A DNA stretch of 41,381 nucleotides, taken from IMG/VR virus record IMGVR_UViG_3300044855_000055. One strand, given 5' to 3'. A program made the translations under genes and the position numbers. The notes beneath the pieces were generated by a model. It saw only the letters and a list, made by a program, of their open reading frames with translations. It was not told the DNA's origin and did not search any database. The DNA comes from a virus. This document shows, in pieces, positions 1 through 41,381 of the stretch; the stretch's first letter is position 1; every line of letters starts with the position of its first letter.

Positions 1-127
1 CCAGCCCAAGGTTGGCGAAAGCCTTCTGGGCTTGCTTCGACCCACCCACGGCCTTTTGCATGGCAACGTCCGACTTGGTCATCGCCGTGCCGATCTGCTC
101 GATGCCGACGCCAGCCAGGTCGCCGGC
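1..127. repeat. Terminal exact overlap, identical to 41255..41381 (circular-contig closure)
   Basis: The 127 nt match base for base between the two ends. The overlap lies inside one continuous minus-strand ORF. Confidence 0.95.
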
Positions 128-439
128 CAGCTTGAGCCCAGCGAGTTCGCCGTAGGTTGTGCCCAGCCGGCGGCTCAGCTTGCTCTGCACGTCGATGCTC
201 TCGGCCGCGGCAGCGGTCATCGACGTGAACGTGTTCACGGCCGACTGTGCCATGGAGAACATCGACAGTTGGCCGAACGTAGATCCGGCGACGCTGCCCA
301 GCATTCGCAGTGGGTTCACCGCCGAGCCGACCGTGCTGGCAAACCCGCCGAGGCTCTTCCCTGCTCGAGCAAGCCCAGCCGTCAGCCCGCCCGTGCTGGC
401 CGTGATGCTGACGTTGACCCTTCCGAAGTTCTTGGCCAT
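1..439 (-). CDS. Tape measure protein, N-terminal segment (gene wraps the junction and continues 41254..40113)
   Basis: Minus-strand ATG at 439, 4 nt after the stop of the chaperone T frame. It is open to position 1 and in frame with ORF 40113..41336 through the overlap (439-82 = 357 nt). It follows the G/GT chaperones as expected by synteny. Confidence 0.8.
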   Translation of the reverse strand, partial: MAKNFGRVNVSITASTGGLTAGLARAGKSLGGFASTVGSAVNPLRMLGSVAGSTFGQLSMFSMAQSAVNTFTSMTAAAAESIDVQSKLSRRLGTTYGELAGLKLAGDLAGVGIEQIGTAMTKSDVAMQKAVGGSKQAQKAFANLGL

Positions 440-442
440 GCG

Positions 443-754
443 TCAGCCCGGTAGTGGGATTGCGTTGAGTGCGGCGAGAATCTGCTGCGGCGTTTGAGCC
501 CGCTTCGGAACGGGCATGAAGTCGTCAACCTTCTTGACCGGCGAGTTCTTGCCCCGGTAGGCGTTGCTGAACTGGGTCATACTCATTGCCGACCGGAGCC
601 ATTCGTCGCCCCACGGCTCCAGCAAGTAGTAGCCCATCCACCCGTACAACTGATCGACCGACATCTCCTCCGCGAGAGCGTCAACGTCCACCCGTTCCAT
701 CTTTAGCGCCAGCCGGTAGAGGAACAGCAGCACCGGCGACGCCTCTATTTTCCC
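443..754 (-). CDS. Tail assembly chaperone, -1 frame extension (gpT-like part of a G-T fusion)
   Basis: The ORF 443..733 frame stays open back to the slippery heptamer at 748..754. It is offset -1 relative to 745..1101. It lies between the gpG-like gene and the tape measure. Confidence 0.7.
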   Translation of the reverse strand, partial: GKIEASPVLLFLYRLALKMERVDVDALAEEMSVDQLYGWMGYYLLEPWGDEWLRSAMSMTQFSNAYRGKNSPVKKVDDFMPVPKRAQTPQQILAALNAIPLPG

Positions 755-1101
755 GCCGCTTCCTCCACCGGATTGGCAAGCATGCCGTTGAGTTCAAAGG
801 CGGCTTGCACAATCCGCTGCACAGCCTCCCAGTCGTAGGCACCGATGGCGGCCTCGTCTGCTTCGCTGAACAGCTGCTTGCCGTCTTCAGCCACGCAAAC
901 GAGCGTCACGATCTTGGCGGACAGGTTGTTGAGGCTCACGCCACCCTTGCCGCCGCCAACAATTTCCTCGAGCCGGTTGCGGCCCTTGGCGGTCAACTTG
1001 CTGACGTAGACCTCGCTGCCCTCACCGAGTTCCGGCACGGGCACCAACACCTTCGCCAGCGGTTGCCGTCGCTGTAGGAACTCTTCACGACTCAGAGCCA
1101 T
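745..1101 (-). CDS. Tail assembly chaperone (gpG-like)
   Basis: 118-aa ORF between the tail tube gene and the tape measure. It ends ...GCG GCG GGA AAA TAG, with the slippery site at its 3' end. Confidence 0.75.
   Translation of the reverse strand: MALSREEFLQRRQPLAKVLVPVPELGEGSEVYVSKLTAKGRNRLEEIVGGGKGGVSLNNLSAKIVTLVCVAEDGKQLFSEADEAAIGAYDWEAVQRIVQAAFELNGMLANPVEEAAGK
748..754 (-). promoter_or_regulatory. Programmed -1 ribosomal frameshift slippery heptamer G GGA AAA
   Basis: Minus-strand GGGAAAA in X XXY YYZ register, immediately before the TAG of 745..1101. A -1 slip reads GGG AAA ATA GAG GCG TCG CCG GTG CTG..., which joins ORF 443..733 without a stop. Confidence 0.75.
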
Positions 1102-1125
1102 GCGCGCCTCCCTGCGTCACACCAA

Positions 1126-1524
1126 TCAACCAAGGGCACCCGACAGCTTGATCGTCACGGAGCCCGACTGCATGTCTTCCATCTGGGCACCAGCCTCGTA
1201 ACCGGTCATGTAGCCGAACGCCGACCACAGCGTCACGGCCGTGCCGCCGTTGGCCCAGTACACGCTCACCACCTGATTGGTGGCAACGTTCGCCAGGTCG
1301 GCGACGGGCTTCACGGCAGGGTCGTGCAGCACCTCGACCGACAGCTCGCCTGGGTCGTAAATGGCCGAGGCCACGAACTCCTTGACCGTGGACTGCATGT
1401 GCGTCGCATCGGCCACGGCCCTCGCAATGCCGCTGTGATTCACGCCGGTGATCTTGTAGCCCGTCGCGGTGTGCAACGCGGTGCCGAACGAAACGTAGGT
1501 TCCCTGTCCGATGTCAGCAGGCAT
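1126..1524 (-). CDS. Major tail (tube) protein, putative
   Basis: 132-aa ORF directly upstream of the G/GT chaperones. The call rests on position in an HK97-like tail module. Confidence 0.55.
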   Translation of the reverse strand: MPADIGQGTYVSFGTALHTATGYKITGVNHSGIARAVADATHMQSTVKEFVASAIYDPGELSVEVLHDPAVKPVADLANVATNQVVSVYWANGGTAVTLWSAFGYMTGYEAGAQMEDMQSGSVTIKLSGALG

Positions 1525-1527
1525 TGG

Positions 1528-1944
1528 TCAGCTCTCCAAGTGGGTGATCTCGACTGTCAGGTCCGTCCGGTAAATTGGCGTTTGGTCGCCGGGGTTGGCA
1601 GGCTCTTGCTGGTCGTTTTCGTCCTTGACCGTGACAAGCCGAACCGCCGCCGTCCGCTTGAATTGTAAGGCTGCCCTGACCGCTCGCCCGAGGTTGCGGC
1701 AGTCCACTAGGCGGGTCGAAATACACGAAACCGTGTACGTCGTCCGCGTGATCCCGGTCATGCCGGTCATGTGCATGTACGGCCCACGGCTGGCGTCCTG
1801 GCGGTCGATGACCAGGCACGGCAGCGTCGTCCCCTGCGGAGCCTGGACGGCGTAGATCCGCGAGCCGACGGACGCTGCGATGTCGGCTGAGACCGACAGC
1901 AGCTGCAGCAGGGATTCGTCGATGAACGTCGTGGCTGGCATCAC
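1528..1944 (-). CDS. Tail terminator / tail completion protein (DUF3168-like), putative
   Basis: 138 aa, located between the gp10-like and tube genes. The N-terminal pattern ...LLSVSADIAASVGSRIYAVQAPQG..P resembles the gpU/DUF3168 family, from memory. Confidence 0.5.
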   Translation of the reverse strand: MMPATTFIDESLLQLLSVSADIAASVGSRIYAVQAPQGTTLPCLVIDRQDASRGPYMHMTGMTGITRTTYTVSCISTRLVDCRNLGRAVRAALQFKRTAAVRLVTVKDENDQQEPANPGDQTPIYRTDLTVEITHLES

Positions 1945-2525
1945 ATCCCCTTGGCATCGCGGCGGGCGTTCTCGGCTTCAGCCTTCGCCACCGCCCGGCC
2001 GAGTTCCTGAATCAGTTCGTCCCTGATCCGCGGCAGCGTCCTGTCCGCCCACTGGCCGAACTTGCCCGTGCCGGGGACGGCAGCAACCTCGGGGAAGTAC
2101 GCAGCGCCGCCGCCTTCCGCCCCGATCAGGGCCACCTTGCCCATGAGGTACGGGTACTTCTTGGCCATCGTCATGGGCACCCGCAGCATGGATGCGTTCT
2201 TCGGCTTGCGGACCTTCACGCCGTTTTCGATCCACCAGGCGTGGTAGCCGAGCCCGCCCTTTTTGAACTTGTCGCCGCGGCGGAAACCGAGCACGGCCGT
2301 CTGGGTCTTGCCGCGGACCTTGGCTTCCGTGAGCACGCCCACCGACCGCCGCAGATTCCCCGTCGGACCCTTTGCGACCAGGGCTTTGACCTCGGGGATA
2401 TACGGCTTGGTGACCTTGTTCACGCTCGCCCGCAGGTACTTTTTCTGCACGCCAATCCGCAGCCCATCAAAACGCTTGAGAACGTCTTGGATGTCCGATG
2501 CACTGGCACTGACTTGGAAGGCCAT
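1941..2525 (-). CDS. HK97 gp10-like head-tail/tail component protein
   Basis: 194 aa with ATGA overlaps on both sides. The call rests on synteny after the head-tail adaptor. Confidence 0.5.
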   Translation of the reverse strand: MAFQVSASASDIQDVLKRFDGLRIGVQKKYLRASVNKVTKPYIPEVKALVAKGPTGNLRRSVGVLTEAKVRGKTQTAVLGFRRGDKFKKGGLGYHAWWIENGVKVRKPKNASMLRVPMTMAKKYPYLMGKVALIGAEGGGAAYFPEVAAVPGTGKFGQWADRTLPRIRDELIQELGRAVAKAEAENARRDAKGM

Positions 2526-2842
2526 CAGTCCGTCACCTCCGCCACCAGCAGCTCGTGCTCGGCCCGGTAGCCGCGCTCCACCACGCTGGTGATCTCAAAC
2601 GTGCGACCCTCGCAGACGATCCGCATCTTGGCTTTCAGCCCCGGCGTGTAGTGCAGCATCACCTTGTGGGTCACGTCGGAACCGGTCGCCATGGCCGACA
2701 CGCTCTCTGATCCCGACAGCGGCACGATGCCCACCCACCGAGTAGCGAACGTCGCCCACGACAGGATCGGCTCGCCGATGGCGTTGGCCGACTCCGTCGG
2801 AGTCTGGATCGTCGCCAGCCGGTTGAGCGTGCCAGTCCTCAT
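2525..2842 (-). CDS. Head-tail adaptor / head closure protein (SPP1 gp16-like)
   Basis: 105 aa. The pattern LNRLATIQ...GEP..SW....RWVGIVPLSGSE...TH.V.L.Y is typical of the head-tail joining family. Confidence 0.6.
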   Translation of the reverse strand: MRTGTLNRLATIQTPTESANAIGEPILSWATFATRWVGIVPLSGSESVSAMATGSDVTHKVMLHYTPGLKAKMRIVCEGRTFEITSVVERGYRAEHELLVAEVTD

Positions 2843-3246
2843 GTACCAACGACCACCAGCGTAAAGCTCGCCGTCCCCGAGTACGCCGAGACGTTGAAGC
2901 CCGCCGTGCCGCCGCCACGGGCGTCCGACAACGCAACCCGGCTCGCGGAACTGATCGCCGCCCCCGACCCGGACGCCTCAGCACAGCGGGCCGCAGCCGA
3001 GGCAGCGAAGGCAAACCGGTCCACTGTCGCGAGCGTGACGAGCGATCCGTCCGCGTCCCGGTACGTGCTGGGGGCCACAGCAATCGCCACAGAGGCCGTG
3101 CCGCAGGTGCCAGCGACAACCACCACCTTGCCAGCCGTGTAGGCGTCCGTGCTCGTCAACGCGATCCGCTGGACGCTCTGCACCGCTGTGCTCGTCGCCG
3201 AATCCGTGTAGCCCACGTCGATCGCGATCCGTCCCTCAAGACTCAT
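2839..3246 (-). CDS. Hypothetical structural protein (Ala/Ser/Thr-rich)
   Basis: 135-aa ORF coupled by 4-nt overlaps within the connector module. Confidence 0.55.
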   Translation of the reverse strand: MSLEGRIAIDVGYTDSATSTAVQSVQRIALTSTDAYTAGKVVVVAGTCGTASVAIAVAPSTYRDADGSLVTLATVDRFAFAASAAARCAEASGSGAAISSASRVALSDARGGGTAGFNVSAYSGTASFTLVVVGT

Positions 3247-3878
3247 GCGTACTGCCTCCAGCGGAGGTTGGCCAGCAGGGCCGATACGGCCATTTCCAGT
3301 TCACGGCCCACGCTGCCCACGGCCTCCCGGTTCGCGTACCAGTGACCGACCAACATCTTGATGGCGTGCTTCGCCGGAGTCGGCACGTTCGCTGCCCCGC
3401 CGTAGCCGGCGAGGTATGTCACCTGAACGGCCTTGTCGTCCAGCCGCACGTTGGGCCAGTTCTCCAAGTACAGCGGGTACAGAAGGGCAGGAACGTGGTC
3501 GCGGTCTAGGCGGAACTGCTGCGTTCCAGACTGCGCCCACGTGAGTGTCTGCGTGGTGCCACCTTGGTCCACGTAGGAAATAGTCACCGTGGCGTTCGTG
3601 GCAACCGAAGCCAGCTGCACCGGCGGGCGCGGAAGCGCGATGCGGAGGCTTGGGAAATCATCGAACGCCACGGTGTAATGTTTGTGGGCGAAGGTGCGGT
3701 CGCAGTAGTCCTCGCACCACGCGGTCGCCGTGTCGATCAGCACGCCGATGTAGTCATCGTCGGTCGTCATGTCGACGATCCGCAGATGCTCCTTGGCCTC
3801 GGCCACCGACACGGGCCGGTCACCCGTCCCGCTCGCGGTCGCAACGATGAGCGACCGGTAGTTGCTACTTGCCCGCAC
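3243..3878 (-). CDS. Head-tail connector protein (gp6-like)
   Basis: GTG at 3878 preceded by GGAGG with 7-nt spacing. The motif VSVAEAKEHLRIV....DDDYI..LI.TA is typical of the gp6-like connector family. The longer ORF upstream to 3998 is Arg-rich shadow. Confidence 0.6.
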   Translation of the reverse strand: MRASSNYRSLIVATASGTGDRPVSVAEAKEHLRIVDMTTDDDYIGVLIDTATAWCEDYCDRTFAHKHYTVAFDDFPSLRIALPRPPVQLASVATNATVTISYVDQGGTTQTLTWAQSGTQQFRLDRDHVPALLYPLYLENWPNVRLDDKAVQVTYLAGYGGAANVPTPAKHAIKMLVGHWYANREAVGSVGRELEMAVSALLANLRWRQYA

Positions 3879-4110
3879 GGCGTCGCCTCCCAGCCTTGGC
3901 GTAGGGTGCCTCGGCTCGCTCGACCTCCTGCGGCCCGTCAGCCACGGCGAACCGGATCTGCGGCTGCTCGTCACGCACGGCGTAGCCAGAACGCACAAGC
4001 ATGTCCGCCAGGCCGCCAGTCACGTCCACGACCTGACCCGTCTTGTAGGTGCGGACCGGTCGAGTGATCCGCACCGAGACCGTCGGATACTGCGTGCTGC
4101 TCATTGCCAC
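3865..4110 (-). CDS. Hypothetical protein
   Basis: 81-aa ORF in the operon between the glycosyltransferase and the connector. Confidence 0.5.
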   Translation of the reverse strand: MAMSSTQYPTVSVRITRPVRTYKTGQVVDVTGGLADMLVRSGYAVRDEQPQIRFAVADGPQEVERAEAPYAKAGRRRRAGK

Positions 4111-4871
4111 ACCTTGTCAGGGGGTTGCCCGCCTCGATCCCAGAAATCCCCAGGATGCTGGAGCAACGGCTGCATGTTCTGGTCGGGCCACTTAAACCAG
4201 ACCTCGGCATGACCGAGAGCCACCCGAGGGCAGACGCCCAACTTCAGTCCGGCCTTCTGAGCCTCGATCCAGAAGTGAATGTCGTCGTCGATTCGGCCGT
4301 CGTCCCACCGACCATCGGCGTTGGGCCTGCCGAAGAACCACGGGTGCGGCATCTTCTTCAAGGCCGACGCCCGCAGGAGCGTGAACCCGAAGTGCGCCGT
4401 GTTCACCGGCATGATGTTGTGGTAGATGAGCTGGTCTCGGCCGATGCTCCCGGCCCGAGTGCCGTCCTCCGACATCATCGTGAACAGCGGCTCATCGTGC
4501 CGCCGCTTCATCTGCACGGCAGCCACCACGTCGTAGTCCGACGCCGAGGCGTAGGTCAGCAGACGAGGTAGTGCATCGGGCTGGAAAATGGAATCGTAGT
4601 CGAGCGTCAGGATCCACAGCGGGGGGCCGTCAGGCTCGGGGTCGTTCTCGATCATGTCCGTAAGGACGCGCTCGAGGCACTGGCCCCAAAAAGCCCCTTC
4701 CAGCCGCACGGGTGCGACGCCGTAAGGGATGAGCCCTCGCGGCCAGCAGAACATGTGGTCCTGCCAACCCAGCCTAGGAACCGACATCGCGCAATGCACG
4801 CGAGCCGGCCCCGAGCCAGTATTCAGCACAGCCGGCTTGATGCCGGCGATGGGTGAAGCAGCCGCGCCCAC
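4101..4871 (-). CDS. Glycosyltransferase (GT-A fold, GT2-like), putative
   Basis: GTG start with AAGGAGG 5 nt upstream. It has a LTLDYDS DxD-like motif and a later DDDIHFW...LGH pattern. Confidence 0.6.
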   Translation of the reverse strand: MGAAASPIAGIKPAVLNTGSGPARVHCAMSVPRLGWQDHMFCWPRGLIPYGVAPVRLEGAFWGQCLERVLTDMIENDPEPDGPPLWILTLDYDSIFQPDALPRLLTYASASDYDVVAAVQMKRRHDEPLFTMMSEDGTRAGSIGRDQLIYHNIMPVNTAHFGFTLLRASALKKMPHPWFFGRPNADGRWDDGRIDDDIHFWIEAQKAGLKLGVCPRVALGHAEVWFKWPDQNMQPLLQHPGDFWDRGGQPPDKVWQ

Positions 4872-4899
4872 GGCAACCTCCTTCGAGTTGTCGAACTAC

Positions 4900-5358
4900 T
4901 CAGCCCAGGACCACGCGGTTGGTGACGTTCGCGTCCGACGCCGAATCGACGCCCGACTCGCCGCGACCCAGACGGGCCGCCACCACCACCGTGTTGTTGC
5001 TCGCGTTGCTCGTCGCAGACGAACTCGGCGTGACCGAGACCTGCACGTAACGCTTGAGGCTCTTCGTGCTGACCTCGAACCGGCTGACGTTGACCGTCGC
5101 CGTGTTGCCGACGCCGGACAGCGTGTAGTCCGTGTTCTGGATCAGGCTGGCGATCGTGCCGTAGCTGCCGTCCGTGTCGGAGTGACGCAGCGAGACCACG
5201 CTCGGAGCCGCCGTATTGGCGATCGAGCGGTAGCCCACGTCCACCGACAGCGAGTCGTAGCCGAGGCAATCGACCGCCACGGTCAGCGTGCTGGCCGAAG
5301 CGAGACCCGCAGCGTCCGTCAGGGCGACCACGGAACGAGAGTTCTGAAGATGGTTCAC
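4900..5358 (-). CDS. Hypothetical head protein (decoration-like), Ser/Thr-rich C-terminal part
   Basis: 152-aa ORF immediately downstream of the major capsid gene. It contains the tract VTPSSSATSNASNNT. Confidence 0.55.
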   Translation of the reverse strand: MNHLQNSRSVVALTDAAGLASASTLTVAVDCLGYDSLSVDVGYRSIANTAAPSVVSLRHSDTDGSYGTIASLIQNTDYTLSGVGNTATVNVSRFEVSTKSLKRYVQVSVTPSSSATSNASNNTVVVAARLGRGESGVDSASDANVTNRVVLG

Positions 5359-5385
5359 GGTTCAGGGTTCCTTGTGGTGCTTGGG

Positions 5386-6681
5386 TCAGAGGATGAGGGC
5401 CACGACCGGACCGGCGGTGTTGGCGTCGCCAACGTCCGAGGTCACCGCGTCGTAGGACACAGTGGCCTGCATGTACGTCTGATCGAATTCAACGTAGCGG
5501 TCAGTGCTCGCCCGCACGGCAACCTGCCGACGGAGGGCGAAGTGGCTCGACCGCTTCAAGTCGCCAAAGAGAGCCACGCACTGGGTAGCGGCGGCGGTCT
5601 TCCGCATGACGTTGTTGAAGAACACCGGCCACCCCATGAACACCGGACGACGCACGCCGTCTACGATCTCGTTGGCCGAGGCACCGTTGCCGCCGAGGGC
5701 CAGCGACTGCATCGCCAGTGCGTGCATCTGCGGCGTGGTGTACCAGCCGCAGGTCGGGCTCTGCGAAGCGTAGGTCGGCAACTTGGCGATCGTGTTGGCG
5801 AAGTCGTCGATCGTCAGGGCAGTGACCGCCGTCTGGCTGGAGTCGTGGATGCCAGCGGTCAGCGTCTCGTTTTCGAACTTCCACTGGATGCCGCGAATGC
5901 CGCCGTAGGTGGAAGCCCCGGTCCCGATAAAGCCGTCTTCGTCGATTCTCTGCGCGATGGCGAGGGCAAATTCAGTTGCCACAAGCGACGCCAAATCGAT
6001 AGCCGAGTCGTCGATCAGCTGGTTGGGGATGCGGGTTCCGACGCGAACCTCCTTGCTGGAGAGCAAGACGTTGTCGGTCGCCATGTCCGTCACGGTCGTC
6101 TCAGCGTTGGCGCCGGTGTGGTACGCGGTATTGCCGGCGGTCCGACGCGGGATGTAGAGCGTGTCGCTCGTCATCGTCAGGTTGTTTGCCTGGGCGGGAA
6201 ACGACCCATAGGCATCGACCAATCTGATCAACGTGGCCGCGAAGGTGTCAGGAATTAGCGCTCCGCCCTTGCTGTTGTCGTTGGGCGACAGGGCGCGAGC
6301 CTCGACGTGCTTCTCGTACCAAGCCCGATCCTCGGCTCGGCCGAGGACGTAGCCGCGAATCCAGCGGCCGCAGGCTTCAGCGTCCGAAGACGACCGGAAC
6401 ATCGTGGCCTTGCCGCTGTCGCGGGAAGGACGGGCGACCGGCTCAACAGCCGCAACCTCGACCGGCTTCGCAGTCGCAGCCACCTTGCCGCGGAGCGACG
6501 TGATCCGCTCGGCGATGGAGTGCTCGCGGGCGAGCTCGGCCTCGAGTCGCTCACCTTCGACGGCGAGCTTCTCCATCTCGGCGGCCTGCTCGGCGGAACG
6601 GTCCTCGACGGCCGAAAGGTCGGCGAGCATCGCAGCCACAGCGGCGGCGCGGTCCTGAAGCTTCGAGAGTTGAGTGGCCAT
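5386..6681 (-). CDS. Major capsid protein, HK97 family, with N-terminal coiled-coil (delta-like) domain
   Basis: ATG at 6681 with GGAG about 9 nt upstream (the ORF track start 6732 is less likely). The N-terminus is a coiled coil (QLSKLQDRAAA...EAELAREH) and the body is HK97-like. It lies downstream of the protease. Confidence 0.85.
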   Translation of the reverse strand: MATQLSKLQDRAAAVAAMLADLSAVEDRSAEQAAEMEKLAVEGERLEAELAREHSIAERITSLRGKVAATAKPVEVAAVEPVARPSRDSGKATMFRSSSDAEACGRWIRGYVLGRAEDRAWYEKHVEARALSPNDNSKGGALIPDTFAATLIRLVDAYGSFPAQANNLTMTSDTLYIPRRTAGNTAYHTGANAETTVTDMATDNVLLSSKEVRVGTRIPNQLIDDSAIDLASLVATEFALAIAQRIDEDGFIGTGASTYGGIRGIQWKFENETLTAGIHDSSQTAVTALTIDDFANTIAKLPTYASQSPTCGWYTTPQMHALAMQSLALGGNGASANEIVDGVRRPVFMGWPVFFNNVMRKTAAATQCVALFGDLKRSSHFALRRQVAVRASTDRYVEFDQTYMQATVSYDAVTSDVGDANTAGPVVALIL

Positions 6682-6756
6682 CCGTGGCGCTCCGTAGTTG
6701 GTGAACGGTGACAGTCCTTGTCTGTCGTTCACACTACGGGAGCAAAGGGCGATGAC

Positions 6757-6942
6757 CTAGCGTTTCGGTTGTACGTACAACGAACGTCTGTAGATGTACT
6801 CGCTCGGCACGACCACCTTCGTGCTGAAGTCGCAGCATTGGCACTCGACGTAGCGAACCTGCTGATCGCCTGCCGCCTTGCTGGTACGTGTGCGAATGCG
6901 GCCACGCTTGCACTGCGGACACACGTCGCCTGGTCTAGCCAC
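6757..6942 (-). CDS. Zinc-ribbon protein, Ogr/Delta-like (putative late transcription factor)
   Basis: 61 aa with the pattern CPQC-x5-RTRTS-x9-RYVEC-x-CC. Confidence 0.45.
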   Translation of the reverse strand: MARPGDVCPQCKRGRIRTRTSKAAGDQQVRYVECQCCDFSTKVVVPSEYIYRRSLYVQPKR

Positions 6943-7633
6943 GCAGCATGCTCCTGAGCTTGGCAGCCCGCAGGCGAGCCGCCATCCGCACCGCCAGATT
7001 CGTCAGTGCCTTGCCGTCGCTCACCGGCTCGGCCGGAACCGGAGTCTCTTCCTGCTCGGCCATCCACGCCTCCATGCTGCGACGGGCAACAGCCGCAGAC
7101 GAAGACGAGTATGCAGGGTGTACAACTACGGACACGTCGAACAAACCAGACACCTCGCGGATCGAGCGACGCGGCATGCCGTCCTCGCCCGGTGCCCACG
7201 ACTGCCCCTTCTGCTCGACCGTGAACGCGAACGAGGAGCCACGCAGGTCGCCGCGTGCCGTCAGTTCGCTGATCGTGCGGCCCAACTCCGTGTTTGGCAA
7301 AACGACCGAGTACCGCAGCCCCTTGTCGTCGCTCGACAGTTCCAGCGTGCCCGACGACGTGCGGCCCAACAGCTGGTTGGCGTCGTGGTTGAACAGGGCC
7401 ACTACGTCCCGCTTGCCACGCTGGCGGTTGAGCACCTTGTCGAATGCACCCGGCAGGATCGTCTCACGGAACCCGCCGAGGTCCACCGACGTGGTGTTGT
7501 AGCGGACGGCATAGCCAGACAGGACCGTGCGGCCGTCGGCCCGAGTCTCGACAGCCACGCCACCGTCGTCGGCGAACTCCCAGTCACGCCGCTCGATCTC
7601 CGTAGCCACCGCCACGTCCATCTCGTCAGCCAT
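6935..7633 (-). CDS. Prohead protease, HK97 family (S78/U35)
   Basis: Start at MADEMD (7633), overlapping the portal stop. Family pattern: GYAVRYN...GFRE.I.PGAF...ALFNHD...LGR...L..DD.GL....L........GDL.G.SF.F. Confidence 0.85.
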   Translation of the reverse strand: MADEMDVAVATEIERRDWEFADDGGVAVETRADGRTVLSGYAVRYNTTSVDLGGFRETILPGAFDKVLNRQRGKRDVVALFNHDANQLLGRTSSGTLELSSDDKGLRYSVVLPNTELGRTISELTARGDLRGSSFAFTVEQKGQSWAPGEDGMPRRSIREVSGLFDVSVVVHPAYSSSSAAVARRSMEAWMAEQEETPVPAEPVSDGKALTNLAVRMAARLRAAKLRSMLRG

Positions 7634-8861
7634 CGCTCGCCTCCGTGCTCGGGGTGTCCTGGGCCGGCTCGTCTTCGCTCGGTTCGTCCTGCTCCTCTGG
7701 CACGTCCTCCACCGGCTCGGCCACCGGCTCAGCACCAGGGGGAAGCGGGCCGAGGCTTTCCTTCTGCCGCACTTCCTCGGGCGTCAGCCACTTATTGCGG
7801 ATCGCGATCTCATACGCCTGATAGCGGGTCGTGATGTCGGACCGCAGCAGCCCTTCGACCAGGAACTCCGCGTACAACTCGCCGTCCTCGGGGAGCACGT
7901 CCCGCTCGATCGCACCCTCAATCCGCCGTAGCCACGGGGCAATCGTGAACTTCTCGAACGACACCATCTCGCTCTGCAGGTTGCCCCACGTCGCGCGGCC
8001 CAACTCCTGAATCATGTGCGGCGGCATCCGCCAGATGCGGCAGATCGCCAGCAGCGATTGCATCCACAGTTCGGCCAACTGGCTCTCTTGATTCGTGGCC
8101 GTGATCGTGTCGGCCTTCAGCCCGTTGCTCAGCACCGCCGTCTCGCCAGCGTTCCTCGCCCCCTTGTGCCGGGCGTTCCACGACTCGCGAAGCCCACGCC
8201 GCTGCTCCTCGTTGAGCACTTGGTCCGTCGTCAGGATCAGCCCCGGCTGGGCTTGGTTCCTGTAGAAGTTGGCCGCGTAGCCCTCCAGGCTGCGGGCCAG
8301 GCTGATCGCATCCCGGCCCAACTCAATCGGCACCTCACCGTGAATGCCGTCGAACGAGATCCACGGAATGTGGCAGATCTGGTCATCGCGGTAGATCGTC
8401 TGGCGGCCCGTCTTCGGGTCCGTGAACAGGTACGTCTTCGTGCCCTCATCGTCCGCCTCGACCTTCATGCCGGCCGGGTTTAACGGCCGTAGTTCGGTCA
8501 CCTGCCCATCGGGGCCGCGGAACTTGAACTGGTAGGACGAGCCGTAGAACCCCATGTGCAGGCAGATCTGCTCGACCCACTGATACCGGGTCTGGTAGCG
8601 GTTCGGCTTCTTGGCGAGCACGCTGTAGATCGCCAAATCCTTGGCTCGCTCAGACGTGTAGTCGTCACGCTTGCGGTAGACGTGCAGCGGCAGGCAGGCG
8701 ACAGTCTCGGCCACCACTCGGGCACAGGCCATGTAGGCCGCCGTTCGCATGGCGGTCTCGGGAGTCACCCGCACGCCAGACTCGGCAGCAGCCGCAACTA
8801 GGTCATCCCAGCGGCTCATCCGCGTCTCAAGCCAGCGGATCTCGGGGAGCGTCGCATCCAT
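7626..8861 (-). CDS. Portal protein, HK97 family
   Basis: 411 aa, between the large terminase and the protease, with an acidic C-terminal tail. Confidence 0.8.
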   Translation of the reverse strand: MDATLPEIRWLETRMSRWDDLVAAAAESGVRVTPETAMRTAAYMACARVVAETVACLPLHVYRKRDDYTSERAKDLAIYSVLAKKPNRYQTRYQWVEQICLHMGFYGSSYQFKFRGPDGQVTELRPLNPAGMKVEADDEGTKTYLFTDPKTGRQTIYRDDQICHIPWISFDGIHGEVPIELGRDAISLARSLEGYAANFYRNQAQPGLILTTDQVLNEEQRRGLRESWNARHKGARNAGETAVLSNGLKADTITATNQESQLAELWMQSLLAICRIWRMPPHMIQELGRATWGNLQSEMVSFEKFTIAPWLRRIEGAIERDVLPEDGELYAEFLVEGLLRSDITTRYQAYEIAIRNKWLTPEEVRQKESLGPLPPGAEPVAEPVEDVPEEQDEPSEDEPAQDTPSTEASDG

Positions 8862-8868
8862 GCGGTGT

Positions 8869-10473
8869 TCACCAGAAGGAAAGTTCGGGCATCGCCTGCG
8901 GCGTCAGGCTTTCGCCCATGTGCGTGCCAATCGCCATCACCAGAGCCACAATGCCGTCGATGCGTTCCGTGCTCTTGGCTTTGCTGGGCTTGATGTTGCC
9001 GGCCGGGTCGCTCTGTACCGCTACGTTTCCTGCTTGCCAGCCTAGCACCGGATGCCCAGCGTGCCGCAGTTTGCCGTCGATCGTGAGTGCCTCAAGACGC
9101 TTCGCCGGGGCACTCATCGACGCGAACCCTTGCCCAAACATCTGCACCGGCAAGCCCTCGGCAACGAGCTCCTGTGCCAGCATCGTCGCGTTCCATCGGT
9201 CGATGGCGATCTGCTTCGGCTGGAACCGCCCGCAGAACTCCATGATGTCCCGCTTGATCGTGGCGTAATCCGTGCTCTTGCCGTCCGTCAGCCGCAGGAA
9301 CCCGTCCCTGCCCCACTGGGTGTAGGGCACCCGGTCAACCCGCTCCCGCTCAGCGGCGTTGGCCTCGGGGCACCAGAACATCGGGACCACGTCGTACCGG
9401 CCAGACTCGTCGGGAAACACCGCCACGAACGCCGACGTGTCCCACGTACTCGCCAGGTCCAGCCCCGCCCAGAACGGCCGACCCTCCAACGGCTCGAGTT
9501 CCACGCCGCAGGCCGCCCACTGGTCAGGACGAATCCACCGGATGTCGCTGGTCGTCGGGATGTTCAACCGATACCGCAGGAAGGCGTTGAGTTTGGTGGC
9601 AGAGTTCTCGGCCTCGCGGCAGTCGGCCGCGAATGACTCCTCGCTGATCGTCTCGCCTAACGACGGGTTCGCCTTGTGCCAGATCTTCGGCGACTTCCAA
9701 TCGTCCTCCCGGTCAGCCGCGTAGATGCAGCCGAAGAACGACGGGTCGAACGTCGGGTCGGCAATGCACCGCTCGGCGTAGTCGTGCTGGTCGTACCAGA
9801 GGTGAGTCTTGTTCGCCTCGCCCGCCGTCGTGATCGACATCACCAGCGGCTGACGCCGGGCTGCACCGCCGTACCGCAGGGCATCCCACAGCCGGCGGTC
9901 GCCACGTTGGGCGTGCAACTCGTCGAAAAGCAGGCAGGAGATGTTGAGCCCCTCGGCCCTGAACGCATCCGCCGATAGAACCCGATAGAACGAGTTGCTG
10001 CCGCGATGCACGATCGTCTTCCGCGAGTCGAGCACCTCCAGCACCTTCGACAAAGCCGGCGACGATCGCACCATCGACGCGGCTTCCCGGTAGATGATGC
10101 CAGCCTGCTCGCGGTCCGATGCCGCACCGTAAACCTCAGCCCCGGCTTCGCCGTCGGCCACCAGCATGTAGAGGGCGATGCCGGCGAGTAGCGTGGACTT
10201 GCCGTTCTTCTTGGGGATCTCGATGTACGCCTGGCGATGCTGCCGCGTGCCGTCAGGTTTTAGCCGGCCGAAGATCTCGCCCAGCACGTACCGCTGCCAC
10301 GGCAGCAGTAGGAACGGTTGCCCGGCCGTCTGGCCCTTGCTGTGCTTCAGCACCGTCTCGAAGAAACGGTACACCCGGTCGGCCTTCGCCTGGTCGATGC
10401 CGGGGCGATGCTTAGCCGTGGGCGGCGAAGAACTCTTCGAGCTCGTCCTTTTTGACTTCGACTTGCGTGGCAA
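8869..10473 (-). CDS. Terminase large subunit
   Basis: Motifs KGQTAGQPFLLLPWQ and Walker-A-like PKKNGKST. The start is uncertain: TTG at 10473 overlaps the small subunit by 62 nt, and an alternative GTG lies at 10374. Confidence 0.85.
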   Translation of the reverse strand: MPRKSKSKRTSSKSSSPPTAKHRPGIDQAKADRVYRFFETVLKHSKGQTAGQPFLLLPWQRYVLGEIFGRLKPDGTRQHRQAYIEIPKKNGKSTLLAGIALYMLVADGEAGAEVYGAASDREQAGIIYREAASMVRSSPALSKVLEVLDSRKTIVHRGSNSFYRVLSADAFRAEGLNISCLLFDELHAQRGDRRLWDALRYGGAARRQPLVMSITTAGEANKTHLWYDQHDYAERCIADPTFDPSFFGCIYAADREDDWKSPKIWHKANPSLGETISEESFAADCREAENSATKLNAFLRYRLNIPTTSDIRWIRPDQWAACGVELEPLEGRPFWAGLDLASTWDTSAFVAVFPDESGRYDVVPMFWCPEANAAERERVDRVPYTQWGRDGFLRLTDGKSTDYATIKRDIMEFCGRFQPKQIAIDRWNATMLAQELVAEGLPVQMFGQGFASMSAPAKRLEALTIDGKLRHAGHPVLGWQAGNVAVQSDPAGNIKPSKAKSTERIDGIVALVMAIGTHMGESLTPQAMPELSFW

Positions 10474-10879
10474 GCTTCGTTCTCGACGAGGGGGTCAGCC
10501 CGAACTCTGACAACAGACTAGCCTTCATGGCAACCAACGAGCGGTACATCGGCCCCGCCGGGTTGGGCTTCACGCCGCCCAGGTCCGTGTGCATGACCGC
10601 ACCGCCAGCACGGAACTGGAGCAGGCACGACTGCTCAGCCGAGTGGACTTCGCACAGCGTCGCGAGGGCTTCGCCGTCGCCGGTCGTCAGCACGCCCATC
10701 CGAGTCAGGATGCCGGCGAGCTCGTTCCACTTCGCCACAGCCACCTCGTCCACCGCGAGACGCTCGGGCATCGGCGGAACACCCGGCGGCATGCTTGGCT
10801 CGCGGCCTGCACGCTTCTTTGCAGTTCCTTCGAGTATCCGTAGGCCCGAAGGCTTGGGTCGCCGACCTGCTTTTGCCAT
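10412..10879 (-). CDS. Terminase small subunit, P27 family
   Basis: ATG with AGGAG 6 nt upstream. The pattern A...W..L...L...GVLT..D...L...C and the C-terminal EFGLTPSSRTKL are typical of the P27 family. Confidence 0.75.
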   Translation of the reverse strand: MAKAGRRPKPSGLRILEGTAKKRAGREPSMPPGVPPMPERLAVDEVAVAKWNELAGILTRMGVLTTGDGEALATLCEVHSAEQSCLLQFRAGGAVMHTDLGGVKPNPAGPMYRSLVAMKASLLSEFGLTPSSRTKLATQVEVKKDELEEFFAAHG

Positions 10880-10957
10880 GACTCGCTCCTGCTAATCGGC
10901 CCGCTAAGGGCAAGTCCCGTGCCGCTAAATGTGAGAAAAACCCCGGCGATTTCGATG

Positions 10958-10985
10958 CCGCGTACGCACGCTTCCCCGTACGCGG
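10958..10985. repeat. 9-bp perfect inverted repeat CCGCGTACG-N10-CGTACGCGG in the HNH-to-TerS gap (cos-region candidate)
   Basis: Read directly from the sequence. On the minus strand a short CGGC/GCCG hairpin followed by GGGTTTTT comes after it. Confidence 0.4.
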
Positions 10986-11015
10986 TCTATAACAAACGGC
11001 CAAAAGTTTTCACAA

Positions 11016-11354
11016 TCATCGACTGCCATTCTGGCTGTTGCGTTTTGCAACAGAGCGCCACCCCTCATGCTTGGCGTGGCACGAAACGCACAGCACCCGG
11101 AGGTTGGCCACCTCATCCGTTCCACCCTGACGCTTCGGCACGATGTGGTCCACATGCGCCCGCTTGCCATGCACCAGGCAGCCGCACACCTGGCACTGGT
11201 AGCCATCCCTCAGCAGCACCTCACGCCGTGCTGCCTTCCACCCTTGCGAGCAGTAGCCCCGCTGGTGAGCGGTCGGCCTGCCGATGTCGGGAGCCCTTGG
11301 CTTGGGCTTCTTGTTGACCCACGGCGGCTTGAACGTCGGTATGCGGTCTGGCAC
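11016..11354 (-). CDS. HNH endonuclease
   Basis: The pattern CQVCG...HVDHIVP...GGTDEVANLRVLCVSCH is an HNH motif. It lies immediately upstream of the terminase, as in HK97-like cos phages. GTG start inferred at 11354. Confidence 0.8.
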   Translation of the reverse strand: MPDRIPTFKPPWVNKKPKPRAPDIGRPTAHQRGYCSQGWKAARREVLLRDGYQCQVCGCLVHGKRAHVDHIVPKRQGGTDEVANLRVLCVSCHAKHEGWRSVAKRNSQNGSR

Positions 11355-11355
11355 G

Positions 11356-11712
11356 TCAGCCCTTGAACACGGCGGTCCCGATGGTGCCCGTGCTGTTCGT
11401 GGTGGCCGACAGCAGCTTGATGTACTGCGTGGCAAACACCTCGTCGGGCAGGGCATAGGCACGGCCTTCGGTAGTGGACGCGGCGAGGGTCACCTTCACC
11501 ACGGCCCCGTCCTTGTCGTACAGCTGGAAGAACGGGCCGCTAGTGCTATCGCTGGCCCAGATGTTGATCTGGGTGGCTGCGGTCAGCATGGTGCCGACCT
11601 CGATGTGCCCGCCGGCCATGTCAAGCATTGGCAGCGTGTTGGCGACCGAGGTGGCGGTCGAGAGCGTGAACGCGAACGTCTTCGACTTGCGGCGGATGCG
11701 AACTTCCGACAT
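11356..11712 (-). CDS. Hypothetical protein (beta-rich, possibly virion-associated)
   Basis: 118-aa ORF with normal amino-acid composition. Its stop lies 1 nt before the HNH start. Confidence 0.55.
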   Translation of the reverse strand: MSEVRIRRKSKTFAFTLSTATSVANTLPMLDMAGGHIEVGTMLTAATQINIWASDSTSGPFFQLYDKDGAVVKVTLAASTTEGRAYALPDEVFATQYIKLLSATTNSTGTIGTAVFKG

Positions 11713-11802
11713 GGCTATGGTTCCTAGTGAGGCACGGGTACGGCCCGATGCACGGCCTTTCGCTTCAGCCTACCCTTCGCCAGCGACTCCGCCGGAGGTT
11801 GC

Positions 11803-12180
11803 TCACCGCACACGGACCGGCCAACCAGGCACGACGTTGAAGTTCGACGGTTCCGGCAACGGTTCAGGGGTTTGCGGCAGCAGGGCCACCGCTTCAGCCC
11901 ACGGGACGACAGTGACACCAGCGGCGATGACCGCTCGATCGCTGTTCCTCCACATGCGGGCCAGAAGACGCTTGGAGTCCACTTGCTCGCTCACCTCGCT
12001 CAGGATGTCAGCGGACAGCATGTAGCGGCCGTCTGTCAGGATTACGGGCGTTGGCACAAGATTCGTCGTACCAAACTGCTCCCATCGCTGGCGTAGCACG
12101 GCCGCAAGCGGGCCGCCGAACGTCAGTGCGTACTGGCGCTGGGTGTCGATGCCTGCCGTGAGAAGTTGGGCAAGGGTCAT
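11803..12180 (-). CDS. Hypothetical protein
   Basis: 125-aa ORF with an ATGA overlap to the upstream gene. Confidence 0.55.
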   Translation of the reverse strand: MTLAQLLTAGIDTQRQYALTFGGPLAAVLRQRWEQFGTTNLVPTPVILTDGRYMLSADILSEVSEQVDSKRLLARMWRNSDRAVIAAGVTVVPWAEAVALLPQTPEPLPEPSNFNVVPGWPVRVR

Positions 12181-13031
12181 ATCTGCCTACCAAGCGACGC
12201 TTGGAACGCCTGCACGGCGTTGTAAAACGCCAGTGCCTGCGCGTCCGTGAACTGTATGCCAACCGAGTACATGCACGCCCGGCCGGTGAAGTAGGTCGAA
12301 GGGGAGCCGGAGGTGTTCCGGGCGAACACAAACAACCCCGGAGGCTGGTCCGTCGCAAATGCCAGGCTGTTGGCGGTACTGTTGCCGCTGGCAAGGTTCA
12401 CGCCGTTCCGGTAGCCGACGCCAGCGCCGCCAGACCGCGACCCGATGAGGTGGCCGTTCCTGGCCGCCAGCGTGGCGTTCTCTAGACCCGAATTAATCGC
12501 TCCACCAAAACGCGCGTACATGCCAAACGTAGAAAACGCCGGAAAAAACGCCGAAGTGCGAGTGCCGGCGGCCGAAATGAACTCGCCGTTAGTGTTGAGC
12601 GTGGCATTGAAATACCCGCTGTTGTGGTAGTTCTGCTCCGTCATGCCGGCGTTGAAAGGCACCAGCCCGGTCGCCAGGTGCTTCGTCGAGCCGTTGCCTG
12701 TGAGTCCGCCACTTGACCCCGTCTCCGTGTAGTCGGCAAGGACGAAGTTCGAGTTGGTGTCGGTGGTGTTTCCGTACTGCGTTCCGGTGCGGCTCGGGCC
12801 TCGGTAGAGCGGGACGAGGGCAGCCTCCAGGCCAGTGCCGGCCATCAACGACAAACGGTAGAACCGATCCCGCAGCCCTGCTGCGTCGATGCTGCGGCAG
12901 AACGTCGTAACGGCCGCCATGGTTGACGCCGACACGGTGCCACCATTGGCGATGACGGCAGACCGCCACGCCAACGCCTCGGGGTGGCTACCGCTCGCCT
13001 TCGGCCGCAGCAACTTACCGCTCATGCCCAT
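12177..13031 (-). CDS. Hypothetical Gly/Ser/Thr/Asn-rich protein (fibre or receptor-binding-like)
   Basis: 284 aa. The composition resembles beta-sandwich fibre tips. No motif was recognised. Confidence 0.5.
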   Translation of the reverse strand: MGMSGKLLRPKASGSHPEALAWRSAVIANGGTVSASTMAAVTTFCRSIDAAGLRDRFYRLSLMAGTGLEAALVPLYRGPSRTGTQYGNTTDTNSNFVLADYTETGSSGGLTGNGSTKHLATGLVPFNAGMTEQNYHNSGYFNATLNTNGEFISAAGTRTSAFFPAFSTFGMYARFGGAINSGLENATLAARNGHLIGSRSGGAGVGYRNGVNLASGNSTANSLAFATDQPPGLFVFARNTSGSPSTYFTGRACMYSVGIQFTDAQALAFYNAVQAFQASLGRQI

Positions 13032-13035
13032 TGCG

Positions 13036-13293
13036 TCAGTTCCTCGTCGGGGCGGGCTTGTTGTCGTTCACCAGCCGCGGCTGAAGTGCGTAGAGCAACT
13101 TCGTCTGCTCGCTGATGGTCTCGCTGATCTCTCGCTGCGTCTCGCTGAGTTGCCGGACGAACGACCGATGCTCCTCCACCAGGGGCAGTAGCACGTCGTT
13201 CCTGAGCACCCAACCGGCAGCCAGGGCGACCAACGTGGGAAATCCCCACCGTTCGATGATGCTGAAGAGCGTTTCCTTGGTCGCGTCGGTCAT
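13036..13293 (-). CDS. Small membrane protein with C-terminal coiled coil (holin or i-spanin-like)
   Basis: Start at MTDATKE (13293) with an ATGA overlap. One hydrophobic helix (FPTLVALAAGWVL) is followed by a charged helix. Confidence 0.5.
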   Translation of the reverse strand: MTDATKETLFSIIERWGFPTLVALAAGWVLRNDVLLPLVEEHRSFVRQLSETQREISETISEQTKLLYALQPRLVNDNKPAPTRN

Positions 13294-13628
13294 GGTGTCT
13301 CCTGCATTGCCTGCATCGCTGCCCGGTTCTCGCGGCTGTCGAGCCACCAGCGGATGAGGATCTTCACGATCTCGCTGATCAACGCCGACAGGACGAGCGT
13401 CAGGATGATGCCCATGCCGTACTGCTGCCGCCGCCTCTTGAGCGACTTGGCAAGGAATGAGCCGACGACCTCGGCTTCGCCAGCGTCGCACTGCCGCAGG
13501 ACCGGAGCGGGCCAGCGACGCACGGCGTCGTCAACGACGCGGGCGACGGTATCACGGCCCGCAATACGCAGCCGCAGGGGCAACCGGCCGTAGACGTAGG
13601 CAGTCAGGTCGTCGCGGGTCACTGGCAC
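13290..13628 (-). CDS. Hypothetical protein with C-terminal transmembrane helix
   Basis: 112 aa. The hydrophobic segment is GMGIILTLVLSALISEIVKILI. Confidence 0.5.
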   Translation of the reverse strand: MPVTRDDLTAYVYGRLPLRLRIAGRDTVARVVDDAVRRWPAPVLRQCDAGEAEVVGSFLAKSLKRRRQQYGMGIILTLVLSALISEIVKILIRWWLDSRENRAAMQAMQETP

Positions 13629-13906
13629 CTCCCGTCAGAGCATGCCTTTCCGGTGCCTTTGCACTCCGGGCAGGTGATGACGATGCGGCCGTCCGTGCTC
13701 ATGCGTCCTGTGCCGAGGCACTTGGGGCACTTGCCGGCTGGCACGACGGGCTTCGGCGGGGCGGGCGTCGGGGCCGGCTCATGCCGCATCTGCACGACCA
13801 TGCGTGCCGTCTCGGCGGCCAGGTCAGCGGAGACACCGTGGTCCGATGGCAGCGTGGCAACGCACCCGGCGGCAACGACGATGAGGGCGAGCAGGTAACG
13901 CATCAC
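13619..13906 (-). CDS. Lipoprotein with two DnaJ-type CxxCxGxG zinc-finger motifs (o-spanin-like position)
   Basis: Signal peptide MMRYLLALIVVAAGC with a lipobox-like AAGC. It is followed by CPKCLGTGR and CPECKGTGK. Confidence 0.6.
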   Translation of the reverse strand: MMRYLLALIVVAAGCVATLPSDHGVSADLAAETARMVVQMRHEPAPTPAPPKPVVPAGKCPKCLGTGRMSTDGRIVITCPECKGTGKACSDGRCQ

Positions 13907-14826
13907 AGGATTCCTCGCAGCCAGTTGTCGGGCAGGGCGGTCGGCTGGAAGCCGCTGTAGCCCGCGTAGACGTAGGAGTCACGGCCAGACAGCATGCGGT
14001 CCACGACCTCAGCATCGACCCAGAACGAGCAGTTCCTGACGACCTCGGGCATGTCCTCGGGGTAGTGCTTGCCCGTGGTGTTGCTGTCGCCCCACGAATT
14101 GGCACAGAGCAGGCCGGGACGCCTGCCGAAACGGGCGCCGATGAAGGCCATGCAGTGCCACCAGACACCACCGGCCTTGCAGAACCCGTCGGCGTCGCGG
14201 GACATGCTGAAGCCCTGCCCGCTGCACACAACGACCGGGTAGCCATTGCTGATCGCTGCGGCGGCCTCGTTGAAGTTCGTGGCCAGCGTCGTCTCCGAGC
14301 ACCGCCGCTCCTTGGCGAACGGCTCGAGCACGTCGGGCACGCCATTCCGGCCCCAGTCGCGGTCGCGGGCCTGCTTGCCTTCCTCGCGGATGATCGTGCC
14401 GGCGTAGTCAACGCCGTAGTGCAGGCAGCCGTAGTCGCGGACGCTCTTGGCGGCATGAAACCCGGTGGAACCGTCGCCGCCAGTGTTCGACCGCTGGCCC
14501 CTGCTTTCCACGCGCGAAAAGCCGTACAAACTGCTTTCGATCACGCGGCCCTTCCACGTCTCAGGCTCTTTCCGCCAGTGAATATCCGTCGCGGCGAGCA
14601 CGTCCACGGCGAGCGACGCGCCCCAGCCGACACAACTGCCAACGTTGCCCTGCGAACCGCGCCGCCAGCCCGGCGAGCACGCCAAGAGCGCCGGGTAGAG
14701 CATCACGTCTTCGCCGGCCGCCCGCAGGTCAGGGCCGGCTTGTGCCAGCGTCGGGTGCCGCAACGTGGCGACGAACGACTCGGCACCTTCGGGATCGGGG
14801 ACATACCCCATGCCACGGTCGGCCAT
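13903..14826 (-). CDS. Papain-like (C1 family-like) cysteine peptidase
   Basis: QGNVGSC has the Q-x5-C spacing of papain. WHCMAFIG is an H motif, and ANSWG follows the His by 19 residues. Confidence 0.6.
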   Translation of the reverse strand: MADRGMGYVPDPEGAESFVATLRHPTLAQAGPDLRAAGEDVMLYPALLACSPGWRRGSQGNVGSCVGWGASLAVDVLAATDIHWRKEPETWKGRVIESSLYGFSRVESRGQRSNTGGDGSTGFHAAKSVRDYGCLHYGVDYAGTIIREEGKQARDRDWGRNGVPDVLEPFAKERRCSETTLATNFNEAAAAISNGYPVVVCSGQGFSMSRDADGFCKAGGVWWHCMAFIGARFGRRPGLLCANSWGDSNTTGKHYPEDMPEVVRNCSFWVDAEVVDRMLSGRDSYVYAGYSGFQPTALPDNWLRGIL

Positions 14827-14829
14827 GCG

Positions 14830-15420
14830 TCAGCCCCCCGCCCATGCCAGAGCCTTCGCCAGTTCGACGTAGCGGCCGCGAGTGTCGGCAGTGACCGGCA
14901 CGTCGTCAGACCCCAGCACGGCCTTGTACGAGGCCTCCACGGCCCCCCTGAGCGATTCGTGGCTGCCGGGAGCGTGACCACCGATCCGCCGCCATGCGAT
15001 GTCGAGAGCAACGGCGGTGAAAGCCCGCAGTTCGCGGGTGTCGCGGAACGCCGGCTGCAGGGCCGTTGACTCGGCAGCCACGACGATGCCAGCCTTGCTC
15101 CACACTTCACGCCACAGTGCCCGGTCGGACGCCGGAAGCGACCGCAGAGCGTCGGCGACCGGCTGGACCGCCTGACGCATGGACTCGCTGGGCAGGTCCA
15201 CCGTGACCGGGCGCGTCGGCAGGCTCGGGAGCGAGGGTAGATTGCCCCAAGCGGCCCACAGGATCAGCCCTGCGGCGACTGCCCTGCCGGCCGTGCCGGC
15301 GTAGGGCTTGCCACGCTTCCAGGCTTCAGCGAGCCACGGGGCGGCTTTGTGGAGATGTGGGCCAGCGACGAGAGCAACCGCCGCCACAACGGCCCCGGCG
15401 CGAAGCAGATCATTGGTCAT
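14830..15420 (-). CDS. Membrane protein (two N-terminal hydrophobic helices; holin-like position)
   Basis: Hydrophobic segments AGAVVAAVALVAG and AVAAGLILWAAW. It lies immediately upstream of the peptidase. Confidence 0.5.
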   Translation of the reverse strand: MTNDLLRAGAVVAAVALVAGPHLHKAAPWLAEAWKRGKPYAGTAGRAVAAGLILWAAWGNLPSLPSLPTRPVTVDLPSESMRQAVQPVADALRSLPASDRALWREVWSKAGIVVAAESTALQPAFRDTRELRAFTAVALDIAWRRIGGHAPGSHESLRGAVEASYKAVLGSDDVPVTADTRGRYVELAKALAWAGG

Positions 15421-15848
15421 CGTACCCCCTCGGCGAGACTCACAAGCTCGCGGACAAGAGCCTCACCTTGTGGCGTCCGCAGCACGTCGGCCAGGCGAGA
15501 CACGATCCGGTCGTCGATCTGGCTCTTGGTCTTCGTGGCGAGCCACTCGCCGCCCTCAGACACGATCAGCGACCGCTTGTACGGGTCGCCCTCGGCGAGA
15601 AACCGCTGGCCGTAGGCGAGCAGCGGCGACCAGGCCTGCAGAAGTGCGATCTGCTGCCAGATCGAGAGATTCGCCCCGTACTTGGCGAGTTCGGCGGGCG
15701 TGGCTTCGTAATTGGCCATGCGATGCGTCCTCCGTGACGTGATTCGACCGCGGCTGTATGCCCCGTCCGAGTGGCAGATGCCCACCGAGTGGGCCGCGAT
15801 CTGCACCTCGATCCGGCCGCCGCCTTTGGCACGCTGATAGCCAGCCAC
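15417..15848 (-). CDS. Hypothetical protein
   Basis: GTG at 15848 with GGAGG 6 nt upstream. An alternative ATG at 15719 also has GGAGG upstream. Confidence 0.5.
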   Translation of the reverse strand: MAGYQRAKGGGRIEVQIAAHSVGICHSDGAYSRGRITSRRTHRMANYEATPAELAKYGANLSIWQQIALLQAWSPLLAYGQRFLAEGDPYKRSLIVSEGGEWLATKTKSQIDDRIVSRLADVLRTPQGEALVRELVSLAEGVR

Positions 15849-15871
15849 TAGCGACCTCCGGTTTTTTCAGC

Positions 15872-16531
15872 CTACCACCCACTTCGGCACACGGACTGGC
15901 TTGCCGCCGCGCGAAGCATCGCCATTTTCGACTCAATGCCGATCGTCCAATTCGCATGCCAGACGACGGCTGACGCCGGGACAGTGAACGGCTCGCCCTT
16001 CCACGGCTCGCGGTTCCCGAGCGTGCCCCAGTTCGCCACCTTGTCCGCCGGCAGGACCGACATCGGGAGCGGCAGACGCTTGGCGTTTCCCCGCAGAACG
16101 GCAATCGTCTCTTGGTCGGGCATGTCCAGCAGACGGCTCATGTCCAGCACCAGCCGCCACCAGTCGTGGACCGCCTGAGTCGAGCGAAACAGCATTACCC
16201 CGGCACACCACTGGATCACGTCGTCGGAGTAGGCGACTTCGTCGGGCACCATGCGGGCGATCGTCTCCTCGGCCCACCGCTCCACGCCAGGCAGGAGCAG
16301 GCAGTCGGCATCGACGTACAGCGTGGGCGTGCCATCGGTCGGCAGGCTGAGCAGCAGCCGCAGCTTGTCGTCCATGCAGGCGTTCCAGCCCTGCTCCTTG
16401 AACGAGCCGCTGGGGCACGACTGCGGGAACTCGACCGCCACGATCTCGGAGAACCCGCGGACCCGGTCCAGCACGAACTCGCGGGCCATGGCGGCATGCG
16501 ACGGCGTCCAGAACGTGGCGAGCCTCAGCAT
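15872..16531 (-). CDS. Nucleotide-diphospho-sugar transferase-like protein (putative glycosyltransferase)
   Basis: 219 aa with LYVDADC (DxD). It overlaps the upstream GT gene. Confidence 0.45.
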   Translation of the reverse strand: MLRLATFWTPSHAAMAREFVLDRVRGFSEIVAVEFPQSCPSGSFKEQGWNACMDDKLRLLLSLPTDGTPTLYVDADCLLLPGVERWAEETIARMVPDEVAYSDDVIQWCAGVMLFRSTQAVHDWWRLVLDMSRLLDMPDQETIAVLRGNAKRLPLPMSVLPADKVANWGTLGNREPWKGEPFTVPASAVVWHANWTIGIESKMAMLRAAASQSVCRSGW

Positions 16532-17271
16532 GGTGCGGATCTCCGCAGGGCCGTCGTGTACTCGGCCGGCACCTCAGACCACTCGTCTACCCGAGGGCCA
16601 GGCGTCGTCTCGACCCAGCAGCGGTTCAGGTGGTGCTCAGCGTGCCACGCCGCGCCGGGCACGTGAGCACCACCCTCCGCGCCAATGTTCTGGATGCGAG
16701 CCAACATCGGTCGGATTTCGTACCGCCCCCTGCGAGAGAACTTGTCTAGCACCGTGTCCCAAGACACTTGATGGTCGTAGCGTGGCCATGACGCTCGCAC
16801 CGTCTCCCAACGGTCACGCCACGTCGCCCAGCCCCAGGGAGTGAACCACGCCTCACGGAACACGGCGTTTCGGTAGCCAGCCTCGGAGGCCGGCGTCTTC
16901 TGGTAGCCGCAGATGGAGAACACGCTGGCGTCGTGCTGGTACTCCTCGAGCCCCCAGCGTGCAAACCGGATGAAGTCCTTCCCCGGCACCGTGTCGTCCT
17001 CCATGGCGATCACCCGAGTGTGCCGGTCAAATCCATGAGCCAGTGCGGCGTAAGTGTTGATGTTGCAGCCGACCCTTTCACTGCCGACCAACACTTCGCC
17101 ACGACCACGAAAGCGGGTGGCCGCCTCGATGACCTCGTCGGACACCGGCTCGCAGAGCATGTACACCGGCACGTCTGCGATGCCTTCGCACCGTGCCAGT
17201 GCGTCGAGCACCGTCCGCGTGTACTCGGGCCGGCTGCAGAGCGTCATCACTACGCACACGTCACCCGCCAT
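16525..17271 (-). CDS. Glycosyltransferase (GT-A fold), putative
   Basis: The N-terminal VCVVMTLCSRPEYT...L.AL pattern, an AMEDDT DxD motif and FTPWGWATW resemble GT2/GT13-type enzymes. Confidence 0.55.
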   Translation of the reverse strand: MAGDVCVVMTLCSRPEYTRTVLDALARCEGIADVPVYMLCEPVSDEVIEAATRFRGRGEVLVGSERVGCNINTYAALAHGFDRHTRVIAMEDDTVPGKDFIRFARWGLEEYQHDASVFSICGYQKTPASEAGYRNAVFREAWFTPWGWATWRDRWETVRASWPRYDHQVSWDTVLDKFSRRGRYEIRPMLARIQNIGAEGGAHVPGAAWHAEHHLNRCWVETTPGPRVDEWSEVPAEYTTALRRSAPC

Positions 17272-17551
17272 ACGGCACCTCGTCGCTGTAGATCGTGTGC
17301 GGCTTCCCGCACCACCGCTGCATAGCCTCTACCGGCGTCCAGTTCGTTCGCTGCTCCATGGCTCGCAGTCGGATCTCGTCGGGGCCGATGTCGTCCAGTT
17401 CCTCCACGACAACCCGGCGGGGCAGTCCGTAGGTGGCCCTCAGTTTCGCGGCGACATGCCATGAGATGCCGAAGTGATCCGCGATCTCTCGCAATCGCAC
17501 CTTGGACATCCACATGCGGCAGAACTCTGCCCGATCGACCGGCCTGCTCAT
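17261..17551 (-). CDS. HTH DNA-binding protein (paralog of 23323..23607)
   Basis: Start at MSRPVD (17551) with an ATGA overlap to the methyltransferase stop. HTH-like segment: RLREIADHFGISWHVAAKL. The upstream extension to 17959 is Arg-rich shadow. Confidence 0.55.
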   Translation of the reverse strand: MSRPVDRAEFCRMWMSKVRLREIADHFGISWHVAAKLRATYGLPRRVVVEELDDIGPDEIRLRAMEQRTNWTPVEAMQRWCGKPHTIYSDEVPYGG

Positions 17552-18078
17552 CCGACGTGTACCCACCATGACGGGGACGGTTCGTGCGTGACGCCACAGG
17601 GACCGTTGCAGCACTGGTTGACGGCCGTGCGAACCATGAACGGCTCTTTGTCGTAGTAGTCGTGGCCGGCGAGGATTCCGCCCACCTTGACTTTTGGTGC
17701 CCAAGCGGCGATGTCCCGCGTGCATCCGGCAAGCGAGTGGTCGCCGTCGAGGTACACGAAGTCGAGCGACCGATCGGGGAACGTGTTCGCGGCGGCGACC
17801 GAGTCCATTCGCAGGATCGAGCACCGATCCCGATGCTTCAGGGCCACTAGCAGGGCTTGCTGGTGCCGCTGTTCGTGCTCGTCGTCTGACCCGTTCATGA
17901 TGTCGTCGTAGCCGTCGATGTGGCACCAGCGGTCCACCATGACGTACTTGCCCGGCCACAGGTCGAGAAAGACCTTGGAGTAGTTCCCCTCGGCGACGCC
18001 GACTTCGACGGCTGTGCCGTTGAACCAGAGAGCCTGCAGGTACAAGGGGAACATGTTGCGATGCACAGGCTTGATCAT
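17548..18078 (-). CDS. Class I SAM-dependent methyltransferase (Methyltransf_24/TylF-like)
   Basis: Start at MIKPVH (18078) with an ATGA overlap to the RusA stop. Motifs: VEVGVAEGNYS and FVYLDGDHS......DI..W..KVKVGGILAGHDY. Confidence 0.6.
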   Translation of the reverse strand: MIKPVHRNMFPLYLQALWFNGTAVEVGVAEGNYSKVFLDLWPGKYVMVDRWCHIDGYDDIMNGSDDEHEQRHQQALLVALKHRDRCSILRMDSVAAANTFPDRSLDFVYLDGDHSLAGCTRDIAAWAPKVKVGGILAGHDYYDKEPFMVRTAVNQCCNGPCGVTHEPSPSWWVHVG

Positions 18079-18476
18079 GTGATGGTTACCACCGTTCTGC
18101 TGGTCGTGCCGTACATCTTCGAGACGACGAGCCGGCACACCTGAGCGTCGTCTCCGATGATTGGACCGAGTGAGTCAAGCGCGGACTTGGCGATGTTGTC
18201 GGCGTCGGCTCGCGGCCACTTGGGGGCGGTAGCCTTCACGCCCTTCTTGTTCATGTGCGACGGCGGCCGGGCGAACTCGGCGATGATCTCAACCTGCACG
18301 GCATGGTCCACCGCTCGCAGGCCAGCCGCTCTAGCAGCTGCGGCGACAGCCTGGCGGTAGGCATGGACCGGATGCTTCGCTGGCACGTAGGCGCGGGCGA
18401 ACCCGCCCCGAGTCGAGACTCTCGGCCTCGGCTGCGGGACGGGCTCGCCTAGCACCACGAACGACACCGGGTTCAT
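18075..18476 (-). CDS. RusA-family Holliday junction resolvase
   Basis: Pattern: GEPVPQPRPR ... P.....KPD.DN..K...D.L.G....DD.QV..L...K. Confidence 0.8.
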   Translation of the reverse strand: MNPVSFVVLGEPVPQPRPRVSTRGGFARAYVPAKHPVHAYRQAVAAAARAAGLRAVDHAVQVEIIAEFARPPSHMNKKGVKATAPKWPRADADNIAKSALDSLGPIIGDDAQVCRLVVSKMYGTTSRTVVTIT

Positions 18477-18622
18477 TCGCCCCTCGCTGCGATATACAGA
18501 CCGACGTTGGCGAAGGCATACCCGAGGTACGCCAGGCCCAGCCCCGGCTTGCCATGCCAGGCCAGATCCGCAGCGACCACGAGGTAGATGGCGCCCGTGA
18601 GGATGATTAGCGAGGGCGACAT
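18473..18622 (-). CDS. Small hydrophobic protein (49 aa), putative
   Basis: My own translation: MSPSLIILTGAIYLVVAADLAWHGKPGLGLAYLGYAFANVGLYIAARGE. Its stop overlaps the RusA ATG (ATGA). It is below the ORF-track size cutoff. Confidence 0.45.
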   Translation of the reverse strand: MSPSLIILTGAIYLVVAADLAWHGKPGLGLAYLGYAFANVGLYIAARGE

Positions 18623-18693
18623 GGCACGTCCTGCGGTGCGCCCGGTGTCCGCCGGGTCACTGGCAGAATGCCAGACGCGTCAAGAAAGCCGTC

Positions 18694-18797
18694 TTATACG
18701 GCCCCGCATAACGCCGGCTTTCCCCGTCACGCCGCAGGCTGGCGTCGATTCGGCGGCGCGTTATACGGCAGGGGGTGCGTTATACGGGGCCGTATAA
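18694..18797. promoter_or_regulatory. Cluster of TTATACGG half-sites (operator-like palindromes)
   Basis: Three sites: TTATACGG-CC-CCGCATAA (18694..18711), GCGTTATACGG (18758..18768) and the perfect-arm palindrome TTATACGG-GG-CCGTATAA (18780..18797). All lie in a 189-nt gap between ORFs. Confidence 0.45.
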
Positions 18798-18811
18798 ATG
18801 TGGTTCTGTGG

Positions 18812-19084
18812 CTATCCGACACGCCTCCAATCTCGGCACCACAACACCCACGAGCGGTCGCCGCAAACAGGCTCGCCGAGTCTCTTGGCAAGGATGCTTT
18901 CCTCACCAATAGCCGTGATGACGATCCGCTCAGGCCCGCGCCCTTCGTCGCCCTCAAGAATGGTGCCGACGCCCCATCCGTTGATCCTGCACCAGTCGGC
19001 AGCCGAGCAGTCGCGGGCCGTGATCTTGAGGTTCGCCACAGAACCAAGCATTGGAGCAGACATCTCATTATCCTCCTGCGTCAT
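18812..19084 (-). CDS. Small early protein S10, hypothetical
   Basis: 90-aa ORF that starts inside structured head element 19040..19124. Confidence 0.55.
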   Translation of the reverse strand: MTQEDNEMSAPMLGSVANLKITARDCSAADWCRINGWGVGTILEGDEGRGPERIVITAIGEESILAKRLGEPVCGDRSWVLWCRDWRRVG

Positions 19085-19124
19085 GGTGAATCCTTCGTTC
19101 GATGCTGCTCAATGCAGCCGTTCT
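19040..19124 (-). repeat. Structured cassette-head element, copy at S10
   Basis: Minus strand: AGAAC-N5-CAUU-GAGCAG-CAUC...loop with ATG...GAUG-U-CUGCUC-C-AAUG-N4-GUUCU. Confidence 0.6.
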
Positions 19125-19507
19125 CAGACCATTCGTTTCATCAGCCCGCGTGCCACAGCGACCGCCGCCATGTCATCGTCGGCGTGGCATCCGTTCTCCT
19201 TGCGGTCGATCTCGGAATACTCCGTCACGGCCTCGCACAGCCGTTCAATCGCCGTCCGCTCCTCGTCGGTGAGCGTGGGCGCTGTGCCGCCGCCATCCAC
19301 CCCGCGAGCCGTCGCATGGCCGGGCCGCAGCCCAAGGGCATCGCGGAGCGTGGCCCACATGGCGTCGGCCTTGTCTCTCGGCACATCGGCCGACACCCAG
19401 CGCCCGGCCTCGTAGAGCGCAAGGGCTGCGGCGCGAACCGCGTCCCCGTGAGAACCAGCGGATGCAAGAGACGGCTCGTTCGCGTCTCGCGTGTTGTCAG
19501 TGTCCAT
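19124..19507 (-). CDS. Small early protein S9 (C-terminal PTLTDxE..AI motif family)
   Basis: Start at MDTDNT (19507). It shares the motif APTLTDEERTAIERL...ARGL with S2 and S4. Confidence 0.55.
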   Translation of the reverse strand: MDTDNTRDANEPSLASAGSHGDAVRAAALALYEAGRWVSADVPRDKADAMWATLRDALGLRPGHATARGVDGGGTAPTLTDEERTAIERLCEAVTEYSEIDRKENGCHADDDMAAVAVARGLMKRMV

Positions 19508-19536
19508 GTCTCGCCGCTCCTGATCCTTCACGTTAG
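19451..19536 (-). repeat. Structured cassette-head element, copy at S9
   Basis: Helices GGAU/AUCC, CAGGAG/CUCUUG and CGGC/GCCG, with the conserved bulged U and C. Confidence 0.6.
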
Positions 19537-19847
19537 CCGACCCACTGGCCGGTTCTTGGGTCTTGAAATCCGTTGATCTCGTCTGGCAGCGGAGTGCTGC
19601 AAAGCATCTGCACAAGCGCTCGCCCCTTCGGCGTGACCTCAAAGCCGTGATCGCACTGGCCGCCCTTCACGATCAGACCATACTCCATGAACTCGCGCAG
19701 CGCATCGACAACCACCGGAGCGTCCCTGTTCGGGATTTCGTCGCAGTGACAGTGGCAGTGCAGTAGCACCGAAATGTATGCGGGAGACAGCCGCCACTTA
19801 CGGCTAACCACCGGATGCAGCGGACTCGCGTCAACGTCTGAAATCAT
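19533..19847 (-). CDS. Small early protein S8 (Cys/His-rich), hypothetical
   Basis: 104 aa containing LLHCHCHCDE. It starts inside head element 19802..19891. Confidence 0.55.
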   Translation of the reverse strand: MISDVDASPLHPVVSRKWRLSPAYISVLLHCHCHCDEIPNRDAPVVVDALREFMEYGLIVKGGQCDHGFEVTPKGRALVQMLCSTPLPDEINGFQDPRTGQWVG

Positions 19848-19891
19848 GTCGTCCTCCTGCGGCTGCGAGCCGCTGATCCTTGTCGTTAGCC
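19802..19891 (-). repeat. Structured cassette-head element, copy at S8
   Basis: Helices GGCUAAC/GUUAGCC (7 bp), GGAU/AUCC, CAGCGG/CCGCUG and CUCGC/GCGAG. Confidence 0.6.
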
Positions 19892-20368
19892 TGCTGCCCG
19901 TCGCAGTGCGGGCCGCTTCCGTTCATGCGACCCGCCGTAAACGGCCTTAACCCAATCGTAAGCCTCCTCGCAGTGTCCCGCTGGGGTCGGGCCGCTGATC
20001 GCCAGATACCACAGGAACCCATATCGGTCGTGCGGATCGCGGGTGAACTCTATTCGACCTGCAACCCCGTCAGATGCCGCGAACACCACAAGCCCCTCAG
20101 AGACAGCCACCCGATAGCGAATGCCTCGCAGGTTCACGGAAGCCGGGAGTTTGTCAATCGACTGACCATACCACCGCCAGTGCCACATCGGCCCGAATCC
20201 AGTGGCAGGCGTCATCCACGCCCCCATGCCGACGTTCACCCATACGTAACTCGTACCGAAGCAGCGGTGTGCCACAACAGCGAAGGGGTAGACGATTCTC
20301 CACCAGAACCTACGCAGGCTAACCACACGATGCAGCGGACCCGCGAGAGCGTCGGTTGGTTTATTCAT
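19886..20368 (-). CDS. Small early protein S7, hypothetical (Trp-rich)
   Basis: Start at MNKPTD (20368), with GAGGA 6 nt upstream. Confidence 0.55.
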   Translation of the reverse strand: MNKPTDALAGPLHRVVSLRRFWWRIVYPFAVVAHRCFGTSYVWVNVGMGAWMTPATGFGPMWHWRWYGQSIDKLPASVNLRGIRYRVAVSEGLVVFAASDGVAGRIEFTRDPHDRYGFLWYLAISGPTPAGHCEEAYDWVKAVYGGSHERKRPALRRAAG

Positions 20369-20408
20369 GGTCATTCCTCGCGGGCCGCTGATCGCAAGCG
20401 TTCTGTGG
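20319..20408 (-). repeat. Structured cassette-head element, copy at S7
   Basis: Helices CGAU/AUCG, CAGCGG/CCGCUG and CCCGCG/CGCGGG. Confidence 0.6.
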
Positions 20409-20684
20409 CTACTTGTCTTCCGTTGGCAGGGCTGGGAGCGGCACCCAGTGGGTGACTGCCACTTCATTCCCGCGATCAATCCAGCAATGGCGACTGTATA
20501 GCGTGGCCGTGTAGCCGACGAACCGTCGCCCGCCGGCTGTCAGCGCCGCAACGTGCTGCCCAATATCAGGCAGTCGCTCCGTCACTGGAATCCAACGGTC
20601 AAGGGTCGCTTGACTGTTCGCCACAGAACCAGCGGATGCAGGAGGCATCGCTGCCGAGTCCTGCGGTGTAGTTGAATCACTCAT
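20409..20684 (-). CDS. DUF551-like protein (S6)
   Basis: Contains WIPVTERLPD......THWVPLPALP, a DUF551 hallmark. Confidence 0.65.
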   Translation of the reverse strand: MSDSTTPQDSAAMPPASAGSVANSQATLDRWIPVTERLPDIGQHVAALTAGGRRFVGYTATLYSRHCWIDRGNEVAVTHWVPLPALPTEDK

Positions 20685-20715
20685 GCGATGCTCCTGATCC
20701 TTCACGTTCTCAGCC
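20622..20715 (-). repeat. Structured cassette-head element, copy at S6
   Basis: Helices GGAU/AUCC, CAGGAG/CUCCUG and CAUCGC/GCGAUG. It is nearly identical to the S2 copy. Confidence 0.6.
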
Positions 20716-21009
20716 GTCAAGGCAGAGGTTTGATATTCCGCTCGCGAAGTTTACTGGCTTTCCGCTCTCGTCGCGGATCACAAGATCGACGCGGTACAGA
20801 TACGAAGGGTCGTAGTCGCACTCAACTTGCTCAGCACGCACTACCTCCCAATCGAAAGAACCGAACCGCACTTTCTGGCCCACTGACGGGAGAATGGACG
20901 CCGGCACAACCGTTGCCCCAATGACGCGACGCCAGCCCGCAACCAACACGCGGTTGTTTGACCGCCGCAAAACCTCACCAGAGCAGTTCTCTACCAACTT
21001 CCAGGACAT
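20710..21009 (-). CDS. Small early protein S5, hypothetical (no head element; coupled to S4 by a TGATG overlap)
   Basis: 99-aa ORF. Its ATG shares one nt with the S4 stop. Confidence 0.55.
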   Translation of the reverse strand: MSWKLVENCSGEVLRRSNNRVLVAGWRRVIGATVVPASILPSVGQKVRFGSFDWEVVRAEQVECDYDPSYLYRVDLVIRDESGKPVNFASGISNLCLDG

Positions 21010-21305
21010 CAGAACAGTCTCTTCGCCAAGCCGCGCAACGCTTCGGCGTGTGCGGCGACCTCTGGAGTGTCTTCCTCATCCCACTCGTCGGCCTCTCTGG
21101 CAGCCCATGCAATCGCAAGTTGCTCCCCGTCGGTGAGCGTGGGCTGCGGCGTGCGGTAGAGCGACTGCACTGCCATGTCGCCCGCAGCAACCTTCTCTGC
21201 GTCAGGCTTGTGCAGAAAAAAGGCTGCGTGGTCAGTCCACTCCACCATCCACGCAACCGGCCGAGAACCAGCCGATGCAACAGACCGCTCATTTTCGTCG
21301 CTCAT
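21009..21305 (-). CDS. Small early protein S4 (PTLTDxE..AI motif family)
   Basis: Start at MSDENERS (21305). Motif: QPTLTDGEQLAIAW...ALRGL. Confidence 0.55.
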   Translation of the reverse strand: MSDENERSVASAGSRPVAWMVEWTDHAAFFLHKPDAEKVAAGDMAVQSLYRTPQPTLTDGEQLAIAWAAREADEWDEEDTPEVAAHAEALRGLAKRLF

Positions 21306-21353
21306 GTTGGCCGCCTCCTTTGTTCGCGGCTGTTGATCGTACACGTTCTGTGG
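21264..21353 (-). repeat. Structured cassette-head element, copy at S4
   Basis: Helices CGAU/AUCG, CAACAG/CUGUUG and CCGC/GCGG. Confidence 0.6.
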
Positions 21354-21638
21354 CTACTTGCGAGCCGTTGGCGGTGCCGGAAGCGGCATCCAGTGAGTGA
21401 TCTTCTTGCCGAAGTTCTCGTCCGCGTCTCGCCATTGCCCCCACAAGTCCAAATGGGCGAGGTGTAGGCCGTCGCTCTGGCTCCACACCAGCACCATCAA
21501 GTGCTTGGCCGGGCACCGCTCCGTCACCGGAATCCAGTCCGGCTCGGCTGCAATCCGAATGATGTCCGCGATCCCTTTCGCCAGCACTTCACCCACAGAA
21601 CCATCCGATGCAACAGACCGCTCATTCGTATCGCTCAT
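21354..21638 (-). CDS. DUF551-like protein (S3)
   Basis: Start at MSDTNERS (21638). Contains WIPVTERCP......THWMPLPAPP. Confidence 0.65.
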   Translation of the reverse strand: MSDTNERSVASDGSVGEVLAKGIADIIRIAAEPDWIPVTERCPAKHLMVLVWSQSDGLHLAHLDLWGQWRDADENFGKKITHWMPLPAPPTARK

Positions 21639-21687
21639 AGTCGCCGCCTCCTTTGTTCGCGGCTGTTGATCGTTCACGTTCTCAGCC
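21594..21687 (-). repeat. Structured cassette-head element, copy at S3
   Basis: The helices match the S4 copy, although the ORF body is different. Confidence 0.6.
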
Positions 21688-22020
21688 CGGCCGCTCCAGC
21701 AGCCCGCGTAGAACGTCCGCCGCACGGCTGGCCCCGTCGATTGTAGCGCGGTCGTTCGCCATGCCAGCCGTCGCATCGCAAACCAGGGCGCCGTATTCAA
21801 TCGCCGCCCGCTGCACGTCGGTGAGCGTGGGCGAGCGGCACAGCGGGGCGACGCCGTGATTGCCAGTCACCACTTCGTCAATCGCCTTGGCCTCCTCTTC
21901 GTTGCGATAGACATCGTAGACGCTGCCGTCGATCCGCAGCACCGCCCACGCCACCGGCTGAGAACCAGCGGATGCAAGAGACATCGCCTTGCCGTCCTGC
22001 GGTGTAGTCTCGTCAATCAT
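21682..22020 (-). CDS. Small early protein S2 (PTLTDxE..AI motif family)
   Basis: 112 aa with the motif SPTLTDVQRAAIEY...VLRGL. Confidence 0.55.
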   Translation of the reverse strand: MIDETTPQDGKAMSLASAGSQPVAWAVLRIDGSVYDVYRNEEEAKAIDEVVTGNHGVAPLCRSPTLTDVQRAAIEYGALVCDATAGMANDRATIDGASRAADVLRGLLERPG

Positions 22021-22049
22021 GCGATGCTCCTGATCCTGCGTGTTCTGTG
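21956..22049 (-). repeat. Structured cassette-head element, copy at S2
   Basis: Helices GGAU/AUCC, CAGGAG/CUCUUG and CAUCGC/GCGAUG. Confidence 0.6.
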
Positions 22050-22050
22050 A

Positions 22051-22344
22051 CTAAACCACTCGCCCGAGATGCTTCACGCGGGGCCAGTAGACCCCCTTCT
22101 TGTTTCCGACCTGAACCAGATACGACCGATGATCGCGAGACATCCCGTACCCTGCTGCCGAGTTGCACCCCAATCCCTCTGGCGGCACCGGCCTCTCGCC
22201 AGCCTCAACGACGGCAACGACCACGCCCACCTTCCGCTTGTAACTGCCGCCTGACACGCTGCCCCAATACACGCCGTCTCCGACCTGGAACTCCTCCACC
22301 ACAGAGCCACGCGATGGAATGGACTGCTCATTCTCGTCTGTCAT
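22051..22344 (-). CDS. Small early protein S1 (possible SH3/Tudor-like fold)
   Basis: 97 aa. The FQVGDGVYW...KVGVVVAV pattern recurs in 31432..31698. Confidence 0.5.
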   Translation of the reverse strand: MTDENEQSIPSRGSVVEEFQVGDGVYWGSVSGGSYKRKVGVVVAVVEAGERPVPPEGLGCNSAAGYGMSRDHRSYLVQVGNKKGVYWPRVKHLGRVV

Positions 22345-22390
22345 GTGTCATGCTCCTGTGTTCGCTGCCATTCATCGCAAGCGTTATGCG
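22299..22390 (-). repeat. Structured cassette-head element, copy at S1 (diverged)
   Basis: Helices CGAU/AUCG and GAAUGG/CCAUUC. The outer arm has degenerated. Confidence 0.5.
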
Positions 22391-22737
22391 AATGAAAAAT
22401 GCCGCTTACCAGATTGCGGCGACGGTGTTGAGCCCCGCCGGTTCGCCTTGCCCGCCCGGCTCGGAGGCTCAGCCATACGTCGCATCACCCACCGACAATA
22501 GGCAAGGAGTGGCGTCACCGGGAGATCATCCCGGCCTCGTACTCTCGGCGCGCTTTCCGGTTTCCTTAGTCGCGTCACTTGCCGTCGTCGCTCCATCAAA
22601 TGTCGTTCACGCATAACCACGCGTTCTCAGGGTGTCCCCAAACTCATGGCGCACACAGGGCGGTCGGCCAACGTCATTCCGCTCCTGCTATCGAATGCTC
22701 TCCGATTGCTCGGCATATTGACCATCGATTCAACACC

Positions 22738-22827
22738 CTGAGAACCAAGCGATGTAGCGGACCCGCGAGCCGCCGTCTGGTTGTAGTTTCGTCAGCGGTC
22801 GCGGGCCGCTGATCGCAGGCGTTCGGC
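22738..22827 (-). repeat. ORF-less copy of the structured head element
   Basis: Helices CGAU/AUCG, CAGCGG/CCGCUA and CCCGCG/CGCGGG plus GAAC/GUUC are retained. The loop has no RBS or ATG. It is homologous to 20319..20408. Confidence 0.55.
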
Positions 22828-22831
22828 GTCT

Positions 22832-22848
22832 TTCCCGCTCGGGACATT
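22832..22848. repeat. 17-nt direct repeat TTCCCGCTCGGGACATT (copy 1)
   Basis: Identical to 23137..23153. A third, partial copy GCCCGCTCGGGATCA lies at 23066..23080. Confidence 0.7.
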
Positions 22849-22872
22849 TCGGGAAAGCCGTTGGTTCCGACT

Positions 22873-22929
22873 GATTTTCCGCGATATCAGCATTTTCCGA
22901 CGCCGGAAATGCGCTTTCGGCGGAAAATC
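22873..22929. repeat. Nested inverted repeats in noncoding DNA
   Basis: Outer pair GATTTTCCG / CGGAAAATC (9 bp). Inner pair GCATTTTCCG / CGGAAATGC (one bulge). Confidence 0.6.
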
Positions 22930-22965
22930 GGTCGTTTCCATGACTACACCGAATGACACCCCCCA

Positions 22966-23062
22966 AGCCGTCTCTTGCATCCGCTGGTTCTGCGTCGGAG
23001 GGCAGCCTCGCCGCCTACCTGAAATGCTCCTCGCCGCTCCTGATCCTGTGCGTTCGCCAACT
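22966..23062. repeat. Rearranged head element: 3' arm inverted relative to 5' arm
   Basis: Plus-strand AGCCGTCTCTTGCATCCGCTGGTTCT (22966..22991) is the exact reverse complement of 19451..19476. A 5'-arm-like GGCGAACGCACAGGATCAGGAGCGGCGAG lies on the minus strand at about 23034..23062. Confidence 0.65.
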
Positions 23063-23136
23063 CATGCCCGCTCGGGATCATCGCCGCCAGTTTCGCCACT
23101 CCGCGCCGGCAGCGTCTCCCATTTTCGCGCCGGCTG

Positions 23137-23153
23137 TTCCCGCTCGGGACATT
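23137..23153. repeat. 17-nt direct repeat TTCCCGCTCGGGACATT (copy 2)
   Basis: Identical to 22832..22848. Confidence 0.7.
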
Positions 23154-23259
23154 ACAGGTTTTTCTGGCGTGTAACAGTTTTTCCCGAGAACGTCGCCTCC
23201 CAACTCATATTTGTAATCCCCCGCTTCCCGTCGGTTTTCCCATACGTTTGATAGGCGCA

Positions 23260-23311
23260 CCCCGGCGGGTTCGGCGGGCCGCTTTATCGGAGCGGTGCCT
23301 GCCCGCCGGGG
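23260..23311. other. GC-rich stem-loop (10-bp arms CCCCGGCGGG / CCCGCCGGGG with an inner CCGCT/AGCGG hairpin)
   Basis: It lies immediately downstream (minus sense) of the stop of 23323..23607. No U-tract follows, so terminator function is uncertain. Confidence 0.4.
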
Positions 23312-23322
23312 GCGCTGTTCGT

Positions 23323-23607
23323 TTACTCTGCGTACGGCCCCAGCTTCAGTAGCTCGATCCGCCGTTTCACGTAGGGGCTCAACTCCAACGTCTCAGCCCC
23401 GTCCTCGTCCTCAAGCTCCTCGGCAGTCGCCGATGTATGCCTCCAGCAGTATGGCCGCTCTGGCAAGGCGCGGTCACGCGCCAGCCGGCGGACGTGGCGG
23501 TCCGAGACGCCGAGGTCTCGCGCCACCTCCGACACGGTCAGGCTGTGGTCGTTCCACAAGCGAAACAGGGCCGGCACGTCGATGTCGAGTTTGGTCGCCA
23601 CGTTCAA
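23323..23607 (-). CDS. HTH DNA-binding protein (paralog of 17261..17551)
   Basis: 94 aa. The HTH-like segment LTVSEVARDLGVSDRHVRRLA is followed by an acidic EELEDEDG stretch. Confidence 0.6.
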   Translation of the reverse strand: MNVATKLDIDVPALFRLWNDHSLTVSEVARDLGVSDRHVRRLARDRALPERPYCWRHTSATAEELEDEDGAETLELSPYVKRRIELLKLGPYAE

Positions 23608-24719
23608 GCCTCCGTGTCTAGGGGCATGATCACGCCCGTGTAGGTGTCGTCGCTACGCATGACGACCGCCGAGCCCTTGTCCTTGGCCGTGAGGGTCACC
23701 ACCGGGTCACCGCCAGAAGGAAGACACCGCAGCCACTCACGCACGTAGGCCGGGTCGAGCACCACCGAGCACTCATGCCCGGCGTCCTGCACCTCGCACG
23801 TCACGCTCGACTCGCCGGCCTCGGCCGACCGAGCGACCATGTGGATGCCTTCCTTCGTGAACGTGTACCGCACACCCTTCGACTGCTCGCTCGTCACGAT
23901 CGCCGCTGCCGTCGTGGCGGACAGCAGATCCGCCGCCAGGACAACGGTCGGCTCTTGCTCGCCCTTCGGCACAACGTCACGCCACCGAGGGAATCGGCCC
24001 TCGACCAGCCTAGCCGTCAGTCTGACGCCACCGCAGGTGCAGACAACCTCCCGGTCGCTGGCGTCGATCTCCACCATCTCCTGCCCCCCGGCCGCAGCCA
24101 GCGAGTAGAGGATCCCCGCCGCCCGAGCCGGCAGCAGCGTCTGCGACGGGTCAAGGTTCACCGCATTCTCAATCGCCGCCAGGTGCAGCCGCCGCCCGTC
24201 GGTTGCGACGAACGAGACCTGGCCCTCGGCCTCGACCTCGATCAGCACCGCCCCCAGTGCGTAGCGGCTGCTCTCGTTGTCGGTCGCCACCAGCACCGAG
24301 CGAATGGCATGGGCCAGCTGCTCAGCCGGATGCTGAGTCCTCGCCGTCAGCCCTTCCGGCTCCCACGTCGGGAACTCCGCTGCATCCTCGGTCGGCAGCG
24401 TCCAACTGCCACGACCACACCGCACCTCGCACGTCGAGCCCTTCGGCGCGAACGTCACCTCATCGCTGCCCGCGGCGTTCAGAATTGCCAACAGCCTGCC
24501 GTGAGGCAGCAACATGGCATCGCCGTGGTAGTCGATTGCCACGTCCAGGCGGACCTCAAGGTCCGTGGCCGAGACTCGACCGTCACCGATCCTGACGTTC
24601 GCCAGCACCGGCTTTACGGCACGGGACGACACAGCCTTTCCGACCACCTGCAATGCGCTCTTCAGCTCGGCGACGCTTAATGTCACAGTACCAGTCCGCT
24701 TTCGTTCCTTGACTGCCAT
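23604..24719 (-). CDS. dnaN: DNA polymerase III beta subunit-like sliding clamp
   Basis: 371 aa with VSATDLEVRL and FVATDGRRLHLA (the ATDGhRLa hallmark) and three-domain length. Confidence 0.85.
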   Translation of the reverse strand: MAVKERKRTGTVTLSVAELKSALQVVGKAVSSRAVKPVLANVRIGDGRVSATDLEVRLDVAIDYHGDAMLLPHGRLLAILNAAGSDEVTFAPKGSTCEVRCGRGSWTLPTEDAAEFPTWEPEGLTARTQHPAEQLAHAIRSVLVATDNESSRYALGAVLIEVEAEGQVSFVATDGRRLHLAAIENAVNLDPSQTLLPARAAGILYSLAAAGGQEMVEIDASDREVVCTCGGVRLTARLVEGRFPRWRDVVPKGEQEPTVVLAADLLSATTAAAIVTSEQSKGVRYTFTKEGIHMVARSAEAGESSVTCEVQDAGHECSVVLDPAYVREWLRCLPSGGDPVVTLTAKDKGSAVVMRSDDTYTGVIMPLDTEA

Positions 24720-24821
24720 CGTTCGGCTCCTTCCTCAAAGCCACACCCACACACAGCCCAAGGGCGAACGTCGCCGCCTGGACCAAGATTCCTACTGCGA
24801 TGCACGCTACGTGCGTCGTTG

Positions 24822-25016
24822 TCATCGGCGTGCCTCCGCTCGTTCGAGTTGTGCCGCCTGCCTGCCCAGCCGCAGCGTCAGGTCGTCGATGGTTTCGTGC
24901 GACCACTCCAAGAGTTTCCTTGTCGCGTCGTCGATGTGCTCGGGCCACGCATGTATCTCCAGCATGCGAGCCAGCATCACGGGCGACGGTCGCGGGTAGG
25001 GGTTGCCTTCAGCCAT
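24822..25016 (-). CDS. Hypothetical protein (64 aa)
   Basis: Start at MAEGNPY (25016), overlapping the stop of the LexA-like gene. The longer ORF upstream is Arg-rich shadow. Confidence 0.45.
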   Translation of the reverse strand: MAEGNPYPRPSPVMLARMLEIHAWPEHIDDATRKLLEWSHETIDDLTLRLGRQAAQLERAEARR

Positions 25017-25254
25017 CGGTTGCCTCCACGGGAACGGGGGAACGAGCGATGCCGCTGGTCTGCCGCAGCAGCCCCTTGCGGACGAGAGCACTGACGTGGC
25101 ACGCGGCCGTGTTCGGCGACACCCACTTGAAATGCGCCACGATGTCGCGGAGAGCCGGGGAGTAGCCAAGCTCGTCGATGTGCCGGCGGATGTACGCCAG
25201 CACCTCGATTTGCCGAGCCGTCGCGGGTAGGTCTTCGCAGCGTAGGGCGGTCAT
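25009..25254 (-). CDS. LexA N-terminal DNA-binding domain protein (no S24 peptidase domain)
   Basis: ATARQIEVLAYIRRHIDELGYSPALRDIVAHFKWVSPNTAACHVSALVRKGLL..TSGIARS is collinear with the E. coli LexA N-terminus. The protein ends at 81 aa. Confidence 0.8.
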   Translation of the reverse strand: MTALRCEDLPATARQIEVLAYIRRHIDELGYSPALRDIVAHFKWVSPNTAACHVSALVRKGLLRQTSGIARSPVPVEATDG

Positions 25255-25724
25255 GACCAGACCCTCCCGCCGTTGTCCAAGCCGAGACGCTGGAGCAGGT
25301 ACGACACCAGCCGGTAGGCCGTGTGCATGCGGATCTGTAGGTCCGCCGCTTTGTCGGCGATGAGCTTGATGACCTCCCGATGGCTCTCCACCGTGGCGTC
25401 ATCGACGACCAGCATCAGGTCAGCCTTGGTCCGCTCGTCCAGTTCCGCGGCGATGTCCACCCTGGCCGGCCTCGGTTCAGACGACGGCCGGCTCGGGTTG
25501 CGAGCGTCCTTCAGCCGCTTGAGCGACCGGTACTCCTCGCGGAACCACTTCAGCTGCGGGTACAGCGTGTCGTTGTTCCGCTTCACGTTGCGGGCCGCAT
25601 CGAAGAGCACGTCCTGATCGACGCTCGACAGGTCGTCAGACCAGAGCCGACGCTCTTCGTCGGTCCACTGGCACTGCGGCCAGAGTTGGTTGATGGCGGT
25701 CTTGTTCTGCTCCCACGTTCTCAC
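25251..25724 (-). CDS. Hypothetical replication-module protein
   Basis: 157-aa ORF with ATGA overlaps on both sides. It lies downstream of the DUF1376 gene. Confidence 0.55.
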   Translation of the reverse strand: MRTWEQNKTAINQLWPQCQWTDEERRLWSDDLSSVDQDVLFDAARNVKRNNDTLYPQLKWFREEYRSLKRLKDARNPSRPSSEPRPARVDIAAELDERTKADLMLVVDDATVESHREVIKLIADKAADLQIRMHTAYRLVSYLLQRLGLDNGGRVWS

Positions 25725-26527
25725 AGGTTCCCTCCTGCCGGTTGTCGGCTGCGGCTTCGTGCCTGGTGCTCAAACTTCGGGTCGGCAAACTCGCCTGCCC
25801 TGATGCGGTCAACGAAGTCAAAGAATCGAGTGACCGGCAGAGGGCGGTTGAAGTACGCCCGGCTCGGCAGTCGAGCCAGTGCCTCCCGTGCCCGCTGGAG
25901 CCAGCCAGGAGACGCTGCCAGGTCCGTCCACCCGTCAGGGGCTGTGAGGTGCGGCCAAGGCTCAGCCCGCTCCGTGGCGTTCCAGACGGCCACGAACCGC
26001 TGCCACTCGTCTGCCGCCCAGCCGGGTTGGCGAAAGTCGCCCGCCGGTCCCGTGTGTGTGTGTGTTTCTTCTTCTCTTACGGGAAGGCTAGGGGAAGGAT
26101 TAGGGGCTAGACTTTTGCTAGGGGTTTGCCAGCCGCTTGCCAGCCCGTTTGCTAGAGGTTTGCTAAACGTTTGCTTGCCGTTCGCTACGTTCGCCGCCTT
26201 CGCCCGGCCACCTGCGCTGCCTGCCTTTGACCGCTCTTCGCGCATGTCGGACACCGCAGACCGCTCCCGCTCAAGGCGGTCGTGACTCAGCCGACCGTCT
26301 TCGAGCACGGTGAGCCGCGCCCTAATCTGCTGCCAGTCCTCGTTGCCGATGCCGCCGGCGATCCGGCCACATGCCGCTTCGTTGTCTGGGATTCCGCCGC
26401 GGGTCCAGGCGAAGCACAGCAGCCGCATGTACGCACCGAAGCAGGCCGGCGTCATATCGACGCAGGACGCGATCAGGTCGTCGCAGAACAGCGGCAGGAC
26501 GTGCAGGCTATCGGGCTTGCGTGCCAT
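25721..26527 (-). CDS. DUF1376 (YdaU-like) domain protein, replication-associated
   Basis: ATG at 26527 with GGAGG 6 nt upstream. Pattern: LPLFCDDLIASCVDMTPACFGAYMRLLCFAWTRGGIPD. Confidence 0.6.
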   Translation of the reverse strand: MARKPDSLHVLPLFCDDLIASCVDMTPACFGAYMRLLCFAWTRGGIPDNEAACGRIAGGIGNEDWQQIRARLTVLEDGRLSHDRLERERSAVSDMREERSKAGSAGGRAKAANVANGKQTFSKPLANGLASGWQTPSKSLAPNPSPSLPVREEETHTHTGPAGDFRQPGWAADEWQRFVAVWNATERAEPWPHLTAPDGWTDLAASPGWLQRAREALARLPSRAYFNRPLPVTRFFDFVDRIRAGEFADPKFEHQARSRSRQPAGGNL

Positions 26528-26735
26528 CCTTGGCCTCCACACTTATTTCCACCGATGCGTCGATTACATACATAATCCGCTCCACAACGCGCAAAGAGCA
26601 GGATCGTTGGCCATTTACAAAACGAGTTACCGTCGTGCTGGACAGTCGCGCGGCTTGAGCTATCTGCCTCAACGGCCTACCGTCTTTCTCGATGGCCTGC
26701 CGCAGAGCAAACGAAATGGTTTTTGAGTAAGCCAT
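26508..26735 (-). CDS. XRE/Cro-type HTH regulator
   Basis: 75 aa. HTH-like segment: LRQIAQAARLSSTTVTRFVNGQRS. It sits in locally lower-GC DNA. Confidence 0.65.
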   Translation of the reverse strand: MAYSKTISFALRQAIEKDGRPLRQIAQAARLSSTTVTRFVNGQRSCSLRVVERIMYVIDASVEISVEAKDGTQAR

Positions 26736-26804
26736 GTTGGACTCCTTTCCATTCCGCCCCGCCGCGTCGAAGCGGCATCGTGCCTATCACGGGGGCGGCT
26801 GCGA

Positions 26805-27413
26805 TCAGTAGGTCGGCTCAGCCTGAGAATCGGCCTTGGGCTGCATAATGCGGGTGATTCTTCGGCCCCTTCCGGATTTACGAAGCGCAACCATGGCGTT
26901 GAACACGAACCGCTCATCGAACCAATTTCCCCATCCACTGCGAAACAGTTGGTTGGTCGCTCGAGTAATGACGTGAGTCATTGCGACATCGTCGCCTAGG
27001 CCTCCAGCCAAACGGAGAGGCAACTCGCCCATCGATTTCATTTGTTCCATAGAGACTCCGTGCCGGTTTCGACTCTCGCGAAGGTACGGCGACCACTGGC
27101 CTTTGTGTGCCCCCCAGTTCTTTTCTTTCTTATGGGCGCGGTGCAGCAAGCCCCATACATGCCACGGCTCAAGGCACACGTCGATTGAGCGGTTGACTCC
27201 GTCTGTCATCTGCGTCAACTCGGGGGAGTAAGGGTAGTGATCTCTGCCGAGGCGCTGGTCGGCAAACCAACCCCACACCATGCGAACGACTGAGCCTGCC
27301 GTCCGTGCGTCCGCTACGCCCAGTTGTGCGGCAGAAGGCTTCAATAGCGGCAACGCTCTGGCGTCCAAGCTCTCGACCATCCCCCACGCCTCAATGTCGT
27401 GTATGAACTTCAC
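26805..27413 (-). CDS. Hypothetical protein (202 aa, Trp-rich) in a lower-GC island
   Basis: Clean ORF with no recognised motif. GC is about 53-57% in most hand-sampled lines. Confidence 0.55.
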   Translation of the reverse strand: MKFIHDIEAWGMVESLDARALPLLKPSAAQLGVADARTAGSVVRMVWGWFADQRLGRDHYPYSPELTQMTDGVNRSIDVCLEPWHVWGLLHRAHKKEKNWGAHKGQWSPYLRESRNRHGVSMEQMKSMGELPLRLAGGLGDDVAMTHVITRATNQLFRSGWGNWFDERFVFNAMVALRKSGRGRRITRIMQPKADSQAEPTY

Positions 27414-27431
27414 GGTCAGATCTCCTTTGTG

Positions 27432-27755
27432 TCACGCTTTCTTCCAAACCACCGCCATGCGTCCGCTCGCGGTCCGCCTGGTGCTGCCGCTCTCGACGAT
27501 CATGCCGCGTCGTGCCAGTTCGATCCGCCGCGGTCGCACTGTGGACGGGTTCATCTCGAGTTCGTTCGCGATCTCCTCGTCAGTGGCACCGCTGGGCCTC
27601 CGCGCGATGAACTCGAGCACCCGCTTCTGGAGTGCGTTGAGCGTGGCCGGCGTCAGCGAGTCGGCTGCCGCGGCCGAGGTGACCGAGCCGCGAACGGCAG
27701 GGGCAGGCTGGGCGAAGAGCGGGCCGGGGGTGTCTTCGATGCCGTAGTGGTTCAT
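27432..27755 (-). CDS. Winged-helix (MarR-like) DNA-binding protein
   Basis: Pattern: LQKRVLEFIARRPSGATDEEIANELEMNPSTVRPRRIELARRGMI. Confidence 0.6.
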   Translation of the reverse strand: MNHYGIEDTPGPLFAQPAPAVRGSVTSAAAADSLTPATLNALQKRVLEFIARRPSGATDEEIANELEMNPSTVRPRRIELARRGMIVESGSTRRTASGRMAVVWKKA

Positions 27756-28648
27756 GCGACAGCCTCCGGTGCATCGAACAGCGTTTTGCTGTCCGCCCTG
27801 TGCGTCCGCTCTGCCTTCGCCAGATTCCTCAACGCCTGGGCGTGGTACTCGGGCTTCAGTTCGCAGCCATAGAAACGCCGGCCACGCTGCAACGACATGT
27901 AGCCCTCGCTGCCGATGCCGGTAAACGGCGAGAACACCACTTCGCCGGGGTTGCTGTAGAGCCTGACGAGCCTGTCAATCACGTCTAACTGCAGCGGGCA
28001 GATGTGCTTCGTGTCATCTTCGCTGCGGGCTTCCTTGACGTTGAGCGTGTTCGTCTCGCGGATGTCGCTCCAACAGCATTCAGCCCAGTCGATCCACTCG
28101 TTCCGCGACACGTCGCCCTCGGAGTCGATTGCGACGGCGTTCTCGCCTGGGGCACGGAACTTGATTAGGTAGTCGGGCAGGCACCCACGCTGCTTGGCCC
28201 GGTCGCTTTCAAGGCCCGCAAACTGCAACTCGCGGCTGCGAGTCCTGATTGCCTGGGCCTGCGGATTCTTTCGAACTACCCAGTCGTATTCGTAGACGAG
28301 CCCGGCACGCTCGCCGAGGCGGATATTGAGTCCGCGGTAATCGTGCAGGCCGACCTCGCCGCTCCGCTTCAGTCTCGGGATCTGCATGACGTGGACGACG
28401 GCCGCCCGCCCCGGCTTCAACACGCGAGCAAGCCCGCGGAAGAAGTAGGAAAGGTGGATCTTGGCTTCGCCTCTCATGTCTTCGCTGTTGCCGATGTCCT
28501 CCGCTTTCGCCGTGTAGGCGAAAAGACTCGGGAAAGGCGGCGAGAACACAGAGAAGTCGACGGATGCCGGCGGCATGTCCTCGAGCATGTGGGGAATGCA
28601 GTCGCCGCGGTGCACGGCATATGGCTTGTTATCAGGCAGTAGCGTCAC
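27752..28648 (-). CDS. DNA methyltransferase, N4-cytosine/N6-adenine beta class (PF01555-like)
   Basis: SPPF catalytic motif near the N-terminus (FSVFSPPFPSLF) and a C-terminal AdoMet motif (VVFSPFTGIGSEG). No restriction partner gene is present. Confidence 0.75.
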   Translation of the reverse strand: MTLLPDNKPYAVHRGDCIPHMLEDMPPASVDFSVFSPPFPSLFAYTAKAEDIGNSEDMRGEAKIHLSYFFRGLARVLKPGRAAVVHVMQIPRLKRSGEVGLHDYRGLNIRLGERAGLVYEYDWVVRKNPQAQAIRTRSRELQFAGLESDRAKQRGCLPDYLIKFRAPGENAVAIDSEGDVSRNEWIDWAECCWSDIRETNTLNVKEARSEDDTKHICPLQLDVIDRLVRLYSNPGEVVFSPFTGIGSEGYMSLQRGRRFYGCELKPEYHAQALRNLAKAERTHRADSKTLFDAPEAVA

Positions 28649-30224
28649 GGAACATGGCCTCCTGTTCGCGGGTGTCAGCCTCGACGCGACGTGCCTTCCT
28701 CAGCACGTTCTCAACCATCGGGCGTTCGATGTCAGTCACGGGGATATGCACGTTCAAAGGTCTGGACGAACCGACGCGGTTGCTTCTCTTCACGGCCTGG
28801 TAGTACTCCTCGTAAGAGTCCTGCAGGCCGCTGAACACCTGCCTTGTGCAGACCTGAAGATTCAGGCCGAAGCCAAGGATCTTTGGCTTGGTGATGAGCA
28901 CCTTGATTCGCCCGGATTTGAACTCGTCAACCAACCGCTGGCGTTCTTCCTGCGGCGTCTTGCCGTCGATGCTGGCGGCCTCGGGAAGCATGCGGGCGAG
29001 CATGTCTTGCTCGTCGTTGTAGCGGCACCAGATGATGGTGCTTTCTGCCGGCCACTCGCGGACCATGTCCACGATGTACTGCGGCTTCTCGCTGCTCTCG
29101 CACTTCGCCATCCGTGAGAGTTTGGCCCTGGTCGTGATGCCTCCCAACTCGGTGACGAACAGCTGGCCAGTGACATTCCGCACCGCCTGTTCCTGCGCCT
29201 CAGACAGCCTCACGTCGTCGATGTGGACGTGAATCGGCGGGATGCTGTGGACGTTGTCCTTCCATCCGTAGGTGCTGGGGTCGGTCAGGAAGATGCACCA
29301 GTGCGAAAGAGCCCGGTAGAACGGCCGCAGGGCGTGCGGCTTTAGTTCCCACCTTTCTTGCGTCTGGCCTCGATTGATGAAGAACTTCGCCAAAAACGAA
29401 TTAACGTTGGGGAAGGCGTCGAGGAATACGGCGTGATTGGCGTACTCGATCCGGTCGTTCGGGGCAGGCGTCCCGGTCAGGGCCAGCTTCCACGGAACGC
29501 CGGCACCCATCCGCAAGCAGACCTGCCCCCACTTGCCGTAGTGGCTCTTGAGCATTGATGATTCGTCGAGGATGAGCCCGCCTAGGTCGCCGTCGGGAGT
29601 GTCGTCTCGCAGGGCGTCGTAGTTCGTGATGCCAAGCCGACCGCCTGGCTTCTTCATCCACTTGGCCAGATCCTTGGCTGCTACCTGCTCAATGGGAAGC
29701 GTGTCGCCGTAGAACTTCTCGGCCTCAGCCACCGTCTGCTGAACAACCATCAGCGGTGAGACAATCAGCACCGGCTTGTCGCGAACCGCCTCACGAACGT
29801 GCCGGGCAAACTCAAGCAGCATCAGCGTCTTGCCGAGCCCGCAGTCCGCGAAGATGGCAAACCGCTGCTTTTGCACGGCCATGCCGACAATGGCGGCCTG
29901 GTAATCGAACAGGCCGGGCTTCGGCTCGTAGCCAGCCAGCTTCGGATTGTCTGCCGAAACTCCGATAGCGTCAGCGTACTCGTCAGGAAACCACGCCAGT
30001 CGGCCGTGTATTTCATACCGTGGCAGCGTCTTGATTCGGAGGAACCGGCGGTAGGAATCAAGGCTGTCGTCGAGGTAAAGCTGCATCACGCGCATCCTTT
30101 CGTGTATTTGCCCGGTTACGCCGGGCTCGGTCGCCTCACCGTGGAGTCGGCGGCGACTGCGGTGGTTACTCGCCACTCCCGCAAGGCGACCAATGCGGCC
30201 GATGAATGCAGCCGCTGCGGCCAT
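28632..30224 (-). CDS. SNF2/DEAD-like helicase
   Basis: Motifs ADCGLGKT (motif I) and LILDESS (motif II), plus a C-terminal helicase domain (...GKTPQEERQRLVDEFKSGRIKVLI...GFGLNLQ). The start is uncertain; ATG at 30086 has the better RBS. Confidence 0.8.
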   Translation of the reverse strand: MAAAAAFIGRIGRLAGVASNHRSRRRLHGEATEPGVTGQIHERMRVMQLYLDDSLDSYRRFLRIKTLPRYEIHGRLAWFPDEYADAIGVSADNPKLAGYEPKPGLFDYQAAIVGMAVQKQRFAIFADCGLGKTLMLLEFARHVREAVRDKPVLIVSPLMVVQQTVAEAEKFYGDTLPIEQVAAKDLAKWMKKPGGRLGITNYDALRDDTPDGDLGGLILDESSMLKSHYGKWGQVCLRMGAGVPWKLALTGTPAPNDRIEYANHAVFLDAFPNVNSFLAKFFINRGQTQERWELKPHALRPFYRALSHWCIFLTDPSTYGWKDNVHSIPPIHVHIDDVRLSEAQEQAVRNVTGQLFVTELGGITTRAKLSRMAKCESSEKPQYIVDMVREWPAESTIIWCRYNDEQDMLARMLPEAASIDGKTPQEERQRLVDEFKSGRIKVLITKPKILGFGLNLQVCTRQVFSGLQDSYEEYYQAVKRSNRVGSSRPLNVHIPVTDIERPMVENVLRKARRVEADTREQEAMFRDATA

Positions 30225-30238
30225 GGTGGGCCGGTGTC

Positions 30239-30445
30239 TCAGTCCCCTGTCCAGTTGTTCTTCCAGCAGGATGGCGTCGGTGCCCGCGGTTCGTACTTGT
30301 CCTTCAACTCGTAGTAGTCCTGCACGCTCTTCTCGGCGGCGCGGTGCATGCGAATCGCCTCGTCCTGCAGCCTTTCGACGGCGTCGGCCATAGCGTCCTG
30401 CCCAACGCTCCGCAGGTAGTCGATGACGGCTTGCGGTGTCATCAT
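30239..30445 (-). CDS. Hypothetical protein (68 aa)
   Basis: Its start overlaps the RecT stop. Confidence 0.5.
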   Translation of the reverse strand: MMTPQAVIDYLRSVGQDAMADAVERLQDEAIRMHRAAEKSVQDYYELKDKYEPRAPTPSCWKNNWTGD

Positions 30446-31275
30446 GCGGTCACCTCATGCTCAGCGGCTTCGTGGGAGAACTCCTGGCCCTTGTCCTCGC
30501 CGATCAGCCTCTCGGCCTTCTGGTGGATCAGCCCGACCAGTGCCTGCTTGCCGGCCTCGTCGAAGACACCCTCGGCGGCTCGCTTGTCCACCAGCGTGCG
30601 GATCGCATCGAGCATGTCGAACGTCGTGGCCCTGCTAATCGCAAGTCGGGCCTTGCCCATCGGATCCTCGGGCACGACGGGGGCCGCTGCCGCTGCCGTC
30701 ACCTTGACCACGCTGTGCGTCGGCTCGCTCACGGCCGGCGTCTGGTAGTCCTGGGCTTCCTCGGCCGTCACAAGGCCACGCAGGGCGTCGGCGAAGGCGT
30801 TCCGCAGGGCGAAGCCCCGTGCTCTCAGGGCCAGCATTCGGGCCGGGTACTGAGTCCACGGGCCCGACTTGCCCCACAGGCCAGCCTTCTTAGCGTCGGC
30901 CACGGAGAACTTGGCGACCGTCGGCTGCGGGTAGCCACGCCGCTGGACCTCGCAGACGGCGGTGAGGTTGTCGCCGTCGCCCTCGGTGTACTCGCGGACG
31001 TAGAGGCACTGGGAGCTCGACTGCACCAGGGCCAGGGCCGCGTCGCCCCAGATCGTCGGCCTGCCGTTGATCACGGCGATCGACTGGAGCGCCTCCAGCG
31101 GGGTCAGCCCGACTTCGGCGCCTTTCTGGATCGCCAGAAGGCACGCTTCCGGCTTCCCGCGAAACTCCTTCGGTGCAAAGTCAGAGTTGGCCACCATCTT
31201 GGCGAACCGCCATGCGTCCTCGAACGTCAAGAGGGACAAGCCGCCAACCCGATGCGTGCTGATTTCTGTGGTCAT
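30442..31275 (-). CDS. recT: RecT-family single-strand annealing recombinase
   Basis: Pattern: AIQKGAEVGLTPLEALQSIAVINGRPTIWGDAALALV ... DAKKAGLW.K.GPW..YP.RML..RA....R. AAAGGAA RBS upstream. Confidence 0.7.
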   Translation of the reverse strand: MTTEISTHRVGGLSLLTFEDAWRFAKMVANSDFAPKEFRGKPEACLLAIQKGAEVGLTPLEALQSIAVINGRPTIWGDAALALVQSSSQCLYVREYTEGDGDNLTAVCEVQRRGYPQPTVAKFSVADAKKAGLWGKSGPWTQYPARMLALRARGFALRNAFADALRGLVTAEEAQDYQTPAVSEPTHSVVKVTAAAAAPVVPEDPMGKARLAISRATTFDMLDAIRTLVDKRAAEGVFDEAGKQALVGLIHQKAERLIGEDKGQEFSHEAAEHEVTA

Positions 31276-31369
31276 CTGTCATTCCTTTCGTCAGAAAAAC
31301 TGGATGTGATTTCTGTCAAAAACCCGCTCCGCGTCCTGCTCGGCGGGGTGTCGTTGCGTCCTTGCTACC

Positions 31370-31409
31370 CCGGTTCCACCGGGCTCCTTCCGCCGTCTGG
31401 TTCCACCAG
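31370..31409. promoter_or_regulatory. Two 13-bp palindromes, CCGGTTCCACCGG and CTGGTTCCACCAG, 27 bp centre to centre, upstream of recT
   Basis: Read directly from the sequence. They lie in the 156-nt gap between 31432 and 31275. Confidence 0.4.
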
Positions 31410-31431
31410 GCGACGGTCCTTGTGCGTGCGG

Positions 31432-31698
31432 TCAGAACGGCACGATCTGCTCGGCCGTCACCGCGTGGTGCTCGTTGCCCCGGTCAGGGACATGCCGCCG
31501 AACGTGGTAGGTGTCGTCGGTCAGCACCTCGACCACGACGCCGGCCAGCGTGCGGCCCTTGTCTCGCCACTTGATGCGGTCGCCGACCGCGTAGGTCGTG
31601 ACCAGCTTGCCGTCGATGAGCCGAGTCGTGCCGCCAGAGACGGTGTGCTCGGGCATGGCAGCGACGGCGGCGACGTACTCGTTGTGATGCGGGTCCAT
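31432..31698 (-). CDS. Hypothetical protein (possible SH3/Tudor-like fold)
   Basis: ATG at 31698 with AAGGAGA upstream. It contains YAVGDRIKW...LAGVVVEV. Confidence 0.5.
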   Translation of the reverse strand: MDPHHNEYVAAVAAMPEHTVSGGTTRLIDGKLVTTYAVGDRIKWRDKGRTLAGVVVEVLTDDTYHVRRHVPDRGNEHHAVTAEQIVPF

Positions 31699-31858
31699 GG
31701 TGGGGGTCTCCTTCGTGTGGCGGGTAAAGGTATCCACGAATCAAAACTGGTCAAGCGTTCACTAGCCGGAATCTGAAAGGCGCCTAGGGAACGGGGGAAA
31801 CGGTAGGTTTGCGGGTCGGGTTTTGGGACGGTAGCGTGTTGCAGTACGGCAACTATGG

Positions 31859-32002
31859 TCAACCAAGAATCTTCCAGGGGACGGCGGCCAGCAGTTCGAG
31901 CAGGTCGTGCACCGCGCGAGCGGCCGGCGAGTCGGTGCCGAGTTCCTGGCCGATGCGGACAAGGACGAGTGCGGACATCGCAGAGTTCCAGCGGCGTTTC
32001 AT
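31859..32002 (-). CDS. Small hypothetical protein (47 aa), putative
   Basis: ATGA overlap with the C5 methyltransferase stop. Sequence: MKRRWNSAMSALVLVRIGQELG... Confidence 0.35.
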   Translation of the reverse strand: MKRRWNSAMSALVLVRIGQELGTDSPAARAVHDLLELLAAVPWKILG

Positions 32003-32913
32003 GCGTGCACCTCGTTTTCCATGGCGACGATCGCCCGGCCGATTACTTCGGCGACCTGGGGCACAACGGCGTTTCCGAGGCATCGCAGTCGGTCCACCCG
32101 ATTGGGAACCCCATGAGCCACTCGACCCACGTCGGGTTCAGTCGCCCACTGTTCTCGACATTCGTCCGTCCTCGCCCGCCGTCCCCAAGCACTGCATCCG
32201 TCAGCGATATGCCTGGATGGGCTTTGCTCCTCGCCGTGTTGCGTGATCCGCTTCCGCTGGCGTCGCCGGCCGTTGGCGTCGGCCACATTCGCACCGCAAT
32301 CCCCAGCGACGGCCCCGGCTTGCCCTTGGTCTTGCCGTCCTTGTGGTCCTGCACTCGAGCCAGATACACGCTCACCGGCTCGTCGTGATTGCCCCGCAGT
32401 GCATGGAACACTGTCGGCGTAGGCCACAAGCCAGACTCGCTCCCGGCGGTGCGGGGCACCAACTGCGGCAGCGGAGATAACGTGCCACTCGCATACGTAC
32501 CCGACCGAGGCAAACGCCCGCAGGATTCCGTGGAACGTGCGGCCTCCGTCATGGTTGAGAAGGCCGATGGGATTCTCAGCCACAAAGAACCTTGGGCAGA
32601 GATCCGCAACAACTCGGAGGGCTTCGCCCCACATCCATCGCTCATCGGCCGCGCCTTTCTGCTTGCCTGCGTGGCTGACCGGCTGACACGGCACGCCCGC
32701 ACAGATCAGGTCAACTTGCCAATCAGCCAGATCCCCCACCGGGAACGTCCGAACGTCGCCCCAGCGGGTGACGCCAGGCCAGTGCTTCGCCAGCACGCTG
32801 CTGGCATAGGCGTCGATCTCGACCTGCCAGCGGCATTCCATGCCCGCCCGCTCCAGGCCCAAGTCAAAGCCGCCAATCCCGGCGAAGAGTGATCCGAACG
32901 TCATCGGTCGCAT
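31999..32913 (-). CDS. DNA (cytosine-5) methyltransferase; the central region appears frame-disrupted
   Basis: Frame A carries FAGIGG (I), GVPCQPVS (IV), ENP (VI), GAPHRRERVW (VIII) and LGNAVVPQVAE (X). The middle ~130 codons are Arg/Gly/Gln-rich. The +1 frame (ORF 32043..32702) carries WPTPT x2 and NPTWVEWLMGFPIGWTD. Confidence 0.7.
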   Translation of the reverse strand: MRPMTFGSLFAGIGGFDLGLERAGMECRWQVEIDAYASSVLAKHWPGVTRWGDVRTFPVGDLADWQVDLICAGVPCQPVSHAGKQKGAADERWMWGEALRVVADLCPRFFVAENPIGLLNHDGGRTFHGILRAFASVGYVCEWHVISAAAVGAPHRRERVWLVAYADSVPCTAGQSRRAGERVSGSSAGPQGRQDQGQAGAVAGDCGANVADANGRRRQRKRITQHGEEQSPSRHIADGCSAWGRRARTDECREQWATEPDVGRVAHGVPNRVDRLRCLGNAVVPQVAEVIGRAIVAMENEVHA

Positions 32914-32934
32914 CCTTGCAATGTGGTCTGTGAG

Positions 32935-33159
32935 TCAAGCGATCCGGCCGTCGTCGTCGCACTGAACGCCAGCCTTGCGGGCCAGCTCGATGGCGTCGTC
33001 GTCCGTGACGTGAAAGCGACGGCCGGAGCCGAGTTGGCCGTAGACATCCGACACGACGTAGTGCTGGCCGTCCGCGAACTGGATGCACCAAGCCTTCTTG
33101 ATGCCGACAGTAGCCGCCAGCCGCTTGGCGTTTGTCAGGTTGTCGCAGGTGGCGTTCAT
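32935..33159 (-). CDS. Hypothetical protein (74 aa)
   Basis: Start at MNATCDN (33159) with GGGAGA upstream. Confidence 0.5.
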   Translation of the reverse strand: MNATCDNLTNAKRLAATVGIKKAWCIQFADGQHYVVSDVYGQLGSGRRFHVTDDDAIELARKAGVQCDDDGRIA

Positions 33160-33283
33160 CGTTCGTCTCCCGGTTGGCGTTGCGTCAGGTCTCAATTGCC
33201 TGACGAACGGGATAGTAGCAATATCGCAACTACCGTCAAGAGCACTTGAGAGGATTTTTTTGGAACCCCGTTTCGCTCGGGGA

Positions 33284-33607
33284 TTAGCGGGATTTCCGCT
33301 TCTTGGTCGGACGTGTGGTCGCCCGCTTCCGCTTCCCTGCCCGGCTGGTCAGGGTGCCCTTGAGGGCTTCCGCCGACGCACGGCTCACGGTCCAAGCCCG
33401 GCCGTTGACCAGCCATCCATCGAGCGGGCAGCCGCGAGTTCTGTCCGACGAGGGCTTGCCCTTCGCGTCTCGCGGCAGGTGTTTCAGCAGCAGACGCCGG
33501 ATGAACTGCTCTGAGCAGTCGGCGATCTCGGCGGCTTTGGCTACCGAAACCCAGTCATCGTGAACAGCCATGGCAATCATGTCCCAATCGTAGTGGCGTA
33601 GTCGCAA
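33284..33607 (-). CDS. HTH protein, excisionase-like (start uncertain: 33607, 33580 or 33571)
   Basis: HTH-like segment WVSVAKAAEIADCSEQFIRRLL and a basic C-terminal tail. It is divergent from the integrase. Confidence 0.55.
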   Translation of the reverse strand: MRLRHYDWDMIAMAVHDDWVSVAKAAEIADCSEQFIRRLLLKHLPRDAKGKPSSDRTRGCPLDGWLVNGRAWTVSRASAEALKGTLTSRAGKRKRATTRPTKKRKSR

Positions 33608-33742
33608 CAGTCAACCAATCCCACCTTCAATCCTCCCAACTTGCCCCGGCCAGCCGACCCTCCGTAGGATCGACTGACGGGGAAGTTTCAACGGAGAGGG
33701 CTCCGTTAAACATCTGTACACTACGGGGGAAGGAGGTGCCCG

Positions 33743-34651
33743 ATGACGATGCGAGAGTTGCTGGAGCGGTACGGACTGCTCATGAATCTGTCCGATCGGT
33801 CGATGACGCTCTATTCGCACACGATCGACAAATTGGCTGAGTTCCTCGGCCGAGAGCCGCTGATCACGGATCTGGAGGACGTGCAGGTCTCAAAGTTCCT
33901 GCGGTGGCGGGCGACAAACCCCTGCCGGGGGCGCGTGGTCAGCCCGCACACCGTGGCCAAGGACCGCTCACAACTGCTGGCGATCTGGACATGGGCGTGC
34001 AAGAAGAAACTGCACTCCGGCGAGTGGCCGGGACTGCCACGCCAGAAGCGGGTGCGGAGGACGCCGACCGCCTACACGCTGGACGAGATGAGCCGCCTGG
34101 TCCGAGCCGCCAAAGCCCGCCGAGGGGCAATGTCTGGCGTGCCTTCCGCCTGGTGGTGGAGCACGCTTCTCCAGTCCGCATGGCAGACAGGCGAGCGGAT
34201 TGGAGCCCTGTTGGATCTGCGGTGGCGCGAGGTGGACACGTCGCAGGGACGACTCGTATTCCTCGCCGAGACCCGCAAGGGGAAGGAGCGTGACCTTGTT
34301 GCCCCGATCACCGCTGCCCTGGCCGCTGAACTGGAAACCCGGCGAGGCTCGCCAGACGCCCTAGTGTGGCCCAGGACGGGCCATCCGCTGTCGCACTACG
34401 CCAGCATGCGTCTGCTCTGCCAGACGGCAGGCGTGCCCTCCAGGGCGTTCCATGCGATTCGCAAGGCGTCGGCCTCCTACGTCGCCGCTGCCGGCGGGGA
34501 CGCCACGGCACACCTCGGCCACGCAGATCCGGCGATGACCCGTGGACACTACCTTGATCCGCGGATCACGGAGACGCACAGGGGGCTCGACTTCCTGCCG
34601 CCGCTGGACCTCGAAGGCCCGCCGAAGGACGGGGGTAGGCCGGCAGCGTAA
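33743..34651 (+). CDS. int: Tyrosine recombinase / phage integrase
   Basis: GGAGG RBS. Catalytic pattern: R (TGERIGALLDLRW), HAIRKASAS (HxxR), HLGH and RGHYLD (Y). It is the only plus-strand gene. Confidence 0.85.
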   Translation: MTMRELLERYGLLMNLSDRSMTLYSHTIDKLAEFLGREPLITDLEDVQVSKFLRWRATNPCRGRVVSPHTVAKDRSQLLAIWTWACKKKLHSGEWPGLPRQKRVRRTPTAYTLDEMSRLVRAAKARRGAMSGVPSAWWWSTLLQSAWQTGERIGALLDLRWREVDTSQGRLVFLAETRKGKERDLVAPITAALAAELETRRGSPDALVWPRTGHPLSHYASMRLLCQTAGVPSRAFHAIRKASASYVAAAGGDATAHLGHADPAMTRGHYLDPRITETHRGLDFLPPLDLEGPPKDGGRPAA

Positions 34652-34715
34652 CCGAGCAAGCGGGGAGGCAACGCCGTGGAGGAGGACACGTCGTCGCACT
34701 CAACCCGCCGCCCGG

Positions 34716-34910
34716 TCAGTCTCCGCGAATCTTGCACAGGCAGGGCCGCTCGACCTGTTGGGCAGATGCCACCTGCAGCCGGCGAACCTCGGCCAGCAGC
34801 CGCATGACGTGGGCCGCGAGCGTGCCCGAGGTGCCCGTGTACGCACCCGAGAACCGGCGGGCGTCCTGCTCGCACTGGGCTAGGTAGGCGTCGGAGAGCG
34901 GCTCAGGCAC
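34716..34910 (-). CDS. Small hypothetical protein (64 aa), putative
   Basis: GTG at 34910 overlaps the stop of the upstream gene (GTGCCTGA). It is convergent with int. Confidence 0.35.
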   Translation of the reverse strand: MPEPLSDAYLAQCEQDARRFSGAYTGTSGTLAAHVMRLLAEVRRLQVASAQQVERPCLCKIRGD

Positions 34911-35424
34911 GTCGGCACTCCTGGTGGCAGGCCGCGTACCCGGCGATATCGATTGCAGCGTCGTCGGTGGCCGCTGGCCCCATCTGGCGGGCAATCTTGT
35001 CCAAGACCATGACGAGAGCCCAGTCGGCAGCGGTGAACGCCGTCCCGAACGCGGCGTTGACGAGCGACGCCGTGCGTCCAAAATGTTCGACCGGCGGCCC
35101 GTACTTCGTGTGCCGGTCGCGGATCGTGGCGATGGCGTCCCGCAGCGTCTGCTCTGCTGGCGTGACGGGGCGGAATCCCGGTTCCCACTCGGCGTAGGTG
35201 TCGCTCAGGACCGAGTCGCCGCGCAGTGCGTAGGACTCGCGGGCGGCCTCGATGTGCTTCGCTGCGGCATTTTGCGATTCCTCGGTACTTGCGGCGATGT
35301 GCCGAGGTTCCGTCAACGGCTGGTATCCCGCCATCTTGTGGTCATCCTTTGGCGTGGCGTCGAGCCGCTCGCGGACGGCTGCCCGTAGTGCGGCGTTGGA
35401 TTCGTCGAGTGTCGTGGTCGTCAT
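34903..35424 (-). CDS. DUF6378-like protein
   Basis: ATG at 35424 with GAGGGA upstream. Pattern (family recalled from memory): KYGPPVEHFGRTASLVNAAFG...TAADWALVMVLDKIAR......DDAAIDIAGYAAC. Confidence 0.5.
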   Translation of the reverse strand: MTTTTLDESNAALRAAVRERLDATPKDDHKMAGYQPLTEPRHIAASTEESQNAAAKHIEAARESYALRGDSVLSDTYAEWEPGFRPVTPAEQTLRDAIATIRDRHTKYGPPVEHFGRTASLVNAAFGTAFTAADWALVMVLDKIARQMGPAATDDAAIDIAGYAACHQECRRA

Positions 35425-35464
35425 GCTTGGTCCCTCGGGGTGAGTCCGCAGCCTATGCCCGAGG

Positions 35465-36466
35465 TCAAGCCGACCGCACCGTGCCGTCACCCATCACCCG
35501 GTAGTTGTGCACGTCGAACTGCCCGCCCTTGTGAACGGTCGCCACGGCAAATCCGTGGTTCCAGCGATTGATGACAGAAAATTCGGGCCGCAGGTCGCAC
35601 AGGCATCCAGTGCTCCAGCACGCCGTTTCCTTGTGCCACATGTCGCTCTCGGCGTGGTTGCTCGTCCGGTGGGAATGTCCAACCAGGCACGTCGAAAGCG
35701 TCCGCATCCACGCACCGCGGGCGACGTTGACCGGAGCCGCCATCCCCTTCGGCAGTTCGTGCCCGTGCAGCACGGGGAGCTTCCCCAGCATCACCGGCCG
35801 CTGGTCCTCGACGAGTTCGATGTCGAGTTTGGCTAGGTCGAGCCACGCCGTCAGGCTCATGCGTCGGTCGTCGCTGATCTCGGATGCGTGCTGCCAGAGC
35901 CAGTGCTGCCACCGCTCCTCATGGTTGCCGGCCTTGTAAGCGATCGGGATGTCGGGGAACTCCTGCCGCAGCCAGCCGAGAAACCCGCGGGCGGCCTCCA
36001 ACTCGCCCTTGAAGTCACGCTTCGCCGGGTCTTTCATGTACCGGCTGATCGCGTAGAAGTCCGCTATGTCGCCGTTCAAAAGTAGCCCAGACAAGCCCTG
36101 CTCTTTCAGGTGGCCGACAGCGGCAGCCACGGCGACCTCAGAATGATACGGCACATGCACGTCGGACAAGATGCCGATTGGGCCGGTGACCTTCAGGACG
36201 TACGGCGTCCACGGCTGAGCCATCGACTTCGGCATGGCGAGGATCTCGCCGGCTTCTCGCGGGGGACGCGGGGCCGTAGGCTTCTGCGTCTTGCGGTTCT
36301 TCGCGCCGTGCGTGCCGAACTGGCGCTGCATCCGCATGCGTGCCTGGTGCAGCGTGATCGCCCCGTTACTTTCGCGGACGAGTCGCCTTGCGAGCGTTTG
36401 CGCGGGGGCTTCGGGATGGAGTTTTGCGAGCCGCTCCGCTTTTCTGGTTATCGCGTCCCCGCTCAT
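35465..36466 (-). CDS. Metallophosphoesterase (calcineurin-like) with N-terminal extension
   Basis: Motifs SDVHVPYH, NGDIAD, GNHEERW, HGHE and GHSH. AAGGAGG RBS. Confidence 0.8.
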   Translation of the reverse strand: MSGDAITRKAERLAKLHPEAPAQTLARRLVRESNGAITLHQARMRMQRQFGTHGAKNRKTQKPTAPRPPREAGEILAMPKSMAQPWTPYVLKVTGPIGILSDVHVPYHSEVAVAAAVGHLKEQGLSGLLLNGDIADFYAISRYMKDPAKRDFKGELEAARGFLGWLRQEFPDIPIAYKAGNHEERWQHWLWQHASEISDDRRMSLTAWLDLAKLDIELVEDQRPVMLGKLPVLHGHELPKGMAAPVNVARGAWMRTLSTCLVGHSHRTSNHAESDMWHKETACWSTGCLCDLRPEFSVINRWNHGFAVATVHKGGQFDVHNYRVMGDGTVRSA

Positions 36467-36582
36467 CTGCCGCCTCCTTGCGATGTAACACTATATTGCC
36501 GTCGTCATCCGGCATCGGGTTGGCACCCTCTGTCTCGTCCTCGTAGTCCACGTCGTCGAGGCCGGTCCACCCGCGATGATCC

Positions 36583-36987
36583 TTACCCTTGGCCACGATG
36601 CAACCTCCTCGCGTTGCTGATCGCCCTCTTGACCAGCACCGTACCCGCCGCGTCAATGAACGGCAGCCGCCTATTGGTGGCCTCCTCGCGGAGCCAGCCG
36701 ACGATCGTGGCGACGTTGGCGTCGCACCAGTCACAGCCGCGGATGTCCATCTCGATTGCTCTTGCGAGGCATTTGCACCCGGCCTTTGGAGTGATGCCGA
36801 TTCGGGATAGGAGTTTTTTCAACTCTGTGCCCGGTCCTTCGTTCGGTGGGGGCGGGGCATGTTCGACCACTCGAAGTTGGAGCAGGCCGCTGCCGGGGCT
36901 TTCGCCCAACAGTTTGGCAATCGCCGCCGCGAGCGTGGCCGGGTCCACGCGCCCCGAGTACGGGATTACCATGCTGCGGGTATTCAT
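36583..36987 (-). CDS. Hypothetical protein with CxC...CDWC motif
   Basis: The ATG at 36987 overlaps the upstream stop (ATGA). It contains GCKCLARAIEMDIRGCDWCDANV..IVGWLREEA. Confidence 0.5.
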   Translation of the reverse strand: MNTRSMVIPYSGRVDPATLAAAIAKLLGESPGSGLLQLRVVEHAPPPPNEGPGTELKKLLSRIGITPKAGCKCLARAIEMDIRGCDWCDANVATIVGWLREEATNRRLPFIDAAGTVLVKRAISNARRLHRGQG

Positions 36988-38159
36988 GAGCAGCACTCCG
37001 GCGGATCACACGCCCTAGTACACACAGACTCCAGGCAGTCTCGCGTGCCGTCGATCGCGTGCCGCACCAGCTTCCACTGGTCCCCGACGCACCGGCTGCT
37101 AGCCGTACCGCCCAGACAGTTACTCTCGGTTAGGTCGTCGATGCAGTCCTGCTCGCTCGCGTAGCCGTAGCCGTCGATAACCACCGGGTCCGACTCTGCG
37201 TTCAGCGGCGACGAGACTACGGAGACGAGCGTGCCACACGGGCAGACGGCGAGCACCACGGTGAACGTGGTCACGTCCGGTGACGCCGGCGAGTTCGGCG
37301 AACACTGGTTTGTCCGCGTGACCGTGATGGTGACGAGTTTGCAGTTCTGCGGGGGGCATAGTTGCAGAACGTCGGTGGATGAATTGCAAAAGTCTGTGAA
37401 CGAGTCTTCTACTGACACGGTCTTGTCGTAGAACACCTTGTAGTCCGCGGCTGGATCGCAGTCTGTCTCCAGCTCAGCCGGGTCGTCGCAAGAGGCGCAG
37501 TCGTCGGCCTCGACCCACCCCTCGGCCGGCAGGTCGTCCTGCGTGCCACGCTCTAGAAGGGCGTCTACGATCCAGTCGCCGGTGCCTGGGGTGGCGAGGA
37601 CGAGTTTGCGAATGTCGGGGATCGCCCCCGGCGAGCCGGAAAACTCCTGCACGTACCAGTAGCGAGTGGCGCCAGGCAAGCACCAATCCGGTGCCGGCGG
37701 CGCGCCGTCTGGACACTGCTCCTCCAGCACTGCCGCCGTGGCTATCACGCCGTTGATGTACGGCACGCTCCAGCCGAACCATGTGGAGCCATTAAAAAAG
37801 ATGTCATCGCGGCATTCGTTAGCCTCCCAAGACGCCTGAAACAAATCGCGAATTTGCTGCTCAGTCCACCCAGGAAAGTTGATTAAAGCCTGCGCCACCT
37901 TTGCATCAACGCACGCCTCTTGTGATTCATACAGCCGGCTGATACAGCCAGGCAGCAGGTCAAGCAGGTCGTCATAGAGACTCAGGGAATACTCGCTAGG
38001 CGAAAGCTCCCGGGCGTCAAATGCCCAGTCCCACGGAGCGCACGAACAGCAATCGTCGCACGTCGGGCAGGTGCATGGGGTGCCGCAGCAGCTGCACGAC
38101 GTGCCTAGTCCGCCAGACTTCATCACCAGCCCGCCGTCTTTGTGTGCAAGGTTCGTCAT
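36984..38159 (-). CDS. Cysteine-rich tail-tip / receptor-binding candidate (31 Cys in 391 aa)
   Basis: The N-terminal cluster SCSCCGTPCTCPTCDDCCSC has 9 Cys in 20 residues. The C-terminus is ...CLESVCTRACDPPECCS. It is the last large gene of the tail module. Confidence 0.55.
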   Translation of the reverse strand: MTNLAHKDGGLVMKSGGLGTSCSCCGTPCTCPTCDDCCSCAPWDWAFDARELSPSEYSLSLYDDLLDLLPGCISRLYESQEACVDAKVAQALINFPGWTEQQIRDLFQASWEANECRDDIFFNGSTWFGWSVPYINGVIATAAVLEEQCPDGAPPAPDWCLPGATRYWYVQEFSGSPGAIPDIRKLVLATPGTGDWIVDALLERGTQDDLPAEGWVEADDCASCDDPAELETDCDPAADYKVFYDKTVSVEDSFTDFCNSSTDVLQLCPPQNCKLVTITVTRTNQCSPNSPASPDVTTFTVVLAVCPCGTLVSVVSSPLNAESDPVVIDGYGYASEQDCIDDLTESNCLGGTASSRCVGDQWKLVRHAIDGTRDCLESVCTRACDPPECCS

Positions 38160-38743
38160 GAGCAGGTCGTAATGGTGATGTTCTGAGTGCTGGTACTAAG
38201 CGACCCGTTGACGCTCAGCGTGATAAAGGAGAACAGCAGGCCCGCCGTTGACAGCGTCACGCCGTTGATGACCGACGCACTGGTGCCGATGAACTGCGGG
38301 CACCCGTCAGTCGTGAACGAGAGCACCTGCCGGTGAGCCGTGGTCGTGGAGTAGCCGCTGACGTACGGGATGTACTTGTCGCCGAGGAACGAGCAGTGCG
38401 TATGCCGCTGGGCAGCCACCGCGATCCAGCCGTTGCCGTTGTGGCCAAACGCCACGTAGGGGTTCGTCACCGCCGTGTGCGTGGACAACTGGAGGAACTG
38501 GTTCCAGCCCACCATCGTGATCGCAGAGACGACGGACCCGAAGTCGCCGCGGAACATCGTCACCGTGGCCGTACTGTCGTAGGTGAACGCCGTGCTAGCC
38601 TTGGCTACGGTCAACCGCACGCCGATGCCGCCGCGCTCATGGGACGGGCCAGACAGCGGCTCTTTGCCGACGTGCTTCTCGGTGAGCCTTACGCTCTTGC
38701 CGATACGCTTGGCGTCCTCTTCGGAAAACCCGTAGGTCGCCAT
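38156..38743 (-). CDS. Hypothetical tail-tip protein
   Basis: 195-aa ORF coupled within the tail module. Confidence 0.55.
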   Translation of the reverse strand: MATYGFSEEDAKRIGKSVRLTEKHVGKEPLSGPSHERGGIGVRLTVAKASTAFTYDSTATVTMFRGDFGSVVSAITMVGWNQFLQLSTHTAVTNPYVAFGHNGNGWIAVAAQRHTHCSFLGDKYIPYVSGYSTTTAHRQVLSFTTDGCPQFIGTSASVINGVTLSTAGLLFSFITLSVNGSLSTSTQNITITTCS

Positions 38744-38746
38744 GCC

Positions 38747-39142
38747 TCACTCCGACAGGACGAGGTATTGCAGCCGGGCTGCCGAGGTGTACTGCGTGCT
38801 CGTCACCGCCCGCACGCCGATGGTAATGGTTGGCACAAGCGGCAGGACGGCGGCCATTCCACGCTGGAGCTTCACCACCTCTTGATTGTTCGTTCCGTCG
38901 TACGAACCAACGAAGATGGCGTGCGTGCCGCTCGTCAGAGTCGAGAGGTTGCGGAACGCCGCGTAGCCGGCCGCAGTCACGTTACCCAGAGACAGCGTCT
39001 GCACGGCAGTGCCGACCGTCACGACTGCGCCCGCGCCGGCCTGAGTCGTCTGGTCAACGCTCACGCCCGAGGAGGAAAACCGCTCGCTATAGTTGCCGTT
39101 CGACACGCTCAGGACGAGCGATGCCTTGATTTCGTCTGACAT
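38747..39142 (-). CDS. Hypothetical tail-tip protein
   Basis: 131-aa ORF. Its start shares 1 nt with the upstream stop. Confidence 0.55.
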   Translation of the reverse strand: MSDEIKASLVLSVSNGNYSERFSSSGVSVDQTTQAGAGAVVTVGTAVQTLSLGNVTAAGYAAFRNLSTLTSGTHAIFVGSYDGTNNQEVVKLQRGMAAVLPLVPTITIGVRAVTSTQYTSAARLQYLVLSE

Positions 39143-40110
39143 TAGATGCCTCCAAACTCAAAGATGTCTGCCATTTCCACTTCTTTGTACGGGTAGGCTG
39201 TGAGCTCAACTATGAAAGGGTTTCTCACGCCAGGCCCATAGGCCGTCGCATCAGCAATCCGCACCGCTTTGCCGAATCCATCAAGCGGCACGGGCTTGCT
39301 GACTGGGTTTCCGGCCACGTCCACGATCGCACGTCGCTCGCCGTCGACCTTTTCGTTTAGCCCCATGTCGTAATACACGACGACATGCTGTTTAGGGTCG
39401 TACAGCCATTCGACGCTGATCGTCCACAGCTGCCGCTTGTCGTCGTAGTCGGCATTGAACCCCTGGCAGAGAAGCGTGCGACGAGTGCAGCCGAGGAACT
39501 CTTGAAGGTTGGTCTTGTTCGTGAACGACAACAGCCACGCGAAGTTTGGGTCGCGAACCTGGCTGTTCGTGTAGGTCAGTTTTACGAGGCAGCGAGTTTC
39601 GGTCAGGCCGTCCATCGGATCGCCGGCAGTGTTGCGCGGCGGAAGGCCAGGACCTCCAAAGGCGGGCCCGCCGCCCATCATCCCATCGTCGCCCTGGTTT
39701 GTGAGAGGAACTTGCTGCTGCTCGGTGGTTACCGTGATCTTCTTCCACGTCTCGGCGTCCGTGCCTTCGGGCTTTTGCTCGTCTGGGTCTTGCGGGTCTT
39801 CGCGCTTGTTGTCGTACTCAATCGTGATCTTGGCGGCCCGCTCTTGCTCGTCCCCCCTGAAGTAGGCGAACTTGCGAGAGGTGACGTAAAACGGAATGCC
39901 GCCGATGGACTCTAGCGAGTTGAGTAGCGGAATCGGCCGGTTGCCGAGGCCAGCCCACACTGTCTGGTCCTCGACGAGCACGTTGAAGTCCACCTCGCCG
40001 TCGAACCTGGCAAGGAACTCCACTGAGCCCTTCATATCAACGGAGCCCTTGGACCCCTTGGACTCGGAGTATTCAAACGATCGCAGTTGGTGGACGGATA
40101 CGATTGCCAT
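39142..40110 (-). CDS. Minor tail protein (distal tail protein candidate)
   Basis: 322 aa, directly downstream of the tape measure. It has a central Gly/Pro-rich linker. Confidence 0.55.
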   Translation of the reverse strand: MAIVSVHQLRSFEYSESKGSKGSVDMKGSVEFLARFDGEVDFNVLVEDQTVWAGLGNRPIPLLNSLESIGGIPFYVTSRKFAYFRGDEQERAAKITIEYDNKREDPQDPDEQKPEGTDAETWKKITVTTEQQQVPLTNQGDDGMMGGGPAFGGPGLPPRNTAGDPMDGLTETRCLVKLTYTNSQVRDPNFAWLLSFTNKTNLQEFLGCTRRTLLCQGFNADYDDKRQLWTISVEWLYDPKQHVVVYYDMGLNEKVDGERRAIVDVAGNPVSKPVPLDGFGKAVRIADATAYGPGVRNPFIVELTAYPYKEVEMADIFEFGGI

Positions 40111-40112
40111 CG

Positions 40113-41381
40113 TTATGCCATGATCGTCGCGAGCGCAACGGGATCTAGGTTCTTCGCGATTTCTTCTAGGTGCCGAGCCCCTTCTTCTGCGGCATCAGCG
40201 GCACGCTTCGCGTCGTCCTTCACGTCAAGGCGCGGGTCTGAACCACGCGCGACGGCGTTCCTGAAGGCCTCGCCCTCGGCCGTGCCGACAACCACAGCCC
40301 TCAAGTCTGAGGAACTCACTCGCAGAGTGGCGGCAACGACAGGCGCTCTCGCTTGCTGGGTCGTGCTTTTGTCGATGGATGCCGCAGCTTTGCGAGCGGC
40401 GTCGCGAAAGCCCTTCACGGCATCCGTCAGCGGCGTGGCGATCGCAGCCCCAGCCGCCGGTGCCACGTCATCAGCGAATGCAGCCTTGAAGTTCTCGCCC
40501 GCCTTGGCAAAGTTCTTGTCGATGTCCTTGCTGACCTGCTTGTTGAAGGCGGTCATCTGCTGGACGGTAGCGTCGATGCCCGACGTGTCTAAGAACGCCG
40601 CGTCACCGATCTTCTTGATGGCGAACAGCAAGCCCTCAATTGGGCCAGTGATGCCCAAGATGAGCAAGCCAAACGCCGCTTCCAACGTCCGTCCGACGCT
40701 GGCGAAAAGCGAGGCAACACGGGATCCGAACTGAAATATCGAGTTCCACTGCCCGCCGATTTGCGAGAGGTAGGCGAACACCTTCTGTACCGATGGCGCG
40801 AAGTTCGCGATGAGGTAGTCGCCGACACCGGCAAGGTACTCCGCAGCGTTCAGCAACGCTTCGCCGATGGCCTGCCCGATGTTGGCACCGCCGATAGTTC
40901 CAACGTAGTCGGTGAACGTCTGGGCGATCCCGGTGACAGCCGGCGCGAGGTGAGCGACGACCTGCTGCACGATGCCCTGAATCGACGCATAGACCCGCGT
41001 AAACGAGTCGTTCATGTTCTCGACGTTCTGCCCCTGGGCGTTCGTTAGCGTCAGGCCGAACCGCTCCGCTTCCTGACGGGCCTTGCGGATTGACTCTGCC
41101 CCGCCCTCGAACAGCGGCAGCATGGTCGCGCCACTGCGGCCGAACAGCGCCACCGCCGCGGCCGCACGCTCTGCCGGGCTCTGGATGTTGGCGATGGCCG
41201 AGGCAATGGCCTCGAACCTGTCCGCGCTCGACATGCCCTGCAACTGCCCGGCATCCAGCCCAAGGTTGGCGAAAGCCTTCTGGGCTTGCTTCGACCCACC
41301 CACGGCCTTTTGCATGGCAACGTCCGACTTGGTCATCGCCGTGCCGATCTGCTCGATGCCGACGCCAGCCAGGTCGCCGGC
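40113..41381 (-). CDS. Tape measure protein, C-terminal majority (continues from 439..1 through the junction)
   Basis: The ORF is open to the window edge. It is Ala/Gly/Gln-rich and helical, and lies after the G/GT chaperones. The joined length is 1581 nt (526 aa). Confidence 0.8.
   Translation of the reverse strand, partial: AGDLAGVGIEQIGTAMTKSDVAMQKAVGGSKQAQKAFANLGLDAGQLQGMSSADRFEAIASAIANIQSPAERAAAAVALFGRSGATMLPLFEGGAESIRKARQEAERFGLTLTNAQGQNVENMNDSFTRVYASIQGIVQQVVAHLAPAVTGIAQTFTDYVGTIGGANIGQAIGEALLNAAEYLAGVGDYLIANFAPSVQKVFAYLSQIGGQWNSIFQFGSRVASLFASVGRTLEAAFGLLILGITGPIEGLLFAIKKIGDAAFLDTSGIDATVQQMTAFNKQVSKDIDKNFAKAGENFKAAFADDVAPAAGAAIATPLTDAVKGFRDAARKAAASIDKSTTQQARAPVVAATLRVSSSDLRAVVVGTAEGEAFRNAVARGSDPRLDVKDDAKRAADAAEEGARHLEEIAKNLDPVALATIMA
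41255..41381. repeat. Terminal exact overlap, identical to 1..127
   Basis: Base-for-base identity with the first 127 nt. Confidence 0.95.

Follow-up and report, generated by a model that had tools for sequence, protein, structure and literature searches.

The early region of phage T7 carries RNase III hairpins with internal loops between its early genes, on the mRNA strand. To our knowledge these sites are not repeated recombination units, do not enclose the start codon of the next gene, and have neither AAC/GTT boxes nor complementarity across a gene. In T4-type phages, regulatory stem-loop repeats known as PeSL reportedly flank small early ORFs in hyperplastic regions, for which modular shuffling has been proposed; each unit is said to have an early promoter, and homologous recombination is the proposed mode of action. 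Cluster K mycobacteriophages reportedly possess conserved repeats (SAS/ESAS) at many translation starts, some of them with inverted repeats. The SAS are said to be motifs of ~13 nt upstream of starts with proposed translational roles, and we know of no attC-like fold, bulges or cassette boundaries in SAS/ESAS.

The bottom strand of an integron attC site has AAC in its R' box and GTT in its R'' box, extrahelical bases at positions 16 and 23/24 that flank a 6-bp stem, an unpaired spacer and a variable terminal structure, and is cleaved between A and C (Nivina et al. 2016, PMC5027507). Integrons and CALINs have also been described in phage genomes. In the passage of Qi et al. (2023, Front Microbiol, PMC9892861) concerned with them, attC clusters, occasionally with intI, are reported from temperate and virulent phages, 17 CALINs were found in isolate genomes, and IntI1 recombines phage attC sites; that passage mentions no cassettes read from the bottom strand, no starts embedded in attC, and not the high-GC freshwater phage family considered here.

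We propose, with a probability of about 0.85, that the ~86-nt heads of small ORFs in the 41 kb of viral DNA analysed here (41,381 nucleotides, the window) are integron-type attC sites, and that positions 18803-22825 hold about ten promoter-less cassettes of a temperate tailed phage. Because the window encodes no integron integrase, the array would be a CALIN, a cluster of attC sites that lacks such an enzyme. An initial annotation did not identify the element as an integron attC site; among the roles that it listed, the evidence essentially bears out one, a recombination junction that shuffles gene cassettes. As in T7, structured internal-loop hairpins lie between early genes on the mRNA strand; as with SAS/ESAS, conserved repeats occur at the translation starts of many phage genes; and as with PeSL, repeated stem-loop units flank small early ORFs. 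In contrast to PeSL, a search of the array found no promoter signal above chance, and the units here show attC geometry and matching cassette ends.

A covariance model (R1), for which the 10 window copies were the only input, gave 10 matches in the window, all on the minus strand and confined to the array, with none elsewhere. The expectation of at least ten structured copies with compensatory changes was borne out, with 10 full copies between 19040 and 22825 and one broken copy. Their length is 85-86 nt and not the 85-95 nt first described. RNAfold gives 10 of 10 copies the same fold. A 5-nt end box leads into a 5x4 internal loop and a 4-bp stem; a bulged C separates this stem from one of 6 bp, and a bulged T separates the latter from a stem of 4-8 bp, which is capped by a loop. 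The sites and the ends of the array are as follows.

22741..22825, minus strand: attC-type site E1 (R1 62.5 bits, and fold); long form with neither RBS nor ATG in its loop; ends CGAAC...GTTCT; the copy conserved most widely across related loci.
22303..22387, minus strand: attC-type site E2 (R1 73.2 bits, and fold); ATAAC...GCTCT; ORF 22051-22344 starts in its loop.
21961..22046, minus strand: attC-type site E3 (R1 82 bits, and fold); Shine-Dalgarno AGGAG in the 6-bp stem, ATG at 22020.
21597..21682, minus strand: attC-type site E4 (R1 89.4 bits, and fold); loop holds RBS and ATG (21638).
21264..21349, minus strand: attC-type site E5 (R1 94.4 bits, and fold); loop holds RBS and ATG (21305).
20625..20710, minus strand: attC-type site E6 (R1 82.3 bits, and fold); ATG at 20684.
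20319..20404, minus strand: attC-type site E7 (R1 71.3 bits); hybrid end boxes AGAAC...GTTAG; ATG at 20368.
19804..19889, minus strand: attC-type site E8 (R1 71.6 bits); CTAAC...GTTAG; ATG at 19847.
19451..19536, minus strand: attC-type site E9 (R1 83.7 bits); hybrid end boxes CTAAC...GTTCT; ATG at 19507.
19040..19124, minus strand: attC-type site E10 (R1 78.1 bits, and fold); final hairpin of the array; ATG at 19084.
18803..18812, minus strand: terminal R'-type box GCCACAGAAC, which closes the last cassette with no hairpin after it; a 10-nt complement of GTTCTGTGGC, which follows E10.
18690..18802: conserved post-array junction (CACATTTATACGGCCCCGTATAAC...), with inverted repeat I6 and two copies of the 18-bp palindrome TTATACGGCCCCGYATAA.
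~22945..23054: broken eleventh copy with inverted repeats I1-I4; its 5' arm occupies 23025-23054 of the minus strand and, compared with element 2875-2960 of the related locus L087, its 3' two-thirds (ATG...GTTCT) is inverted, on the plus strand at 22945-22991.

Pairing holds in 87% of cells among the 10 window copies, and both partners have changed in 16 of 23 pairs; none of 500 shuffles matched this pairing and covariation, and slid controls were only 28-39% paired. The covariation was kept when homologs were added: across 148 distinct relatives, pairing rises to 94% of cells and 13 of the 14 inner pairs co-vary. The extrahelical base at position 16 is C in 154/158 copies and that at position 23 is T in 148/158, with the 6-bp stem separating the two. 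That both bulges and the pairing persist at this level implies that selection has acted on the fold beyond sequence identity. Conservation had been placed at the nucleic-acid level and, like the architecture described at the time, this was correct. The 3' arm is translated since RBS, ATG and first codons all lie in the loop of the long forms, and it is read in two frames, as ...ASAGS... and as ...LHPVVS... A double-stranded DNA site bound by a regulator was considered and rejected as a misfit with the conserved single-base bulges.

The minus strand carries the genes and matches an attC bottom strand in its geometry. On its 5' side each site has an R' box with AAC at its end, followed by 5 unpaired spacer nucleotides and a 4-bp stem; the core consists of an extrahelical C (position 16, counted from the 3' end), the 6-bp stem and an extrahelical T at position 23; and the remainder comprises a further stem, a variable terminal structure, a 4-nt spacer and an R'' box opening with GTT. 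The AAC/GTT-ended single-strand hairpin, unpaired spacer, extrahelical bases 16 and 23, 6-bp stem and variable terminus are all attC-like, as are cassette ends that match across a gene and a highly diverse content of unknown function. Arrays on one strand, sites <4 kb apart and the absence of intI nearby are features shared with CALINs (Cury et al. 2016, PMC4889954).

Matches to R1 in bacterial genomes form arrays whose sites measure 56-62 nt or about 120 nt; the sites share the arm T-CCGCTG-C-ATCG and have canonical boxes (gcCTAAC/GTTAGgc), and some of these arrays adjoin integron integrases (TIGR02249, 419-432 bits; cut-off 265). When three clinical class 1 integrons were searched, the top three R1 matches, all on the bottom strand, were the plasmid attC sites of aadA5, aac(6')-Ib and aac(6')-IIc (E = 7e-4 to 5e-3; next match, E = 1.7). 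A TIGR02249 search for an integron integrase in the 41 kb window found none; the sole tyrosine recombinase there (33743-34651) scores 18.7 bits against the cut-off of 265 and aligns weakly with IntI. In the viral contig L071/L247, a long-form array is followed immediately by an intI (281.6 bits) that shares its strand.

The sites also depart from canonical attC. Their R boxes are mostly (G)AGAAC/GTTCT(C), a misfit to the consensus RYYYAAC/GTTRRRY, C replaces the usual G of canonical attC as the first extrahelical base, and the spacer is 5x4 nt. Elements occur in discrete sizes of 45, 52 and 85-86 nt, and the 45 nt forms fall below the published attC range of 57-141 bp. The short forms (45-52 nt) have a ~5 nt loop and no start codon, and are preceded by a stop codon and followed by the next RBS; loop size across sites runs from ~5 to 37 nt. 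Unlike in attC/CALIN arrays, the genes here occupy the bottom strand, and reading of the array therefore proceeds from the early side of the phage; the long forms enclose the RBS, the start codon and 8-20 codons. Phage genes are sense to the site in 85/103 bodies, whereas bacterial bodies are antisense in 29/34.

A rival view is that the hairpins serve primarily as RNA in a polycistronic early mRNA, as RNase III-type processing sites, by stabilising the mRNA or by gating translation, the last through Shine-Dalgarno occlusion in the 6-bp stem or through coupling to termination at a TGA overlapping GAGAAC. In phages the folded strand is indeed the mRNA strand, the Shine-Dalgarno or ATG lies within stem or loop, 143/158 copies have a stop codon at the 5' box or no more than 12 nt away, G-U pairs occur (11 cells at one pair among the 148 relatives, for example), and folds with RNA parameters are stable (mean -30 kcal/mol). 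With DNA parameters, the strand resembling the bottom strand folds better by 0.7 kcal/mol (113/158 copies). However, an RNA hairpin does not explain the end boxes. An outer AGAAC/GTTCT helix had been proposed within the element, but only AAC/GTT pairs there, and the 3' box pairs instead with the 5' box of the next element: beyond AAC/GTT, complementarity averages 4.55 nt between a 3' box and the next site's 5' box, against means of 1.75 nt inside a single hairpin and 1.63 nt when boxes are paired at random (Mann-Whitney p = 7e-23). The homologous sites of bacterial integrons are antisense to their genes, so the bulge geometry is not tied to the transcript; R1 recognises class 1 attC bottom strands, arrays adjoin intI, an Rfam search with the element returned no match, and the short forms, including the 45-nt forms, lack translation signals. 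A primary role at the RNA level is thus quite unlikely, and the T7-like RNase III site suggested at the outset is unsupported as the primary function.

Each cassette consists of hairpin, gene, stop codon and xxAA, with the stop in or adjoining the next AAC box. The genes of the array are as follows.

22051..22344, minus strand: cassette ORF, 97 aa, phrog_11941.
21682..22020, minus strand: cassette ORF, 112 aa, PTLTD family.
21354..21638, minus strand: cassette ORF, 94 aa, DUF551.
20710..21305, minus strand: fused cassette of two ORFs, S4 (21009-21305, PTLTD family) and S5 (20710-21009).
20409..20684, minus strand: cassette ORF, 91 aa, DUF551.
19886..20368, minus strand: cassette ORF, 160 aa, no family match.
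19533..19847, minus strand: cassette ORF, 104 aa, no family match.
19124..19507, minus strand: cassette ORF, 127 aa, PTLTD family.
18812..19084, minus strand: cassette ORF, 90 aa, DUF7241 / phrog_2939.

As first annotated, nine ORFs begin inside a copy, the loop of E1 contains no ORF start, and S5 (start 21009) is headless. Judging from L087 (958-1140 and 2280-2600), the hairpin between S4 and S5 has been deleted, and for this reason the S4 stop is overlapped as TGATG. The 89 cassette proteins compared fall into 61 clusters.

The related locus L060 has flanks 91-93% identical to the window and a different array content, and its flank homology stops exactly at the terminal box (18803..18812). 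In at least 12 related arrays the terminal AAC runs straight into the junction motif, a candidate attI-like anchor or operator. The E8 hairpin and its body recur at 93% identity in other contexts (L032 and L405), where the breaks fall at the AAC boxes. In a comparison of 47 close body pairs, the left limit of homology coincides with the upstream hairpin's 5' AAC in 21 of the 32 informative cases, and the right limit with the downstream hairpin's 5' AAC in 23 of 27. Since homology mostly breaks at AAC boxes, the mobile unit appears to be the hairpin with the gene that follows, a canonical cassette. The earlier claim that heads and bodies are reassorted stands insofar as similar heads precede DUF551 and PTLTD bodies, but this is a minority pattern and the head usually moves with the following body.

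The hairpins might instead be homology patches ("boundary sequences") only, at which general or RecT recombination reassorts neighbours with no site-specific recombinase, the attC likeness being ancestral or inert. The phage encodes RecT, hairpins are homogenised within genomes (L087 has many near-identical short copies), 5/32 left boundaries fall inside a hairpin and 6/32 at its 3' end, and some L060 hairpins are chimeras that do not pair or pair poorly. These 11/32 boundaries and the chimeras indicate that not all exchange is site-specific. Nevertheless, boundaries lie mostly at the 5' AAC box on both sides and are not spread over the 85 nt of homology, cassettes show the 7-10 nt end-to-end complementarity predicted by conservative cleavage at a fixed site and not by homologous exchange, and pairing and both bulges are retained. 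We therefore regard homology patches as a very unlikely explanation. Palindromic, multi-copy elements of discrete size could also be selfish miniature inverted repeats or REP-like elements inserted between genes. This seems extremely improbable, as copies sit at every gene junction of the array and only there, in a single orientation, contain the start of the next gene and lack target-site duplications, and their flanks belong to the cassettes.

On the attC reading, and following the integron paradigm, single-stranded DNA of the coding strand would fold into the hairpin site and be bound by an integron integrase supplied in trans. The host could provide this enzyme, or a co-resident phage could, since some related viral contigs carry intI. 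Cleavage would occur between the A and C of AAC, and cassettes would leave as circles and re-insert, so that related phages would exchange small accessory genes of the early region. Very similar hairpins may also recombine by homology, producing the minority of head/body swaps and the chimeric hairpins. It is also likely that the hairpins affect translation or mRNA stability as a side effect, since the mRNA carries the same hairpins. The hairpins would thus divide the early region of a temperate phage into about ten swappable cassettes, a possible route by which small accessory genes are shuffled.

We interpret the array as an integron-type attC cassette array, an identity to which we give a probability of about 85%, and as a CALIN, a cluster of attC sites lacking an integron integrase. 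It lies in the early region of a temperate, tailed phage of 41 kb and ~64% G+C with almost every gene on the minus strand, between an HTH/excisionase-like gene with dnaN and the RusA gene. Products identified in the window are the large terminase, portal, major head protein, tape measure, RusA, RecT, SNF2 helicase, DNA methylase, sliding clamp and tyrosine integrase. The features of the array and its surroundings are:

33743-34651: tyrosine integrase
25009-25254, minus strand: 81-aa protein matching only the LexA N-terminal DNA-binding domain
23323-24719: HTH/excisionase-like gene and dnaN
23604-24719, minus strand: full sliding clamp (DnaN) homologue
~22945-23054: broken eleventh attC-type copy, at the promoter-proximal end of the array
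22741-22825 to 19040-19124, minus strand: the ten hairpins, E1 to E10
22384-22620, minus strand: possible Arg-rich ORF of 78 aa, in the cassette after E1
21009-21305: S4, a PTLTD-family ORF
20710-21009: S5, the second ORF of a fused cassette with S4
18803-18812: box closing the last cassette
18690-18802: conserved junction
18075-18476: RusA gene

The cassette proteins belong to phage families of unknown function (DUF551 / phrog_924 / phrog_60, DUF7241 / phrog_2939 and phrog_11941). A megablast comparison of 24 kb of window sequence with 50,697 GenBank phage records returned zero matches, so that no cultured relative or host was identified, and a scan of 18400-23400 for sigma-70 promoters and intrinsic terminators gave nothing exceeding the shuffled expectation. 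The 78-aa ORF has its TAA stop within the ATAAC box of E2, as in other cassette genes; given its GTG start and weak codon bias, its reality as a gene is uncertain. Integron integrases are commonly SOS-regulated, which makes the LexA-like protein of the window notable.

All ten copies show one architecture when read on the minus strand and folded individually, and are 85-86 nt long. On the 5' side xxAAC is followed by 5 unpaired nt and by stems of 4, 6 and 4-8 bp; the loop measures 20-29 nt, according to the extent of pairing in the innermost stem; on the 3' side the three stems return, separated first by a bulged T and then by a bulged C, and 4 unpaired nt and GTTxx complete the element. An arms-only alignment of the ten copies had 87% of its cells paired, with 16 of 23 pairs changed on both sides, confirming the claim of the initial annotation that a structured element with compensatory changes is repeated here. 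None of 500 shuffles reached the observed pairing or covariation, and slid partners were 28-39% paired. Among 148 distinct copies from relatives, 94% of cells were paired and 13 of 14 inner pairs co-varied. A covariance model built from the ten window copies only (R1) retrieved from the window precisely its source copies, all on the minus strand.

Other forms, of 45-46 and 51-52 nt, keep the arms and bulges unchanged around a loop of only ~5-12 nt, and in the related locus L087 such short forms follow the stop codon of a gene and precede the RBS of the gene after it. The hairpin, therefore, is the conserved unit; the loop is a variable terminal structure, in which a start codon is optional. 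The initial annotation had also correctly placed ORF starts within the elements, as minus-strand reading and ORF translations showed, and was right that the copy at 22741-22825 lacks one and that two different reading frames pass through the 3' arm. In view of these two reading frames, the ORF-less copies and the short intergenic copies, peptide-level conservation of a 'SLASAGS' motif was rejected.

The broken eleventh copy has its 5' arm (GAAC..GGATCAGGAGCGGCGAGGAGCA) on the minus strand and the remainder (ATGACTACACC...GTTCT) inverted to the plus strand, ~33 nt off, as if an inversion of ~80 nt had taken place inside the loop. The plus-strand ORF that this arrangement creates (22953-23174) is probably not real.

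Nivina et al. 2016 (PMC5027507) describe the recombinogenic bottom strand of an integron attC site as running from an R' box with AAC at its end, on the 5' side, through an unpaired central spacer and an L box to a stem and variable terminal structure; extrahelical bases stand at position 16 (usually G) and at 23/24 (a conserved T), with a 6-bp stem between them, the R'' box on the 3' side begins with GTT, and AAC is cut between its A and C. The phage elements resemble this closely. The single-strand hairpin with paired R and L boxes has the same fold in 10/10 copies, and the ends are xxAAC in 156 of 158 elements (5') and GTTxx in 156 of 158 (3'), E2 being an exception among the window copies with its GCTCT end. 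When positions are numbered from the 3' end of an R'' box of 7 nt, C occupies position 16 in 154/158 and T position 23 in 148/158, again with a 6-bp stem between. Spacers are 5 nt in the 5' arm and 4 nt in the 3' arm, and with this 5 × 4 spacer an L stem of 4 bp rather than 3 leaves the extrahelical bases at their positions.

There are, however, departures from canonical attC sites. Besides the spacer and the C at position 16 where canonical sites usually have G, the boxes are AGAAC/GTTCT and do not follow the RYYYAAC/GTTRRRY consensus, most phage copies having TGAGAAC or CACAGAAC with GTTCTCA or GTTCTGT and a minority CTAAC/GTTAG. Some members are very short: loops span ~5 to ~37 nt, length classes are 45-46, 51-52 and 83-88 nt, and the shortest class falls below the published 57-141 bp. 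The bacterial relatives that R1 retrieved do follow the consensus (gcCTAAC/GTTAGgc). These came from an arm-pattern scan of 185,579 species genomes, which yielded loci from Planctomycetota, Acidobacteriota, Proteobacteria and others; R1 revealed in them arrays of 56-62 nt and ~120 nt sites that have the arm T-CCGCTG-C-ATCG in common with the phage sites. One, in a Phycisphaerales MAG (L175), holds 14 sites in 8 kb, with GAA loops. Three bacterial array loci, among them Engelhardtia mirabilis Pla133, carry genuine integron integrases (419-432 bits on TIGR02249, cut-off 265), and further loci carry integrases by tblastn.

As a check outside the phage sequence neighbourhood, R1 was run with filters off against three clinical class 1 plasmid integrons. 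The aadA5, aac(6')-Ib and aac(6')-IIc attC sites ranked as the best three matches, on the bottom strand, opposite to the cassette genes (E = 7e-4 to 5e-3; next match E = 1.7), and the alignment places canonical G16 and T23 on phage C16 and T23. A looser structural scanner with variable spacers gave many false matches and was restricted to the 5 × 4 geometry with the bulged C. One hairpin from the loose version, at 33636-33689 upstream of the tyrosine integrase, proved on inspection not to be attC-like.

The relation between neighbouring elements is also that of integron cassettes, the R'' side of each matching the R' side of the next. Perfect complementarity beyond AAC/GTT averaged 4.55 nt when the 3' box of an element was compared with the 5' box lying beyond the following gene, at the start of the next element (n = 101; ≥4 nt in 82%; Mann-Whitney p = 7e-23), vs. 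1.75 nt within a hairpin and 1.63 nt in random pairs. Examples are GTTCTGTGGC...GCCACAGAAC around the DUF551 and DUF7241 bodies (the gene stretches between hairpins) and GTTAG...CTAAC around the bodies of the 20368 and 19847 ORFs. Were the outer AGAAC/GTTCT no more than the base of an RNA hairpin, every 3' box would be expected to match the 5' box of its own element, and these figures show that it does not. Across-gene matching is an integron cassette property: an inserted cassette carries the two halves of its own R box at its two ends. It also counts against the alternative that the hairpins serve primarily as RNase III processing sites of the T7 type, which would not account for box pairing that runs across gene bodies; nor did any Rfam family match 18000-23800 at permissive E-values, and an RNA role would be possible only as a secondary effect.

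The last window cassette in turn closes with GCCACAGAAC (18803-18812), after which no hairpin follows. S5 lacks a hairpin and overlaps S4 as TGATG, as the initial annotation had stated, and this junction (21005-21011) suggests a deletion. The PTLTD cassette of L087 has CTGTTCTGAGAAC at its end and is followed by a hairpin, and the S5 homologue is 14 N-terminal codons longer; in the window CTGTTCTGA is joined straight to TGTCCTGG, giving the overlapping stop and start.

Such elements are common, with at least 120 loci in each of two collection scans: a pattern scan of IMG/VR, in the first hundred loci of which R1 found 134 elements, and a metagenome scan that added its loci to these. The restricted scanner counted at least 509 elements and at least 328 bodies in 170 loci among the matches listed. 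Content varies greatly, as 89 cassette proteins from viral loci fell into 61 clusters, 54 of them singletons. The relative L060 is 91-93% identical to the window over the flanks (23203-24746 upstream, 18690-18807 downstream), and its array of 7 sites is largely different in content, the downstream homology stopping exactly at the terminal AGAAC. An early nucleotide-level clustering of bodies gave only 5 pairs, and protein-level clusters were too distant to link hairpins to bodies; this linkage was achieved only after the metagenome loci were added, when 47 body pairs of ≥85% identity could be analyzed for the position of their boundaries.

Position of homology breaks beside 47 body pairs (≥85% identity; loci include those of the metagenome scan)
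Left side (upstream hairpin), 32 informative: 5' AAC box, 21; inside hairpin, 5; 3' GTT, 6
Right side (downstream hairpin), 27 informative: 5' AAC box, 23; inside hairpin, 0; 3' GTT, 4

Since most breaks fall at AAC boxes, left and right alike, a hairpin with the gene that follows it is the unit that usually moves. For example, the window 19847 cassette recurs at 93% identity in two other loci (L032 and L405), with breaks at the AAC boxes. A unit bounded in this way is what cleavage between A and C of AAC on the bottom strand would predict. The other, minority breaks point to probable additional homologous exchange between similar hairpins. In L060, two hairpins (10481-10565 and 9789-9874) are chimeric, with 5' and 3' arms that derive from different attC types and have lost their pairing (e.g. 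CATT-GAGCAG with CCGCTG-C-ATCG), evidence of homologous exchange inside loops. Such exchange explains the 'reassorted heads' of the initial annotation, where heads are the hairpins; that description is correct, although it covers the less frequent pattern. Overall, the observation made in the initial annotation was confirmed and its interpretation was supported in part.

A CALIN comprises at least 2 attC sites on one strand, <4 kb apart and without intI (Cury et al. 2016, PMC4889954). The window has 10 minus-strand sites 306-779 nt apart, and tblastn with three IntI proteins found nothing in its 41 kb. Without an intI adjoining the array it is not a complete integron, and in the absence of an integron integrase it is a CALIN by definition. 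The window's own Xer-like tyrosine integrase was considered for this role and rejected, as it scored 18.7 bits vs. a cut-off of 265, with no convincing similarity to integron integrases; a sequence search of it against PDB chains returned no match. It lies 11 kb from the array, and homologues are found near arrays in four other loci (L059, L067, L015 and L083). In L090 a homologue of this non-IntI enzyme (45% identity, 10544-11476) adjoins an attC array (8669-10494) on the same strand.

Integron integrases do occur in viral contigs. One of these (L247, also numbered L071 and L041) has a long-form array and, immediately beyond it, an intI scoring 281.6 bits (cut-off 265), which shares its strand with the genes and the bottom-strand-like sites; the contig is phage-like and, judging from an N-terminal motif, encodes a putative DnaB-like protein. 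In IMG/VR, a profile scan located IntI relatives on at least 222 predicted viral contigs. Among the best 80 of the 222 (L246-L325), many are 35-45 kb long and many have attC-like hits just upstream on the same strand, several contigs having an attC-like hairpin at 0.4-1.2 kb. Two contigs (L254 and L273) show an extra ORF right after intI, which from its N-terminus is a putative phage integrase of the ordinary kind. On the simplest reading, phages of the window type would depend on an integrase acting in trans.

The distal end of the arrays is also regular. In 10 of 12 arrays a matching R'-type box closes the last cassette, and in at least 12 arrays the AAC of the terminal box is followed by a junction, CA(N)TGTTT(A/C)T(A/G)CGG..CCGTATAAC, with no integrase adjoining. 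In the window this junction (18690-18802) contains, directly after the terminal AAC, two copies of an 18-bp palindrome, TTATACGGCCCCGYATAA (18694-18714 and 18777-18797), and a half-site. The junction may serve as an attI-like anchor or, alternatively, as an operator of the RusA operon downstream.

Genes run antisense to the model strand in 29/34 bodies of the bacterial arrays, as in class 1 cassettes, and sense to it in 85/103 bodies of the phage arrays. A sense stop codon lies in the 5' box, or ≤12 nt from it, in 143 of 158 elements, among them TGA overlapping GAGAAC (52 times) and TAA inside xTAAC (36 times). In 51 of 75 long-form sites an ATG in the loop opens an ORF that reaches the end of the body, and these sites thus hold the RBS, the start and 8-20 codons.

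Qi et al. 2023 (PMC9892861) had already described integrons and 17 CALINs in phages, where IntI1 recombined phage attC sites. The present array is of the same kind. It differs from the phage CALINs described there in its bottom-strand coding, translation starts inside attC, AGAAC box subfamily and abundance in viral and metagenome contigs. Our literature search found no paper on bottom-strand coding, starts inside attC, the AGAAC subfamily or such abundance. We suggest tentatively, and at slightly less than an even chance, that the arrays are a phage-adapted form of integron and not stray bacterial cassettes, and that they are a regular engine of accessory-gene mosaicism in widespread temperate phages. 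Cassettes would then be read on the attC bottom strand from a phage early promoter, the attC loop would double as a translation-initiation region, a conserved attI-like anchor in the backbone of the phage would mark the end of the array, and the integrase would be encoded by some members of the phage group.

The small early accessory genes of phages are famously mosaic, which is mostly explained by illegitimate or homology-driven exchange. In the present array every small early gene is bracketed by a defined recombination site that is structure-specific, and comparison of loci shows that hairpin and gene move from phage to phage as whole units that break at the AAC box. Were the sites active, the reach of integron recombination would widen from bacterial adaptation to the shuffling of phage genes, and attC sites would be shown to tolerate, in nature, a translation start and coding sequence inside them. 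The hundreds of phage cassette genes of unknown function would then become a defined pool that could be mined, perhaps for anti-defence or host-takeover functions.
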